From Tubulanus polymorphus (lineage: Eukaryota > Animalia > Nemertea), in the NCBI RefSeq assembly GCF_964204645.1, contig NC_134030.1, positions 16,926,110 through 16,990,109 of the forward strand: a DNA stretch of 64,000 nt. Direction: 5' to 3'. Under the pieces are notes generated by a model. It did no database searches, had not been told where the DNA came from, and saw only the letters and a program-made list of their open reading frames with translations. Of this stretch, positions 1 through 64,000 are shown in pieces (the first letter of the stretch is position 1; each line of letters starts with the position of its first letter). The translations under genes and the position numbers were made by a program.

Positions 1-301
1 TAAAATCTAAAATTATATATTATTTTATTATCAGTGGTTCGGTTACAATTAGTTCTGTAATAACATTTCTAGCAATATTCAGTCCATTAACACCTTTAGC
101 TATATCAATTGGTGTATTAGGATTATCATCAAGTGTATTAACTGGTATAAGTTCAAAATTAAATATAAAAAGTAATAAAGATAAAAATTAAAACTAATAT
201 AAAAGAAATTAATAAATTAAAGAATACACTAGATTATATAATCAGTTTAAATGGTCATATAACAGTTGAAGAAAAAGATAAATTATTAAAAGAATTAATA
301 A
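1..301 (+). pseudogene. 3' part of a two-TM membrane protein (homolog of 23737..24159)
   Basis: Nearly identical to the reverse complement of ~23750-24020 (YLIISGSVTISSVITFLAIFSPLTPLAISIGVLGLSSSVLTG); frameshifted. Confidence 0.75.
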
Positions 302-929
302 ATTATTGATTTTTTAATTATATAAATGGTAGATAGTTTTCCAAAAGCTTTCCAATATAATAAATCAATTAAATATAATATTCCAGCAATAGATTTTAAT
401 AAAGATATTTCATATAGAAATGAAGTTTTAAATTCATTAATTGATTTATATATTTATGTTACTGAAACTAATTATTTTAATGTTAAGATGGAAAATATGT
501 TTCATGTGTATACAATTAATTTTAAAAATTTAAATGAGGCAAATGGTTATTAAAATCTAATATGAAGTATTGGCAGAACCAATTAAATTTTGCTGTTTAT
601 TGCGCAACAACAGGATGTGGAATTAGTTGGAATGATCATTTAAACAAACCAAGTTTACCATTGATGTTATCACTTTTTAGATTTCATACATATTTTCAAG
701 TAAAATTAATATTAGATGAATTAGAATGTCCTTTACCAGGTTCAAAATATTTTAAAGAATTGAATAATAATATTAATTTTTCTAAGTTTTATAAAATATG
801 TAATGAATTTAATATTAATTCAAATAAATATTCAAATAATTAATTCAAAAATTGGAACAATGGGTGGATTAGGAATATTATATACTAAAGAATTTGGAAA
901 AAAAAGTCCTCCCAAATTACATTCAACTT

Positions 930-2514
<1,585 letters not shown>

Positions 2515-3066
2515 TTGGAAATGATAACACTTCATTCGATGCGCAGAAACAATTCAAAGTATTATTTGAAGATTCCATTCATAATGATAAAAATAGATCG
2601 ATTCCAGAAAACATTGTAAGATATCAAAATTATTTAGATAAATCTCATGTAAGACTAAATTATTGTATAGGCCCTAATCTATTAATTATTTCTAATGATT
2701 TAGTATTAAAGATGGGAAACATAATTGGTTACAATAATCTAATTAAAACTGCAACAATAAATAATTCATTTGGATTAAATGATATGAATAAAAAGATTAT
2801 TACTGCTCCAAAATTAATGGAAGGTGAAAAAAATAAAAAACATATTCAATCAACAGAAACTAAAACTAAGAATATTAAATTAAATAATGATTCTAAACCG
2901 GATTATAATACATCAGAAAATATTAAAACTGATAATATTCAACATGATATGATTATAACTGATAATGATAATAAATCCCATGAAAATACTAAATTAGCTT
3001 TAACTCGTATAGGAATTGTAATCGGAGGAGTATTATATTTCAAATTTTAATTTTTTTATTATATAA

Positions 3067-4522
3067 ATGGCAAAAGTAGATATTCCATTGGATCCTGTAG
3101 ATGACGCTCCTGGTATAAGTGATGAACAACCACCTGATTTTAATGAAACAAGTTTTAATGTCGATAATGAAACAGCATATAATTCTAATTCATCAAGACC
3201 TGATACTAATGGATTTGTTAGTAAAGCACGTTCAAGATTGGACATTGAAAATGAAAATCCAGGTTTATTAAAAAAGAATTAGAATATGAAGAATTAACTG
3301 ATAAATTTCAACCAATATTAAAAAAATCTGGTTTCAATATAACTAATAAAAGTATGAATTATTTAGTGAAAGATTTGAAATATTTAAATGGTGACTATTA
3401 TTGGCATTTGAAAGATGACTATTGTTTTAAGATATCTTCTAATAAAAGTCTTGATAAAATAATAACAAAATCAACTTTTATTAAATTAGAACAATCTAAT
3501 TAAGAAAATCAATAATGATGTTATAACTGATGTTACAGAAGAAGAGATAACTCTAAATAGAATAGAATTTAAACGAAGAAATGATGATTTTTTGAAGATT
3601 ATTAATGAAAATTTAGAACCAGAAACAACATCTGAACAGAACAAAACTTCCAAAACTAGTAAACTTAAATCAACCGAAGTTCAAACTGAAAAACTTTTAC
3701 AAAATGGGTTACTTGATGCATCAGATCAAGAATTAGAAGATTTAAATATATTTTCTGATGAAGCAATTAGAGAAATTATTAGTATAAGAAATGAAGCTGA
3801 TAAAATTGCGCATGATAAAAGTATGAGATTTTAAAATTGGAACTTTAGAAGATGAATTATTTAAATCAAGAAAAGAATCAGAACAATTAAAGTCTGATCT
3901 TGATAATCAAGTAATTGATGAAATTGAATATAGGCAAAAAGAATTACGTTTAGAAAAAGAAATTAATAATTTAAAAGATAATTTAGAAGTACAGAAAGAA
4001 GAAATTAAATTATTAAAAAAATCATATGATATTAATATTAATATTAATACTAATATTAATATTAATAGATTAAAAGTTATTTTTAAAGATTTGTTGATAA
4101 AACCAAATTCTGAAATATCATTGAAAGATAGAATAAAATTATTATTTAAGTTAGAAGGTATAACAATTCTTTCAATTCTAACAGCTGTAACTATGGTATT
4201 CACAACAATAGGTTTAGCAATATCAAATGCTTTAAAATCTACACCAAATCCTAATAAACCGGATAAACCCCCAAATGATAATAATTCTATACAAGATAAA
4301 GTTAAAGATGGTTTAAAAGAATTAGCAAAATATTTATGGGAACTATCTAAAAAATCTGCTGCAGCTTTACCAGGAATTATTGCATCAATTGTTGGTTTTA
4401 TATTGAAATCTGCAGGGAATATTCTTAACTTTGCTGCTGAACATATCATTTTATTTTTAATTACAATTGTTAGTGCAATTATTTTTGGGTTAGTGAATAT
4501 GATATCAAAAATTATCAAGTAA
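3067..4522 (+). pseudogene. Coiled-coil plus multi-TM viral protein (homolog of ~20830..22286)
   Basis: ORF pieces 3067..3282, 3592..3834, 4091..4522 (LEGITILSILTAV...SAAALPGIIASIVGFIL) match copy B. Confidence 0.75.
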
Positions 4523-4562
4523 ACATGATAAAAAATAAATAATTAATTTTTTTGTTGCATAA

Positions 4563-6289
4563 ATGAGTGGGAGTTATATCAATCCTTCTAAGAATCATAG
4601 AATATCTAATGCTATTAAAGCAGGAAGATCTCATCATATAATTACTTATAATCCTTCTAATATTAATCCTGATGAAACTTTATATGTTAGAATTCCTCGG
4701 TTAACACAAAATACTTTTTATGTTCAAAATAGTATTCATTTATCAGCCGATATAAAAGTAACCGGTAATAATAATAATTATGTTGTTGATAATGTTGGAA
4801 GATATTTTATTAAAAAATTAAGTATAAAGATTGGTCCAGAAACAGTTTTCTCATTAGATGATTATAATTTATTAAACTTTTTTAACTAAAGAAAATAGAA
4901 ATAATATGATATTTCAAGGCATTCAATCGGAAACACAAAATAAATTAAGATCTTAAGCCAATAATGCAGTAGTAGCTAATGACGTAGATAATTTGATTAA
5001 AAATATTTATGGAAGCAAATATAAAATTCCATTAGACTTTGAATTGATAAATAATAATGCACGTTTATATAAATATGCAATTCAAGAAGATATTATATTT
5101 GAGATAACATTTGCTCCTGTAAATGAAATTGTATTATCTAACGTTGTTAAAGATATGGGTTATAAATTATCGAATATATGTTTAGAATATAATACAGTAA
5201 CTAATTAAAATATTGCTAATACAATTCAAACTCAATACAATCAAGGATTTTCATTATTATATGATTATATTGATAATTTAAAACTGTAACTTTTGATGCA
5301 AATGATGAAATAATTAATGAGAATATTAACTTCCCAAGAAGATCTATTAAAGGTATATTAATATTTTTTTACCATTGCAACATATACTTATGGTAGATAA
5401 TTATTATAATCCTGAAATAACAAAAGTAGAAATATAGCTGCAAAGCAGCGATAACGGGTTTTCTGGATGCATGTGATCGAAAAGAAAAATTAATTACCGG
5501 GTATTCGATGGAAAAAATAAAATGAGATGATTTGGATATTATCGGAGCAATCCTCTTTTTGGTTGAATGGTCTAACCCCAGTATAGTCCCCGTGATTTGG
5601 AAATTCTCGGAGCCCTCCTTTATTTACTTACTAACTGACGTCACAAACTGTTATTTCGCCGGTGCTTGTTGTCTAACAATTCAATTCAATTCTTTATTTA
5701 CAGTAACCTAATAAGTAATTTTAAGTTTCAAATAGGATGGAAAGTACATTCAGACAATCTGTTGGTTCAGAGAGACCGTTATTACAGTATCAATTTATAC
5801 ATTTCGTTTCGAAGCTGTCAGTTGCCGAATCTGAATGAAGATGAATTTTATTTGACGAAATCGGCGGAAAATATATAATAATAATAATAATCAACAGAAT
5901 TTCAAGGGGGTTTTCGACGAAAGTCAGAAAACCCTAAATAACTATCGAAGGAATAGCAAATAAAATATTTTGTCAAGGAATGAGAATGATAGATCAATGG
6001 CCAGAAATTAGAAAACATTTTATGAATGAAAAAGTAAAATCATCTGAAAATTGTAATATTAATCAAATTGATTATTATACCGGTAATAAATATGCATTAT
6101 GGTTAGATTTTAGAACAACAGAGGATAATTCATTACATGGTTCTGGGAAAAAACTACAGAACACTAAAGATGGAATGCAATTATTCATGAAAAAAAAAAG
6201 GAAGCTTCAATTTCAAAATGCACATTTATATTATATCTGACGCACAATTAAATATTGTAAATTCACAATTAGATAGTATTCAATATTAG
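4563..6289 (+). pseudogene. Major capsid protein (double jelly-roll), copy A; frameshifted and interrupted by a HINE
   Basis: Near-identical to 19555..20802 (MSGSYINPSKNHRISNAIK...SLHGSGKKLQNTKDG). Confidence 0.8.
5435..5936 (+). mobile_element. Non-autonomous Helentron-associated element (HINE-like) inserted in the MCP gene
   Basis: Splits codons KVEI|TIEG; 5' hairpin GCTGC-AAA-GCAGC, (AAT)n tract, 3' hairpin GGGTTTTC-GAC-GAAA-GTC-A-GAAAACCC; a related 3' end occurs at ~42785-42843. Confidence 0.65.
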
Positions 6290-7842
6290 AAATATAAAGT
6301 TAAAATTAACGATATATAAATGGGCGGTAAAAAAACTCCTAATACTAAAGAACAATATTTAAGAAATTTATATTACAACCCTGAGAGTTCGGTTGCTTAT
6401 TCTTCTACCAAAAATATATGGCGTAAAGTAAAACAAGATAAATTAGATAAGATAATCCCACAAAATTTAGTTAAATATAAAGATATAAATGAATTTATGT
6501 TAGAACAACCAACATATACAACGCATATAAAGATTGTTAGAAAATATAAAACTCGTAAAACTATGGTAAGTTATGTAGATCAACAGTGGCAAGGAGATTT
6601 AAAAATGCAAGGAGATTTGACATTAAAAATGTTAAGAAAGATAATGATGATTATTGGTGGATATTGAATAAAATTGATATTTTTAGTCGTTATGTATGGA
6701 GCTTCCCACTTTATAGAAAAGATGCTGTACAAACATCAAATGTTTTAAGAAAATTTCTTTCGGATGATAATACAGTAACCTAATAAGTAATTTTAAGTTT
6801 CAAATAGGATGGAAAGTACATTCAGACAATCTGTTGGTTCAGAGAGACCGTTATTACAGTATCAATTTATACATTTCGTTTCGAAGCTGTCAGTTACCGA
6901 ATCTGAATGAAGATGAATTTTATTTGACGAAATCGGCGGAAAATATATAATGATAATAATAATCAACAGAATTTCAAGAGGGTTTTCGACGAAAGTCAGA
7001 AAACCCTAAATAACTATCGAAGGAATAGCAAATAAAATATTTTGTCAAGGAATGAGAATGTTAGATCAATGGCCAGAAATTAGAAAACATTTTATGAATG
7101 AAAAAGTAAAATCATCTGAAAATTGTAATATTAATCAAATTGATTATTATACCGGTAATAAATATGCATTATGGTTAGATTTTAGAACAACAGAGGATAA
7201 TTCATTACATGGTTCTGGGAAAAAACTACAGAACACTAAAGATGGAATTCAATTATTCATGAAAAAGAAAAAAGGAAGCTTCAATTTCAAAATGCACATT
7301 TATATTATATCTGACGCACAATTAAATATTGTAAATTCACAATAAGATAGTATTCAATATTAGAAATATAAAGTTAAAAATAACGATATATAAATGGGCG
7401 GTAAAAAAAACTCCTAATACTAAAGAACAATATTTAAGAAATTTATATTACAACCCTGAGAGTTCGGTTGCTTATTCTTCTACCAAAAATATATGGCGTC
7501 AAGTAAAACAAGATAAATTAGATAAGATAATCCCACAAAATTTAGTTAAATATAAAGATATAAATGAATTTATGTTAGAACAACCAACATATACAACGCA
7601 TATAAAGATTGTTAGAAAATATAAAACTCGTAAAACTATGGTAAGTTATGTAGATCAACAGTGGCAAGGAGATTTAAAAATGCAAGGAGATTTGATATGA
7701 AAAATGTTAAAGATAATGATGATTATTGGTGGATATTGAATATAATTGATATTTTTAGTCGTTATGTATGGAGCTTCCCACTTTATAGAAAAGATGCTGT
7801 ACAAACATCAAATGTGTTAAGAAAATTTCTTTCGGATGATAA
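5699..7842 (+). repeat. Tandem duplication of 1072 bp (5699-6770 and 6771-7842): HINE 3' half, MCP 3' end, integrase 5' half
   Basis: Two near-identical copies; junction CGGATGATAA|TACAGTAACC. Confidence 0.95.
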
Positions 7843-8533
7843 ACTAAAACCAGAAAAAATACAATTTGATGATGGAAAAGAATTTGATAATTCACTTGTT
7901 CATGAACTCTTAGATAATCATAATATTAAATATTTTTCAACAAAATCGGATAAAAAAGCAGCAGTTGTTGAACGATTAAATAGAACATTAAGAACAAGAA
8001 TGTGGAAATATTTTACAGCATATAATACTTTTAAATGGATTGATGTTTTACCAAAATTGATATAAGGATATGATAATTCTTATCATTCTTCTATTGGAAT
8101 GAAACCTATTGATGCTAGAAAACCTGAAAATGCTGAAATTGGTTGGAATAATTCATATGGAGCATTTCTTGTAGATGATTTTGGTGAACCTAAATTTAAA
8201 ATAGGACAACACGTTAGAATTTCTAAATATAAAAAGATATTTGATAAAGGATACGATCGAAATTTTACTAGGGAAATATATAAAATAAAAAAGGTAATAA
8301 CAACAAAACCATATGTCTATAAATTAGAAGATTTAGTTGGTGAAGAAATTGATGGGTATTTTCATGAAGAAGAATTGAGTTTAACTACTGAAAATCTAGA
8401 ACAAGAATATAAAATTGAAAAAGTATTAAAAACAAAAACTGTTAAAAGAAAAAAATATTCTTTAGTAAAATGGGTTGGATGGCCAGATAAATTCAATGAA
8501 TGGATATTATCAAGTAAAATTAAAAATATATAA
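7393..8533 (+). pseudogene. Retroviral-type (rve, DDE) integrase with C-terminal chromodomain, copy A; truncated duplicate at 6320-6770
   Basis: QQWQGD, IDIFSRY, IQFDDGKEF, VERLNRTL and YKIEKVLK...LVKWVGWPDKFNEWI; frameshifts and a stop. Confidence 0.9.
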
Positions 8534-9142
8534 ATGAATAAGGAATTATTTATATTTGAGCCTCATAATATGTTAATTTCTGGCGTAACAAATTGTGGAA
8601 AAACTTATCTTATATTAAATTTATTAGAAACTGTTTATAAAAACTATTTTGATAATATATTATTATTTTGTCCAACATATGAATTCAATCAAACTTATGA
8701 TAGATATATTACTAGAAATAATAAATTAATTATATTAGATCCTAAAACAGTAAAAGAAAATTTAGATAATTGCATTAAAATAGCAATTGATATTTATAAA
8801 GGATCAAATACATTATTCATTATAGATGATTGTGCAAATTTACATGATTCAAAAGTTAGAGAAAGTGAGTTATGTTATTTAGCTTTTTCTGGTAGACATT
8901 TTTGGATAACAACTTGGGTTTTAAATCAAAAATATAATTCAATTGTTAAAGATTTTAGAGAAAACATTAGATTTTTAGTTTTATTATACAATAAAGATAG
9001 AAAATCGATGAAAAATGCGCTTGAGGAAAATGATATTATTCCGCATGATTTACGTAATGAATATATGGATAAATTGAAAAATAATAAAAGATCAAAATTA
9101 CTATTTAGATTACAACATCCATTTAAATATGAATTTATTTAA
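8534..9142 (+). CDS. A32/FtsK-HerA family DNA-packaging ATPase, copy A
   Basis: Walker A GVTNCGKT, Walker B FIIDD, GRH motif, LNQKY; open frame. Confidence 0.9.
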   Translation: MNKELFIFEPHNMLISGVTNCGKTYLILNLLETVYKNYFDNILLFCPTYEFNQTYDRYITRNNKLIILDPKTVKENLDNCIKIAIDIYKGSNTLFIIDDCANLHDSKVRESELCYLAFSGRHFWITTWVLNQKYNSIVKDFRENIRFLVLLYNKDRKSMKNALEENDIIPHDLRNEYMDKLKNNKRSKLLFRLQHPFKYEFI

Positions 9143-9420
9143 ATTCAACTAGCTTGTTAATCTATTACATATTTAGTTACATTCTAGTTGAATTCTAGTT
9201 ATTTGTATTTGAAACAAAAATCAAATAAAATTCAACAATAATTTAACTAGCTTGTTAATCTAATATATTTTTAGTTACATTCTAGTTAAATTCTAGTTAT
9301 TGGTAGTTGGAACAAAAATCAACTAGATTTAACAAGAAATAAACAAAAACAACAATATTTCAACTAGCTTGTTAATCTAGTTGAATTCTAGTTACATTCT
9401 AGTTAAATTCTAGTTGCAAC
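9141..9420. repeat. Three imperfect ~100-115-bp CTAG-rich tandem repeats (AACTAGCTTGTTAATCTA...TTAGTTACATTCTAGTT)
   Basis: Units start near 9146, 9245 and 9361; intergenic. Confidence 0.8.
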
Positions 9421-9447
9421 ATCACAACTAATTTTTTTGTTATATAA

Positions 9448-10053
9448 ATGGGAGGTGGAAAGAAAATAAAATCTAAAAATGGTGATGTTCCAATTGAAAA
9501 AACTTTAGATGATTTAGGAATAACAGAAACAAAATTAACTCCAGATGATGGTGCTTTAAATAATGTTACAACAAATAATAATTATGAATATTATCTTTAT
9601 TGTAAACATCAATTAGAAATATTAATAGCATCTGGAAAATGTAAAAATTTTATCGGTAAAAATTTAACTTATAATGAATTAGATACAATGAAATCAGATG
9701 AAATTATTAGATTATTTAAGATTTATGAAACCGCGAGAACAGCTAGAATTAATGACGCGATATCAGAAAATGTAGTAAAAGGTTATAGTAAATTATGTAA
9801 TTATATACTACCAATTCAAGAAGAAAATAGATTATATGCTGATTTAAAAAATGATTATTTAGTTATGACTGAATTAAATAAATGGATTGGATATTTATCA
9901 TTTCAATTAGGTGGATTTATGACATTATTATCAACTGGAGTTATAACATTTTCAAATATTGAAAGTAAAAATATTTCTATAATAAATGAGCGAAGTGGAA
10001 GAAGTGAAGGAATTAACTGTGAAGAAAAAACCGAGAACTCAGAAACAAATTGA
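9448..10053 (+). CDS. Conserved Polinton hypothetical protein (homolog of 15620..16228)
   Basis: Shared IEKTLDDLGI, YLYCKH, DLKNDYLVMTEL and hydrophobic C-terminal segment. Confidence 0.7.
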   Translation: MGGGKKIKSKNGDVPIEKTLDDLGITETKLTPDDGALNNVTTNNNYEYYLYCKHQLEILIASGKCKNFIGKNLTYNELDTMKSDEIIRLFKIYETARTARINDAISENVVKGYSKLCNYILPIQEENRLYADLKNDYLVMTELNKWIGYLSFQLGGFMTLLSTGVITFSNIESKNISIINERSGRSEGINCEEKTENSETN

Positions 10054-10342
10054 ATGGTCTCGGCAATTAGGAATTAAATCACAAGAATATAAAAAAGCTG
10101 TAAAAGAAAAAATAGGTAATAAAAATGGTGAAAATATTGTTATTTCTACTCCTTCTAATGATAGAATATTTAATAAATGTCTATATTTTACAGTTGGATT
10201 TGTAATTGTATTCATTTTGATTGGGTGTAATTGGTATAAGAAATCAAATAAAATTCGTGATATTAATAATTCTGAAACAACTGCTATCAAAAATGAAAAT
10301 ACTTCTGAAATTCCAAAATTGACAATAAAAAAAATGGATTAA
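9986..10342 (+). CDS. Small basic single-TM viral protein (homolog of 16221..16589)
   Basis: KKPRTQKQIEWSRQLG basic motif, TM FTVGFVIVFILIG; TAAATG start. Confidence 0.65.
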   Translation: MSEVEEVKELTVKKKPRTQKQIEWSRQLGIKSQEYKKAVKEKIGNKNGENIVISTPSNDRIFNKCLYFTVGFVIVFILIGCNWYKKSNKIRDINNSETTAIKNENTSEIPKLTIKKMD

Positions 10343-10494
10343 TATTTTAGAAAATAAGCAAAAAAAATAATTTTTTTAAATTAATTGAATATCTCACTAC
10401 TTTTGTCTATCTATGTGGAGCAATTAAATTGTCCAGATAAGTCATTTCGGATTCTAGATATTCATTATTTTTATTAATTCATTTTTTTTTAAAA

Positions 10495-10817
10495 TTTAAT
10501 CAACAATTTATAAATCATGATGGCCATCTTCATTTTTTCCATGATAGATTATTTTAAATCCTTCTAAATCTTTTTATTCCTCTGTACTTATGAAACCCAT
10601 TTATCAGGTAAAAATACTTTAAATTCTCGCGATGTACAAACATTACAGTAGCTTAAATTAGCTGATACTTTCTCTCCATATTTAGTTTTTATCTTTTCAA
10701 TATTTTATGTTCAATTTCTTTTGTAACATCAACTAACTTTTTTATTTCAAATTGTTTTTTGCTGGTTGGTTTTATTGTGTTTTTTATTGTTGCTAAGAAT
10801 GCTTTCCTATCTCCCAT
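10495..10817 (-). pseudogene. Decayed homolog of the 117-aa gene that follows pPolB in copy B (putative OB-fold ssDNA-binding protein)
   Basis: Minus-strand fragments KIKTKYGEK...FKVFLPDKW...DGHHD match NNYGDK...YLPDRF...GHHE of 26047..26400. Confidence 0.55.
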
Positions 10818-11149
10818 TTATAAGGAAAAAAAATTACTTGTGGTGATGAGTGGGGATTACTTCCCCTTGTATATAACAAGCACGCTATTTATCCGAGCAC
10901 AGTTGACACGCAATCACTGTTCTACAGTAATAGCACACGCGTTAATAACCGTTCTCGGTAGCGACTCACTGTATCGATCTATTCACGCGCAGTTGTTGTT
11001 ACGCGCACTCACTGTATACATGTATCACAACGCTGTTGACCGTTCTCGGCCTAGCTGTGATGAGTGGTGTCTCGTACTCTCGTACTCTGGTATGAAAGCC
11101 CACTTTCCCTATTACTTTCAGAGTCTGATTCAGCCCCCTGTTGGACGAC

Positions 11150-11657
11150 TTTTCTGTGCAATTTCACATGGGGTTACTTGAGACAGTCTCTCAAGTAACC
11201 CCATATGAAATTGCACAGAAAATTTTAGTCGGGGTGACTTGAGACACTGTCTCAAGTCACCCCTAGTTGGCTGGATAAACATCCGACCTAATTTTTATTT
11301 TTATAGAATAATGATGAATAAAAGATCAATATCTAAGGTCACAGAGTGCACTGAAGCTTTGTCACTGCATATGTGTATTTGGGGTATAAAGAGATGAGTT
11401 ATGCACCCCGAATGAAGTTTTCTGAATGTAATTTTCCTAAGTTATGCAAAACCTTACTTTCGAGATTGACACACTTCAGCTCACTGTGATCTGGACTATT
11501 TAAGGCCCCTAAATTCATGCAATATGAGAACAAAATTCATTCTACTCACCAAGCTATTAGAAAAAGTGTAGATACTTTGTAAGAATGACACAGCAATTAC
11601 TCATCGGCCATATTGTCTCAAGTCACCCCCTTGTCTCAAGTCACCCCAATTTACGGT
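11150..11657. mobile_element. Tc1/pogo-like MITE remnant with internal palindromes
   Basis: ~70-bp palindrome at 11151-11222; repeated GGGGTGACTTGAGACA motifs; end ...CACCCCAATTTACGG|TA. Confidence 0.5.
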
Positions 11658-12891
11658 ACTCAAGTTAATGATGATAAGCAATATTGAGATATTGTAACAA
11701 AGAATACTTGAGATCATTGCATAAAATAGTGAAATATAATAAATGGAACAAGTTAAGGGGTCGGGGTCCAGTTCCACAGTTCCCAGCTAAGATTTGACTC
11801 TGAGTTAACTCATTGAAAATGAACTAACTTTAACTCAGAGTTAACTCTAACACACAACTTTGGAACTGGGTCCAGTTCTACAGTTAATTAGATTTAACTC
11901 TAAAATGAGTTAATTTTCGATGAGATACTTCTGACAACTGTAGAACTGGGTTTTGGAGATTGGTTCATCATTTAAGATCAAGAATACTTGACCACTCTGC
12001 ATAAAATGGTGAAATAACAAATCATTTCGTGCATCACTTTAGACAAGAAATCCTACCGCGTGTGTTATGTACATTAACCTGTAAACGTTTTTTTCAATTG
12101 TTATGCGCAGTCTCACGATAAACGATAAAAGTACGGATCTTATATGAACATTTTGTTCTCGCGCGATCCTAGATTAAAGTTGGAGATTTACCTCTTCTGT
12201 GCAAATAAATGTATAGCGCGTTCGATTTCCTGACTCACCTTTACTCGGGGATGCCCGGGTAACTAATCGAACGCGCCCGGGTTTCCCCGAGTTACGGTGG
12301 ATAAACAAACGACTTTGGGTAATGTCAATCAATGTCAATTAAACTTTATTGATCCGTATGAATACAAACAAGGTATACAAAACTAATACACTACACGCAG
12401 CGATCATACAGAAAGCGAAAAAAATATTAAAAATACACAAAGCAGAATTATATGTTTATTTTGGTGATGCCACGGCTTATACGCGATATTACGCCTAACT
12501 TTCACGGTCCATCTGCTTCCAGATAGTTTAATGTTCGACAATCGGATCTTAATACTCCATCTATCGGAACAGCTAATTAAATATTATACCATAGGAATAA
12601 TTCTAAGTAAAGAAATACATTTTACAATATAGCAATATTCAATTTAGTTGTATTTTTTCTAATGCGATGCGGTAACATTCAGAGGCCAGATTTTTCATCG
12701 CTCAGAGATTTATGTCACTTTCATTAGAGGACAGAAAGAGATACGCTCAGTCTGTCTTGATTGAGATTGATTAAATTCTGGCAGTACATTGCAGGTTTCC
12801 ATAAAATAAACTTCTGTGGTCGTTAGTAAGGGTGTAAATCGAATCGGATTGAATTTACTCGGGTATACCCGAGTAAGTGTCATGGCATCTT

Positions 12892-13479
12892 AGTAATAGG
12901 GGTAATGGGCTTTCAAGCCAAAGGTCGAAGGGTCGAGCTCATTAAAAACAAAACATTAAAAGTAATTTAAAACTATAATATATTTTCATAACCGTGTGTA
13001 TTTTATATTATAACTAAATATTTATTCTAAGATATCAATAATTTAAATTTAAAAAGCATATTGTATTAAATCAATTGGTCGCTCCACTTCGCTACCGCTC
13101 CGCTCCGCGACCAATTGATTTATTTACAATACACAAATTCATATAATCAAATATATTTTTATAATAATAATTATTCTATTATTCAACTGAAATACACACG
13201 GTTATGAAAATATATTATAGTTTTAAATTACTTTTAATATTTGTTTTTAATGAACTCGACCATTCAACCTTTAACCTGAAAGCCCATTACCCCTATTACT
13301 CTTAAAATAATCATGTACATGAATAACATTTAAATTGACAGATTATTCAATATAAAAGTGTAAGCTCTTATAGAATAGATATATAGATATATTTACAACA
13401 TCATTTCAATATTCATATTTGTATGAGTTAGATTTTTAAACATTAAAAGTGTTAGTAAAGTGTGATTGAAATAATGCAT
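12892..13479 (+). repeat. Left TIR; the first 409 bp (12892-13300) form an imperfect palindrome
   Basis: Reverse complement of 30526-31083 apart from small indels. Confidence 0.95.
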
Positions 13480-14159
13480 AGCTGTTTATACTAGAACATG
13501 ATTTTATTTGAGCCTATATACATTTCATGTAATGAACTATTGAATAAATCTATGAATTCACAGCTGTTACAGCTGTTACTATGACGCCGAGACATATGAG
13601 TCATAATATTGCAAACGTGTAGAGAAAATTCTAGAAAGGTGTGCCGGAACCAGATGACGTGGCAGGAAATGAACAGGCGCTGTAACATTACGCTCAGGAT
13701 ATTCTATCTCTCGAAACGAAATTAGGAGTTTATAGTTAACAATTCTAAATCTAAATGTAAATACTGTTTTTTGTAGTTATTAGGGCTATCAAATATGAAA
13801 CCTTTAGATATATTATTTAAGTGTATTTAGTATATCTTTTAGATGGCTAGAGTTGCCGCTAATATCTTTTAGATTAATAAAACGCCATACGCATCAAGAA
13901 GTGATAGAGAAACCAATAGAAATTAGCACAAGAAACACAAGAATCGCCAAAAGATCGACGAAGAAACTATATAAGAATTTCAAAAACATTAAGACTCCAA
14001 TGATTAAGTTTAACATTTGTTGATGTAGTTAAATATTTACCAGCAATTGAAAAAATGTTTGTAATTATAAATTGTATTTATAGAAATCAAATGATGTATT
14101 GGAAGAAACGGCCGAACAACTTGTATAATGTATTGTGTAAATCTGATTGGTGAATTTTT

Positions 14160-14510
14160 ATGTTCGGTCGTTTCTATTCAGAATGAATATATAATTAGGA
14201 TTAGCGCATGCGCATTGATCAAAAGCGCGCACGAATGCGCGGTTTGCTCAGTGGTATGATTTAGATATTTCATGTCGGTTGTTTCTATTTACATAATTAT
14301 ATATAATTATGATTAGCGCATGCGCATTAAGCAAAACCGCGCACGAATGCGCGGTTTGCCTAATGCGAACACGTTTTGATATTTTCTGTGTTCGGTTGTT
14401 TCTATTTTACAGAATTTACATAATGAATATATAATTATGATTAGCGCATGCGCATTGAGCAAAACCGCGCATGAATGCGCGGTTTTGCCCAGGGGTATCA
14501 TTTAGATATC
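14160..14510. repeat. Three ~115-125-bp GC-containing repeats, each with GCGCATGCGCA and an AAAACCGCGCA-(C/T)GAA-TGCGCGGTTT hairpin
   Basis: Units begin near 14161, 14273 and 14389; upstream of the HNH gene. Confidence 0.85.
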
Positions 14511-14626
14511 AAGGAATCGAAACAACTTATCAAAAGCAGCGAGGAATGAAAAAGAATGACGTTGGTCGAAGAAATGGAAGAGGATTCTAAAATATTAACC
14601 AATTTAGTAAAAAATACATATAATAA

Positions 14627-15310
14627 ATGGAACCAGAACAACCACAAATTATCAATATTACAAATAACACTGCTGGTGTTATAAATATATACTACAAGAA
14701 GTGTTCTAAATGTGAATTAGATAAATTAGCTTTAACAGAATTTAGTAAGCGTATGATAAGCAAAGATGGTTTTCAATATTGTTGTAAAACTTGTTTTAAA
14801 CTATATACAATACCAAGAAGATAATATAGAACATTATAATTATTATATGACAGAATATATGAGAGAAAGATATCAAACAGATCTTAATTTTAGATTGAAA
14901 CAATGCTTAAGATCTAGATTAACACAATTATTCAACAAAGAAACACATTCAGAAACACTCTAATCTAATCTAATCTATTGGGTTGTTCAGATGAATTTCT
15001 CAAATCATGGATTATATTTCAATTCGATGATAAAATGAATATAGATAATTATGGAGATTATTACCATATTGATCACGTGTTACCGATATCTAAATTTAAC
15101 ATGAATGATGAATACAATAAAAAACTTATTTGGGGTTGGAAAAATTTAAGGCCTTTAGAAAAGAAAGAAAATCAAATCATATCTAATAAACTAGATTTAC
15201 AGTTATATTTAGAACAGTTAACAAAGGCAAAGAAATTTATTGATCAATGGAACAATGATCCAAATAATGAACAATATGTTCAGGAATTTGATATGAAGAA
15301 TCCGAAATGA
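14627..15310 (+). pseudogene. NCLDV/phage-type HNH (endonuclease VII-like) nuclease with N-terminal CxxC...CxxC finger
   Basis: KCSKC...DGFQYCCKTC, then FRLKQCLRSRL, then GCS...QF...M..DNYG..HIDHVLP...NLRPL...N; three frame pieces. Confidence 0.75.
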
Positions 15311-15619
15311 CTTATCTGGACAGTTATAATTACTGCTCCTAATAGATAAACAAAAGTAGTGAGATATCGAATAGAATTCAAATAAAATATATTAAAAAAA
15401 CAATAACTTCAACTAGCCATTATTTCTATTTTAATTTTTGATATTTTCTTTTACAATTCTTTTCAAAAGAGAATACTTTATATCACAAATAAAAAATACT
15501 AAAAAAACAATAACTAATACTAAAATTCTTTACCTTTAACTAAGCTAGTTTTAATCTAAAGAGATACTGGTATCATTTTATAATACTTATATGTTTTTTC
15601 GCTTTTTTCTCTAATATAA

Positions 15620-16228
15620 ATGTCAAAGAAATCGAGTAAGAATAGTATTGATATTGAAAAGACATTAGATGATTTGGGTATAAGTGATAATAAAGATACA
15701 GTTGTAACTAATTGTGCTCAAGTTAATTGTAATATTGATTATGAATACTATTTATATTGTAAACACCATCTTGAATTACTAATTGCTGGCGGGAAATCTA
15801 AAGAGTTTTTAACTAAGATAATTACTTTTCAAGAACTAGATGCTATGAAACCAAATAAAGTAATAAAATATTTTAAGATTTATGAAGAAGCTAGATTAGC
15901 TATAATAAATGATTCTATTTCAGATGGTATTGTCAAATGTTACTCTAAGTTATGTAACCAGTTAATACCAATTGATGATGAAAATAAATTATATAGTGAT
16001 TTGAAAAATGACTACTTAGTTATGACTGAATTACAAAAATGGGTTGGATATGCTCCATTTCAATTAGGATCGGTTATGACATTAATTTCTACTGGCGTCA
16101 TAACATTTTCGAACATCAAAACTATGGAATATAAATCAGGTAAGAACGAAAAAGATGGCGCCGTACGACACCCAAACGGTGAAACAGAAAACGAATCAGA
16201 ACAAAAATTAACTAAAATAAATGAGTGA
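15620..16228 (+). CDS. Conserved Polinton hypothetical protein
   Basis: Open 202-aa frame, homolog of 9448..10053; TAAATG start. Confidence 0.7.
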   Translation: MSKKSSKNSIDIEKTLDDLGISDNKDTVVTNCAQVNCNIDYEYYLYCKHHLELLIAGGKSKEFLTKIITFQELDAMKPNKVIKYFKIYEEARLAIINDSISDGIVKCYSKLCNQLIPIDDENKLYSDLKNDYLVMTELQKWVGYAPFQLGSVMTLISTGVITFSNIKTMEYKSGKNEKDGAVRHPNGETENESEQKLTKINE

Positions 16229-16589
16229 TGGAGTTAAGAAAAAGGTTAGATCTGAGAAACAAATTAAATGGGCAAGAGAATTAGGTAAAAGATCTTCAGA
16301 ATTAAAAAAAGCTAAGAAAAAGAAATTAACTGATATAAATGAATCACAGACTTGATCTGATATTGATTCAAATAATAATCCATCTAATTCTTCTAATGCT
16401 GGAAGTAATTATAAATTATATATTACAATTGGATTAGTAACAGTTATTATATTATCCGGTATAATATATAAATCAAAATTCAAATCTGATGATAAAGATG
16501 ATTCCAATGATAATAAACCTATTATACCAGAAAATAAGTCAAATGATAAAGTCATTGAAAATAAACCAAGATTATTATTAATGGATTAA
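16221..16589 (+). pseudogene. Small basic single-TM protein, disrupted
   Basis: MSDGVKKKVRSEKQIKWARELG... ends in MD*, like 9986..10342. Confidence 0.6.
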
Positions 16590-16595
16590 AATAAG

Positions 16596-17687
16596 ATGAA
16601 AAAAGAACAATATCTAAGAGATTTATATTATAGCCCAGAGAGTGAAGTATCATATTCTAGTATTTCAGAATTATGGAATAAAATTAAATCTGATAATGAA
16701 AATGGTGATATAAAATATAGTGAATTAAAATCATGGTTACAAAATCAACCAACATATCAAATCCACAAGAAAATGGATAAAACTTATTTAACAAGAAAAG
16801 TTATGGTTTCATATATTGATCAACAATGGCAAGCTGATTTAATTGACATGAAGAACTTAGAAGAATACAACAAAGGATATTTCTGGATATTGAATGTTAT
16901 AGACATATTCAGTCGATACGCATGCTCAATTCCAATCAAAAATAAAACTGGAATAGAAGTTACAAATGCTTTTAAGAATATATTTAAAGAAGCTATTCCA
17001 GATAAGATACAATTTGATGAAGGTAAGGAATTCTATAACAAACATTTTAAAAAACTATTATCTGATAACGATGTAGAATATTTTTAAACACACTCAGATA
17101 AAAAAGCATCTATTATAGAAAGATTTAATAAAACATTGAAATCTAGAATGTGGAAATATTTTACTGCTAATGAAACATATAAATATATCGATGTATTAGA
17201 TGATTTAGTGAAAGGTTATAATAATTCTAAACATAGTTCTATAAATATGAAACCTATACAAGCTAGAAAAGAAGATAATTCGGAAATAGTTTGGAATAAT
17301 TTATATGGAGCGTTTGTTACACATGATTTCGGTGAACCTAAATTTAAAATAAGACAACACGTTAGAATATCTAAATATAGAAAAACCTTTTATAAAGGTT
17401 ATACCCCAAATTTTACAGAAGAAATATTCAAGATCAAAAAGATAATATTAACTAAACCTTTTGTTTATAAATTAGAAGATCTAAAAGATGAAGAAATATT
17501 AGGTTATTTCAATGAACAAGAATTATCACTTGTATCAAACCCAGATGAAATAGAATACAAAATAGAAAAAGTATTGAAAACAAAAACTCTTAAAGGAAAA
17601 AAGTATTCTTTGGTGAAATATAAAGGATACGATGATAAATTTAATGAATGGATTTTATCTAGTAAAATTAAAAGAATAAATGAATAA
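16596..17687 (+). pseudogene. rve integrase with chromodomain, copy B; one in-frame stop at 17085-17087
   Basis: WQADLIDM, IQFDEGKEF and IERFNKTLK (DDE); C-terminal chromodomain YKIEKVLK...VKYKGYDDKFNEW. Confidence 0.92.
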
Positions 17688-18290
17688 AGATTTATATATA
17701 TTTATCCGCATAATATGTTAGTTACTGGTGTAACCAATTGTGGTAAAACACATTTCATATTAGATTTGTTAGAAACTATTTATAAGAATCATTTTGATCA
17801 TATAATATTATTCTGTCCTACTTATGAAATGAATAAAACATATAATAGAGACATAGTTAAGATAAAAAAGTTTATTATATTAAATCCTAAAACAGTAAAA
17901 GAAAATTTAGATAATTGTATAAAAATAGCAATTGATACTTATAAAGGATCAAATACATTATTCATTATAGATGATTGCGCAAATTTACATGATTCAAAAG
18001 TTAGAGAAAGTGAGTTATGTTATTTAGCTCTTTCTGGAAGACATTTTGGGATAACAACATGGGTTTTAAATCAAAAATATAATTCAATTGTTAAAGACTT
18101 TAGGGAGAATATAAGATTTCTAGTTTTATTTTATAACAAAGATAAAAAATCTATGCAACAATCATTGGAAGAAAATCAAATTATACCTACTGAATTACAT
18201 GATGAATATATGAATAAATTAAAGAATAATAAAGGTTCAAAATTATTACTGAGTTTACAATTTCCCTATGAATATAAATTTATAAAATAA
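17680..18290 (+). CDS. A32/FtsK-like packaging ATPase, copy B (1-bp deletion near the probable true start at 17680; open from 17715)
   Basis: GVTNCGKT, IIDD and GRHFGIT motifs. Confidence 0.88.
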
Positions 18291-18299
18291 CTATTTGTG

Positions 18300-18652
18300 T
18301 ACCTATGTATTAGATGCCCTAATACCTGATACCCCATTAGATACCCTAATACCTGATACCCTATTAGATACCTTAAATACTTAAAACCCCCTTTTTTAAA
18401 TATTATTTATACAATTTTCAACCAATTTATTTTTATTTTTTCAACATATATATGAATAAGTTTTAAAATAATAAAGGTTATTTATTATTACTGAGGTTTC
18501 AATTTCCATATGAATACCAGTTTATAAAATAAGATATTTTATGTATAAGATTGTATTAGATATGTATTAGATATGTATTAGATACCTTAAATACCTTAAA
18601 TACTTAAAACCCCCTTTTTTTATTTACTATTATTTTATACAATTTTCAACCT
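18300..18652. repeat. Short tandem and direct repeats at the junction of the convergent transcription blocks
   Basis: TTAGATACCCTAATACCTGATACCC units; duplicated TTAAATACTTAAAACCCCCTTTTTT...TATACAATTTTCAACC. Confidence 0.7.
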
Positions 18653-19521
18653 TTATTACTTTTTGATTTAAATATAATTAATATCTTAATCACTTTCACT
18701 ATCAGACCCCTTAACAATTTATTCAAATTCTCTACCGAATTTTCTTCTTCAAATTCTCTATTATTTTTATACTTATTTTTCACCTTTTTTACCGCATCAT
18801 CAATAGTTGTTTCATTGTTATGCTTATTAATCCAATCAAATTTATCATTATTTTCTACTTTATGTTTCATAGAATCTTTATTAGTGTTTGCTCCTAATAT
18901 TTCATTTACAGTGTTTGATCCTAATATTTCATTAGCATCGGTTAGATCTAATTCATCTTTATTAGGTGTTGCTAATAATAAATCTTCATATATTTTTTCA
19001 CCATTTACTTTTTGATTTGAAACAAACTTTGTAACATATCTAAATGGGTGTTCTATAAATTCTTTTAAACCAACACGTTCTATAACATTATTTATATGTA
19101 CCCTTGTATTCATATGTTTATTCCAATTTGATGTAGCGTTTGAAAATTCACTTTTACAATATCCACAATAATTTCTATTTTCACTAACATTTGATATTAT
19201 TTCATTATAAGATGTAGAAGGTATTACATTATTAGATGTAGGAGGTATTACATTATTAGATGTAGAAGGTATTACATTATTATATGTAGAAGGTATTACA
19301 TTATTAGATGTAGAAGGTATTACATTATTATCAATTACATTACTTAAATTATCAACAACACCACTTTTATTATTATCGATTTCTATTAGTTTAGTTTTAT
19401 AAATTTTGAAAATAGGATCAAATATCAAAGCTATATTACAAGGTATTACATAATATAAACCATCATTATTTTCATGTGTATCGATGTATGGAATATGTTT
19501 ATATACTTTACCTCCTTCCAT
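18646..19521 (-). CDS. Accessory protein with 8-aa repeats (NNVIPSTS x5) and a C2H2/U1-type zinc finger
   Basis: Open 291-aa frame; CGYC...HMNTRVH; 24-bp DNA repeats at ~19205-19330. Confidence 0.65.
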   Translation of the reverse strand: MEGGKVYKHIPYIDTHENNDGLYYVIPCNIALIFDPIFKIYKTKLIEIDNNKSGVVDNLSNVIDNNVIPSTSNNVIPSTYNNVIPSTSNNVIPPTSNNVIPSTSYNEIISNVSENRNYCGYCKSEFSNATSNWNKHMNTRVHINNVIERVGLKEFIEHPFRYVTKFVSNQKVNGEKIYEDLLLATPNKDELDLTDANEILGSNTVNEILGANTNKDSMKHKVENNDKFDWINKHNNETTIDDAVKKVKNKYKNNREFEEENSVENLNKLLRGLIVKVIKILIIFKSKSNKG

Positions 19522-19554
19522 TTATTATATAAATATTTTATTAAAGTTAAAATT

Positions 19555-20802
19555 TTAATACATAACACTATTCAATTGAGAATTTACAATATTTAATTGC
19601 GCGTCAGATATAATATAAATGTGCATTTTGAAATTTTTGATTCCTTTATTCTTTGTCATGAATAATTGTATTCCATCTTAAGTGTTTTGTAATTTTTTTC
19701 CAGAACCATGTAATGAATTATCCTCTGTTGTTCTAAAATCTAACCATAATGCATATTTATTACCGGTATAATAATCAATTTGATTAATATTACAATTTTC
19801 AAATGATTTTACTTTTTCATTCATAAAATGTTTTCTAATTTCTGGCCATTGATCTATCATTCTCATTCCTTGACAAAATATTTTATTTGCTATTGCTTCG
19901 ATAGTTATTTCTACTTTTGTTATTTCAGGATTATAATAATTATCAACATTTATTGCACCATTAGTATATGTTGCAATGGTAAAAAATATTAATATACCTT
20001 TAATAGATCTTCTTGGGAAGTTAATATTCTCATTAATAATTTCATCATTTGCATTAATAGTTACAGTTTTCAATTTATCAATATAATCATATAATAATGA
20101 AAATCCTTGATTGTATTGAGTTTGAATTATACTTGAAATATTTTCATCAGTTACTGTGTCATATTCTAAACATATATTCGATAATTTATAACTCATATCT
20201 TTATTAACGCTAGATATTACAATTTCATTTACAGGAGCAAATGTTATTTCGAATATAACGTCTTCTTGAATTGCGTATTTATATAAAGGTGCATTGTTAT
20301 TTATCAATTCAAAGTCTAATGGAATTTTATATTTGCTTCCATCTATACTTTTTATCAATTTATCTACAGCATTAGTTAATATTGCGCTATTAGCTTCTGA
20401 TCTTAATTTATTTTGGTTTTCTGATTGGATGCCTTGAAATATCATATTATTTCTATTTTCTTTAGTTAACCATAAATCTTTATAATGCATAAATAAATTA
20501 TAATCATCTAATGAGAAAACTGTTTCTGGGCCAATCTTTATAGTTAATTTTTTAATCAAATATCTTCCAACATTATCAACAACATAATTATTATTATTAC
20601 CGGTTACTTTTATATCGGCTGATAAATAAATACTATTTGGAACATAAAAAGTATTTTGTGTTAATCGAGGAATTCTAACATATAAAGTTTCATCAGGATT
20701 AATATTAGAAGGGTTATGAGTAATTATATGATGTGATCTTTCTGCTTTAATAGCATTAGATATTCTATGATTCTTAGAAGGATTGATATAACTCCCACTC
20801 AT
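19555..20802 (-). pseudogene. Major capsid protein (double jelly-roll, ~415 aa); one premature stop at 19678
   Basis: Beta-rich protein of MCP size within a Polinton; frame continues past the stop (DGIQLFM...SDAQLNIVNSQ); assignment from size, context and resemblance to animal Polinton MCPs. Confidence 0.8.
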
Positions 20803-20829
20803 TTATTTAACAAATTAATTAATTATTTA

Positions 20830-22286
20830 TTTTTTATCATGTTTACTAATCCAAAAATAATAGCACTTACAACTGTAATTAAAAATAAAATAATATGTTC
20901 AGCAGCAAAGTTAATAATGTTTCCTGCAGATTTCAATATAAAACCAACAATTGATGCAATAACTCCTGGCAATGCTGCAGCAGATTGATTTCTTTGATAG
21001 TTCCCATAAATATTTTGCTCATTTCTTTAAACCATCCTTAACTTTATCTTGTATAGAATTATCATTCGGGGGTTAATCTGGTTTATTGGGAGTAGGAGTA
21101 GATTTTAAAGCATTTGATATTGCTAAACCTATTGTTGTAAATAACATAGTTACAGCTGTTAGAATTGAAAGAATTGTTATTCCTTCTAACTTGAATAATA
21201 ACTTTATTCTGTCTTTCAATGATATTTCAGAATCTGGTTTAATCAACAAATCTTTAACAACAACTTTTAATCTATTTATATTATAATCATATGATTTAAA
21301 CAATAATTTAATTTCTTCTTTTTGTAATTCTATGTTATATTCTAAATCATCTTTTTCTTTTTCTAAATACGCATTTCTTTTTTTTATTCGATTTCTTCAA
21401 TAACTTTATTATCTCTATCTAATTTTAGTTGTTCCGATTCTTTTCTTGATTTAAATAATACATCTTCTAAAGTTCTAATTTTTAAATCTCTTATACTTTT
21501 ATCATGCGCAATTTTATCTGATGCAAGTCTTATACTTTTAATTTCTCTAATTGCTTCATCAGAAAATATATTATTTAAATCTTCTAATTGTTGGTCTGTT
21601 GTATCAATTAATCCATTTGGTAAAAGTTTTTCAATTGGAACTTTATTTGTTTTAAGTTTACTAGTTTTGGAAGTTTTATTCTGTTCAGAAGTTGTTTCCG
21701 TTTCTGGATTATCATCGATTATTTTATATAAGTCATCAATTTTTTGACTAAATATTCTTATATTATCATCTCTTTCTTCTTGTGTAACATCAGTTATTTC
21801 ATTACTAATACTTATTCTCTTAATTCTAGATGTTTCTAAATTTCTCAAAGTTGATTCCGCTAATATTTTATTTAGTTTTGTCTTTTGATTAGTGATATCA
21901 ATATAATAATCACCATCCAAACGATAATAATATTTACCTTTAAAAAGTTTTAATTTTTGTACTAAAAGTCTGGCGCCTCTATCATTTATATTATATCCAG
22001 ATTCTTTAAATACACGTTGAAAATCATACATAAAATCAATATTTTCAAGATCTTCCTTTGATAAACCTTGATTTTCATTTTCAGGATTTATTCTCGATCT
22101 AGTTCTTCTATCAAATTCATCTGTTGATGGGGCTTTAGAACCACTATCTGCTAAATTAGAATTATATGCTAGTTCATTACCATCGTCAATATTAGTTTCT
22201 GCATCATTATAATCATCATCAATATATCCTTTATTATTATTTCCCATGCCGTCCATTTCATAATCTTCTCCACCTTCTACATCCAT
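20830..22286 (-). pseudogene. Acidic/coiled-coil plus multi-TM protein, disrupted
   Basis: ORFs 21384..22286 and 21073..21303 plus downstream SAAALPGVIASIVGFIL segment. Confidence 0.7.
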
Positions 22287-22299
22287 TTACATAATGAAA

Positions 22300-23728
22300 A
22301 AATTAAAAATCTAAAATATAATATTCCTCCGATTACAATTCCTATACAAGTTATAGCTAATTTAGTATTTTCATGGGATTTATTATCATCATTTATTTTA
22401 ATTATATCATGTTGAATATTATCAGTTTTTATATTTTCTGATGTATTATAATCCGGTTTAGAATCATTATTTGATTTAATATTATTAGTTTTAGTTTCTG
22501 TTGATTGAATATGTTTTTTATTTTTTTCACCTTCCATTTATTTTGGAGCAGTAATAATCTTTTTATTTATATCACTTAATCCAAATGAATTATTTACTGT
22601 TGCAGTTTTAATTAGATTATTGTAACCAATTATGTTTCCCATCTTTAATACTAAATCATTAGATATAATTTATAGATTAGGGCCTATACAATAATTTTAT
22701 CTAATATGTGATTTACCTAAATAATTTTGATATCTTACAATGTTTTCTGGAATCGATCTATTTTTATCATTATGAATGGAATCTTCAAATAATACTTTGA
22801 ATTGTTTCTGTGTATCAAATGATGTATTCAAATTTCCAATTATTGGGGATCTTGTTTCAACTTGCGCACCTAAAATACATATCAAATAAGTTCTAATAGA
22901 TTGATTTATTCTTTGTATACCTGATTTTGTAAAACCTTCATTATTTTCTAAAATGAAATAAACCCAACCATTATTGTTTTCTTGTTTTGAATTATCATAA
23001 AATGTCGGTAATTTATTGAAATTTAATGTTTCTAAATCCTTAGTTTCTATTTTACCATAACCTAATTTATTACTATAGATATTATACAAACTATTAGATG
23101 GTATGGGAAGTGCACAATATTCTGCAATCTTTTTAGGGCAAGGAAGTGATCTTATTGTTCCAATTTTTGTTCTAAAATCAGAATTATTTATATCTATATT
23201 AAATTCATTACAAATTTTATAAAACTTTGATAAATTAATATTATTATCTAATTCTTTAGAATACCTAGATCCTGGTAAAGCGCACTCTAATTCATTTAAT
23301 ATTATTCTGATTTGAAAGTATGTATGAAATCTAAATAAACTTTGAATTAATTTATATTTAGAATTATTCAAATGATCATTCCAACTAATTCCACATCCTG
23401 TTGTTACACAATAAACAGCAAAATTTAATTGGTTCTGCCAATACTTCATATTTCAGATTTTAATAATCATTGAATTAGATTTTAATACTTCAGATTTTAA
23501 TAATCATTGTTTTTCATCTTTCAATTTTTAAAAATTAATTAAATATACATGAAATATATTTTCCATCTTTGCATTAAAATTATTAGTTTCAGTAACATAA
23601 ATTTCTAAATTAGTTAATGAATCTAAAACTTCATTTCTATATGTAATATCTTTATTAAAATCTATTGCTAGAATATTATATTTAATTGATTTATTATATT
23701 GGAAAGCTTTTGGAAAACTATCTACCAT
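22300..23728 (-). pseudogene. Conserved Polinton hypothetical protein with C-terminal TM anchor (probably one ~450-aa gene)
   Basis: ORFs 23528..23728, 22697..23449 and 22277..22537 are colinear with copy A; only the first has a TAAATG start. Confidence 0.7.
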
Positions 23729-23736
23729 TTATTTAA

Positions 23737-24159
23737 TTAAAAAATTAATAATTTATCTTGTTCTTCAACTGTTATATGACCATTTAAACTTATTATATAA
23801 TCTAGTGTATTCTTCAATTTATTAATTTCTTTTATATTAGTTTTAATTTTTTCTTTATTACTTTTTATATTTAATTTTGAACTTATACCAGTTAAAACAC
23901 TTGAACTTAATCCTAATACACCAATTGATATAGCTAAAGGTGTTAATGGGCTGAATATTGCTAGAAATGTTATTACAGAACTAATTGTAACCGAACCACT
24001 GATAATAAGATAATACATAATATTACTTTTTAAATATTTTTTCTTTTTTATCTTTAAGTCACTTTCAAATTCTAATATTTGTTTTTCTAAATATGTTTTT
24101 AATTTAGTTTTATTTATATCATGGGGAATAATATCAATACTATCAACTTTATCTTCCAT
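23737..24159 (-). CDS. Two-TM membrane protein
   Basis: Open 140-aa frame with a hydrophobic hairpin; T7-GCTAAA-TAAATG start. Confidence 0.7.
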   Translation of the reverse strand: MEDKVDSIDIIPHDINKTKLKTYLEKQILEFESDLKIKKKKYLKSNIMYYLIISGSVTISSVITFLAIFSPLTPLAISIGVLGLSSSVLTGISSKLNIKSNKEKIKTNIKEINKLKNTLDYIISLNGHITVEEQDKLLIF

Positions 24160-24178
24160 TTATTTAGCAAAAAAATTA

Positions 24179-24601
24179 CTAATTAGTAAACTTATACGCC
24201 AAAAATATAACAATAACTGTTCCACCTAAAATCCAAATTATTTCATATTTCTTCTGTTCATTACTTGGGGTATAATAATCTGATAATTTAGGTTTGTATA
24301 GATGTAATTTTTCTTTATTTGTTACTGCGTTATATAAACTCATTGCATCATCAACTGATTGAAAATCTCTATGTGAAATCTTCTGATCATATAATTCTTT
24401 ATTGATGTAATCCATATAGTTTTGTCGTTTTTCTCTATAATCTTACGCTGCTTTATTGTATTTCTCTAATGCTAAGTTATGTCTCCTTTGTTCTCCTAAT
24501 GAACTATTTTTATCAATATGCTTAAATGAATAACCGCCACCAGTAAATGCTAAAGCGTTAACAATTGCCGATCCTATAATAGTTATAATTGCAGAAGCCA
24601 T
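24179..24601 (-). pseudogene. Small protein with N-terminal hydrophobic helix (MASAIITIIGSAIVNALAFTGGG) and C-terminal TM; one internal stop
   Basis: Manual translation upstream of ORF 24179..24415; TAAATG start at 24601. Confidence 0.65.
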
Positions 24602-24625
24602 TTATTTAGCAAAAAAATTATTCAT

Positions 24626-24846
24626 TTATATGGGAGGAATATATTTTTGTTTTTCCAAATAATCAATAGTTAAATTAGATAAAGTAACTGCTAATGTTAA
24701 TTTTAAAATATCATTTATATCAAATCTATCAACATTAACACTTCCCATTTTAAATACTTTTTTAATACCATTGAATAACCAACAGTTCCAACTGATAGTA
24801 TTGCGCCATTATATATTCCAGTTATTATCCACTTATTATCACTCAT
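24626..24846 (-). pseudogene. ~73-aa two-helix hydrophobic protein with a 1-bp frameshift
   Basis: MSDNKWIITGIYNGAILSVGTVGYSMVL / ...DILKLTLAVTLSNLTIDYLEKQKYIPPI; TAAATG start. Confidence 0.55.
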
Positions 24847-24957
24847 TTATTTATCAAAAAAATTACTATCATCAAAATATTTAGTTAACTTATTTATGAT
24901 TATTTCAACATTTATTTCATTACTAGTTTCATTTGTATATATTTCAATTATTATTTT

Positions 24958-25203
24958 TTAGATATCATCGATGATAAAATCTTCATCTAATTCATAAAAT
25001 CTTAAAGATTCTCTAATTAAATTAGTAATCTTTTCTACATTTAAAGTTTCTTTATCTATTGTTTTTTCATACTCAAATGTTGTTTCATTAGAAAATGTAA
25101 TATTTTTGATATGTGTAATTACATCAGTAATGTTGAATTTCATTTCTTTCTCATGTTTAAAATCAAACCCAAAACATATACTCGGCCCAACAGTTATATT
25201 CAT
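24958..25203 (-). CDS. Hypothetical viral protein (possibly truncated)
   Basis: 81-aa ORF with T6-N7-TAAATG start. Confidence 0.5.
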   Translation of the reverse strand: MNITVGPSICFGFDFKHEKEMKFNITDVITHIKNITFSNETTFEYEKTIDKETLNVEKITNLIRESLRFYELDEDFIIDDI

Positions 25204-25219
25204 TTATATAGTGAAAAAA

Positions 25220-26029
25220 TTACTCTTTACATCTTATAACTAATTCATATATCACAGGAAAGTTATTCAAATCAATTAAATAACCATTATGATTTCTTAT
25301 TTCTAATTTAAAATTATTGAAATGTGGAATACAAGGTTTGAAATCACATTCAGTTAAATTATAATTTATTTGAGTTCCAAATTGTTTAACATTTTTAGAG
25401 GTAAAATATTTAGTATACTAGAACTACAAATTGTTTCTTTAGTTGCTTCGAAAGTTTTTGTAGGCTCGATTAAATTGCAATAAATATAAAAGTGTGTAAA
25501 AGGTATTATATTTGAGCTGCCTTCTGCGTTTCCAGTAACTGTAAGAGGTTTAATTCCTAACATTTTAGCCAGTGGTTTGTTTACCATAAATTTATGTTGT
25601 TCATTAGATATCTTTATTCTTATTTTATTAGTACTATCAATTTTATGAAATTTAATTTCAAATACAGAAGTGCCCGCGATTTTCAACCGAGCTCTTCTAT
25701 TAATTTCCTGCGCTAATGATTCTAAATTATATAATCCTGGTTTTAAAAATATATGAAACCATTTATCTTTATTTCTCATATAAATCATAAACCCTCTATG
25801 TTCAAAAGTTTTATCTGATATATTATAAAAAGGATTACATAAACTTATATTAACTAATTTTATTACATAAACTTATATTAACTAATTTTAAATCTATACA
25901 ATTCTTAACTAATTTTAAATCTATACAATTCTTAAATTCTCTATCTAATTGTACTAGTAAATTATGAGATTTATAATTTGTAAGACTTCTAGAATCAACA
26001 AATATTCTGTATTCTTTTAATTCCGCCAT
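25220..26029 (-). pseudogene. Minor capsid protein / penton (single jelly-roll), frameshifted
   Basis: MAELKEYRIFVDSRS...PGLYNLESLAQEIN...FYIYCNLIE...FKLEIRNHNGYLIDLNNFPVIYEL pattern typical of Polinton/virophage pentons; micro-duplications at ~25840-25935. Confidence 0.7.
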
Positions 26030-26046
26030 TTATTTTACATATTTTC

Positions 26047-26400
26047 TTATTCGAAATCTATTTCATGGTGCCCTTTTTCATTCTTACCTTTGTATATGAA
26101 ATAGAAATCTCCAGAACATAATTCTTCTAAATCTTCACTTGATAATCTATGAAATCTATCTGGTAAATATGTTCTGAATTTATATGTATTTCCTTTTAAT
26201 CCTTCATATTCTAAGTGTATAACTAATTTATCTCCATAGTTATTAGTAACTGTAACAATATCTGTAATTAGATATTTCTTATGGATTGTTAATTCTGTTA
26301 ACTTTTTGAATTTATAATCTACAGATTTTACATTTGTGATATCTTTAATTCTATCTAGAAATAATTTGTTGTTCTCACTGTGCGCTTGTTTACTCTCCAT
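26047..26400 (-). CDS. Small pPolB-adjacent protein, putative OB-fold ssDNA-binding protein
   Basis: Open 117-aa frame with F..L.EL...Y.I...YG...LP.RF pattern; function is inference. Confidence 0.5.
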   Translation of the reverse strand: MESKQAHSENNKLFLDRIKDITNVKSVDYKFKKLTELTIHKKYLITDIVTVTNNYGDKLVIHLEYEGLKGNTYKFRTYLPDRFHRLSSEDLEELCSGDFYFIYKGKNEKGHHEIDFE

Positions 26401-26501
26401 TTTAATAACATATTTTTATTAAAATTTGATTAACACGTTAGAATTCTTTTCATTATCTCGTTCTCTTTTGTTTCTTCTCTTTTAAATTTTAAGTATTCAT
26501 C

Positions 26502-29500
26502 TTAATTACAACCATAAGCAACTGTATGAATTCCATCATCTAAAATATATCTTTTATCATCAAATGGGTTTAGACTTATCTTTTCAATTTCTTCAATAAA
26601 CATTTCATGATTTTCAGATCTTAAACATCTCATCTTATGTTTTCTAACTTCTTCATTGAATATACAATTGATGTAATCTTTGAAATGAATATTCTTTTCT
26701 ACTACACTTTTGGTTATTCCTTTTAACTTTTTAGCTTGATGTTCTTTAGTTTTATATGAATACATTTTAGATCTAATACCTATGACCTCTATCATTTCTT
26801 CACCACCTAATTCATCCTTAAACTTCCCTGGAACTTTTTTATTATCATTGCTAAACAATTCATGATCTTTAGGATAATTACTGAAATCAAAATGATGTTT
26901 TAATGTTTTTAAATCATCAGTTATGTTATCAGTTTTTATCTTTAATATGTAACTGTCGGTATCAAAATATAATATTTCTATATGTTTTTCTCCAAAAAGT
27001 GGTTGTAATACATTATAATAGAATTCATACATTAGTAATTTTGATAATTCTAAAACTGAAGCACCAACATAGATTGGTTTATTAAATTTCATTGATGTTC
27101 TTCTCATTTTAACTGCAGCTAAATTTTCATCAAATATTCTGTTACCTATAAATTTAGGATATGATCGTAAATGCCTTATCCTTTTGCCATTACTTACTAA
27201 CTCAATATCATTTCTATTTCTAATATTTTCACAAGTCTTACCATAGAATGCATTATTCATTAACTTGAAGAAATCTTTCTCGAAATCAGTTTTAGCTTCA
27301 GTTCTCTGTTTGGTGTTAAAATCTATATATTTTTCTAACCACTTAGATTGGCTGAATGAAATATATCTATGTACTTTTTTTTAGAACCATTCCTTAATTC
27401 AAATAAAACTTTAACATTCTATAATGTACTACATAATTATATTTATCTTCTTGATTTACCATTAACTTTTCTGTATGAATATGATTTTCAGGTTTAATTC
27501 TTTTTTGGTAATTTGATAATTCTTCATGAGTTACAGTTTTATGTTCGGGACAGTATGCTAGATTTCTAGATTTAAATTTAATATGTTCAGGATATTCTAA
27601 ATCTACAACAAAAAAGTAACCAGTATCTGAATCATCTGCAATATCTAGAATTCTTTTCTTCCAATCAAATTTATCATTATTTTCATTCTGTAAAACTTCA
27701 CTTATTTCAAATACTTCATAAGGTTGTGGTTCCATCATTGCCCAACCATACAAATTATTTGCATCTATATATAATAACTTATATCCAGGGTTATCATTTA
27801 CATTGAAATATCTATCACCTAATACACCTGAAACTCCTCCTCTTATAGATTTTTCAAATAATAATAATTGATCTATATTTGTTAACAAATACATTTTTAT
27901 ATCTGTAAATTTTAATCCACAATCCCATGTTAATCCTGGTGATGAATAACAATGACAAGGATTAATATTAAAATATTTTAGGTTTACATCTCGAAACCTT
28001 TCGAATATATCGGTTAATAATAATACATCTGATTTTAAATATAAATCTACTAATTGCCCATGATTTTCTATTTTGAAGTGATTCCAAATATTCAATGTTC
28101 TATTATATACTTCATCTTTAACATATTCATTTTTTAATTCATCATAGAATTGTTCTTTCAATAATTCAGTTATGTTAAAATCATTATGATTTTTATAGAA
28201 AGAATATGGCATTGCTCCTTTATATCTCATTAATTTAAAATCATCATTATTTGGGTAATATTCTTTTAATATCTTTAATTCATCATCAACTAATGATTTT
28301 GATAAGTTATCTAATGAACTATTTAAAAATCTATATGAATCTATAAATCTTAGACAACCAAATTGGAATGATATATAATTCTCAGATGTTTTAGGTAACA
28401 TTCTAAATTTATAAGTTGGTATTTTATCTTTTGATCTATTTGAATTTAATCTTTCTATTTCGTTATTAATTTCTTCTATTTTATGGCATAACTGTTTGAT
28501 GAATAAATGTGCATCATATCCTGATAGATTATGAAATATAACTGGAACAAAATTAATTTTCTTAGCTTGTAAGTTACAATTCTCATGTGCAGCGCCTCTA
28601 AACTTTCCGTTCAAATGATCATGGTCTCTTACTTTTTTATCTTTATAATTAAATATCTTTTCACAATACTAACATTTATCTGCAAACGCAAATGCTTCTT
28701 TATCTTCTTCTGTCATTATAATTTCTATATTTGTATTCAATAATTTACTAAATCTTATTTCATATTCAATTAATAAGTCACAAAAATGATTGATAACATT
28801 TTCATTTCTATAATGATAATATTCACTTTCAATTAGTTCTGGATAATCAGATTTAATATATAACCCAAAAGCAGCAGCTGATTGATGAATCTTTTTAATA
28901 GTATTTGTTTTTGGTGGTTCTTCAGAATAATCATTTTCATTAGAATTTAATTTCTTTCTCTTATAATATATTTCTTTTCTATCTTGATCAGTTAGTTCTT
29001 TATTTAATGATTCAAAATCTCCATATATTACAAATGGTACTTTATTTTTGTAATCATATTTTTTGAATTCTAATATTTTATCCTTTTCATTTGGTAAAAC
29101 TAATTTACAATAATCATGATTTTTACATAATTGTTTATGATTTAATAATGTACTTTCATTACTGAATCTATGTAAACATTTTCTACAAAGATATATTTTA
29201 TGGTGATCACTTTCTGATTTAAAAAATAAATCGATTTGTTTAATCCACATATAATGATTCTCATAATATAGTATATCTATAACATCGTTTGAATCATAAT
29301 ATTTTGATAGATATAAAGGTTCTAATGTATAATGTTTTATATTGTTACCTTTTGTATTTGGTAATTTGATTAAATCAAATACATTTATCTTTATATTATT
29401 ATCTCTTTCTATTTTTGGGATGTTTTTAATTATATCAGGATACTTATCTATCTTATAATTATTTTCAAATGGTTTATAATGAGTTAATCTAAAACTATGT

Positions 29501-30471
29501 TGTTTAAAATCTTCAACTGGGTGTAAACAACTTATTATAGCCCATAGAAAACATTTATCATCTTCATTTTGTACATTTATTACAGCATTAGTTTTAAATG
29601 GTAGTTTAATATAACTTGATGCTTCAATATCTGGTTCTTTATAATATGATACATTATTTTCATCTATTGGTTTTGATTTAGTTAACTTATTATATTTTGT
29701 GTTATAAACATGTAAAGTCATAAATATTATTTCATCAAATATTAAACCAGATCCTTCAAAATATTTCTCTTCTATTTTAGTTTTTACTTCATTATAACAT
29801 TTATCTAATTTATCATCTATATGTTGTTTTGAAATAATATGTTGTGAATGAGAATTTATATTATATATTGGTTTATCTTCAGATTTTATGAATTTAACTT
29901 TAGAAGATATACTTATTTTAGGATATTCAACATCAGTTATTATTTTTATAATATTTTTCATATTTTCTAAATGTTTTTTATTTTCTTCTAATGTTTTTCC
30001 TTTATGAAATTTAAACTCGATAGCTGCTGGACCAATTTCACTTTTAAATGCTTCGGTTATCTCTATATCTTTTTTATTATCTAATGAATTAATATAATTT
30101 CTTACATCTTCCATGTATGGTATTTTATTGTTTAATTTATTTTTTATGCTTTTAATTGTCTTCTGTTTCTTATCATTATCTTCATAAAAATAATCTTCGC
30201 CTAAAATAACATTATTCATATTTCTAATATGACTTTTAGATTTTAAATGTTCTTTATAATATCTTTTATCACTGAATGATTGATTAAATGTATCACATTT
30301 GTATGTTTCTTTTTCATTCTTTAATTCATCTAATTTAGTTTCTAATATATCATCTTCATATTCTAATTTCAATTTATTCTCTAAATGTGTTTTAGTTTTA
30401 TTGTGTCTTGCTTTTTGGGATTTATCTATATTGATATAACATGTTGGGCAGTAGTACTTATTTGCTTCCAT
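26502..30471 (-). pseudogene. Protein-primed-type family B DNA polymerase (pPolB) with N-terminal Zn fingers, OTU-like domain and HNH/endoVII-like insert
   Basis: Exonuclease motifs YGDFES, FHNLSGYD, YLKSDV; polymerase motifs YIDANNLYG, KLMNNAFYGKT, YFDTDS; OTU-like DDKCFLWAI...ENHY; DHDHLNGKFRGAAHENCN; in-frame stop at 28669 and frameshift near 27390. Confidence 0.95.
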
Positions 30472-30525
30472 TTTAATACTAAATTTTTTTTTTAAATTGA
30501 TTTTAGAAGTTTAATGATTTATATC

Positions 30526-31083
30526 ATGCATTATTTCAATCACACTTTACTAACACTTTTAATGTTTAAAAATCTAACTCACACAAATATGAATATTGAA
30601 ATAATGTTGTAAATATATACTTTTATATTGAATAATCTGTCAATTTAAATGTTATTCATGTATATGATTATTTTAAGAGTATTAGGGGTAATGGGCTTTC
30701 AGGTTAAAGGTTGAAGGGTCGAGTTCATTAAAAAACAAAACATTAAAAGTAATTTAAAACTATAATATATTTTCATAACCGTGTGTATTTCAGTTGAATA
30801 ATAGAATAATTATTATTATTAAAATATATTTGATTATATGAATTTGTGTATTGTAAATAAATCAATTGGTCGCGGAGCGGTAGCGAAGTGGAGCGACCAA
30901 TTGATTTAATACAATATGCTTTTTAAATTTAAATTATTGATATCTTAGAATAAATATTTAGTTATAATATAAAATACACACGGTTATGAAAATAAATTAT
31001 AGTTTTAAATTACTTTTAATGTTTTGTTTTTAATGAGCTCGACCCTTCGACCTTTGGCTTGAAAGCCCATTACCCCTATTACT
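30526..31083 (-). repeat. Right TIR; the last 406 bp (30678-31083) form an imperfect palindrome
   Basis: Reverse complement of the left TIR. Confidence 0.95.
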
Positions 31084-32300
31084 CATCTTTTAGAAAGAAA
31101 AAAACTATTCTGGCGCTTGTGCTGTTTCTGAGACAGTATTCTCGTAGACCTTTCGGGCTTTTATCAAACAGTGATGCACTGATCTTTTTGAATGACAGGT
31201 GGGCAAAGGTGCCTCGAATAGAAAATTACGTTGAAGAAACCGTCCCATCCTACTCTTTCGACGATTTCAAGTCACATTTTCGTTTAGAAAGAACGACGTT
31301 TGAGAATATATTACGACGGATTTCGGTATGCGACGAAATGCGAACGGCAGGTCATGGACGTGAACCTATACCACATGAAAAACAGCTTCTTCTGTTTCTA
31401 TGGTACCTAGGTGGGTGTCTCCAGCCCATTCATTTACTGTTGTATAAATCTAATAATGTAATAAAAAAATTTAAAAATTTGTTTTGTTCACCAGGCACTC
31501 CAGAGTCCTTCAGATCGTTGGCTGATCGATTCAACGTATCCAAATCCACTGCCCATGGTACTATCAAAAAGCTGATATCAGCCATGAAGAATAATTTGAT
31601 GGATCTGTATATAAGGTGGCCAGATGAACGAAGAAAACGGGCGATATCGGATGGTTTCGAAAATTCTTGCAGATTTCCCGGCGTAGTTGGTTGCGTTGAT
31701 GGATGCCATATACCCATTAAAGCACCACGAAAGAATCCATCATCGTACGTCAACAGAAAGAAATTCCACTCGGTGGTTCTTCAAGGAATCTGCGACCACA
31801 CCCTCAGGTTTACTCACGTCTATGCAGGGTGGCCCGGGTGTACACATGACGCGAGAGTACTACGCAATTCGATGATCTACAGAAATTCAGACGAATTATT
31901 TGACGACGACTTTTTACTTGGAGACTCAGCATATCCTCTTGAATCATGGCTGATCACACCATTTAAGGATTATGGGAACTTAACCAACAACCAAAAAGCA
32001 TTCAATCGTCGACTCAGTTCAGCAAGAGTGGCTATAGAAAGAGCTTTTGGCCAGTTAAAGGGACGATTCCGAAGATTGAAAGATAACTTCGACGTTTCCG
32101 ACTTCAAACTAATGATTTGTGCAAACTAATGCAGCATTTTGTGTGCGTGTATCCTACACAACATCTGTATTGAAATGAATGACGAGAGCATTGATGTAGC
32201 TGAATTCGAAGATGTCAATTACAACCTAGAACGACCATATAACCATGGACAACCAGGGTGGTGCAGGGCGACGACAACACATTATTGATCTATTACAGGC
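31084..32300 (+). pseudogene. Harbinger/PIF DDE transposase (HARBI1-like); true ATG at 12882, separated by the Polinton
   Basis: FKSHFRL, CVDGCHIPI, GWPGCTHDARVL, LGDSAYPL, IERAFGQLKGRFRRL, ACILHNIC; probable 84-bp GT-AG intron 31411-31494; frameshift from a short duplication near 32105-32130. Confidence 0.92.
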
Positions 32301-32526
32301 ATAGATTCCGCTTGTCACTTCTTGACTTCAATAGAATAATTCGATATTACACTTTATAAGTTTATTATTAACTTCGACATGTAAAATATTTATTCTAAAC
32401 TTCAACAAATAAATGCAAATGCATTGTGTATAAAATTAGACATTATTTCTAAAATAACAAACATTACTTTGAACTAAGTAAAACAAGGGTAACATGAAAC
32501 CATATCAAGCCAACAAACTTTGAAAA

Positions 32527-34458
32527 TTACAATTTTTCTGCAATTTTATTCATTACTGCGAGGGTTTCTTGATGCATCCGTTCAAACGTTTCATGGATAG
32601 ATTTGTCTCTTATTTCCATGTATTCAAGGATTTGAGACACAGTAGGTTTCCCTTTCTTGTATGGCTTCTCCCCTGATGTAGTAGGAGCTTTACGCTTTCT
32701 TGAGCCATCAGAATTTGAATCTCCATCATCATCGCTATCATTAACAAGATTATTATTTTCCTCATTTCGGAATGAATCTGCTGCATACTCTGGTACCACA
32801 CTGGGGTCGTCCCCCATGATATCATGCATTTGATCGGCAAATTCAAATTTTGTCGGTTTTGACCCAGTTTTATTATTTAACTGTACATAATTCCTATACG
32901 CTTTCTTTAAATTCTTCCATTTATCAACACATTTTTCGGATGGAATATTCATCTCCTCTGCAATTTTGCGCCACACCTTTGTTTTGTTGCGTGCAGCGTT
33001 GAGATCATCAAAATTGTCCTCTATCACTGCAAGAAGTTTTCTTGTTGACACAACAGTCCAATCATATCTCACTGAAAAAAAATCTTTACAATCTAAAATA
33101 CAACCTGTTGTTTTTACCAAAACCCCATGCGAATTACCATATTAGATTAATGCTTACCATTATTTTCATTGAACACTGATGGTGATTTATCTTCCACTTC
33201 TGAAACTGCTGTCCGATTATTGCTGGGCGCATACACTTAAGAGAAACAAAAAAAGAAATTGCAGGTATAAATTAACACTTTCATGCAGTACAGTTTAAAG
33301 AAAACAAACTGTTTCTTGCTATGATGTGATTGTCAAAGTTCAGATCATTTTTTTAAACTGAACCTTGACTATCTGTTACTTGAACTAGGAGTCTAGGAAC
33401 ACCATGCGGCCAACTTGGGAAATGGTTTCAAATGCTCAACAAAGTAACAATTTCAACATTAGCCCCAAAGTGGGCTAAAAATGAAAGGCAAATCATTAAG
33501 TTTGAAAAATATTTTAGAAGGAGGGAAATTGAGGCATAAAAAAACTCACCAGTACTTGGCAAAATATCTCGGGGTACTTGAATAAATATGTGCTCATTTG
33601 TTGGTATATCATGGTATGTAGGGTAATCTGCTTTTATTTGTGCTGTAACCGTGGGAATGTCTGAAATGGCAAGCAATCAGGTTAAAATCCATGCATAATT
33701 TGTATTAGGTCTGGTATGTATTTCCTCTTCTTAAAACATAAAATGATGCAATATGAATAGCATTATAAAAAAAAGTTTATCAGGTATGATGATTTCGTTA
33801 TACAATTATTTTCGGTCACAAAGCAACAACCTACTTTGAAGAACTTTTTGCATGTTTATATTTATGATCGATACTAGTAGCCTTCAGCAAATGCCAAGCA
33901 ATAGAGAGAAGCTGACATAGCATGTACAATCCGATTGTAATCCTTAAATCTCAAGACCAACACATTGCAATCGCAACTTCTAAAAGCAATATAAATATTA
34001 AAAGTTGATTTATAAAACGTTGATCGGTGAAAAAAAATCGATGAAATTTAAATGTTCATTAATTTTCCTGATGTTAGTTAGAATATATCAAACGTAAAAA
34101 AAATAATGGAATTATGAAAACATCGGACCAAAACATCCTTGAAGACCCGGACACCGAGGCGCGTTGGTGATGGTAAACTGATGCCTCAACCCCAGAGTCC
34201 TAAACAATCTATTTCAATTCATATTTCAACAACTAAAAATGAATTTCATTGAATTGAATTGCCCCGAGCAGTTGAAGACTTAACAAATCACCATTAAATT
34301 GGATATAATGTTTTGAAATTTATGTTTACATATAATACTTACTAGGCCCTATCTTTTATCCATAAATATGCATCATTCGACTCGCATATCGCATTTACAA
34401 CTCCGAATCCCTTTATATTCAAAGCAAATCGAATAACGTCCACCATCTTGCCCGCCAT
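32527..34458 (-). CDS. Harbinger Myb/SANT (trihelix/MADF-like) DNA-binding partner, spliced (approx. exons 34343-34458, 33549-33660, 33158-33237, 32527-33071)
   Basis: WT...LL...W..IA......C..KWKNLKK.Y trihelix pattern; convergent with the transposase; upstream exons inferred from GT-AG sites. Confidence 0.8.
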
Positions 34459-34471
34459 TTTTTGTCGAAGT

Positions 34472-35201
34472 AAAAACCGTAATGTTTCCAATGTCTCCGT
34501 TTTTAACGCATGCGCATTAGTGAGTGTAGGGGAAATTTTATAAGTCCAGAAATCGGTTGAGTGCGCAGGCGTCACTACATGTCAGAACTTTCAAAACTGG
34601 GTCATGTCAGTACGCATAATGAATGTGTGTTTTGATGACTTCAATGTTTCCGTTTCAATTAGATTCGAATCCCACAATAAATAATTATCTTATTTCAATT
34701 CGATTTGAACATTGATGACCCGAGTGTCACTCGTTTATTTTTGCGGCGCTACCAGATTCGAGCACCGAAAAATACTGAACTTATTTCAATTCAATTTGAA
34801 CTTTGATGACTCCAGTGTCGCTGATTTATTTTATACGACGCTATCACGTTCGAATCCCAAAAATGCTGATCTCGAAATGGTAACCATTATGAACTTTGGT
34901 GCACTTTCTATGGTGATCCCAATGTCACTGTTAATTTATTTGGACAATTCATTTAATTGTATTAACATATAATACGCAAGCATATGATACGAGATTATTT
35001 AGACATCACGATCCCGCTGCTAAAGTTCACGCTGGTTCATTTCAAGCGAATACCGCATTGACATGACCCAGTTTTGAAACATGTAAACACTGTCATGACG
35101 CCTGCGCACTGTACTGATTTCTCGACTTAGACTTTTCCAACACTTACTAAGCCTAATGCGCATGCGTTAATAACGGAGACATTGGAAACATTACGGTTTT
35201 T
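34472..35201. mobile_element. Fold-back (MITE-like) segment with patchy ~140-bp inverted repeats inside the Harbinger
   Basis: AAAAACCGTAATGTTTCCAATGTCTCCGTT..TAACGCATGCGCATTAG and its reverse complement at ~35153-35201; TCGAAGT(AA) directly repeated at both flanks. Confidence 0.6.
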
Positions 35202-37018
35202 GCTCGAAGTAACCCACTCGGCGAGCAGGTTACTTCGGGCTCACTCGGGGAAGGCCGGAAGTACCACGTGACAGACAAAACGAACGCTACTCGGGCTTCC
35301 CTGAGTTAACTCCGGGCTACCCGAGTAGGATAATCGAACGCCCTAGTATTGAATTGAATTCGTCAGGCAACCAGTCTACGCGGCACTGGAGTCGCCATTG
35401 TACACTATACACATTGCAAAAGGTAGAAAGTTTCTTTTGGTTTAGGCTTAGGTTTATTTATTTCGCTCTAACCCAACATTGGTACATAGAGGTTACAAGA
35501 ATTTGTACAATACAATTTATAATTTACAAAACTTAAAAACAAGAAAACAGAGATACACATAGAATAGAATAATAATAGAGATAACAGATATGTATACATG
35601 AATTTTACTTAAGTAGCTTGAGACCAGCATTTACTTGTCCAATATCGTATAGCGCCGCTGCGGTCGAAAATCGAACTAATCTGTCAAGTCGATAATTTTC
35701 TAAGTGAGAAGACGCCGCGTTCAGTTCGCAGTGCACTGTACGTACAGTTTTTCGATACACTGCTGTTCAGCAAATTTGTTTTGAAGTTGAAGTTCACCAG
35801 CGCGCTATTCAGTTTTCAGAAGTAGAGGGCTAAAATAACATCATTCGCAAGATCTCAGATTGAATATTTTCATCAGATTCAGAGCTCAGTTCATTGTATA
35901 AAATGTTTTATTTCATGTATTAGACAGTTACTTCTATTACTCTGACAGGAGTTTTTATGTCATAATTTTTTTACCTCATGTGTAACTCAATTATAGCAGA
36001 GTTGATAGTTTAATTATCAATTATTAATTTATAAATGAATTAGTATTATTGATTCAATTATTGGATTGATTATTATTAAGAGATATGACATTATAAACAT
36101 ATATATAATGCAAAGATATGGATGTTATATATAATGCAACGATATGGATGTTATAATGATAGGCCTAATGTATTTCTACTCGCATAGAAATGAGACTAAA
36201 GTCTTCCTGTTTGGATATTCTAAAAGTTATAAGTCCTTTGCCGAGGATATGAATGGTTTGTGATGATATGTTAACTAAATTCATTTGTTGGTTGAACGAT
36301 TTCAATTAATATCGCAATATTTAGCATTCGTGATATAATTAATATGATAGAGATATGGCCATTTGTCCATTGTTTATGTTAGCAAAAGATTGCATTTGAT
36401 AGAAGGCTTTAAAATGTTTTGATGTATGGTTGAGATTTTCAAAATAAATGTTACGCTTACATGAGATAATTGGAACTAGATGTTTTATTTCATTTTTATC
36501 AAGTATCGATGGATGAGAAGTCTTTCGACGATGTGCAAAACAGCCCATTAGAGTTTGCCTTAAAATAACTCTCAGTCTATAAGCTGAATTTAATTCATAC
36601 CGCCGTTACAGTACTATAAAATTGACACTAAATCTTTAGCGTCAATATTGGAATAGGACGTCCCCTGTTTCACATCCGGCAGGTGTGGTGCCGGTGGGTA
36701 AGTTTAATAAGGTACACCAAATCAGGGAGGTGGGAGCAGCTGGGCGGGAGTGAACTCCCACCTCCCTGACCAAATCTATTAAAACGATCGCTATTTTAAA
36801 ATCAAAACATCCCGAAGAAATTGGGGATTCGAACCTATCGGATATATACTGGTACTCGGCGTCTTTCCACAACAAAACATCGTCAATAACATTAGTTCTT
36901 ATTATTGCTAAGTAGCGGCGCTACCTGTACTGTCGATCGGACATTAGAAACTTTCTACCTTTTGCATACACACTCACACTGTTGTTGATCATCGATAATA
37001 ATTATACGTACACATGTC

Positions 37019-40000
37019 ATGACGACTATGGACGACAAATACCCTCAAAAAAGCGAAACAGTTTGTGCGCCAGACTCGGAGACATCGAACCAGCAAGAGC
37101 ACGAACGTCTTCGAGCTGAGTTAGAAAAAACACGAGTCGATTATGGTAACAACGATGAGAAAAAACAGAAACAAATGTTTTCAGCTGTGAAGATATGCAG
37201 TTTGCGACGCCATTGCACTTTCATCGCCCCCGCGTCCCCTACCAAAATATCCATTTCGGCATATTATCAATGAGGGAGGTCTGGGGAATTGAAACAAAAG
37301 ACTGAAAAATTAAATCTTTTATTATGACAAAAGCTCAGGGGTGATGACCAAAGGGACAGTAGTACTAGTAGTAAACAGGTGACCAGTGATTGTCGATTCC
37401 TCGCAACGTTGTTAAGGTGCTCAAGTCGACTATGCCGCCTCAATCATCGCAGAGTCTAGAAAGAAGAATTTCTTCTCAATCTTGAAATTCAGCTTCAATC
37501 CTTGCAATTTGGTTCCCTTAGTATAAATCGCAAACCGTGCTGACGAGTTGATTGGGACGCAAGTTGACCTGAACTCAGGGTAAAAGTGCATATCCGCTTC
37601 TCTAGTGATTGACGCAATCTGCTGAATGACAGAATCCAGGCTAAAATCTTTCTAGTGAAGATATCTTATAATTAGCCAATGGCAATGTACTGAATTGCTG
37701 ATGACGTTGAATCTGAAACAATGATATTTAATAAATTGATTGAATTGTTACGTGGAGAGGTGCGGATCTGCACTTATACCAAATTCAGCTTGATATGGGT
37801 CCGATTTTGTCCAGTTAGACGATACTGTATCACTCATAACCACTTTCATTCCGGCTATTGGTCATGTGTCTAACATCCAAAATATGGGAACTATCACACG
37901 TTAGTACGGGACGTTTTACGGTCCCCTTGATCTTATGGGAATGTTGGAATGTTTCCAACTTGATCATTATCCGAGTTGGATGTAATGTATTTCATATACA
38001 GTGTCACAAAAGATTTCAATCCGATTTGGGCAGAGTCTGCCGTAAATACGCTACAAATGTAGTATTTCGCTTTGTATCCTCTTATCTGAGTGAAGCGACA
38101 GTCATATCTGCTATTGTATAGAGGCCCTATTCAGTTAAATCTAAAATGAATGACAGGAATTGAACTCCTCGTATCACCGAAATAAAAAATGGTGTTTGTG
38201 AGTAAAAAAACATAGTTGGACCCGATTCTGTCAATGTAAAACGATGGATTGACCATGTTGTGACACTGATTAAATTAGGGCCTCCCACATCTCGAGAATT
38301 TTGTCACAAAATAGTTTTGGGTATTTAATTGTTTTCATCAGAACATCTTTAAAAGGGTTTCTTCTGCAACAAAAATATTTCTCTTTTTCAGAGCAAAAGT
38401 TTTTCGACTTGGAAAAATTGTTGATAACCAGTAACGGGCAGCTGGAAATCGAAAACAATAGAAATGCCGAATTAAAAGAACAGTTGAAACAACTAGGTAT
38501 GAATTATTAATGGCAGTTGCCCTGCGCAGCCCTGTTTCTGAATAGCATCAAGTAGGCTATATAAAAAAAGGTATTTAAATTTATGGTAAAAGAAAAACCA
38601 TTTCATTTCTTTTCAGATGAAAAACATTCCCAATCTACGCAAAAATTGTCCGAACTTCAAACCGAGCACGAAAAACTGCAATTGAAACTTGTAAGCAGAT
38701 TCTCGCTTAAAGATAAAAATTGCTTTAGATACAGTCATTGGGGTAGTGAGTGCCAGTGAGGGGCATTGTATAACCAATTGCTGAAGTCATCGTATTATGT
38801 TGATGGTTTTTCGAAATGACTATTTGCGCTTTGTTAATTGAATTTAGAAATACACAAACCGGGCTTGAAAGTAGCGATGACTTCAGTGCAAGTGGGGTGC
38901 CTTGTTATTTGACTACTATCACTTAAAGAAGGCTCTGAATAACGTGGTGTGACAATTCATCCAGATGATGATTGTATACGAGTTAAACATTTCGTTTTTT
39001 TCAGAGTCAGTTAGAAATTGGTAAAAATCATCTGGAAGATGAAAAAAGTGAAATGAATCTGGCGTTGGAGCGAAAAAACCGAGAGATACAAACCTTGACC
39101 TGTAAGTATTTCAGATATACCTATAGAATTTGCAGGGAGGGGGTGTTTGTAATGAATGAACATGTAGTGCAAAATCTTCATCGGGCACCCTTAATCAGGC
39201 CTTTTTGGAAACCCTGGAAAGTCCTTCCTTTTGATAAAAAAGTCCTTCCAAATTTGATTTTAGGCCACTTGAGACTTGTCTCAGCGGGCTATGATATTTG
39301 GTTTGTAGATGTATCTACCCTAGGCACATCTTCAGCCCCAAAATTGTCCCAGTCAAATTCAAGATGGCCAACTGGCAGCCATTGTTGTTCGTCAAAATCA
39401 GCACGTTTTACACATTTTTAAAGTATTCGAGAGAAATTTTGAAGGGGCTTTTATCAATTCCCTTGATCGTTTGTATTTATTTGTATCCCCCAAGGACCCA
39501 TCAGCATGAGAAAAATTGGGACAATCGGACTCAAGATGGTTGTCCTGTGACCTTTTTTGTGCCCAAAAATGTCAATTTTGGCCTGAATTGTGATTCCTGT
39601 AGCTTCTTAATGGTTTGCCATTTTTCATTGCAATTTGCTATGGGTATTCTTTGGAAAGGGATCTCTTATACCCGAGACAGGTATATTTGATCTGGCAATT
39701 ATGACGCAATTGGCGGCCATCTTGGTGTCATCAGTACTCATTCGTAGGTGGAAAAAAGTTTTCCCACATTATATTGATACTTAAGCATATATTGTTACCA
39801 CAATCAATTGAAAAGTTGTGGCTCATGACATGGTCTATGATCGTGGTGAGTTTCAAGGTCATTGGTTTTTGCATATGGCCACCAGGGGGCATTGAACAAT
39901 GCAATAACTTAGTATTTCTTTATTGTATTCATACCTATGCATATTTTGCTACCGCAATCAATTGCAAAGTTGTAGCTTATGACGTGGTCTATGATCGTAG

Positions 40001-43000
40001 TGAGTTTCAAGGTCATTGGTTTTTGCATATGGCCACCAGGGGGCATTGAACAATACAATAACTTAGTATTTCTATATTATATTCGTACCTATGCGTATTT
40101 TGTTACCACAATCAATTGGAAAGTTGTAGCTCATGACATGGTCTATGATTGTGGTGAGTTTCAAGGACATAAGTTATTCTATATGGTCACTAGGGGGCGT
40201 TGAATAGTAGAATAACTTAGTACTTCCTTATTTTATTGGTACCTAGGCATATTTTGACATACCATGCTCAATTGCAAAGTTGTAGCTCATGACATGTTCT
40301 ATGATTATGGTGAGTTTCAAGGTCATTGGGCTTCGCATATGGTCACCAGGGGGCGTTGAATAGTAGAATTACTTAGTATTTCCTTATTATATTGGTACCT
40401 AGGCATATTTTGTTACCATGATCAATTGCAAAGTTGTAGCTAATGACATGTTCTATGATTATGGTGAGTTTCAAGGTTATTGGGCTTTGCATATGGTCAC
40501 CAGGGGGCGGTAAATAGTAGAATTCCTTAGTATTTCCATATCATATTGGTAACTAGGCATATTTTGTTACGACACTCGATTGCAAAATTGTAGCTGCTGG
40601 CACGTTCTATGATTGTGGTGAGTTTCAAGGTCATTGGATTTTTCAAGGTCATTTGATGGGGCGTTGAATATTGAAATTGTTAGATTGTTGAGCATCTGAA
40701 ACCACTTCCCAAGTGGGCATTCCCTGGACCCCTAGTTCAACATGCCCCCCAAGCAACATATCCTCCCAGAAGCCTAGAGAATGTCTAATCCTTTTTCGAC
40801 ATGCTCCTCTATTCCTGGATCCTTACTATGCCTTACAATAAATTCCTCAACCCTGTACTGGGAGTGGCTGGTTTGCAGTGCTACGTATAGAGATTCTGTT
40901 ATTGTGATAATCTCATCGGGTCAAATTGGGTCAACACCCCCCCCCCACACAACGCTAAAGTAACAGATAACACGGTACACACTCATGTACACGCCATCTT
41001 CTGCCAACTTTTGGAATCTACTGGGATTTTGGGGATTTAAATTTGGGTGTAGTTACACCCTGGATCCAAATAAAATTGTCATCTTTACCATAAGGAACCA
41101 TTCCTCTGTGCACATGCCAAGTTTCATGGCCGAACAACAAATTGATTTCGTGCAAACTGGTAACGAAAAACGACAGTTCCCCCTTTAGGCCCCTATAGTA
41201 TAGATTTTAATCTTTCTATGATGACATGGAGCCTATTAAGCAAGTCAATCAAGAGAAAAACTAGCACAGTGTTCTTTGGTCTATTCCGAGTCTAGATATG
41301 ATAGAAATAATGACATTCCATTCACAAAATGATTGGGCATGTGACCCTGAAATTTTATGTCATTTTAGACTGCATTTGTTTGTAATTGTGAATAATGTTT
41401 GGATTAAAAAAAAGAACCTCCCGCCCTCATCCCCTTGAAAAAGATGAAAATATTATTTCCACTTTTAGTTTTAAAAACGCTCATAGCCAAAAAAATTTCC
41501 CGCTCTTGTCATGTGTAGAAGAGGTTTGGATGAGAAACAAGGTATCAACTTTGAAGGGCCTATTGGATGCATACATGCTTATTAGATTTTTATCCAGCCT
41601 TGAACCTGCTCCTTCATAAAAAAATTCTTCTCTGAATGAAATTGATATTTGCATGTCAATGGGTATTCAACAGTGATGTTTCGTTGCAGGTGATTGGAAA
41701 GAAATGTCCGAAAAAATTGCTGAGGCCAACAAAACAAAATATGAGGTCTTGGCTAAACTGGAAGAGGTTGAATCTCGTGAAATAACATCGAAGGTATGAT
41801 ATAGCTGCATAGTAGCGATAACTGGTTTCTGTCTAACTGGTTCCATATATTGCACTGGGAGGCGTCATCGAAATAATTGTAATCAGTCCATAACATGCAT
41901 GACTTATTTCCAAGAAGCGCAACCTGGGTCAACAATATGCTGGATTTGTGGATCCAGCTACATACAAAGGCTACCACGTAAAAAGTATTGATGTACCAAA
42001 ATGGCTTTACCGAAGATATGGTTCTTTCAATGTCCCCTGGTGGCAGTTGCAGGAACTAGTCTGTTGCACATGCTCTCCTTGCGCGTTTGATCCATAATTT
42101 CGTTAATACTAGGTTGATCTGCCTTTATGCATCAATTCGTACAGTGAGGAATTTGCATTCAGAAATAAACGACGACTTTTAACAACAAAGTTGTTTTTGT
42201 TTTCATTTATCAGTGACAGTTTACATATTGCACATATGTTTGAACTATAACAACTTTGAAAACGAACTTAACCACCTAAACTCAATGAACATTAATTTAC
42301 TTCAATCACAAAGAGGGAATTATAGGTAACAAAATAATTGCATTGTCGGGATTTGAACATGAAGTGGCATCAACTGTGTCGAAGTCTTTGAAGCGATTTA
42401 GGTAATGTTGAGTTCATGTGCCCATCGGAAGATCATACAAAATGGCGGCTATAGATGAAATAGAATGGCAGCTTTTTTAATCAGATAGCGAGAATTGACG
42501 TCTCCGAACTAATGTGAGTCCGAATCCGTGATTTATGATTGAGTTGACGCTCAAGGTCGTCTGATAATTTTAGGCTTGTCGGGGTGCACTTTATCGATGG
42601 ATGAAAATTCTTTGCCACATTCTTGTTGCTGTTTAGACCCGAAATTAGGCGGGATTAATTCATAATGAATTAATATACGCAAATTCGAAATGGTCAGACG
42701 CTGAGTTATATTTCTGACAGAATTGAAATTTACGTTTATAAGCTTCTCAGAATGAAAAATTTTTGGCTGGAAAGTGGAAAATTTATAATAATAATTATCA
42801 ACAGAATTACAAGAGGGTTTCTGCGAAAGCAGCAAAAACCCTAATTATCATTTGTTCTTGCAAATTCTTAAAAAACCATCACTTGTAGAATTCTCCACAA
42901 AATTGATGATATGATAGTGGTAGAAGTTTTTCGGTTGATATTGAGTTGGTATTTCATTTATTCACACAAATATTTACATAATCTCTCTAATATTCACCGG

Positions 43001-46000
43001 AAAATGATGACATCATAGGGGTCAGTGTTCTCCATAATGAGTCTGTGAGGCGCCTCATGAAAATTTTCAAAAAGAAAAATCTGCCTGTTATTTTCTGCTG
43101 CCTTTTGAGCCCACTTGGGACATACGTCCCAGCTGGCAATTGCGTTCACTTTTCGTCCATCCGTCCGTAGACGGAATCAGTTATTTCGGGAAGTTTTGAA
43201 TACGCTTCAATGTAATGTCTTGATATTTGGGTTACACATGTATCTACCCTAGACACATCTTCAGCCCAAAAACTGGCCCTTTTAGAATCAAGATGGCCGA
43301 CTGGCAGCCATTGATGTTCGCCAATACATTTTTGAACTTTTTGAGGGAAATTTTGAAGACGAATTGATCAATTACCTTGATCTTTTGAATATATTTGAAT
43401 ACCCCAAGGGCCCATCAGCAGGAGAAAAATTGGGTCGATCAGACTCAAAATGGCTGTCCTATAACCTTTTTAGTGCCCAAAAATGTGAATTTTAGCTTCC
43501 TACTGGTTTGCGACTGCTCATTGCAATTGCTGATGGGTATTCTTTGGAAAGGGGTGTTTTATACCTGAGACAGGTATTTTGATCAGCCAATTATGACACA
43601 ATTGGCGGCCATCTTTGTGTTATCAGTCATCAGTTGGTTTTTGTATATCATCACCAGGGGGCGTTGAATATTGAAATTGTTAGATTGTTGAGCATTTGAA
43701 ACCACTTCCCAAGTGGGCGTGGCGTACCTGGACCCCTAGTTATAAAAGTTAAATGCCCCTAGGAAAAAATTGACCCTTGTGGTCCCTAGGATTTCAAACA
43801 TTACTAGTATGTCAATAGTCGTATGAATAGTGAGTCAGACTACAGCTTTTCATCATTTAAACTTAGTAAAGAATACGTCTTTGAATCTTAGAATATCTCT
43901 AGAATTCATTACAAAATTGGTGATATGTCATATGGGGGTAGGGGGAGACATATCTCATTTGTTGATTTTCAATTATCATTTTTTTTCAGCACAATGAAAA
44001 TCGCAAAGCTCAAGAATTGAGTCGAGTTGAGTCACTGAATAAATGGCTTCAAGACGAACTCGACAAAAAGTCAGATCAGTTGCAAGAAATTCGTCGTGAT
44101 ATGGTATGAACAATCCCATGTCATTAACTTAAAACCTATGGTGCGGTGTAAAACGGATATACCACTATACTTCAATGTTTGATAGGTGCTGCCTATCTTT
44201 GAAAAGAGATTAAGACTGAATGTGGATACCCCGCAATGTGTAATAGTCGAAAATTCCGATTGAACCACCGCACTGCTGTGTCAACACACGTGGGATTCTC
44301 ATGTAGATATTGTCACAACACGGACTTAGTGTTTTATTGATGGTTCAAGTCAGCCATGTGGAGCAGTGTGGCCGAATGGTTAGGCGTGGGCTTCCCAATC
44401 GGGAGGTTATGTGTTCGAACCCCAGCTGTTCTGTAGTGCCCTTAGGCAAGGCATTAATTCACATTTGCTACTGGACTGACGTAGTACCTTGTATCGCTGA
44501 AGTGCAGATCATAAACTACATTTTCCCCAGGGAGTAAGATGAAAGTCTATGTTAGTTAAGGTCAGGGGTGATAATTAAATAATCTTATGACAGCGCTGGT
44601 GAACATTAATACAATGAAAGAGGTGCTATATAAAAGTCGAGATATTATTATTATTATTTTTATTATTAGCATTGGTTGACATCTATGATGTCATGCCAAT
44701 GCTAGTAAAATGGATCGAAAATAGTAGTACGAAAAAATAGCGCCGACTCTTCTCATTTTCATAGTAACTTCAAATTGTCACTCCGTTCACGTAAAACATT
44801 AGAAACAGCTGAAAATGACTAAAAAAATGTTTCAATTATTCCCCACATCATAGCGTCGCCAGAATTCTGATTTAATGGTCCAAAAAATTATTTGATCGCA
44901 TTTTTCTTGTTCATTATCTGGTATATGAGGGCGGGTTAAACAATCGCGTAGCGATATGTCCGCATTGACATTGGCAGTAAAGAATGGGGAACAGCCTCTT
45001 CTGAATAGAAAAACATAAAATTATGTACCTCCGGTTTACAAATATCACAGTGTTTGGTAAAAACATATCACTGTTATTCCAACTATCAGTATCCATGGGA
45101 TTATTTGGGATTCATTCTCAGCGTCAAAATACGTATTTCTAGAGCAGTGGAACGGCAGTCTACTCGTGATTGAAACCCGTATGTGATCGTGCGGGAACGC
45201 CTTTACTAAAGTTAAAACCATTTCATGATGACACGAAACATCAAACGGTAAACGGTAGGCTACCACCATGAAACGATATCACCAATAATGATAGATCATT
45301 TTATTCAATTTTACCAGAGTTGTTTATTGGAGGAAAATATCATTGTTAAGTACGCCGAGAACAACCATGTTGTATCATCAATCAGTTGACTGACATTGTA
45401 AAATTCGATTCGGCTATATTCTAATATAAGTTTTCACTTTAGGACGCCCTACCCGCCTGCTGTGCACTCATAAGGCGGTAGCACCCTCTTACGCACTCGG
45501 CAGAGATTCGCTTTGTAATGCGCGCCGGGGAAAAATACCTTTTATTTCCTTTTCCGGGCAACACTTCAATGGCCGTACCGTCGTGAGGTTAAATGAACAA
45601 TCCAATAGGAATGGTCTTGGGAAACCAAGATCCAAACGACGTACGTAAAGCCAAACAAACAAAAAGACAAACAAACAATCATCAGCCGTCCTCGGTGACA
45701 CCAACGCCGGCATCGCTCTCTGCGACGTTTTGGATGCGTACTTGCATCAGAGCTTGGAGCTCTAAGATCAGAGGGTCTTGCAATTGCATTCAGAAAAATC
45801 GTTCTGTTTTTGTTTTCATTATTCAGTGGGGCCTAACAGTTCATGCGTAAACATGGGTTTTTGTATCCAAATCTTGATTGATATAAATATCTTGGCTGGG
45901 ACATGATGGAAAACATCAGAATAAACTAGTTTCGTCTTTTTAACAGAATCGCATTAATGAGGTTTAACAGTACAAATAGCCTAGGCTAAATCGTTCGGCA

Positions 46001-49000
46001 GAAAATAAATTCATTTTCAGGAATAAAATCGTACTAGACAAATAGACCTTTAAGTCTGTGGTCCTCCCAATCAACATCATCATAGAAGATTTGCCGGCAG
46101 ATGTAAAACATTATGACCACTTAATACCACAGTATAATCTACCAATTCTTCAAGGCCCATGGGCCTCTTGTTATTATTAGATTGGGGAGAAACAACGTGA
46201 CTTGTTTTTCCTTGTTTTAGTCCTCACGGATACTGGAGTTATCGAGTATGAATACGGAAAAGGAGGAAGAGATTGCAGCACTGCGCGATGCCAGCGAGAG
46301 TCTACGCAAAACAAACGCAGCGCAGACAGAGAAAATAGAGTATTATGTGGAAAAACTCAAACAGGTATGACGCAATGTCAATTAAGATAAAAAAAATACC
46401 AGCGTTTGACTGAATAGTCAAATTTCATTCGTTATTGTGGAATGTTAGTCTTGGACCCGGTTCCACAGCAAATGAGTAGAGGTGAATAAGACTACGCTTT
46501 TAACCTCTTCGTTACAACATTAGTGACATATATTTACATCGCAAATAATGACCTATCACCATGCCGGTTTGGTGATCACTATGCCACTGGTGTGTAGTTG
46601 TACTAAAAAAACCATCAGCTTCAATTCAGTTCCAATTTTAACTCATAGATGGGGGGTTAGTACCTCTAATGCCGAATTGATTTAAATTGAATGATGCCAT
46701 TGGGTTCGAATCCTGGTGCGAGCCGTAACATTATCTGCGGTATTAAAGAGGTTAGAGGTGTTACGATCTCCCAATTCATCTTAAGGCTCAATTTGTTCAA
46801 ATCGGACTTCTTTCTTGTTCACTTTTAATAAAAATACTATTTTTTATGTCAAATTAAGCTCATTGAGTGTTGATACCGTATGTTCCCAAAAAGCAATGAC
46901 TGGTATTCAGTTATGCTACGAGTTGGAATAATCAAAATCTAAATAGTTTTCAATTTGTATAACCCCTATTTATGCAAAAAGTCTTAGATATAGTAATGCC
47001 AATGGTTGCAATGGTTTTTGATGCAATTCGTTTTTTTTTTTCATTTTTGTAGATTCGTGATTCACAGATTAAAATTGAAGAGGAGTTTAACAACGAACTC
47101 AGCGCGAAAGAAAAACTTGTCAAACTTTACAAAGAGTCAGCGCAAGAGAAAGCGAAACATAAAACGGAACTGTTGAGTGCAGTGGAAGAGCTGCAAAATC
47201 TACTGCAAGCTGCAGCTACAGGTAATGGGACCCTGGAGTCAATTGAGAATTATAAGCAAAGACCTTGACACTAGAATTGGTGGCATTCAAAATTAACTAA
47301 TCTGACTCTCAAGTGGAAATCAATTGAGAACAATGGACGAGGACCATTACTCCTGAGTCAGTGGCACTGAAAATCAATTAACTTGTCAAGTTGTTGACTC
47401 GTCAAGTTGAAGTCAATCGAGACTGATAGGCAAAGACCGTCGCTCATATGCTCAATCAATTGAGAGCAATAGACAAACACCATTAGGCCTAATCCTGAGT
47501 CAGTGGCATTGAAAATTAACTAATTTGACTACAGGTATAAAATCAATTGAGATTTCAATTAGACAAATCAATGTGATTTTGTTGATCAATTTAAGCTACG
47601 GAAAATATAGAAAAACAGCGGGTTGAGGAAGTGACCGAATTGACTTCCGAAATATCAGTTAAAGGTAAGAAAAACAACTCTTGAGTTGACCGGTATTGAG
47701 TTGAGTTGACCGATAATCAGTTAAGTGCGTCATGGTTCTTACACATCAGGGAAATCAGGGGATACCCAAATTATGGTATGTGCAGTCTTCAGTATTGGTA
47801 TCCACTGTCGACCTCGCTTAATTCGTATCTCTTGGGGCCGTGATTTGTTTCTTCGAATTAGGCATTATAGGGAATGCATAATTTGTATTTTCTATGAATT
47901 ATGTATCATTCGTAGCATAAACGATTTATCTATTACTTCGTATGAACTAAGAATAAAAACCTGCTAAAAATTGTTTCCAGAGGCATTAGGAACAAACGCT
48001 GCATGCTAGGGCCATTCATCGTTTACACTTAACTGGCGGGTAAATATATTTTGTGGCCGCGGCACGCTTAGTGGCAATATGGCTGACAAGTAGTAATTGG
48101 TAAGTTTGTCACTCCCTGCCAAAAGGCAGAACAATGGGATTCGAATTACGCATCGCATTTTCAATTGTTTTTAAGAAAAGGGACCATCGATACAGCTATG
48201 AATTAGGAAGTACGAATTATCCTTGAATGGAAATTAAAGGGAATAACAAAGGAAAAAATTGGGGGCCTTTTATTTTTATACGAATTAGGTTATTTATTCA
48301 AATTTAAGCAACGATGAATTAAGCGAGGTTGACTGTGGTTGAGAAGAAACGGCTCCAACTGAGGATATCTTGTGATTATGTATGGAAATGTATGGTCTAA
48401 GAGCAGGGTAATATAAGCCAGGGATTTTTGATTTCCTGATGTGCAAGAACAAGTCCCTGGACAGCGGGTTCGACCGAATTGGCTATAAATTTCAAGAAAA
48501 ATGTTTATTTCTTTGATTTTCAGATGAAAAAATTGAGAAAATGAATAAAGAACTAGAACACGCGAATCACTTACTGGGTGCAGCTCGACGCAGAGGTAAC
48601 CTTTTATTTTCAACAACGATCAGTTTAAAAAAACAAAAAATAAGTTTCAAAAGTGTTACTGAAGTAAAACGCCGTCCTTTCATGGTCAGACCTGTCAATC
48701 AAAAGAGATCCCTCAAGTTTCCATGAATGCAACGGATGGCCTTTATATCAGTTCTCCTTTAAGCCACATGGTGGTGCTTTGATTGGTTAATTTCGAGTAC
48801 AATGTATACGGTATACAAGTTTACATGTTTCCATGTTTCTCAGCTCGGTGTCTAGATTCAACTCAAAACTGGAATTAAATCTCGAAGATTTGAATTCTGT
48901 GGCTATAAAATCATCTTGTGTATTTCTGTAATAGGTGGTATTCCTCTGACTGAGGAAAGTGCTGAGACTCTATCACCGACCGCTGCAGCTACGAGTAAAC

Positions 49001-52000
49001 TGCTTAAATCAGGAATGACATTGACTCAGGTATTTCAAACATTCTAGTAGAATAGTCGGCCAAAATCTGATGTGGAGAATAGATAATAAGTTTAAAGCCC
49101 ACCATATGAATATTAAAAGATCCCCAACGATGGTTTCTAGAGATAGTGCAAACATTTTCTTTTTACTTAAAACTTTTGATGAATAAGATTTAATTTTGAT
49201 CTTTTAAATTTTGTCTAAAACTTCAATGATTCAGAAGAATTATGATCATTTGCTTATCCCGAACTTCTCATTCTCGATAATTTCAACGATTCAGTAAAAT
49301 TATGATTGGTTACTGATGTTGGCTAATGATCCACTTCTCATTCTTATAACTTCGATGATTCAGTGAAATGCCGATTTCATTCTCGGTGACTTCAATCAAC
49401 CTACTTTCAATGAAATTACAATTACTAGATTGTTACTAATGACGTAGACTCGACGTATCGGCCCCACTCCGCGCGGTTGCGCCACCGCGCGGGATTTACG
49501 CGAAGCAACAGAACACAAACATGGCCACTCACTCAATTTTCAATGATAGAAATCGTGTGTGCATTTCAATTATTTCGGCTGTTAGGGTTTTAAGGCACAA
49601 TATAAGTTGATGATGTGATATGGCGATGTTAATTAATGATAATTCCGCAGTGAAGCTAGTCACGAACGATGCCGATTGAGTGTACAGCTGCCAAAAACAC
49701 TGAAATGTGCGTAGTTGCGTAACTATTTGCAGTGAATTGCAGACGAAACATGAAGCCTTAACGGCCGTTTAAAAAAAAATTATACCAATTGCAATTGTGA
49801 AGTAAAAATGAGATAGAACCTAAGTTAAAATTCTGGCCATTTCTAAAATGTTATTACTAATTTTTAGTCAGTGTGGAACGTTTAGTTTTCCAACAATAAT
49901 GAGGGGTGGTAGGTAGTCATGCAATTCAAGTCATCATTTATTACACGTTACTTCCGTGTTGTCGAAAATCTCGCGAGTCCTGGACCAAACCCCAATGAAC
50001 AATGTGATCTGTGTGCTGGCCACAAATGCACACAGATCACACTACGCTACCCATTACACACTCCAGTACCCACAGCTTTCATATATCCATCCAAATATTT
50101 AGTGTCTTTCTTCCTGGATTCAGTAAAATTATGTTTATAAAACCTGTGGACTAGATCGATGATATCGCGTCGTCTGGTTTTAGATTTACAGTGAGTACGT
50201 GCAGACAACTGAATTGCTGCAGACGGAGAAAGAAGAGAAAGCTCGATTGAACCTGCAGTTAGATCACATTCTGCAGGAAATCGAAGACAAAGCCCCCATC
50301 ATTAAAAAGCAACGTGAAGATTACGACAACGCCATCCAAACAATTCATCAGATGACAAAACAACTCGACATGGCCATGTTGGTAAGTTAAGCCTATCTCG
50401 GGTCCCTTAAGGGAAGACGCGGGTCTGAAAATCCAGATTTTCCGTTTTTTTCCCAAATTTTCAAAACGGCAATTTTCCGATACCTTAATATGTTTATTCG
50501 AATGTCACAAGTCCAGTTTACCGACATAATGCCACAAAATGTAATAAAACATAATTTTGTAATGTGTGTTGTTGTTAATTTATTAAAACAAAAGGATTTT
50601 GATCGGAAAATTAGCAAAGTTTTGTCCGTGGTTACGACTAGTTTTTGTTGACGAAGTCGGCCATATTTGGTATCGTGGAAATCACGGTTTCAACAAGAAT
50701 AACGGCTAGCTACTGCTAGATCCAAGTCTCGAAAGGTTGTTCTTAGATTCGTCATCAAACCTGGCGTCATAATTCACGGAAATATCCTTATACGGTAGTC
50801 CCGTGCACCTGCTGAATGTTGCGCGATGCTGATTGGTTCCGAGTGCGCTTCGGGCACTTCCGTGCTTAGTAACGCCAATCATGTGACCGAACAAAATGGC
50901 GGCCGCCAGTAAACAGTAAACTGCATCGTTCGAATTTGTTTTGAAAACTGACGTTTATATCGATATTTCTGTGCATTAGTTCGTCGGTCTTTTCACAAGA
51001 ACAATGGGTAGAGCTACGAAGTTTGCTTCGAAGCATAAATTTGGAAGTAAATCAAAGAAAAAGTCAGAAACACGAGGTAGGAAGAGAAAAATCGAAAATG
51101 TTGTTGGTGAAATTTTGATACAAGTTGATGAAGCTGCTGTCAGTATCAACGAGGCTGTACCCTCTACACGTGGTGGTACCAACGAGCCTGTACCCTCTAC
51201 CAGTGGTGGCACTCCAGTGATCCAAGATCCAGTGCCAAAAATTAGTGCCAGTAAAAAAAAGTTGAATTTGTACAAAGACATCAGGCCTATTGATGATGAG
51301 GATGACTGTGACAGAGAACCTGCTGTTGCCACTGGTTCATTTTTGCTTCTCCACACAGACTCGTTAGATAAACTTGTAGCGCCACTGAAATGTCCTTCCT
51401 GTTCCCAGACAGGGCACCTAAAATCTGATTGCACCGGTACTAGGATGGGTCTGTCGAACCGTGTAAAAATTATTTGTGAAAATGATTGGCATGATGCTTC
51501 ATTCGTTGTTTCGTCTACTTGGTCCAGCCCCCGTGACATGACGGCAGCTGATGTAACTGCCAGAGCTCCGTTCGAGATAAATAAGCGTGCTGTTTTAGCC
51601 ATAAAAGAAATAGGACATGGCTGTTCAGCCCTCAATAAAGTTACAGAAATACTTGGTGTGAATGGCGGACTCCATCATAAAACATATTCTAAGTACAACA
51701 AGGAAATTCATTTATCTGTGGTATACACTCATGGCGTACAAAACATGGCTGACACTCATGCAATTATTTGTAAAGCTTATGAGGAGTTGGATCCAGACAA
51801 TCGTGATGAAGACATCATCAATATTGATGTGTCTTACGATGGAACTTGGATGAAACGAGGGCATCAATCAAATATTGGCATCGGTTTTGTTATCGATACT
51901 CTCACTGGTCTAGTTATTGATTTTCATGTGATGAGTAAGTTTTGCCTAGAATGTTCTGTTGTTGGTGAAAAGTTACGTGGTGAAGAAAAAGAGGCTTGGT

Positions 52001-55000
52001 ATGCTCTGCACAAAGATAACTGTGATTGTAACTATACTGGGTCATCTAATTATATGGAGGTTGAAGCTGCAGAAATTTTGTGGGCCCGCTCAATGAATCA
52101 TGGTTTTCGGTACACTGTTCTTATTGGAGATGGAGATGCCAATGTGATTTCGAAACTCAATGCACTGAAACCATATGGTAATGACATTATTATAAAAAAA
52201 GAGGAATGCATCAACCATATCAGTAAAAGGATGTTCAATGGCTTGAAAGTTGTAGTCCGTGATGCAAAAGTAGCTGGCTCTAGGCAAAACCCACTGAGCG
52301 GCCGCGGTAAAATGACCAATGCCAGGATGTTGAAATGGGGACAGTATTACAGGAATGCCATCACTAATGGTGAAACAGTTGAGGAAATGCAGAATGGTGT
52401 CTGGGCAATTTTGTTGCATGCATCATCCACGTTTGATGATCCACATCATGATCGCTGCGGAGTGTGGTGCTACCACAAAATTGCCGAGGCAGAAAACATT
52501 TCACCTGAAACTGTTTTCAATAGAGTGAAACATGATCCCATACTCACCAGGGAGGTAGCTGGTTACTTTGTTCCGCTCTTTAGAAGGCTGACCGATGAAA
52601 CATTGCTCAATCGCTGCCTTCGTAAGACAACATCAAACCGGAATGAAAGTTTACATTCTGTTGTCTGGCGCCACTTACCAAAAACTAGTTTCTGTTCATA
52701 CAAAACTGTAGAAACAGGAGCTATGATGGCTGTGTCTAAATTCAACAAGGGAAATAACAGTGTCGGGGATATTATGGAGTCTATGTATCTTACACCAACT
52801 GTCCAGATGAATAAGTTGTTGGAGAGATTGGACACGCGGCGTATAAAAATGGCTGAACGTGCTGAAAAAGGCAGCACTAAAGAGGCCCGTATCAATAAAA
52901 AATTGAGAAAAGCCACAGTTGAGCATCAGCAACATGAAGAGGAGGGTGACTCTTATGCTCCAGGACTAGAAACCGTGGCAGATTTGTAAATAAATGGTAA
53001 CAATTTAGTCCTAAACACTTATATATTTACAGTATATTTTCAAATTGAATTTACGAAAAAGTCAAAATTTGCCGTTTTGCAAATTTGGAAAAAATAATTC
53101 TCAAAAACTACTGAACCAATCTCCATCATCCACGTTTGATGATCCACATCATGATCGCTGCGGAGTGTGGTGCTACCACAAAATTGCCGAGGCAGAAAAC
53201 ATTTCACCTGAAACTGTTTTCAATAGAGTGAAACATGATCCCATACTCACCAGGGAGGTAGCTGGTTACTTTGTTCCGCTCTTTAGAAGGCTGACCGATG
53301 AAACATTGCTCAATCGCTGCCTTCGTAAGACAACATCAAACCGGAATGAAAGTTTACATTCTGTTGTCTGGCGCCACTTACCAAAAACTAGTTTCTGTTC
53401 ATACAAAACTGTAGAAACAGGAGCTATGATGGCTGTGTCTAAATTCAACAAGGGAAATAACAGTGTTGGGGATATTATGGAGTCTATGTATCTTACACCA
53501 ACTGTCCAGATGAATAAGTTGTTGGAGAGATTGGACACGCGGCGTATAAAAATGGCTGAACGTGCTGAAAAAGGCAGCACTAAAGAGGCCCGTATCAATA
53601 AAAAATTGAGAAAAGCCAGAGTTGAGCATCAGCAACATGAAGAGGAGGGTGACTCTTATGCTCCAGGACTAGAAACCGTGGCAGATTTGTAAATAAATGG
53701 TTACAATTTAGTCCTAAACACTTATATATTTACAGTATATTTTCAAATTGAATTTACGAAAAAGTCAAAATTTGCCGTTTTGCAAATTTGGAAAAAATAA
53801 TTCTCAAAAACTACTGAACCAATCTCCATCATCCACGTTTGATGATCCACATCATGATCGCTGCGGAGTGTGGTGCTACCACAAAATTGCCGAGGCAGAA
53901 AACATTTCACCTGAAACTGTTTTCAATAGAGTGAAACATGATCCCATACTCACCAGGGAGGTAGCTGGTTACTTTGTTCCGCTCTTTAGAAGGCTGACCG
54001 ATGAAACATTGCTCAATCGCTGCCTTCGTAAGACAACATCAAACCGGAATGAAAGTTTACATTCTGTTGTCTGGCGCCACTTACCAAAAACTAGTTTCTG
54101 TTCATACAAAACTGTAGAAACAGGAGCTATGATGGCTGTGTCTAAATTCAACAAGGGAAATAACAGTGTTGGGGATATTATGGAGTCTATGTATCTTACA
54201 CCAACTGTCCAGATGAATAAGTTGTTGGAGAGATTGGACACGCGGCGTATAAAAATGGCTGAACGTGCTGAAAAAGGCAGCACTAAAGAGGCCCGTATCA
54301 ATAAAAAATTGAGAAAAGCCACAGTTGAGCATCAGCAACATGAAGAGGAGGGTGACTCTTATGCTCCAGGACTAGAAACCGTGGCAGATTTGTAAATAAA
54401 TGGTTACAATTTAGTCCTAAACACTTATATATTTACAGTATATTTTCAAATTGAATTTACGAAAAAGTCAAAATTTGCCGTTTTGCAAATTTGGAAAAAA
54501 TAATTCTCAAAAACTACTGAACCAATCTCCATCATCCACGTTTGATGATCCACATCATGATCGCTGCGGAGTGTGGTGCTACCACAAAATTGCCGAGGCA
54601 GAAAACATTTCACCTGAAACTGTTTTCAATAGAGTGAAACATGATCCCATACTCACCAGGGAGGTAGCTGGTTACTTTGTTCCGCTCTTTAGAAGGCTGA
54701 CCGATGAAACATTGCTCAATCGCTGCCTTCGTAAGACAACATCAAACCGGAATGAAAGTTTACATTCTGTTGTCTGGCGCCACTTACCAAAAACTAGTTT
54801 CTGTTCATACAAAACTGTAGAAACAGGAGCTATGATGGCTGTGTCTAAATTCAACAAGGGAAATAACAGTGTTGGGGATATTATGGAGTCTATGTATCTT
54901 ACACCAACTGTCCAGATGAATAAGTTGTTGGAGAGATTGGACACGCGGCGTATAAAAATGGCTGAACGTGCTGAAAAAGGCAGCACTAAAGAGGCCCGTA

Positions 55001-58000
55001 TCAATAAAAAATTGAGAAAAGCCACAGTTGAGCATCAGCAACATGAAGAGGAGGGTGACTCTTATGCTCCAGGACTAGAAACCGTGGCAGATTTGTAAAT
55101 AAATGGTAACAATTTAGTCCTAAACACTTATATATTTACAGTATATTTTCAAATTGAATTTACGAAAAAGTCAAAATTTGCCGTTTTGCAAATTTGGAAA
55201 AAATAATTCTCAAAAACTACTGAACCAATCTCTTTGAAATTTGGAGGAGTAATTGAGAACATTCTATAGCATACAATCCTGAATTTTCAATCAAATCCAG
55301 TAAAGATTGGTGATGTTATGAACTTTTATATTTCATTTTCACCCTTGCCGAAAGACCCCGGGGGTAATATGACACCTAAAATGTAAAAAGTCCCCAAACT
55401 ATAGGGAAAATCCAACTATTGCATGCATACAAGTACTATAAATGAATTTATATAACTTTTTGTGGTATATGTGGCACATAAACAGAATATCATTTTTTTC
55501 TTAATTTGGTCTACCCCAAATTTGGGCGTGGCCTGGTTACCATGGCAACTGTTGTCCGGCTGGGCCAAAAATTTTTCTGAGTGTATATCTAAGTACTGTG
55601 TACCTGTAAATAAAATTATAGACTGATATAACAACTATTATTGAAAATATAAAATAATGTATTTACAGGGTAGCTTCTTCCCTTAAGATCCTATCAGATT
55701 ATCATCTCGTAAACAGTCAAGTCAGTCAACGGAAATAAGATTATCCAAACTAACAAATTTTGATTAAAGAATCCCGGCAATGCTTCTGTTGCAGACATGG
55801 ATCCACCATGTTTTGCATGGAAGATTCCACAGGAATCTACTTTTGGCAAGAAAGGATCCACCAGGTGTCCATAGTCTGCTGTAAGACATGAATTCCTGCA
55901 GCAATTGGATCTACCAGGTGTCGCTAGTTCTACTTCTGTACTGCGCTTCCATTTCTTCGGCATTTTGAAAGCGGCGTTGTTACTGTGGCAAGCATGGATT
56001 ACATTTTCGAAAAAATAAATTTTGATTTTTCAGGAAGGGGAAAAATGTCGAATAGAAGCTGATGAAAATGCCAGAAAATGTTCGCATTTGCAACGAGAAA
56101 CGCAACGTGCGAAACAACAGACGTTGGACCTCGGCCAACAGGTAACAAACTATCTCTGAAACTATCCGTTATAGACAACAGACGGATTGACTTGGTTTTA
56201 AACTTGAATGATTTCGAATAACCCCTAGTTTGTTTGCCACTTACTGGCTATAGATGAGAGGTGGATTGACTGGTCTCAAACTAGAGATATAATGATGTTA
56301 CCCACGTTGAGTATATATCCCTAGGGGTAACTTTGGTACCCAGTTATGTAACTGGGTCCAGACTGAGGATTTATCCCTCAGGGTAACTCTGAGGTCCAGT
56401 ATATACAACCCGGCCCTGGCCCTGGCCCTGGTATTTTGTTGTAATAAAAGCCAAACTCAATCTGACCCTTGCACCTTTTTCATGGTTTCTGTGACATAGG
56501 TGAAGATTTTAATGAAGGAACTTGAAGAAGCTCGTGGAGGTCACGTTAGCATGAATGATAGTTTCAACAATGTCTCGTCGTTGGAGGTCACCAGTTCATC
56601 GCACGTTATATCTGAACATTTAGTGACGTTTCGTAGCATCGCGGAACTTCAGGAACAGAACCAGAAACTGATACAAGTCGCGCGAGAATTGAGTGAAAAT
56701 CGCGAAGAGGAAGAGAAAAAAGCGGTTAGCGATAAGTAAGTACACCAGACATGGTTTATAATTTAGACAGATGGAGAGATTTGAAAGGTGCAGCGGTTGA
56801 GAGGTGTAGACAGGGTCCCTACGGCTGTGAATTTTGACTCTTAAGTGGAAAATGATAGTTATCCTCATGTTTCTAACATATTACATCCATTTCAAAAGAT
56901 TCCCTCTTCCCGCTCATGTAAAGTACACCAGGTGGGAATACTATTTTGAAACGTACAAATCGATGAGGTAGTACGCATCAATAACACAGGCCTAGTGGTT
57001 ATCAGTGTATAAAGACATTGCAACAGTTTTTGCGGCGTCAAAGAACTTCAAACCTTTTCGTCAGTTGATGAAACTACTTCAGCTTGATTACATTCCAGTC
57101 TTCATCCAGACATTGGTCATTTCTATGATTCAAAATGGTTTACATTATGTTGCATTTGTTTAGGACGAGGAATTTACAGGAAAAACTCGAGGAAGCAGTG
57201 AAAGAATTGGAAATGATGAAAGATACCAAATCGAGACATGTTGAAATGGTCAGTTGAGAATCACGGGGGTTGTTTGTTAATACATGGCGTGAAAATTCAT
57301 TTCTATTTTTTTATGTTCGGTTTTCTTTTATTCCAGCTTGAGAATGTGGTGCGACAAAGAGATATGTATCGGGTTCTGTTAGCGCAGACAACTAACATAC
57401 AGGTAATTAACTGATTCTATATTTGAAGTTGCTCAACCAGTGGACAAAGTTACGATTAAGATTGCGTTATTACTGTGTTGGTATTCACTGGAAGGTTATC
57501 TTAGACTTACTTTCGAGCAACTAGCCTCGAGTCAGATATTTTACAACAAATTTTGTCAGACTCCGGGTTCGTAAGTGGTATTTTTATGGTTATGGCATCA
57601 TGTTTTCAGATCCCGTCTGAACCGGTGGCTGTTTCGACACCCGCGCCTTCTAGATTGCGTAGTCAAGCGTCGCCAATTCTGTCGCCAACCTCAACGCCAT
57701 CTGCGCCCGCCACGTCACGCGATACAACTCTCGATGAGACAAGAAAAGCCTTGAAAGAATTCCAGGAAGAGTTTAATACATATCGTAAAGATCGGGCGGA
57801 TAATGAGAAGTGAGTTCAGCGTAGTATTTCACAATTGTTATTGTTATTTTGGGATGCCAATATTGATGACGTAGTGCACAGTGACTCACACAGAACCCCT
57901 CATTATAACGCATACTAGGTATCAATGGATATGAACATTATTGCAACATCGTTTATGGCGTTAAAATAAAACTTTTCATTTAAACACGGCTTCACTTGAA

Positions 58001-61000
58001 ATGATGCATTACATTACCATGTATATCAACTAAGTTGAACATGCTTACTACACAGTGTGCCATGATGATTTCATCTTTATCAGCTGTTTATACGTAATTG
58101 CAAATCCAAGAACAAATTTTTGTGCTTAAAACTAAAATTTTCTCAGTTGATCCTACTGGACCCACGGTCCTTTATTATTAGGATCAACTGTTGATCCTTA
58201 TAGAATGGTCCTGAGAGTAACTTTCTGTTAGCTCTTGGTGGCACAAATGTAACCAATAGATATACACAACAGATATTTTGTCATAGGGAGGGAAATAGGT
58301 ATTGGAATTGATATGGCAAGTTTTGTCCATCAGCTCTAAGCCTTTGGAAGTGCTGGGAGGAAATGTGCAAAACTTCACTGAATTTTCCCCCATTTTACCA
58401 ACCAATGCTTGACCTTGTTTCCTGACATCACAGGAAAACCCTTTCAGAAGCGCATCACTTGGAAATCCTAGAAGGGCTTTCCCAGTGACATCATTATCTA
58501 TAATTTAATAGCGCTGCGCCAGAAATCTATATTAAGAATCTGCGGTCGTGCACTTCAATTCGATTCATACACAGTGTGCTTGTGTTGAGTGATAGATAGG
58601 AAAATTGTAGATAGGGGATCCTCTTGGCCCTCAACTATTTATTGACAAGTGCATTTAAGTATGAACATGTTCTAGTGATTTGGATATTGTCAGAGCCATC
58701 CTTTTCATTTACTCAAGACATAAACAACGAACGATCAAACACGTGGCAGTCTAAAATTGTCATTGAAAATGGACCCCAGATGCACTGAAAACTTGTAGTT
58801 TCAATATTTTCTTGGCGGAGGGCCCAAAACCCCTCCTTAGGGGCTTTGCACCATTGGTGCTTGCTACTGCTGGCTTGGCCTAACACTATTATTTCTAATA
58901 TTCCTGGGTTTTTTAAACGCATCTGTTTTCATCCCTGATATAACAATACGAGAAATTATTCTTCTGAGAGAAGGGAGTTGACTTATAAGCCAAATATATG
59001 TTAAGATCAGAAATCAGGAATTGCAGGTCTAAAAATCGTCCTCGACCTAAACACTGCGGAGACTTATATGCCTGTTTATACGGTAAATGTACTCGTTGGT
59101 CCTATATTAGAATTTTCTAATTGTCCACGTTTTACTAATTTGCAGGATGTTGAATGAATCAATCAACAAACAGAATGATGAGTTATCAGCGTTACGTGTT
59201 AGAAATGCTCAACTGTCTTCAAAGGTATCCACGGATCGGTGCATTCACCATAGCCTCGTGATCTAGCATTAACTTACAGGGTTGCCACTTAACGATACCT
59301 AAAAATCAGTGAGAAGTCAGGGAAATTTATGGAGATTGCACATATATTCAAACTGTTTCCCTTTATGTCTTACGTGTTTGACCGTATAAAGGACACTCAA
59401 AAATGATTCCTAGTTACTCATCAATTCTCAATAGCGTCGAAAGTTCTGGCCATCGACTCTGGTGTATGAAAGTCTTGTTTATTAATATGATTTGATGTAG
59501 TTTCCATCACTATGCACGTGCTTCACTTCCATTGTGTCCAATGAAAAGAAAAATTAAAATATGCACTCCCGCATCGGGAAATGGCAGCTCATCTCTTTTC
59601 TAGAAAAATCAAAACCAGTCTGCCTGCTTCATGCGCCAACATTTTGCAGTTGTCTTTAAAATCTTTTGCTGACTTAGTGTTATTGGTGATGGAATTCAGG
59701 GGTAAGTTTTATAGACTGGTATTAACTTACACCCGCGGCTTAATCAATTCATTTTCAATCGGGTTAACCCTCGAGTTAAAGCCAATTCCAGTCTATAAAC
59801 TGGCCCCTATGTCATAGAGCCTCTGTGAATGGCCACAATGATTTGTCGATTTTCTTCTTAAACTGGTTGGCCATCACTTATCAGTGGCATTTTTATTTTC
59901 AAATATAAAAATAAAAATCACCCTACTCTTTTTCCTGAGAAGTAAGGAAATTGTGTTTATTTCAGTTTTTTTTCGTTAAGAAAGTTGATTGAACAAAATT
60001 GCCCTCTTCATATTTGGAAAAATGTAGGATGAGAAAATAGGAATCAACTGTGCGAGTGGCCTAATTGATTGGATTCTTCTAAAGATGGCCGTCCTATGAC
60101 CTTTTTAGTGCCCAAAAATGTCAATTTTGGCCCAAATTCTGAGTCCTGTAGCTTCCTACTGGTTTGCCATTTCTCATTGCAATTTTTGATGAGTATTCCT
60201 TGGAAAGGGTTGTTTTATACCTGAGCCAGGTATTTTTGATCGGCCAATTGTGACGCAATTGGCGGCCATCTTGGTATCATCAGTACTCATTGGTAGGTGG
60301 GAAAAAGTTTTTCCACATTATATTGATACCTAAGCATATTTTGTTACCATAATTAATTGCAAAGTTGTTGCTCATGACATCATCTATGATTGTGGTGAGT
60401 TTTAAGGACATTAGTTATTCTATATGGTCACCAGGGGGCGTTGAATAGTAGAATAACTTAGTATTTCCTTATTAGATTGGTACCTAGGCATATTTTGTTA
60501 CCATGATCAATTGCAAAGTTGTAGTTTATGACATGTTCTATGATTATGGTGAGTTTTAAGGTCATTGGGTTTTGAATATGGTCACCAGGGGGCGTTGAAT
60601 AGTAGAATAATTAGTATTTCCATATTAAATTGGTAACGAGAGATATTTTGTTATCATGATCAATTGCAAAGTTGTAGTTTATGACATGTTCTATGATTAT
60701 GGTGAGTTTTAAGGTCATTGGGTTTTGAATATGGTCACCAGGGGGCGTTGAATAGTAGAATACTTTCAGTATTTCCATATTAAATTGGTAAAATCATAGC
60801 TGCTGACATGTTCTATGATTGTGGTGAGGTTCAAGGTCATTGGTTTTTGTATATGGTCACCAGGTGGCGTTGGACATTGAAATTCTTAGATTGTTGAGCA
60901 TTGGAAACCACTTCCCAAGTGGGCATGGTGTCCCTGGACCCCTAGTTTTATTTCAGCTTGATTTCGCCAATGAGAGGAATGCGATCCTGAAGACAAACAT

Positions 61001-63766
61001 TGAAAACTACAAGAAAGAGATCAGCGTTGGACGAGATAGGATTCAGAAATATAACACATCTGTAGCAAAACATGAACAGTCTATAAACCAACTGAGACAG
61101 GTCAGTTTACTAATACCACCACCCAAGACACCCAGTTCTACACATCCTCTCTCGGCAGGGATTCGAACCTGATTGCATCGCTACACTCGGCCACGTCTCG
61201 AACCCCTGCCACTATAGACCCGGTGCGCAGGGACATGCGTAGCTTTGCCGCACGAAATCATGCGGCTGCATGTTGTTAAATAGCTGAGGTAAATTTCACG
61301 GAAGAACTATGAATGGGAAAACCCGGGCTGAAATAAAACGGGATATCTGATTTGCTAATAATTACATTATCTAAGCTGCGCACTCGGTCCGGTGTGGTAA
61401 GGTTTTGTACTGTGGCAATCTCGATGCCATCAGGTTTGAATCCCTGCCGGGGGAGGATGAGTTCTACAGTTCTGCAGTTACATTTTTCCTGACTTCAACT
61501 CACGTTTCAGTAAAATTACAATTATGTAGTTACTAATGACGACTTTCTCATTTTCAATGTCTTCAACGATTATTTATGATAAGTTACCTCATGATATTCT
61601 CGTCAAAAAATGTTCCCTGTACTGACATAATAGCTGAGTTGCTTGAGCTGACTGGCATCCGCCATAAATGACTTTGACAGTAGGCCCAGCCATCCCCTGG
61701 CACCACTTACACTGACCTACACACTTTGTTTTGAAATTGACTTAAAATAGCGAGAATGGCTGGGGGTATATTTGGTACATCAGCATGGTTTAGTATGTTA
61801 GGGAATACAATTTTTGGTTTGAAGAATGAGAACTTAAGCCATCGTCAAGTTGCAGTCATAAAGTCACGTGACAGGATCGGAAGATTTTTTTCAGATTGAG
61901 TGATACGCCTCAATAAAATAGGTCCACAGAAATTCGTTTGTCTTAAGAATATTATAATTGTCATGATATATAGATTTAAATCCTCTGCATAATATCGTTT
62001 TTTTAAATCATGCGTAATGAATGCGATTAAGCAGTGAAAACTAATCATTACATCTACTCACGCATAAATACACCCTCACGCATAAATACACCATCAATGC
62101 AGCGCCTGTAAGCCCCAGTACCCGTATGTACACCCATACACATGTTGATGCAGATAACAGCCTCCACTTCAAAAGTTACGAACAAAATATTAGAAATATA
62201 TGTGATCCGATTTACACCAAATAAACCTTTAAAGTAAGGTATTTAGCATCAATTGTTGTACCCAAAATTCCAGATTGATACACTACAAGTTTTTCGAGAA
62301 AGCGAATTTTTTATTGTAAACCAATGTTGATTGACACGCAGGCTCAGCTGTACGCCTTATTTTATCGATGACGTCAGATGTAAGCAATAACATTACCACA
62401 GGTGCAATGCAAACAGTAAAAATATTGAATTTTTTTTTAACAAACTTCTCTAACGGAATATTTATTTCTTTTCATAATTTGTCTTTCTTTTATGTGATTA
62501 AAGATTTATACTTCAGACTTAGCTTCTTCGAACCTCAGGACTTTGAAGTCCTATTGTCACAAATGCAAATTTAGCTTTACTAGCAACGCCCTTCTCATTC
62601 TCGATGACCCCTTGGTAAAGCTGTGAAATATTTTTGACTCGTAATATAGTGTAAAGTTTTTATTCAGGAATTGATGAGCAGTAAGGAGCAGGCGACCAGT
62701 GTAACAGTTCAATTACAGAATGTACGCACAGAAAATGAGTTACTGAAAAGTATTGAACAGCGTCTCTCCGAAGAGAAACAGACAATGATGAGGGAACACC
62801 AGACGCAGAATATTCTACTCACAAATTTACAGACTATTCAGGTTTGCTATTCTTTTAGATTTTTTGGGTCGTGAATTTTTGGTCTATGAAGAGTGACTAT
62901 TTGCTTTTCACAAAATTTTAAGTCCTGCCGATCTTGAAAGGGTTTAAAGGACAAAAGCTATATTGCATGAATAAAAATATTCAAGTAAAAATATTTGGCA
63001 TTCTGAAATTTATTTTTGGCGCACCAATGCTTATTTTGATGACTTGAACAGATTAACTAGTATTGCGTAATGTATAATAAACATCAGCCAACAGGTTGAT
63101 GCTGTTTGTGTCGGATGTATAAAAACGCCATCCAACATTGGGATATGGCTTTCAGCAGTGACCCTGTCTCTACATGGGTATCGTCTAGGGAACTTAAGCG
63201 CGTTGTGCTTGGTAATTGGTGCTTGGTTCACCTGCTGATAGTAGGCGATGATATGCCACTGAGCTCAGGAGCAGGAAAAAACATCTGTCCGTTTCAGGAG
63301 GTCTCTGACCTGGAAAACTTATAGCATCTTACAAACAGGGAAAACTCGGGAAATTTGACAAGTTTTATTAAAGACCTGGGAAATGGAATTTGGGTAATAT
63401 TTTTTATCATGTGTACATTTATCAATATGTGATTCATAAAAAAATGAATGAATTGTAACATTTAACCCTAGCTATTCCTTTTATTTACCTAGGAAAATTT
63501 ATGTCATTGTATGTATTGATTAACTCAGAAAGATGGGCGAAAAGAGGCCATACTGCTTGAATTAAAACATGGCAGTTGCGCATTTAAAAAAATTGAATGA
63601 ATTATGTTTGATTTTATTTTTGCAGAATAATTTAGAACGTCAAGAATTCGAAACGAAAACTCATAAGAATAAGCAAATTGAAACTCTCGAAAAAGAGGTC
63701 ATGATTTTGCGAAGAAAAGTTGCGACAACTGAAGGCAAGGAGGATGGCCTTGTCAAACAGTTAACG
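37019..63766 (+). CDS. TPR: Nucleoprotein TPR (Megator/Mlp1 family), first 21 coding exons; gene continues beyond the window
   Basis: Phase-consistent GT-AG exons: 37019-37145, 38392-38496, 38617-38690, 39005-39101, 41690-41793, 43990-44103, 46221-46364, 47053-47221, 47596-47664, 48524-48595, 48935-49029, 50184-50381, 56034-56141, 56500-56735, 57164-57248, 57337-57402, 57610-57809, 59146-59224, 60957-61100, 62668-62841, 63626-63766. Signature peptides LSPTAAATSKLLKSGMTLTQIY, EIEDKAPIIKKQREDY, LVTFRSIAELQEQNQKL, VVRQRDMYRVLL, LLTNLQTIQ. Confidence 0.95.
39258..40737 (+). mobile_element. Helentron-associated non-autonomous element (HINE) with an internal ~154-bp tandem array (about 5.5 units)
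   Basis: subTIR-like GGCCACTTGAGA / TCCCAAGTGGGC, 3' end ...CCCCTAGTT; same family at 43103-43741 and ~60075-60947. Confidence 0.75.
43103..43741 (+). mobile_element. HINE, short copy (array collapsed to a partial unit)
   Basis: TTTT-GAGCCCACTTGGGA subTIR with hairpin, GTCC-type microsatellite, 3' TCCCAAGTGGGC...CTAGTT. Confidence 0.75.
44360..44668 (+). mobile_element. tRNA-derived SINE
   Basis: A box TGGCCGAATGG, B box GTTCGAACC, central GTGCCCTTAGGCAAGGCA, GTGCTATATAAA followed by an (ATT)n tail. Confidence 0.75.
47230..47570. repeat. Degenerate short tandem repeats in a TPR intron
   Basis: Recurring TCAATTGAGA and GAGTCAGTGGCA(C/T)TGAAAAT motifs. Confidence 0.5.
47805..48335. mobile_element. 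Tc1/pogo-type MITE
   Basis: TIRs CTGTCGACCTCGCTTAATTC / GAATTAAGCGAGGTTGACTG; a similar end starts at ~63984. Confidence 0.6.
51004..52989 (+). CDS. Kolobok (Mutator-like domain) DDD/E transposase, intact 661 aa
   Basis: SYDGTWMKRG, SKFC..C, NYTGSSNYME, GDGD, ECINHISKR, TSNRNESLH. Confidence 0.88.
   Translation: MGRATKFASKHKFGSKSKKKSETRGRKRKIENVVGEILIQVDEAAVSINEAVPSTRGGTNEPVPSTSGGTPVIQDPVPKISASKKKLNLYKDIRPIDDEDDCDREPAVATGSFLLLHTDSLDKLVAPLKCPSCSQTGHLKSDCTGTRMGLSNRVKIICENDWHDASFVVSSTWSSPRDMTAADVTARAPFEINKRAVLAIKEIGHGCSALNKVTEILGVNGGLHHKTYSKYNKEIHLSVVYTHGVQNMADTHAIICKAYEELDPDNRDEDIINIDVSYDGTWMKRGHQSNIGIGFVIDTLTGLVIDFHVMSKFCLECSVVGEKLRGEEKEAWYALHKDNCDCNYTGSSNYMEVEAAEILWARSMNHGFRYTVLIGDGDANVISKLNALKPYGNDIIIKKEECINHISKRMFNGLKVVVRDAKVAGSRQNPLSGRGKMTNARMLKWGQYYRNAITNGETVEEMQNGVWAILLHASSTFDDPHHDRCGVWCYHKIAEAENISPETVFNRVKHDPILTREVAGYFVPLFRRLTDETLLNRCLRKTTSNRNESLHSVVWRHLPKTSFCSYKTVETGAMMAVSKFNKGNNSVGDIMESMYLTPTVQMNKLLERLDTRRIKMAERAEKGSTKEARINKKLRKATVEHQQHEEEGDSYAPGLETVADL
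52421..55232 (+). repeat. Four near-identical 703-bp tandem copies of the transposase 3' end plus downstream sequence
   Basis: Units 52421-53123, 53124-53826, 53827-54529, 54530-55232; only a few SNPs. Confidence 0.97.
59697..59808. mobile_element. Short Harbinger-like MITE (related pieces at ~11765-11910 and ~56320-56420)
   Basis: Inverted ends AGGGGTAAGTTTTATAGACTGG / CCAGTCTATAAACTGGCCCCT. Confidence 0.45.
60075..60947 (+). mobile_element. HINE, 5'-truncated, with about four ~154-bp units, ending ~10 nt before the TPR exon 19 acceptor
   Basis: Homologous to ~39520-40737; 3' end ACCCTAGTT followed by TTATTTCAG. Confidence 0.75.
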
Positions 63767-64000
63767 GTTAGTTAGATGATAATCTGAAATTCCTGCACGC
63801 TGAATATGAAAAATGAATTCCAAAATGTTTCCATGAGCTAATAGTTTATCCAAATATTTTGTCCTCTTCAGGAATACTGCGAATGTATAGTAAAGTTCTT
63901 TATAGAAAATCTGTCAGAATAAAAATGTCTGAAATGTTTTCTGGAGCTAATACAGTTCATTCCACGTTTCGACTATTCTAATACAGTCTACCCTCGCTAA

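Follow-up and report, generated by a model that had tools for sequence, protein, structure and literature searches.

Terminal palindromes of a Polinton from Tubulanus polymorphus are predicted to fold into strand-specific hairpins beside a protein-priming polymerase

Background

Polintons (Mavericks) are described as elements with a protein-primed DNA polymerase B (pPolB) carrying a terminal-protein (TP) domain and a vOTU domain, an rve integrase, a packaging ATPase and a double jelly-roll MCP (bioRxiv 10.1101/2024.03.18.585575). Their exit from the chromosome and subsequent copying have been modelled, and we found no demonstration of either in the literature; the published model, according to a figure legend, requires an excised strand. 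In the portions of the literature available to us there was no description of Polinton terminal hairpins, and a single figure carried the unexplained label 'palindromic repeat'.

The closest described elements are endogenous virophages of Halocafeteria seosinensis (subtypes 1, 2, 5 and 6) and PLV subtype 4, which have terminal palindromes (bioRxiv 10.64898/2026.07.28.741278). As at the locus reported here, these lie within the TIRs beside the target duplication of elements with an rve integrase, and hairpin priming was proposed there, untested according to the available preprint text; the idea of hairpin priming at such ends is therefore already in print for protist virophages and PLVs. Those palindromes (52 nt in subtype 5) belong to protist elements preferentially encoding non-pPolB replicases, whereas ours are ~400 nt long and accompany a pPolB in which TP and vOTU are both retained. 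In the text of that preprint as available we found no mirrored substitution, no strand bias, no G·A apex and no single orientation of the kind reported below.

Two further systems offer analogies. At Streptomyces telomeres, as described in PMC4513846, priming by a terminal protein goes together with hairpins of the 3' strand that are closed by sheared G·A pairs (end patching by Tpg/Tap), and fold-back extension is there a Mn2+ side reaction. The left end of MVM is likewise a 3' hairpin with purine mismatches and an arm asymmetry that leaves one arm active, and one hairpin orientation is reported for LuIII (PMC1185569). Parvoviruses differ from the present element in having ssDNA, nicking by NS1 (HUH), a host polymerase and neither pPolB nor TP. 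One orientation is also found at the MVM left end. The telomeres of poxviruses and asfarviruses are mismatched A+T-rich closed hairpins, which occur in two orientations (flip and flop) and are processed by a resolvase; the A+T-rich mismatched hairpin is shared with our element, which has one dominant orientation and open AGT...ACT ends.

Results

The element and its genes

The window (the whole stretch of 64,000 nucleotides that was analysed) contains a Polinton with the following features.

12886..12891 (strand not applicable): left target-site duplication CATCTT
12892-31083: Polinton, 18.2 kb, between CATCTT/CATCTT 6-bp duplications
14969..15310 (+): ORF resembling an HNH endonuclease, the C-terminal part of a disrupted gene (weak Pfam match to HNH_4, E=0.01)
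16596..17687 (+): integrase of retroviral type with a chromodomain, stop-interrupted (rve E=2e-9, Chromo E=4e-5)
17688..18290 (+): packaging ATPase, A32-like (Pox_A32 E=9e-13)
19678..20802 (-): gene matching PBCV-1 capsid (E=4e-8)
25366..25872 (-): candidate minor capsid protein, a lead from Adeno_Penton_B matching 18% of a single cluster of look-alikes
26502..30471 (-): gene for the protein-primed DNA polymerase B, split into three in this copy (DNA_pol_B_2 E=4e-11)
29254..29553 (-): vOTU protease domain, catalytic Cys to His, both present (invariant in 46/46 rows)
29704..30024 (-): terminal-protein domain, beta-alpha-beta-beta-alpha-beta, with a Ser predicted as the linking residue in GSG at ~29749-29751
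31084..31089 (strand not applicable): right target-site duplication CATCTT

TIRs with AG...CT ends, a 6-bp target duplication, an rve integrase (though broken by a stop) and a pPolB with TP and vOTU domains (though in pieces) are all present. The AGT...ACT ends, the 18-kb length, the Ser between helix 2 and strand 4 and the vOTU Cys/His pair also resemble the Polintons of bioRxiv 10.1101/2024.03.18.585575 as described there. The gene set differs in that a maturation cysteine protease, common but not universal in Polintons, was not found in this copy: there was no Pfam match in 15 element ORFs, two tblastn queries had no match and a third, fused query was matched by its integrase part only. Two mCP-like tblastn queries likewise had no match in the element, and MCP searches of viral_contigs returned none. 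Among the same 15 longer ORFs, neither an HUH/Rep nickase nor a telomere resolvase was detected, only the weak HNH. A neighbouring decayed Polinton (1 to ~10860) yielded no terminus and no palindrome.

The polymerase N-terminus has kept a PRD1-like terminal-protein fold with a Ser in the predicted linking loop, and both fold and Ser position agree with the description in bioRxiv 10.1101/2024.03.18.585575, which, in the part available, also links the TP fold to the little-finger fold of Y-family polymerases. The best Foldseek matches of the TP region were Y-family polymerases, including the little-finger domain (E between 1e-3 and 2e-2, with no match at E<=0.001). The TP/vOTU priming region is intact, with a predicted priming Ser.

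Terminal palindromes and arm differences

Each TIR opens with a long palindrome (self-BLAST E ~1e-85) and runs 35-180 bp further inward; the standard Polinton model, as published, invokes TIR-to-TIR annealing only, while the TIR here begins with a long fold-back.

12892..13479 (+): left TIR, 588 bp (many sister copies have ~444 bp; 549 reads exit at 13335)
12892..13300 (-): left terminal palindrome, 409 bp, with the 3' tip on the minus strand, which folds better than the plus strand
12892..13003 (+): left outer arm, the true end, with C-type alleles and two GGTCGA boxes (~2500 reads, with unlike flanks before 12890-12892)
13004..13067: left bubble, outer side, A+T-rich, with some pairing towards the apex
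13068..13082: left inner stem, 5' side
13083..13106 (-): left apex, for which a sheared-G·A zipper is predicted; the minus strand has GCGNAGC/GCGNNAGC mini-hairpin motifs
13107..13121: left inner stem, 3' side
13122..13188: left bubble, inner side
13189..13300 (-): left inner arm, T-type alleles; the inner AGTA is rarely or never an end
30526..31083 (-): right TIR, 558 bp
30678..31083 (+): right terminal palindrome, 406 bp; the plus strand bears the 3' tip
30678..30790 (+): right inner arm
30874..30892 (+): right apex, in this copy 5 nt shorter than its left counterpart (longer form in 1044/1555 reads)
30972..31083 (+): right outer arm, ends TACT-3' (1961+300 reads, with unlike flanks behind 31083/31084)

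The terminal ~112 bp are present four times in the element. Five differences between outer and inner arm are common to both ends, at position 25 (A/G) and at 27, 28, 35 and 47 (C/T), and each of them is a G·T wobble on the 3'-end strand and an A·C mismatch on the opposite strand. Position 63 is a sixth such site, present at the left end and in 77% of reads. By themselves, 5-6 wobbles on one strand amount to only modest evidence (p ~0.02-0.03, one-sided), and the weight is carried by the read data and by the relatives. The bubbles are ~50-60 nt and ~90% A+T. Neither the 409-bp nor the 406-bp unit has a 6-bp duplication of its own.

Predicted fold and apex

DNA fold prediction gave -128.3 and -128.3 kcal/mol for the 3'-end strand of the two ends and -119.5 and -118.1 kcal/mol for the 5'-end strand, energies that favour G·T by construction and are not independent of the wobble count. 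In the predicted fold the 3' terminal T pairs flush with the inner A of AGTA and is directed into the genome, giving a paired 3'-OH in a 3' terminal hairpin as at the parvovirus rolling-hairpin terminus.

The apex of the 3'-end strand is symmetric (GGA-GC-GGA-GC-GGTA-GC-GAA-GT-GGA) and can be resolved into Watson-Crick, G·T and G·A motifs as far as a 4-nt loop, while the other strand does not parse at all; the parse was matched by 15/200000 shuffles in a post hoc test. Five GCGNAGC/GCGNNAGC motifs occur in the 18.2-kb element, all in the apices and all on the 3'-end strand. Judged from the sequence, the apex is predicted to form a symmetric zipper of sheared G·A pairs capped by a GCGNNAGC mini-hairpin, a structure open to the 3' strand only. 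High stability and occurrence at replication origins are ascribed to motifs of the GCGNAGC/GCGNNAGC type (PMC13037366), and general support for G·A and GGA motifs is given in PMC6061790. A short-hairpin subfamily in the reads places CGAG opposite CGAG, which is a tandem sheared-G·A block as described in PMC10085684, and hairpin length (~120 versus 409 bp) and interior vary by subfamily.

The original prediction had given the element's coordinates, its two ~400-bp terminal palindromes, the fourfold ~112-bp repeat and five shared wobbles that are G·T on the 3' strand, all of which stand, as does its placing of the terminal T on the inner A when that strand folds. Folding both strands, as it had proposed, favoured the 3'-end strand. 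Its A+T-rich bubble of ~55 nt also holds, and its GC-rich apex is refined from an open loop to the symmetric G·A-type parse.

Sister copies in sequencing reads

Illumina reads from another sample bearing the same species label (one sample) cover arms, bubbles and apex evenly, and the palindromes are therefore not an assembly artefact. Flank depth corresponds to ~25 element-equivalents in this sample, and the palindrome-to-interior depth ratio of 2.1 indicates two palindromes per copy.

Mirror partners formed 6 pairs among 10 outer and 11 inner variable arm sites (P=3.4e-5; reads unphased and count taken from the 40/123 variant rows listed); five pairs keep Watson-Crick pairing and one gives G·T. 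Five one-sided arm changes among the variants listed would break pairs if unaccompanied. Many variants are at 22-34% frequency and possibly represent one subfamily, and mirror changes can also be obtained by arm-to-arm conversion without selection.

Whole-hairpin inversions or solo units make up <10% of ends among integrated copies of this sample, a level at which rare solos are possible. Host flank at the inner AGTA was seen in <242 reads versus 2261, strand-switch joints within the arms in ~100 reads in total at a depth of 1400-1600, and the inner boundary showed no common loose end. The palindrome is family-wide, and the asymmetries favour folding of the 3'-end strand. Neither of the first two refuting conditions named in the original prediction, a palindrome confined to this copy and arm mismatches random as to strand, was borne out, and the checks proposed with the original prediction came out in favour of covarying arm substitutions (with the caveat on phase) and of wobbles that stay G·T on the 3' strand across copies, and against flip and flop orientations.

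Hairpin ends in other Polinton lineages

Terminal hairpins adjoin pPolB in five other lineages (L005, L008, L046/L049, L047 and L097/L099/L110), reaching down to ~33% pPolB identity. Outside the window the ratio of G·T to A·C on the 3' strand is 11:3 (p=0.03; L003 and L106 left out, and the uncertain L015, L062 and L088 uncounted). GAA loops are on the 3'-end strand in L005, L097 and L099, and in L005, L047 and L097 the outermost 10-19 bp pair without any mismatch. Counter-examples are L008, with a purine-rich apex on the 5'-end strand, L046, with no G·A apex and wobbles of 3:2, and L009 (67% pPolB identity), with an outer-type end lacking the inner arm; wobbles in L047 are 1:1, and the L015 hairpin apparently lies ~30 nt inside the tip of a putative end.

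Of 50 loci with 1300 bp or more upstream of pPolB, 3 had an AGT-type palindrome in that region, one of which could not be oriented; most ends were not visible. An ungapped AGT...ACT scan gave 4/122 loci versus 0-2 in shuffles, a weak margin. The 17-nt terminal pattern had one match in viral_contigs, L004 on a 241-kb contig, which is omitted from later counts, and no further copies were detected in the four assemblies behind L097/L099/L110/L094. In a tree from a quick search (79 rows, without L047 and L102 because of their short length, and with L003 and L106 still labelled hairpin) the hairpin loci are scattered, and no claim on origin is supported.

Several candidates were rejected as terminal palindromes: L106 sits inside a Polinton, between protease and ATPase; L003 has viral genes on both flanks and L102 host repeat on both sides; L084, L045/L086 and L089 are dispersed or internal; L081 is a direct repeat of a self-complementary motif; L083, L007 and L115 are low complexity or satellite; L109 lies within the pPolB region; and L032 could not be oriented.

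Discussion

The Polinton ends described here represent a concrete strand-specific structure with conserved non-canonical pairs. The one printed case ties palindromes mainly to non-pPolB elements; here they coexist with an intact priming region, and they do so across a span reaching ~33% polymerase identity. The question of exit and copying is reduced to the scale of an oligonucleotide: the 3' strand as template, primer or nuclease substrate.

The ends likely act together with the protein primer and not in its place. We favour, tentatively and with rather less than even confidence, a 3'-strand hairpin that serves as a folded single-strand origin for protein priming, as at Streptomyces telomeres. 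A strand displaced or released as ssDNA would snap back locally at its 3' end, with no need for an 18-kb panhandle to form first. Initiation by the polymerase-terminal protein would take place opposite the terminal ACT at the 3' tip; the hairpin would then be unrolled, and copying would proceed through the outer arm, the apex and the inner arm into the interior. Such ordered copying would, we propose, keep the orientation without the help of a resolvase. Owing to the G·T sites, the inner arm (GGTTGA) could differ from the outer (GGTCGA) in duplex DNA while the fold still pairs, so that only the outer AGTA would be read as an end. Against this folded origin stands the fully paired 3'-OH, which is a ready primer whose extension has no known stop in the model. 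Protein priming on a folded 3' strand with sheared G·A is how Streptomyces telomeres work (PMC4513846, as far as available), but these differ in their unrelated proteins, internal bidirectional replication, several short palindromes and unpaired tip template, so that the likeness is an analogy only. Were Streptomyces, parvoviruses and Polintons to share the same G·A-capped 3' hairpin, the convergence would be striking.

Hairpin self-priming as a replacement of protein priming is weakened by the kept TP fold, Ser and vOTU Cys/His; an asymmetric, MVM-like step alongside protein priming is a possibility that we consider doubtful. First strands would be protein-primed and the folded 3'-OH of the displaced strand extended, the products would be a hairpin-closed duplex and an inverted dimer, with cutting of the dimer confined to the outer arm in the asymmetric manner of the MVM left end, and an end losing its palindrome would be rebuilt from the other TIR. 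The 3' terminal base flush on the inner AGTA and aimed into the genome, the perfectly paired termini of L005, L047 and L097 and the TIR continuing past the palindrome are as this route would have them; arm asymmetry with a single orientation is the MVM pattern (PMC1185569, in part), and hairpin priming has been proposed for related protist elements (bioRxiv 10.64898/2026.07.28.741278, available text). The resolving cut and end-repair step that it requires are purely putative, the 15 ORFs scanned offer only the weak HNH, and a 3' end could not prime from the apparent position of the L015 hairpin. In its broadest form, which we hold to be equally doubtful, a widespread pPolB Polinton clade would make its first strand by TP priming and its second by self-priming from the 3' hairpin, and the G·T wobbles would encode an asymmetry like that of MVM, such that only the outer arm is cut and integrated; if true, adenovirus-type and parvovirus-type replication would be linked in one element.

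At the end of an element, it is the 3' strand that retroviral integrases cut. Strand-specific folding, pairing to the last base and one orientation would also be accounted for by an exit signal, in which the hairpin, on transiently single-stranded host DNA, mimics a duplex end with a host tail and the integrase or another nuclease cuts after ACT, freeing the end for copying out; this purely inferential reading we consider unlikely.

Still less probable is a functionless palindrome, a fold-back copying accident kept alike by arm or end conversion, with wobbles left by strand-biased deamination. The subfamily differences in hairpin length and interior, the features missing or reversed in L008 and L009 and the possibility of mirror changes without selection would suit it, but different lineages use different G·A motifs on the same apex strand, the five mini-hairpin motifs are confined to the apices, and the wobbles persist over copies and are not converted away. 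Long palindromes are moreover usually unstable.

Covalently closed telomeres of the poxvirus/ASFV type, opened before integration, were raised in the original prediction and share the mismatched A+T-rich bubble and the terminal position; they predict flip and flop in similar numbers, i.e. about half of copies inverted, which the inner-AGTA and strand-switch read counts do not show, and the same-strand wobbles fit one folding strand and the terminal protein is kept, so that this very improbable reading is largely refuted for integrated copies. That the 409-bp unit is a separate mini-element and the Polinton a composite transposon, an alternative suggested by the AGT...ACT ends on each unit, is scarcely credible given the lack of 6-bp duplications around either unit, inner-AGTA exits at <10% of termini with no common loose end there, a depth ratio showing no large excess, and a TIR that continues inward past the unit.

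Terminal palindromes of the Polinton

The element is flanked by CATCTT duplications. Its TIRs, 588 and 558 bp long, start with palindromes in which arms of ~112 bp are followed by an A+T-rich bubble, then by an inner stem of 15 bp that is capped by a short apex:

12892-31083, Polinton
12892-13300, left palindrome, 409 bp, 3' tip (...TACT-3') on the minus strand
30678-31083, right palindrome, 406 bp, 3' tip on the plus strand

The original prediction of fold-back ends with G-T wobbles on the strand carrying the 3' tip (3'-end strand) was borne out, and these palindromes are a real feature of the element ends. All five arm-to-arm differences common to both ends are G·T on this strand, and folding of both strands showed it to be the more stable, with predicted energies of -128.3 kcal/mol at each end vs -119.5 and -118.1 kcal/mol for the opposite strand. 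The palindrome had no match anywhere else in the 64-kb window.

The left apex (24 nt; GGA GC GGA GC GGTA GC GAA GT GGA on the 3'-end strand) lies within a GGTCGC/GCGACC stem. On the 3'-end strand the apex can be parsed symmetrically into GNA/GNA blocks together with pairs of normal or wobble type, down to a 4-nt loop, and the complementary strand gave no parse whatever under this rule; 15 of 200000 shuffles parsed equally well, the rule having been picked after the sequence was seen. The longer apex form is the commoner (1044 of 1555 reads). The GGA/GGA zipper is a defined structure. Partial support for it comes from the accessible part of PMC6061790, and GCGNAGC/GCGNNAGC, reviewed as mini-hairpin motifs in the accessible part of PMC13037366, occur five times in the element, all within the two apices and on the 3'-end strand.

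Genes and priming region

Predicted genes comprise an HNH-like remnant, an rve integrase with chromodomain, an A32 ATPase, a double jelly-roll capsid protein and a protein-primed DNA polymerase B (pPolB); no protease gene was found in the element, and in the window copy the integrase, the capsid protein and the polymerase are each interrupted or truncated. The priming region is kept in the N-terminal frame of the polymerase. In the predicted structure of this N-terminal piece, residues 11-117 (beta-alpha-beta-beta-alpha-beta), the GSG serine is placed between the second helix and the last strand, the site given for the linking residue in the accessible text of bioRxiv 10.1101/2024.03.18.585575, and the closest structural matches were Y-family polymerases with weak E-values. 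This serine is invariant in 14/14 aligned rows, as are the vOTU Cys and His in 46/46 rows. Named distant relatives of the polymerase come from a mollusc and an insect; with the Harbinger- and Mutator-type neighbours of the element they suggest that the host is an invertebrate.

Sister copies and subfamilies in reads

We read 12% of the raw Illumina run X5, from another sample under the same species label. Depths of 25 in the flank, 1328 at the palindrome centre and 631 in the element interior (palindrome:interior ratio 2.1) correspond to ~25 copies with two palindromes each, provided that the flank is single-copy. Reads running into unlike flanks numbered ~2500 at the left tip and 2261 at the right tip. 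No loose end at the AGTA of the inner (interior mirror) arm was seen among the best six X5 rows per end (smallest 289 and 242 reads), so solo 409-bp units and inversions of the whole hairpin are below ~10%, with one orientation dominant. Strand-switch joints within the arms (~100 X5 reads in total) are explicable as variants that differ by indels or by subfamily.

Further subfamilies have the outer 45-57 bp in common and differ in their interiors. One, from reads on window 30721-31040, has a ~120-bp hairpin with ~32 nt between the arms and CGAG opposite CGAG (tandem CGAG blocks are described in the accessible part of PMC10085684); another departs at 12948/31027 (~1100 reads). In one short-hairpin variant T·G is changed to C-G.

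Among unphased arm variants (40 listed of 123 rows; two sites private to the window copy removed), 11 inner and 10 outer sites vary, and six are mirror partners (P=3.4e-5), with Watson-Crick pairing kept in five and G·T made in one. Four one-sided changes convert a wobble to Watson-Crick and one adds G·T; five are pair-breaking unless their partners fall outside the 40 listed. Many of these arm changes may belong to one subfamily.

Relatives

Following a scan of 122 pPolB loci (L-numbers) and a context check, terminal hairpins were left at L005, L008 (partial), L046/L049, L047 and L097/L099/L110, with 33-82% identity to the window polymerase over a 424-aa segment (L047 and L110 absent from this comparison). 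Arm transitions (G·T:A·C, 3' strand) were 3:0 in L005, 3:2 in L046, 1:1 in L047, 3:0 in L097 and 1:0 in L099, that is 11:3 pooled (p=0.03) and 17:3 with the window included. L005, L097 and L099 carry GAA loops on the 3' strand, and purines make up 26 of the 31 nt of the L047 apex. Counter-examples are L008, whose apex is purine-rich on the opposite strand, L046, from which the G·A apex is absent, and L009, which lacks the inner arm despite an outer-type end. C/T contrasts resembling that between the window's outer and inner arms occur in L005, L008 and L009. Of the 50 loci where the DNA upstream of pPolB is long enough, only three have a palindrome of this kind there, one being the unorientable L003; most ends lie outside view.

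At L003, TGAT...ATCA bounds a branched palindrome (4657-4840) that lies between a zinc-finger ORF and pPolB, both pointing away from it, as if the two ends were joined via a single palindrome; this could be the junction of a circle, or the assembler may have jumped from one arm to the other. A single ORF (2740-4248) there appears to fuse a protease-like N-terminus to an rve integrase. A ~220-bp fold-back element occurs twice in L106 (4560-4777 and 19998-20226), with one copy inside a largely intact Polinton between the protease and ATPase genes. In L102 a host tandem repeat is interrupted by a 610-bp fold-back (5185-5794) that contains repeated hairpins and is strongly strand-biased (G·T pairs 15 vs 4). 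The 30 Polinton-like pPolB loci L094-L123 come from assemblies deposited under bacterial or archaeal names and are probably host contamination.

Possible function of the fold

The terminal palindrome is family-wide, has one dominant orientation, shows mirrored changes and has the potential to form non-canonical pairs in a strand-specific way; it is accompanied by a retained protein-priming region. The comparative evidence points to a strand-specific fold, which the 3'-end strand would adopt once single-stranded; its function is a proposal. The leading reading, plausible if somewhat short of probable, is that the hairpin provides a local origin at which terminal protein and polymerase would initiate at the 3' tip. 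The polymerase would then unroll the hairpin, so that orientation would be kept and a resolvase would not be needed, a mode of working like that of Streptomyces telomeres, via unrelated proteins (PMC4513846, accessible part). The outer arm carries GGTCGA twice and the inner arm GGTTGA then GGTCGA; the wobbles would allow the inner arm a sequence of its own when double-stranded (GGTTGA vs GGTCGA), so that only the outer end would be used.

A less favoured possibility is hybrid self-priming with asymmetric resolution, resembling the left end of minute virus of mice (PMC1185569, accessible part). We consider it unlikely that the hairpin signals exit, directing a cut that would free the 3' end from host DNA, and a neutral origin of the palindrome is more doubtful still. 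Poxvirus-type closed ends, considered alongside the single dominant orientation, seem very improbable, and a composite transposon, alongside the rarity of solo units, scarcely credible.

The ends of this element extend a recently described kind of terminal palindrome. In Halocafeteria, virophages and one PLV subtype have palindromes within their TIRs (52 nt in subtype 5), according to the accessible text of bioRxiv 10.64898/2026.07.28.741278; they preferentially accompany non-pPolB replicases (the supplements may list pPolB-bearing cases), and hairpin priming is proposed there. For Polintons with pPolB, the accessible literature, to which neither subscription journals nor the first Polinton articles belong, gave no account of terminal hairpins of this length, of wobbles biased to one strand or of G·A apices.

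Internal repeats and surroundings

Within the element, 14155-14509 holds three ~113-bp repeats, at least two with a GC-rich palindrome, GCAAAACCGCGCA...TGCGCGGTTT, which we take to resemble baculovirus hr origins/enhancers, and 24-bp tandem repeats (19174-19354) in an ORF encode NNVIPSTS-like units. Positions 1-10860 hold another Polinton of this lineage, now decayed (~72-91% DNA identity in segments) and differently arranged: its capsid block is inverted relative to integrase/ATPase, and it has a 1.07-kb tandem duplication at ~5700-7700; no terminus is visible in this interval. Short inverted and direct repeats of GGGGTGACTTGAGACA at 11150-11660 are probably a non-autonomous DNA transposon. 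The interval 31338-33141 holds a Harbinger-type transposase and, facing it, an ORF that is presumably Myb/SANT-like; from the annotated ATG it is ~250 bp upstream to the Polinton end, which lies within the same open frame. At 50980-55100 an ORF that we take to be a Mutator-like transposase has its 3' part repeated in tandem copies of 703 bp, with 100% identity across the stretch compared.
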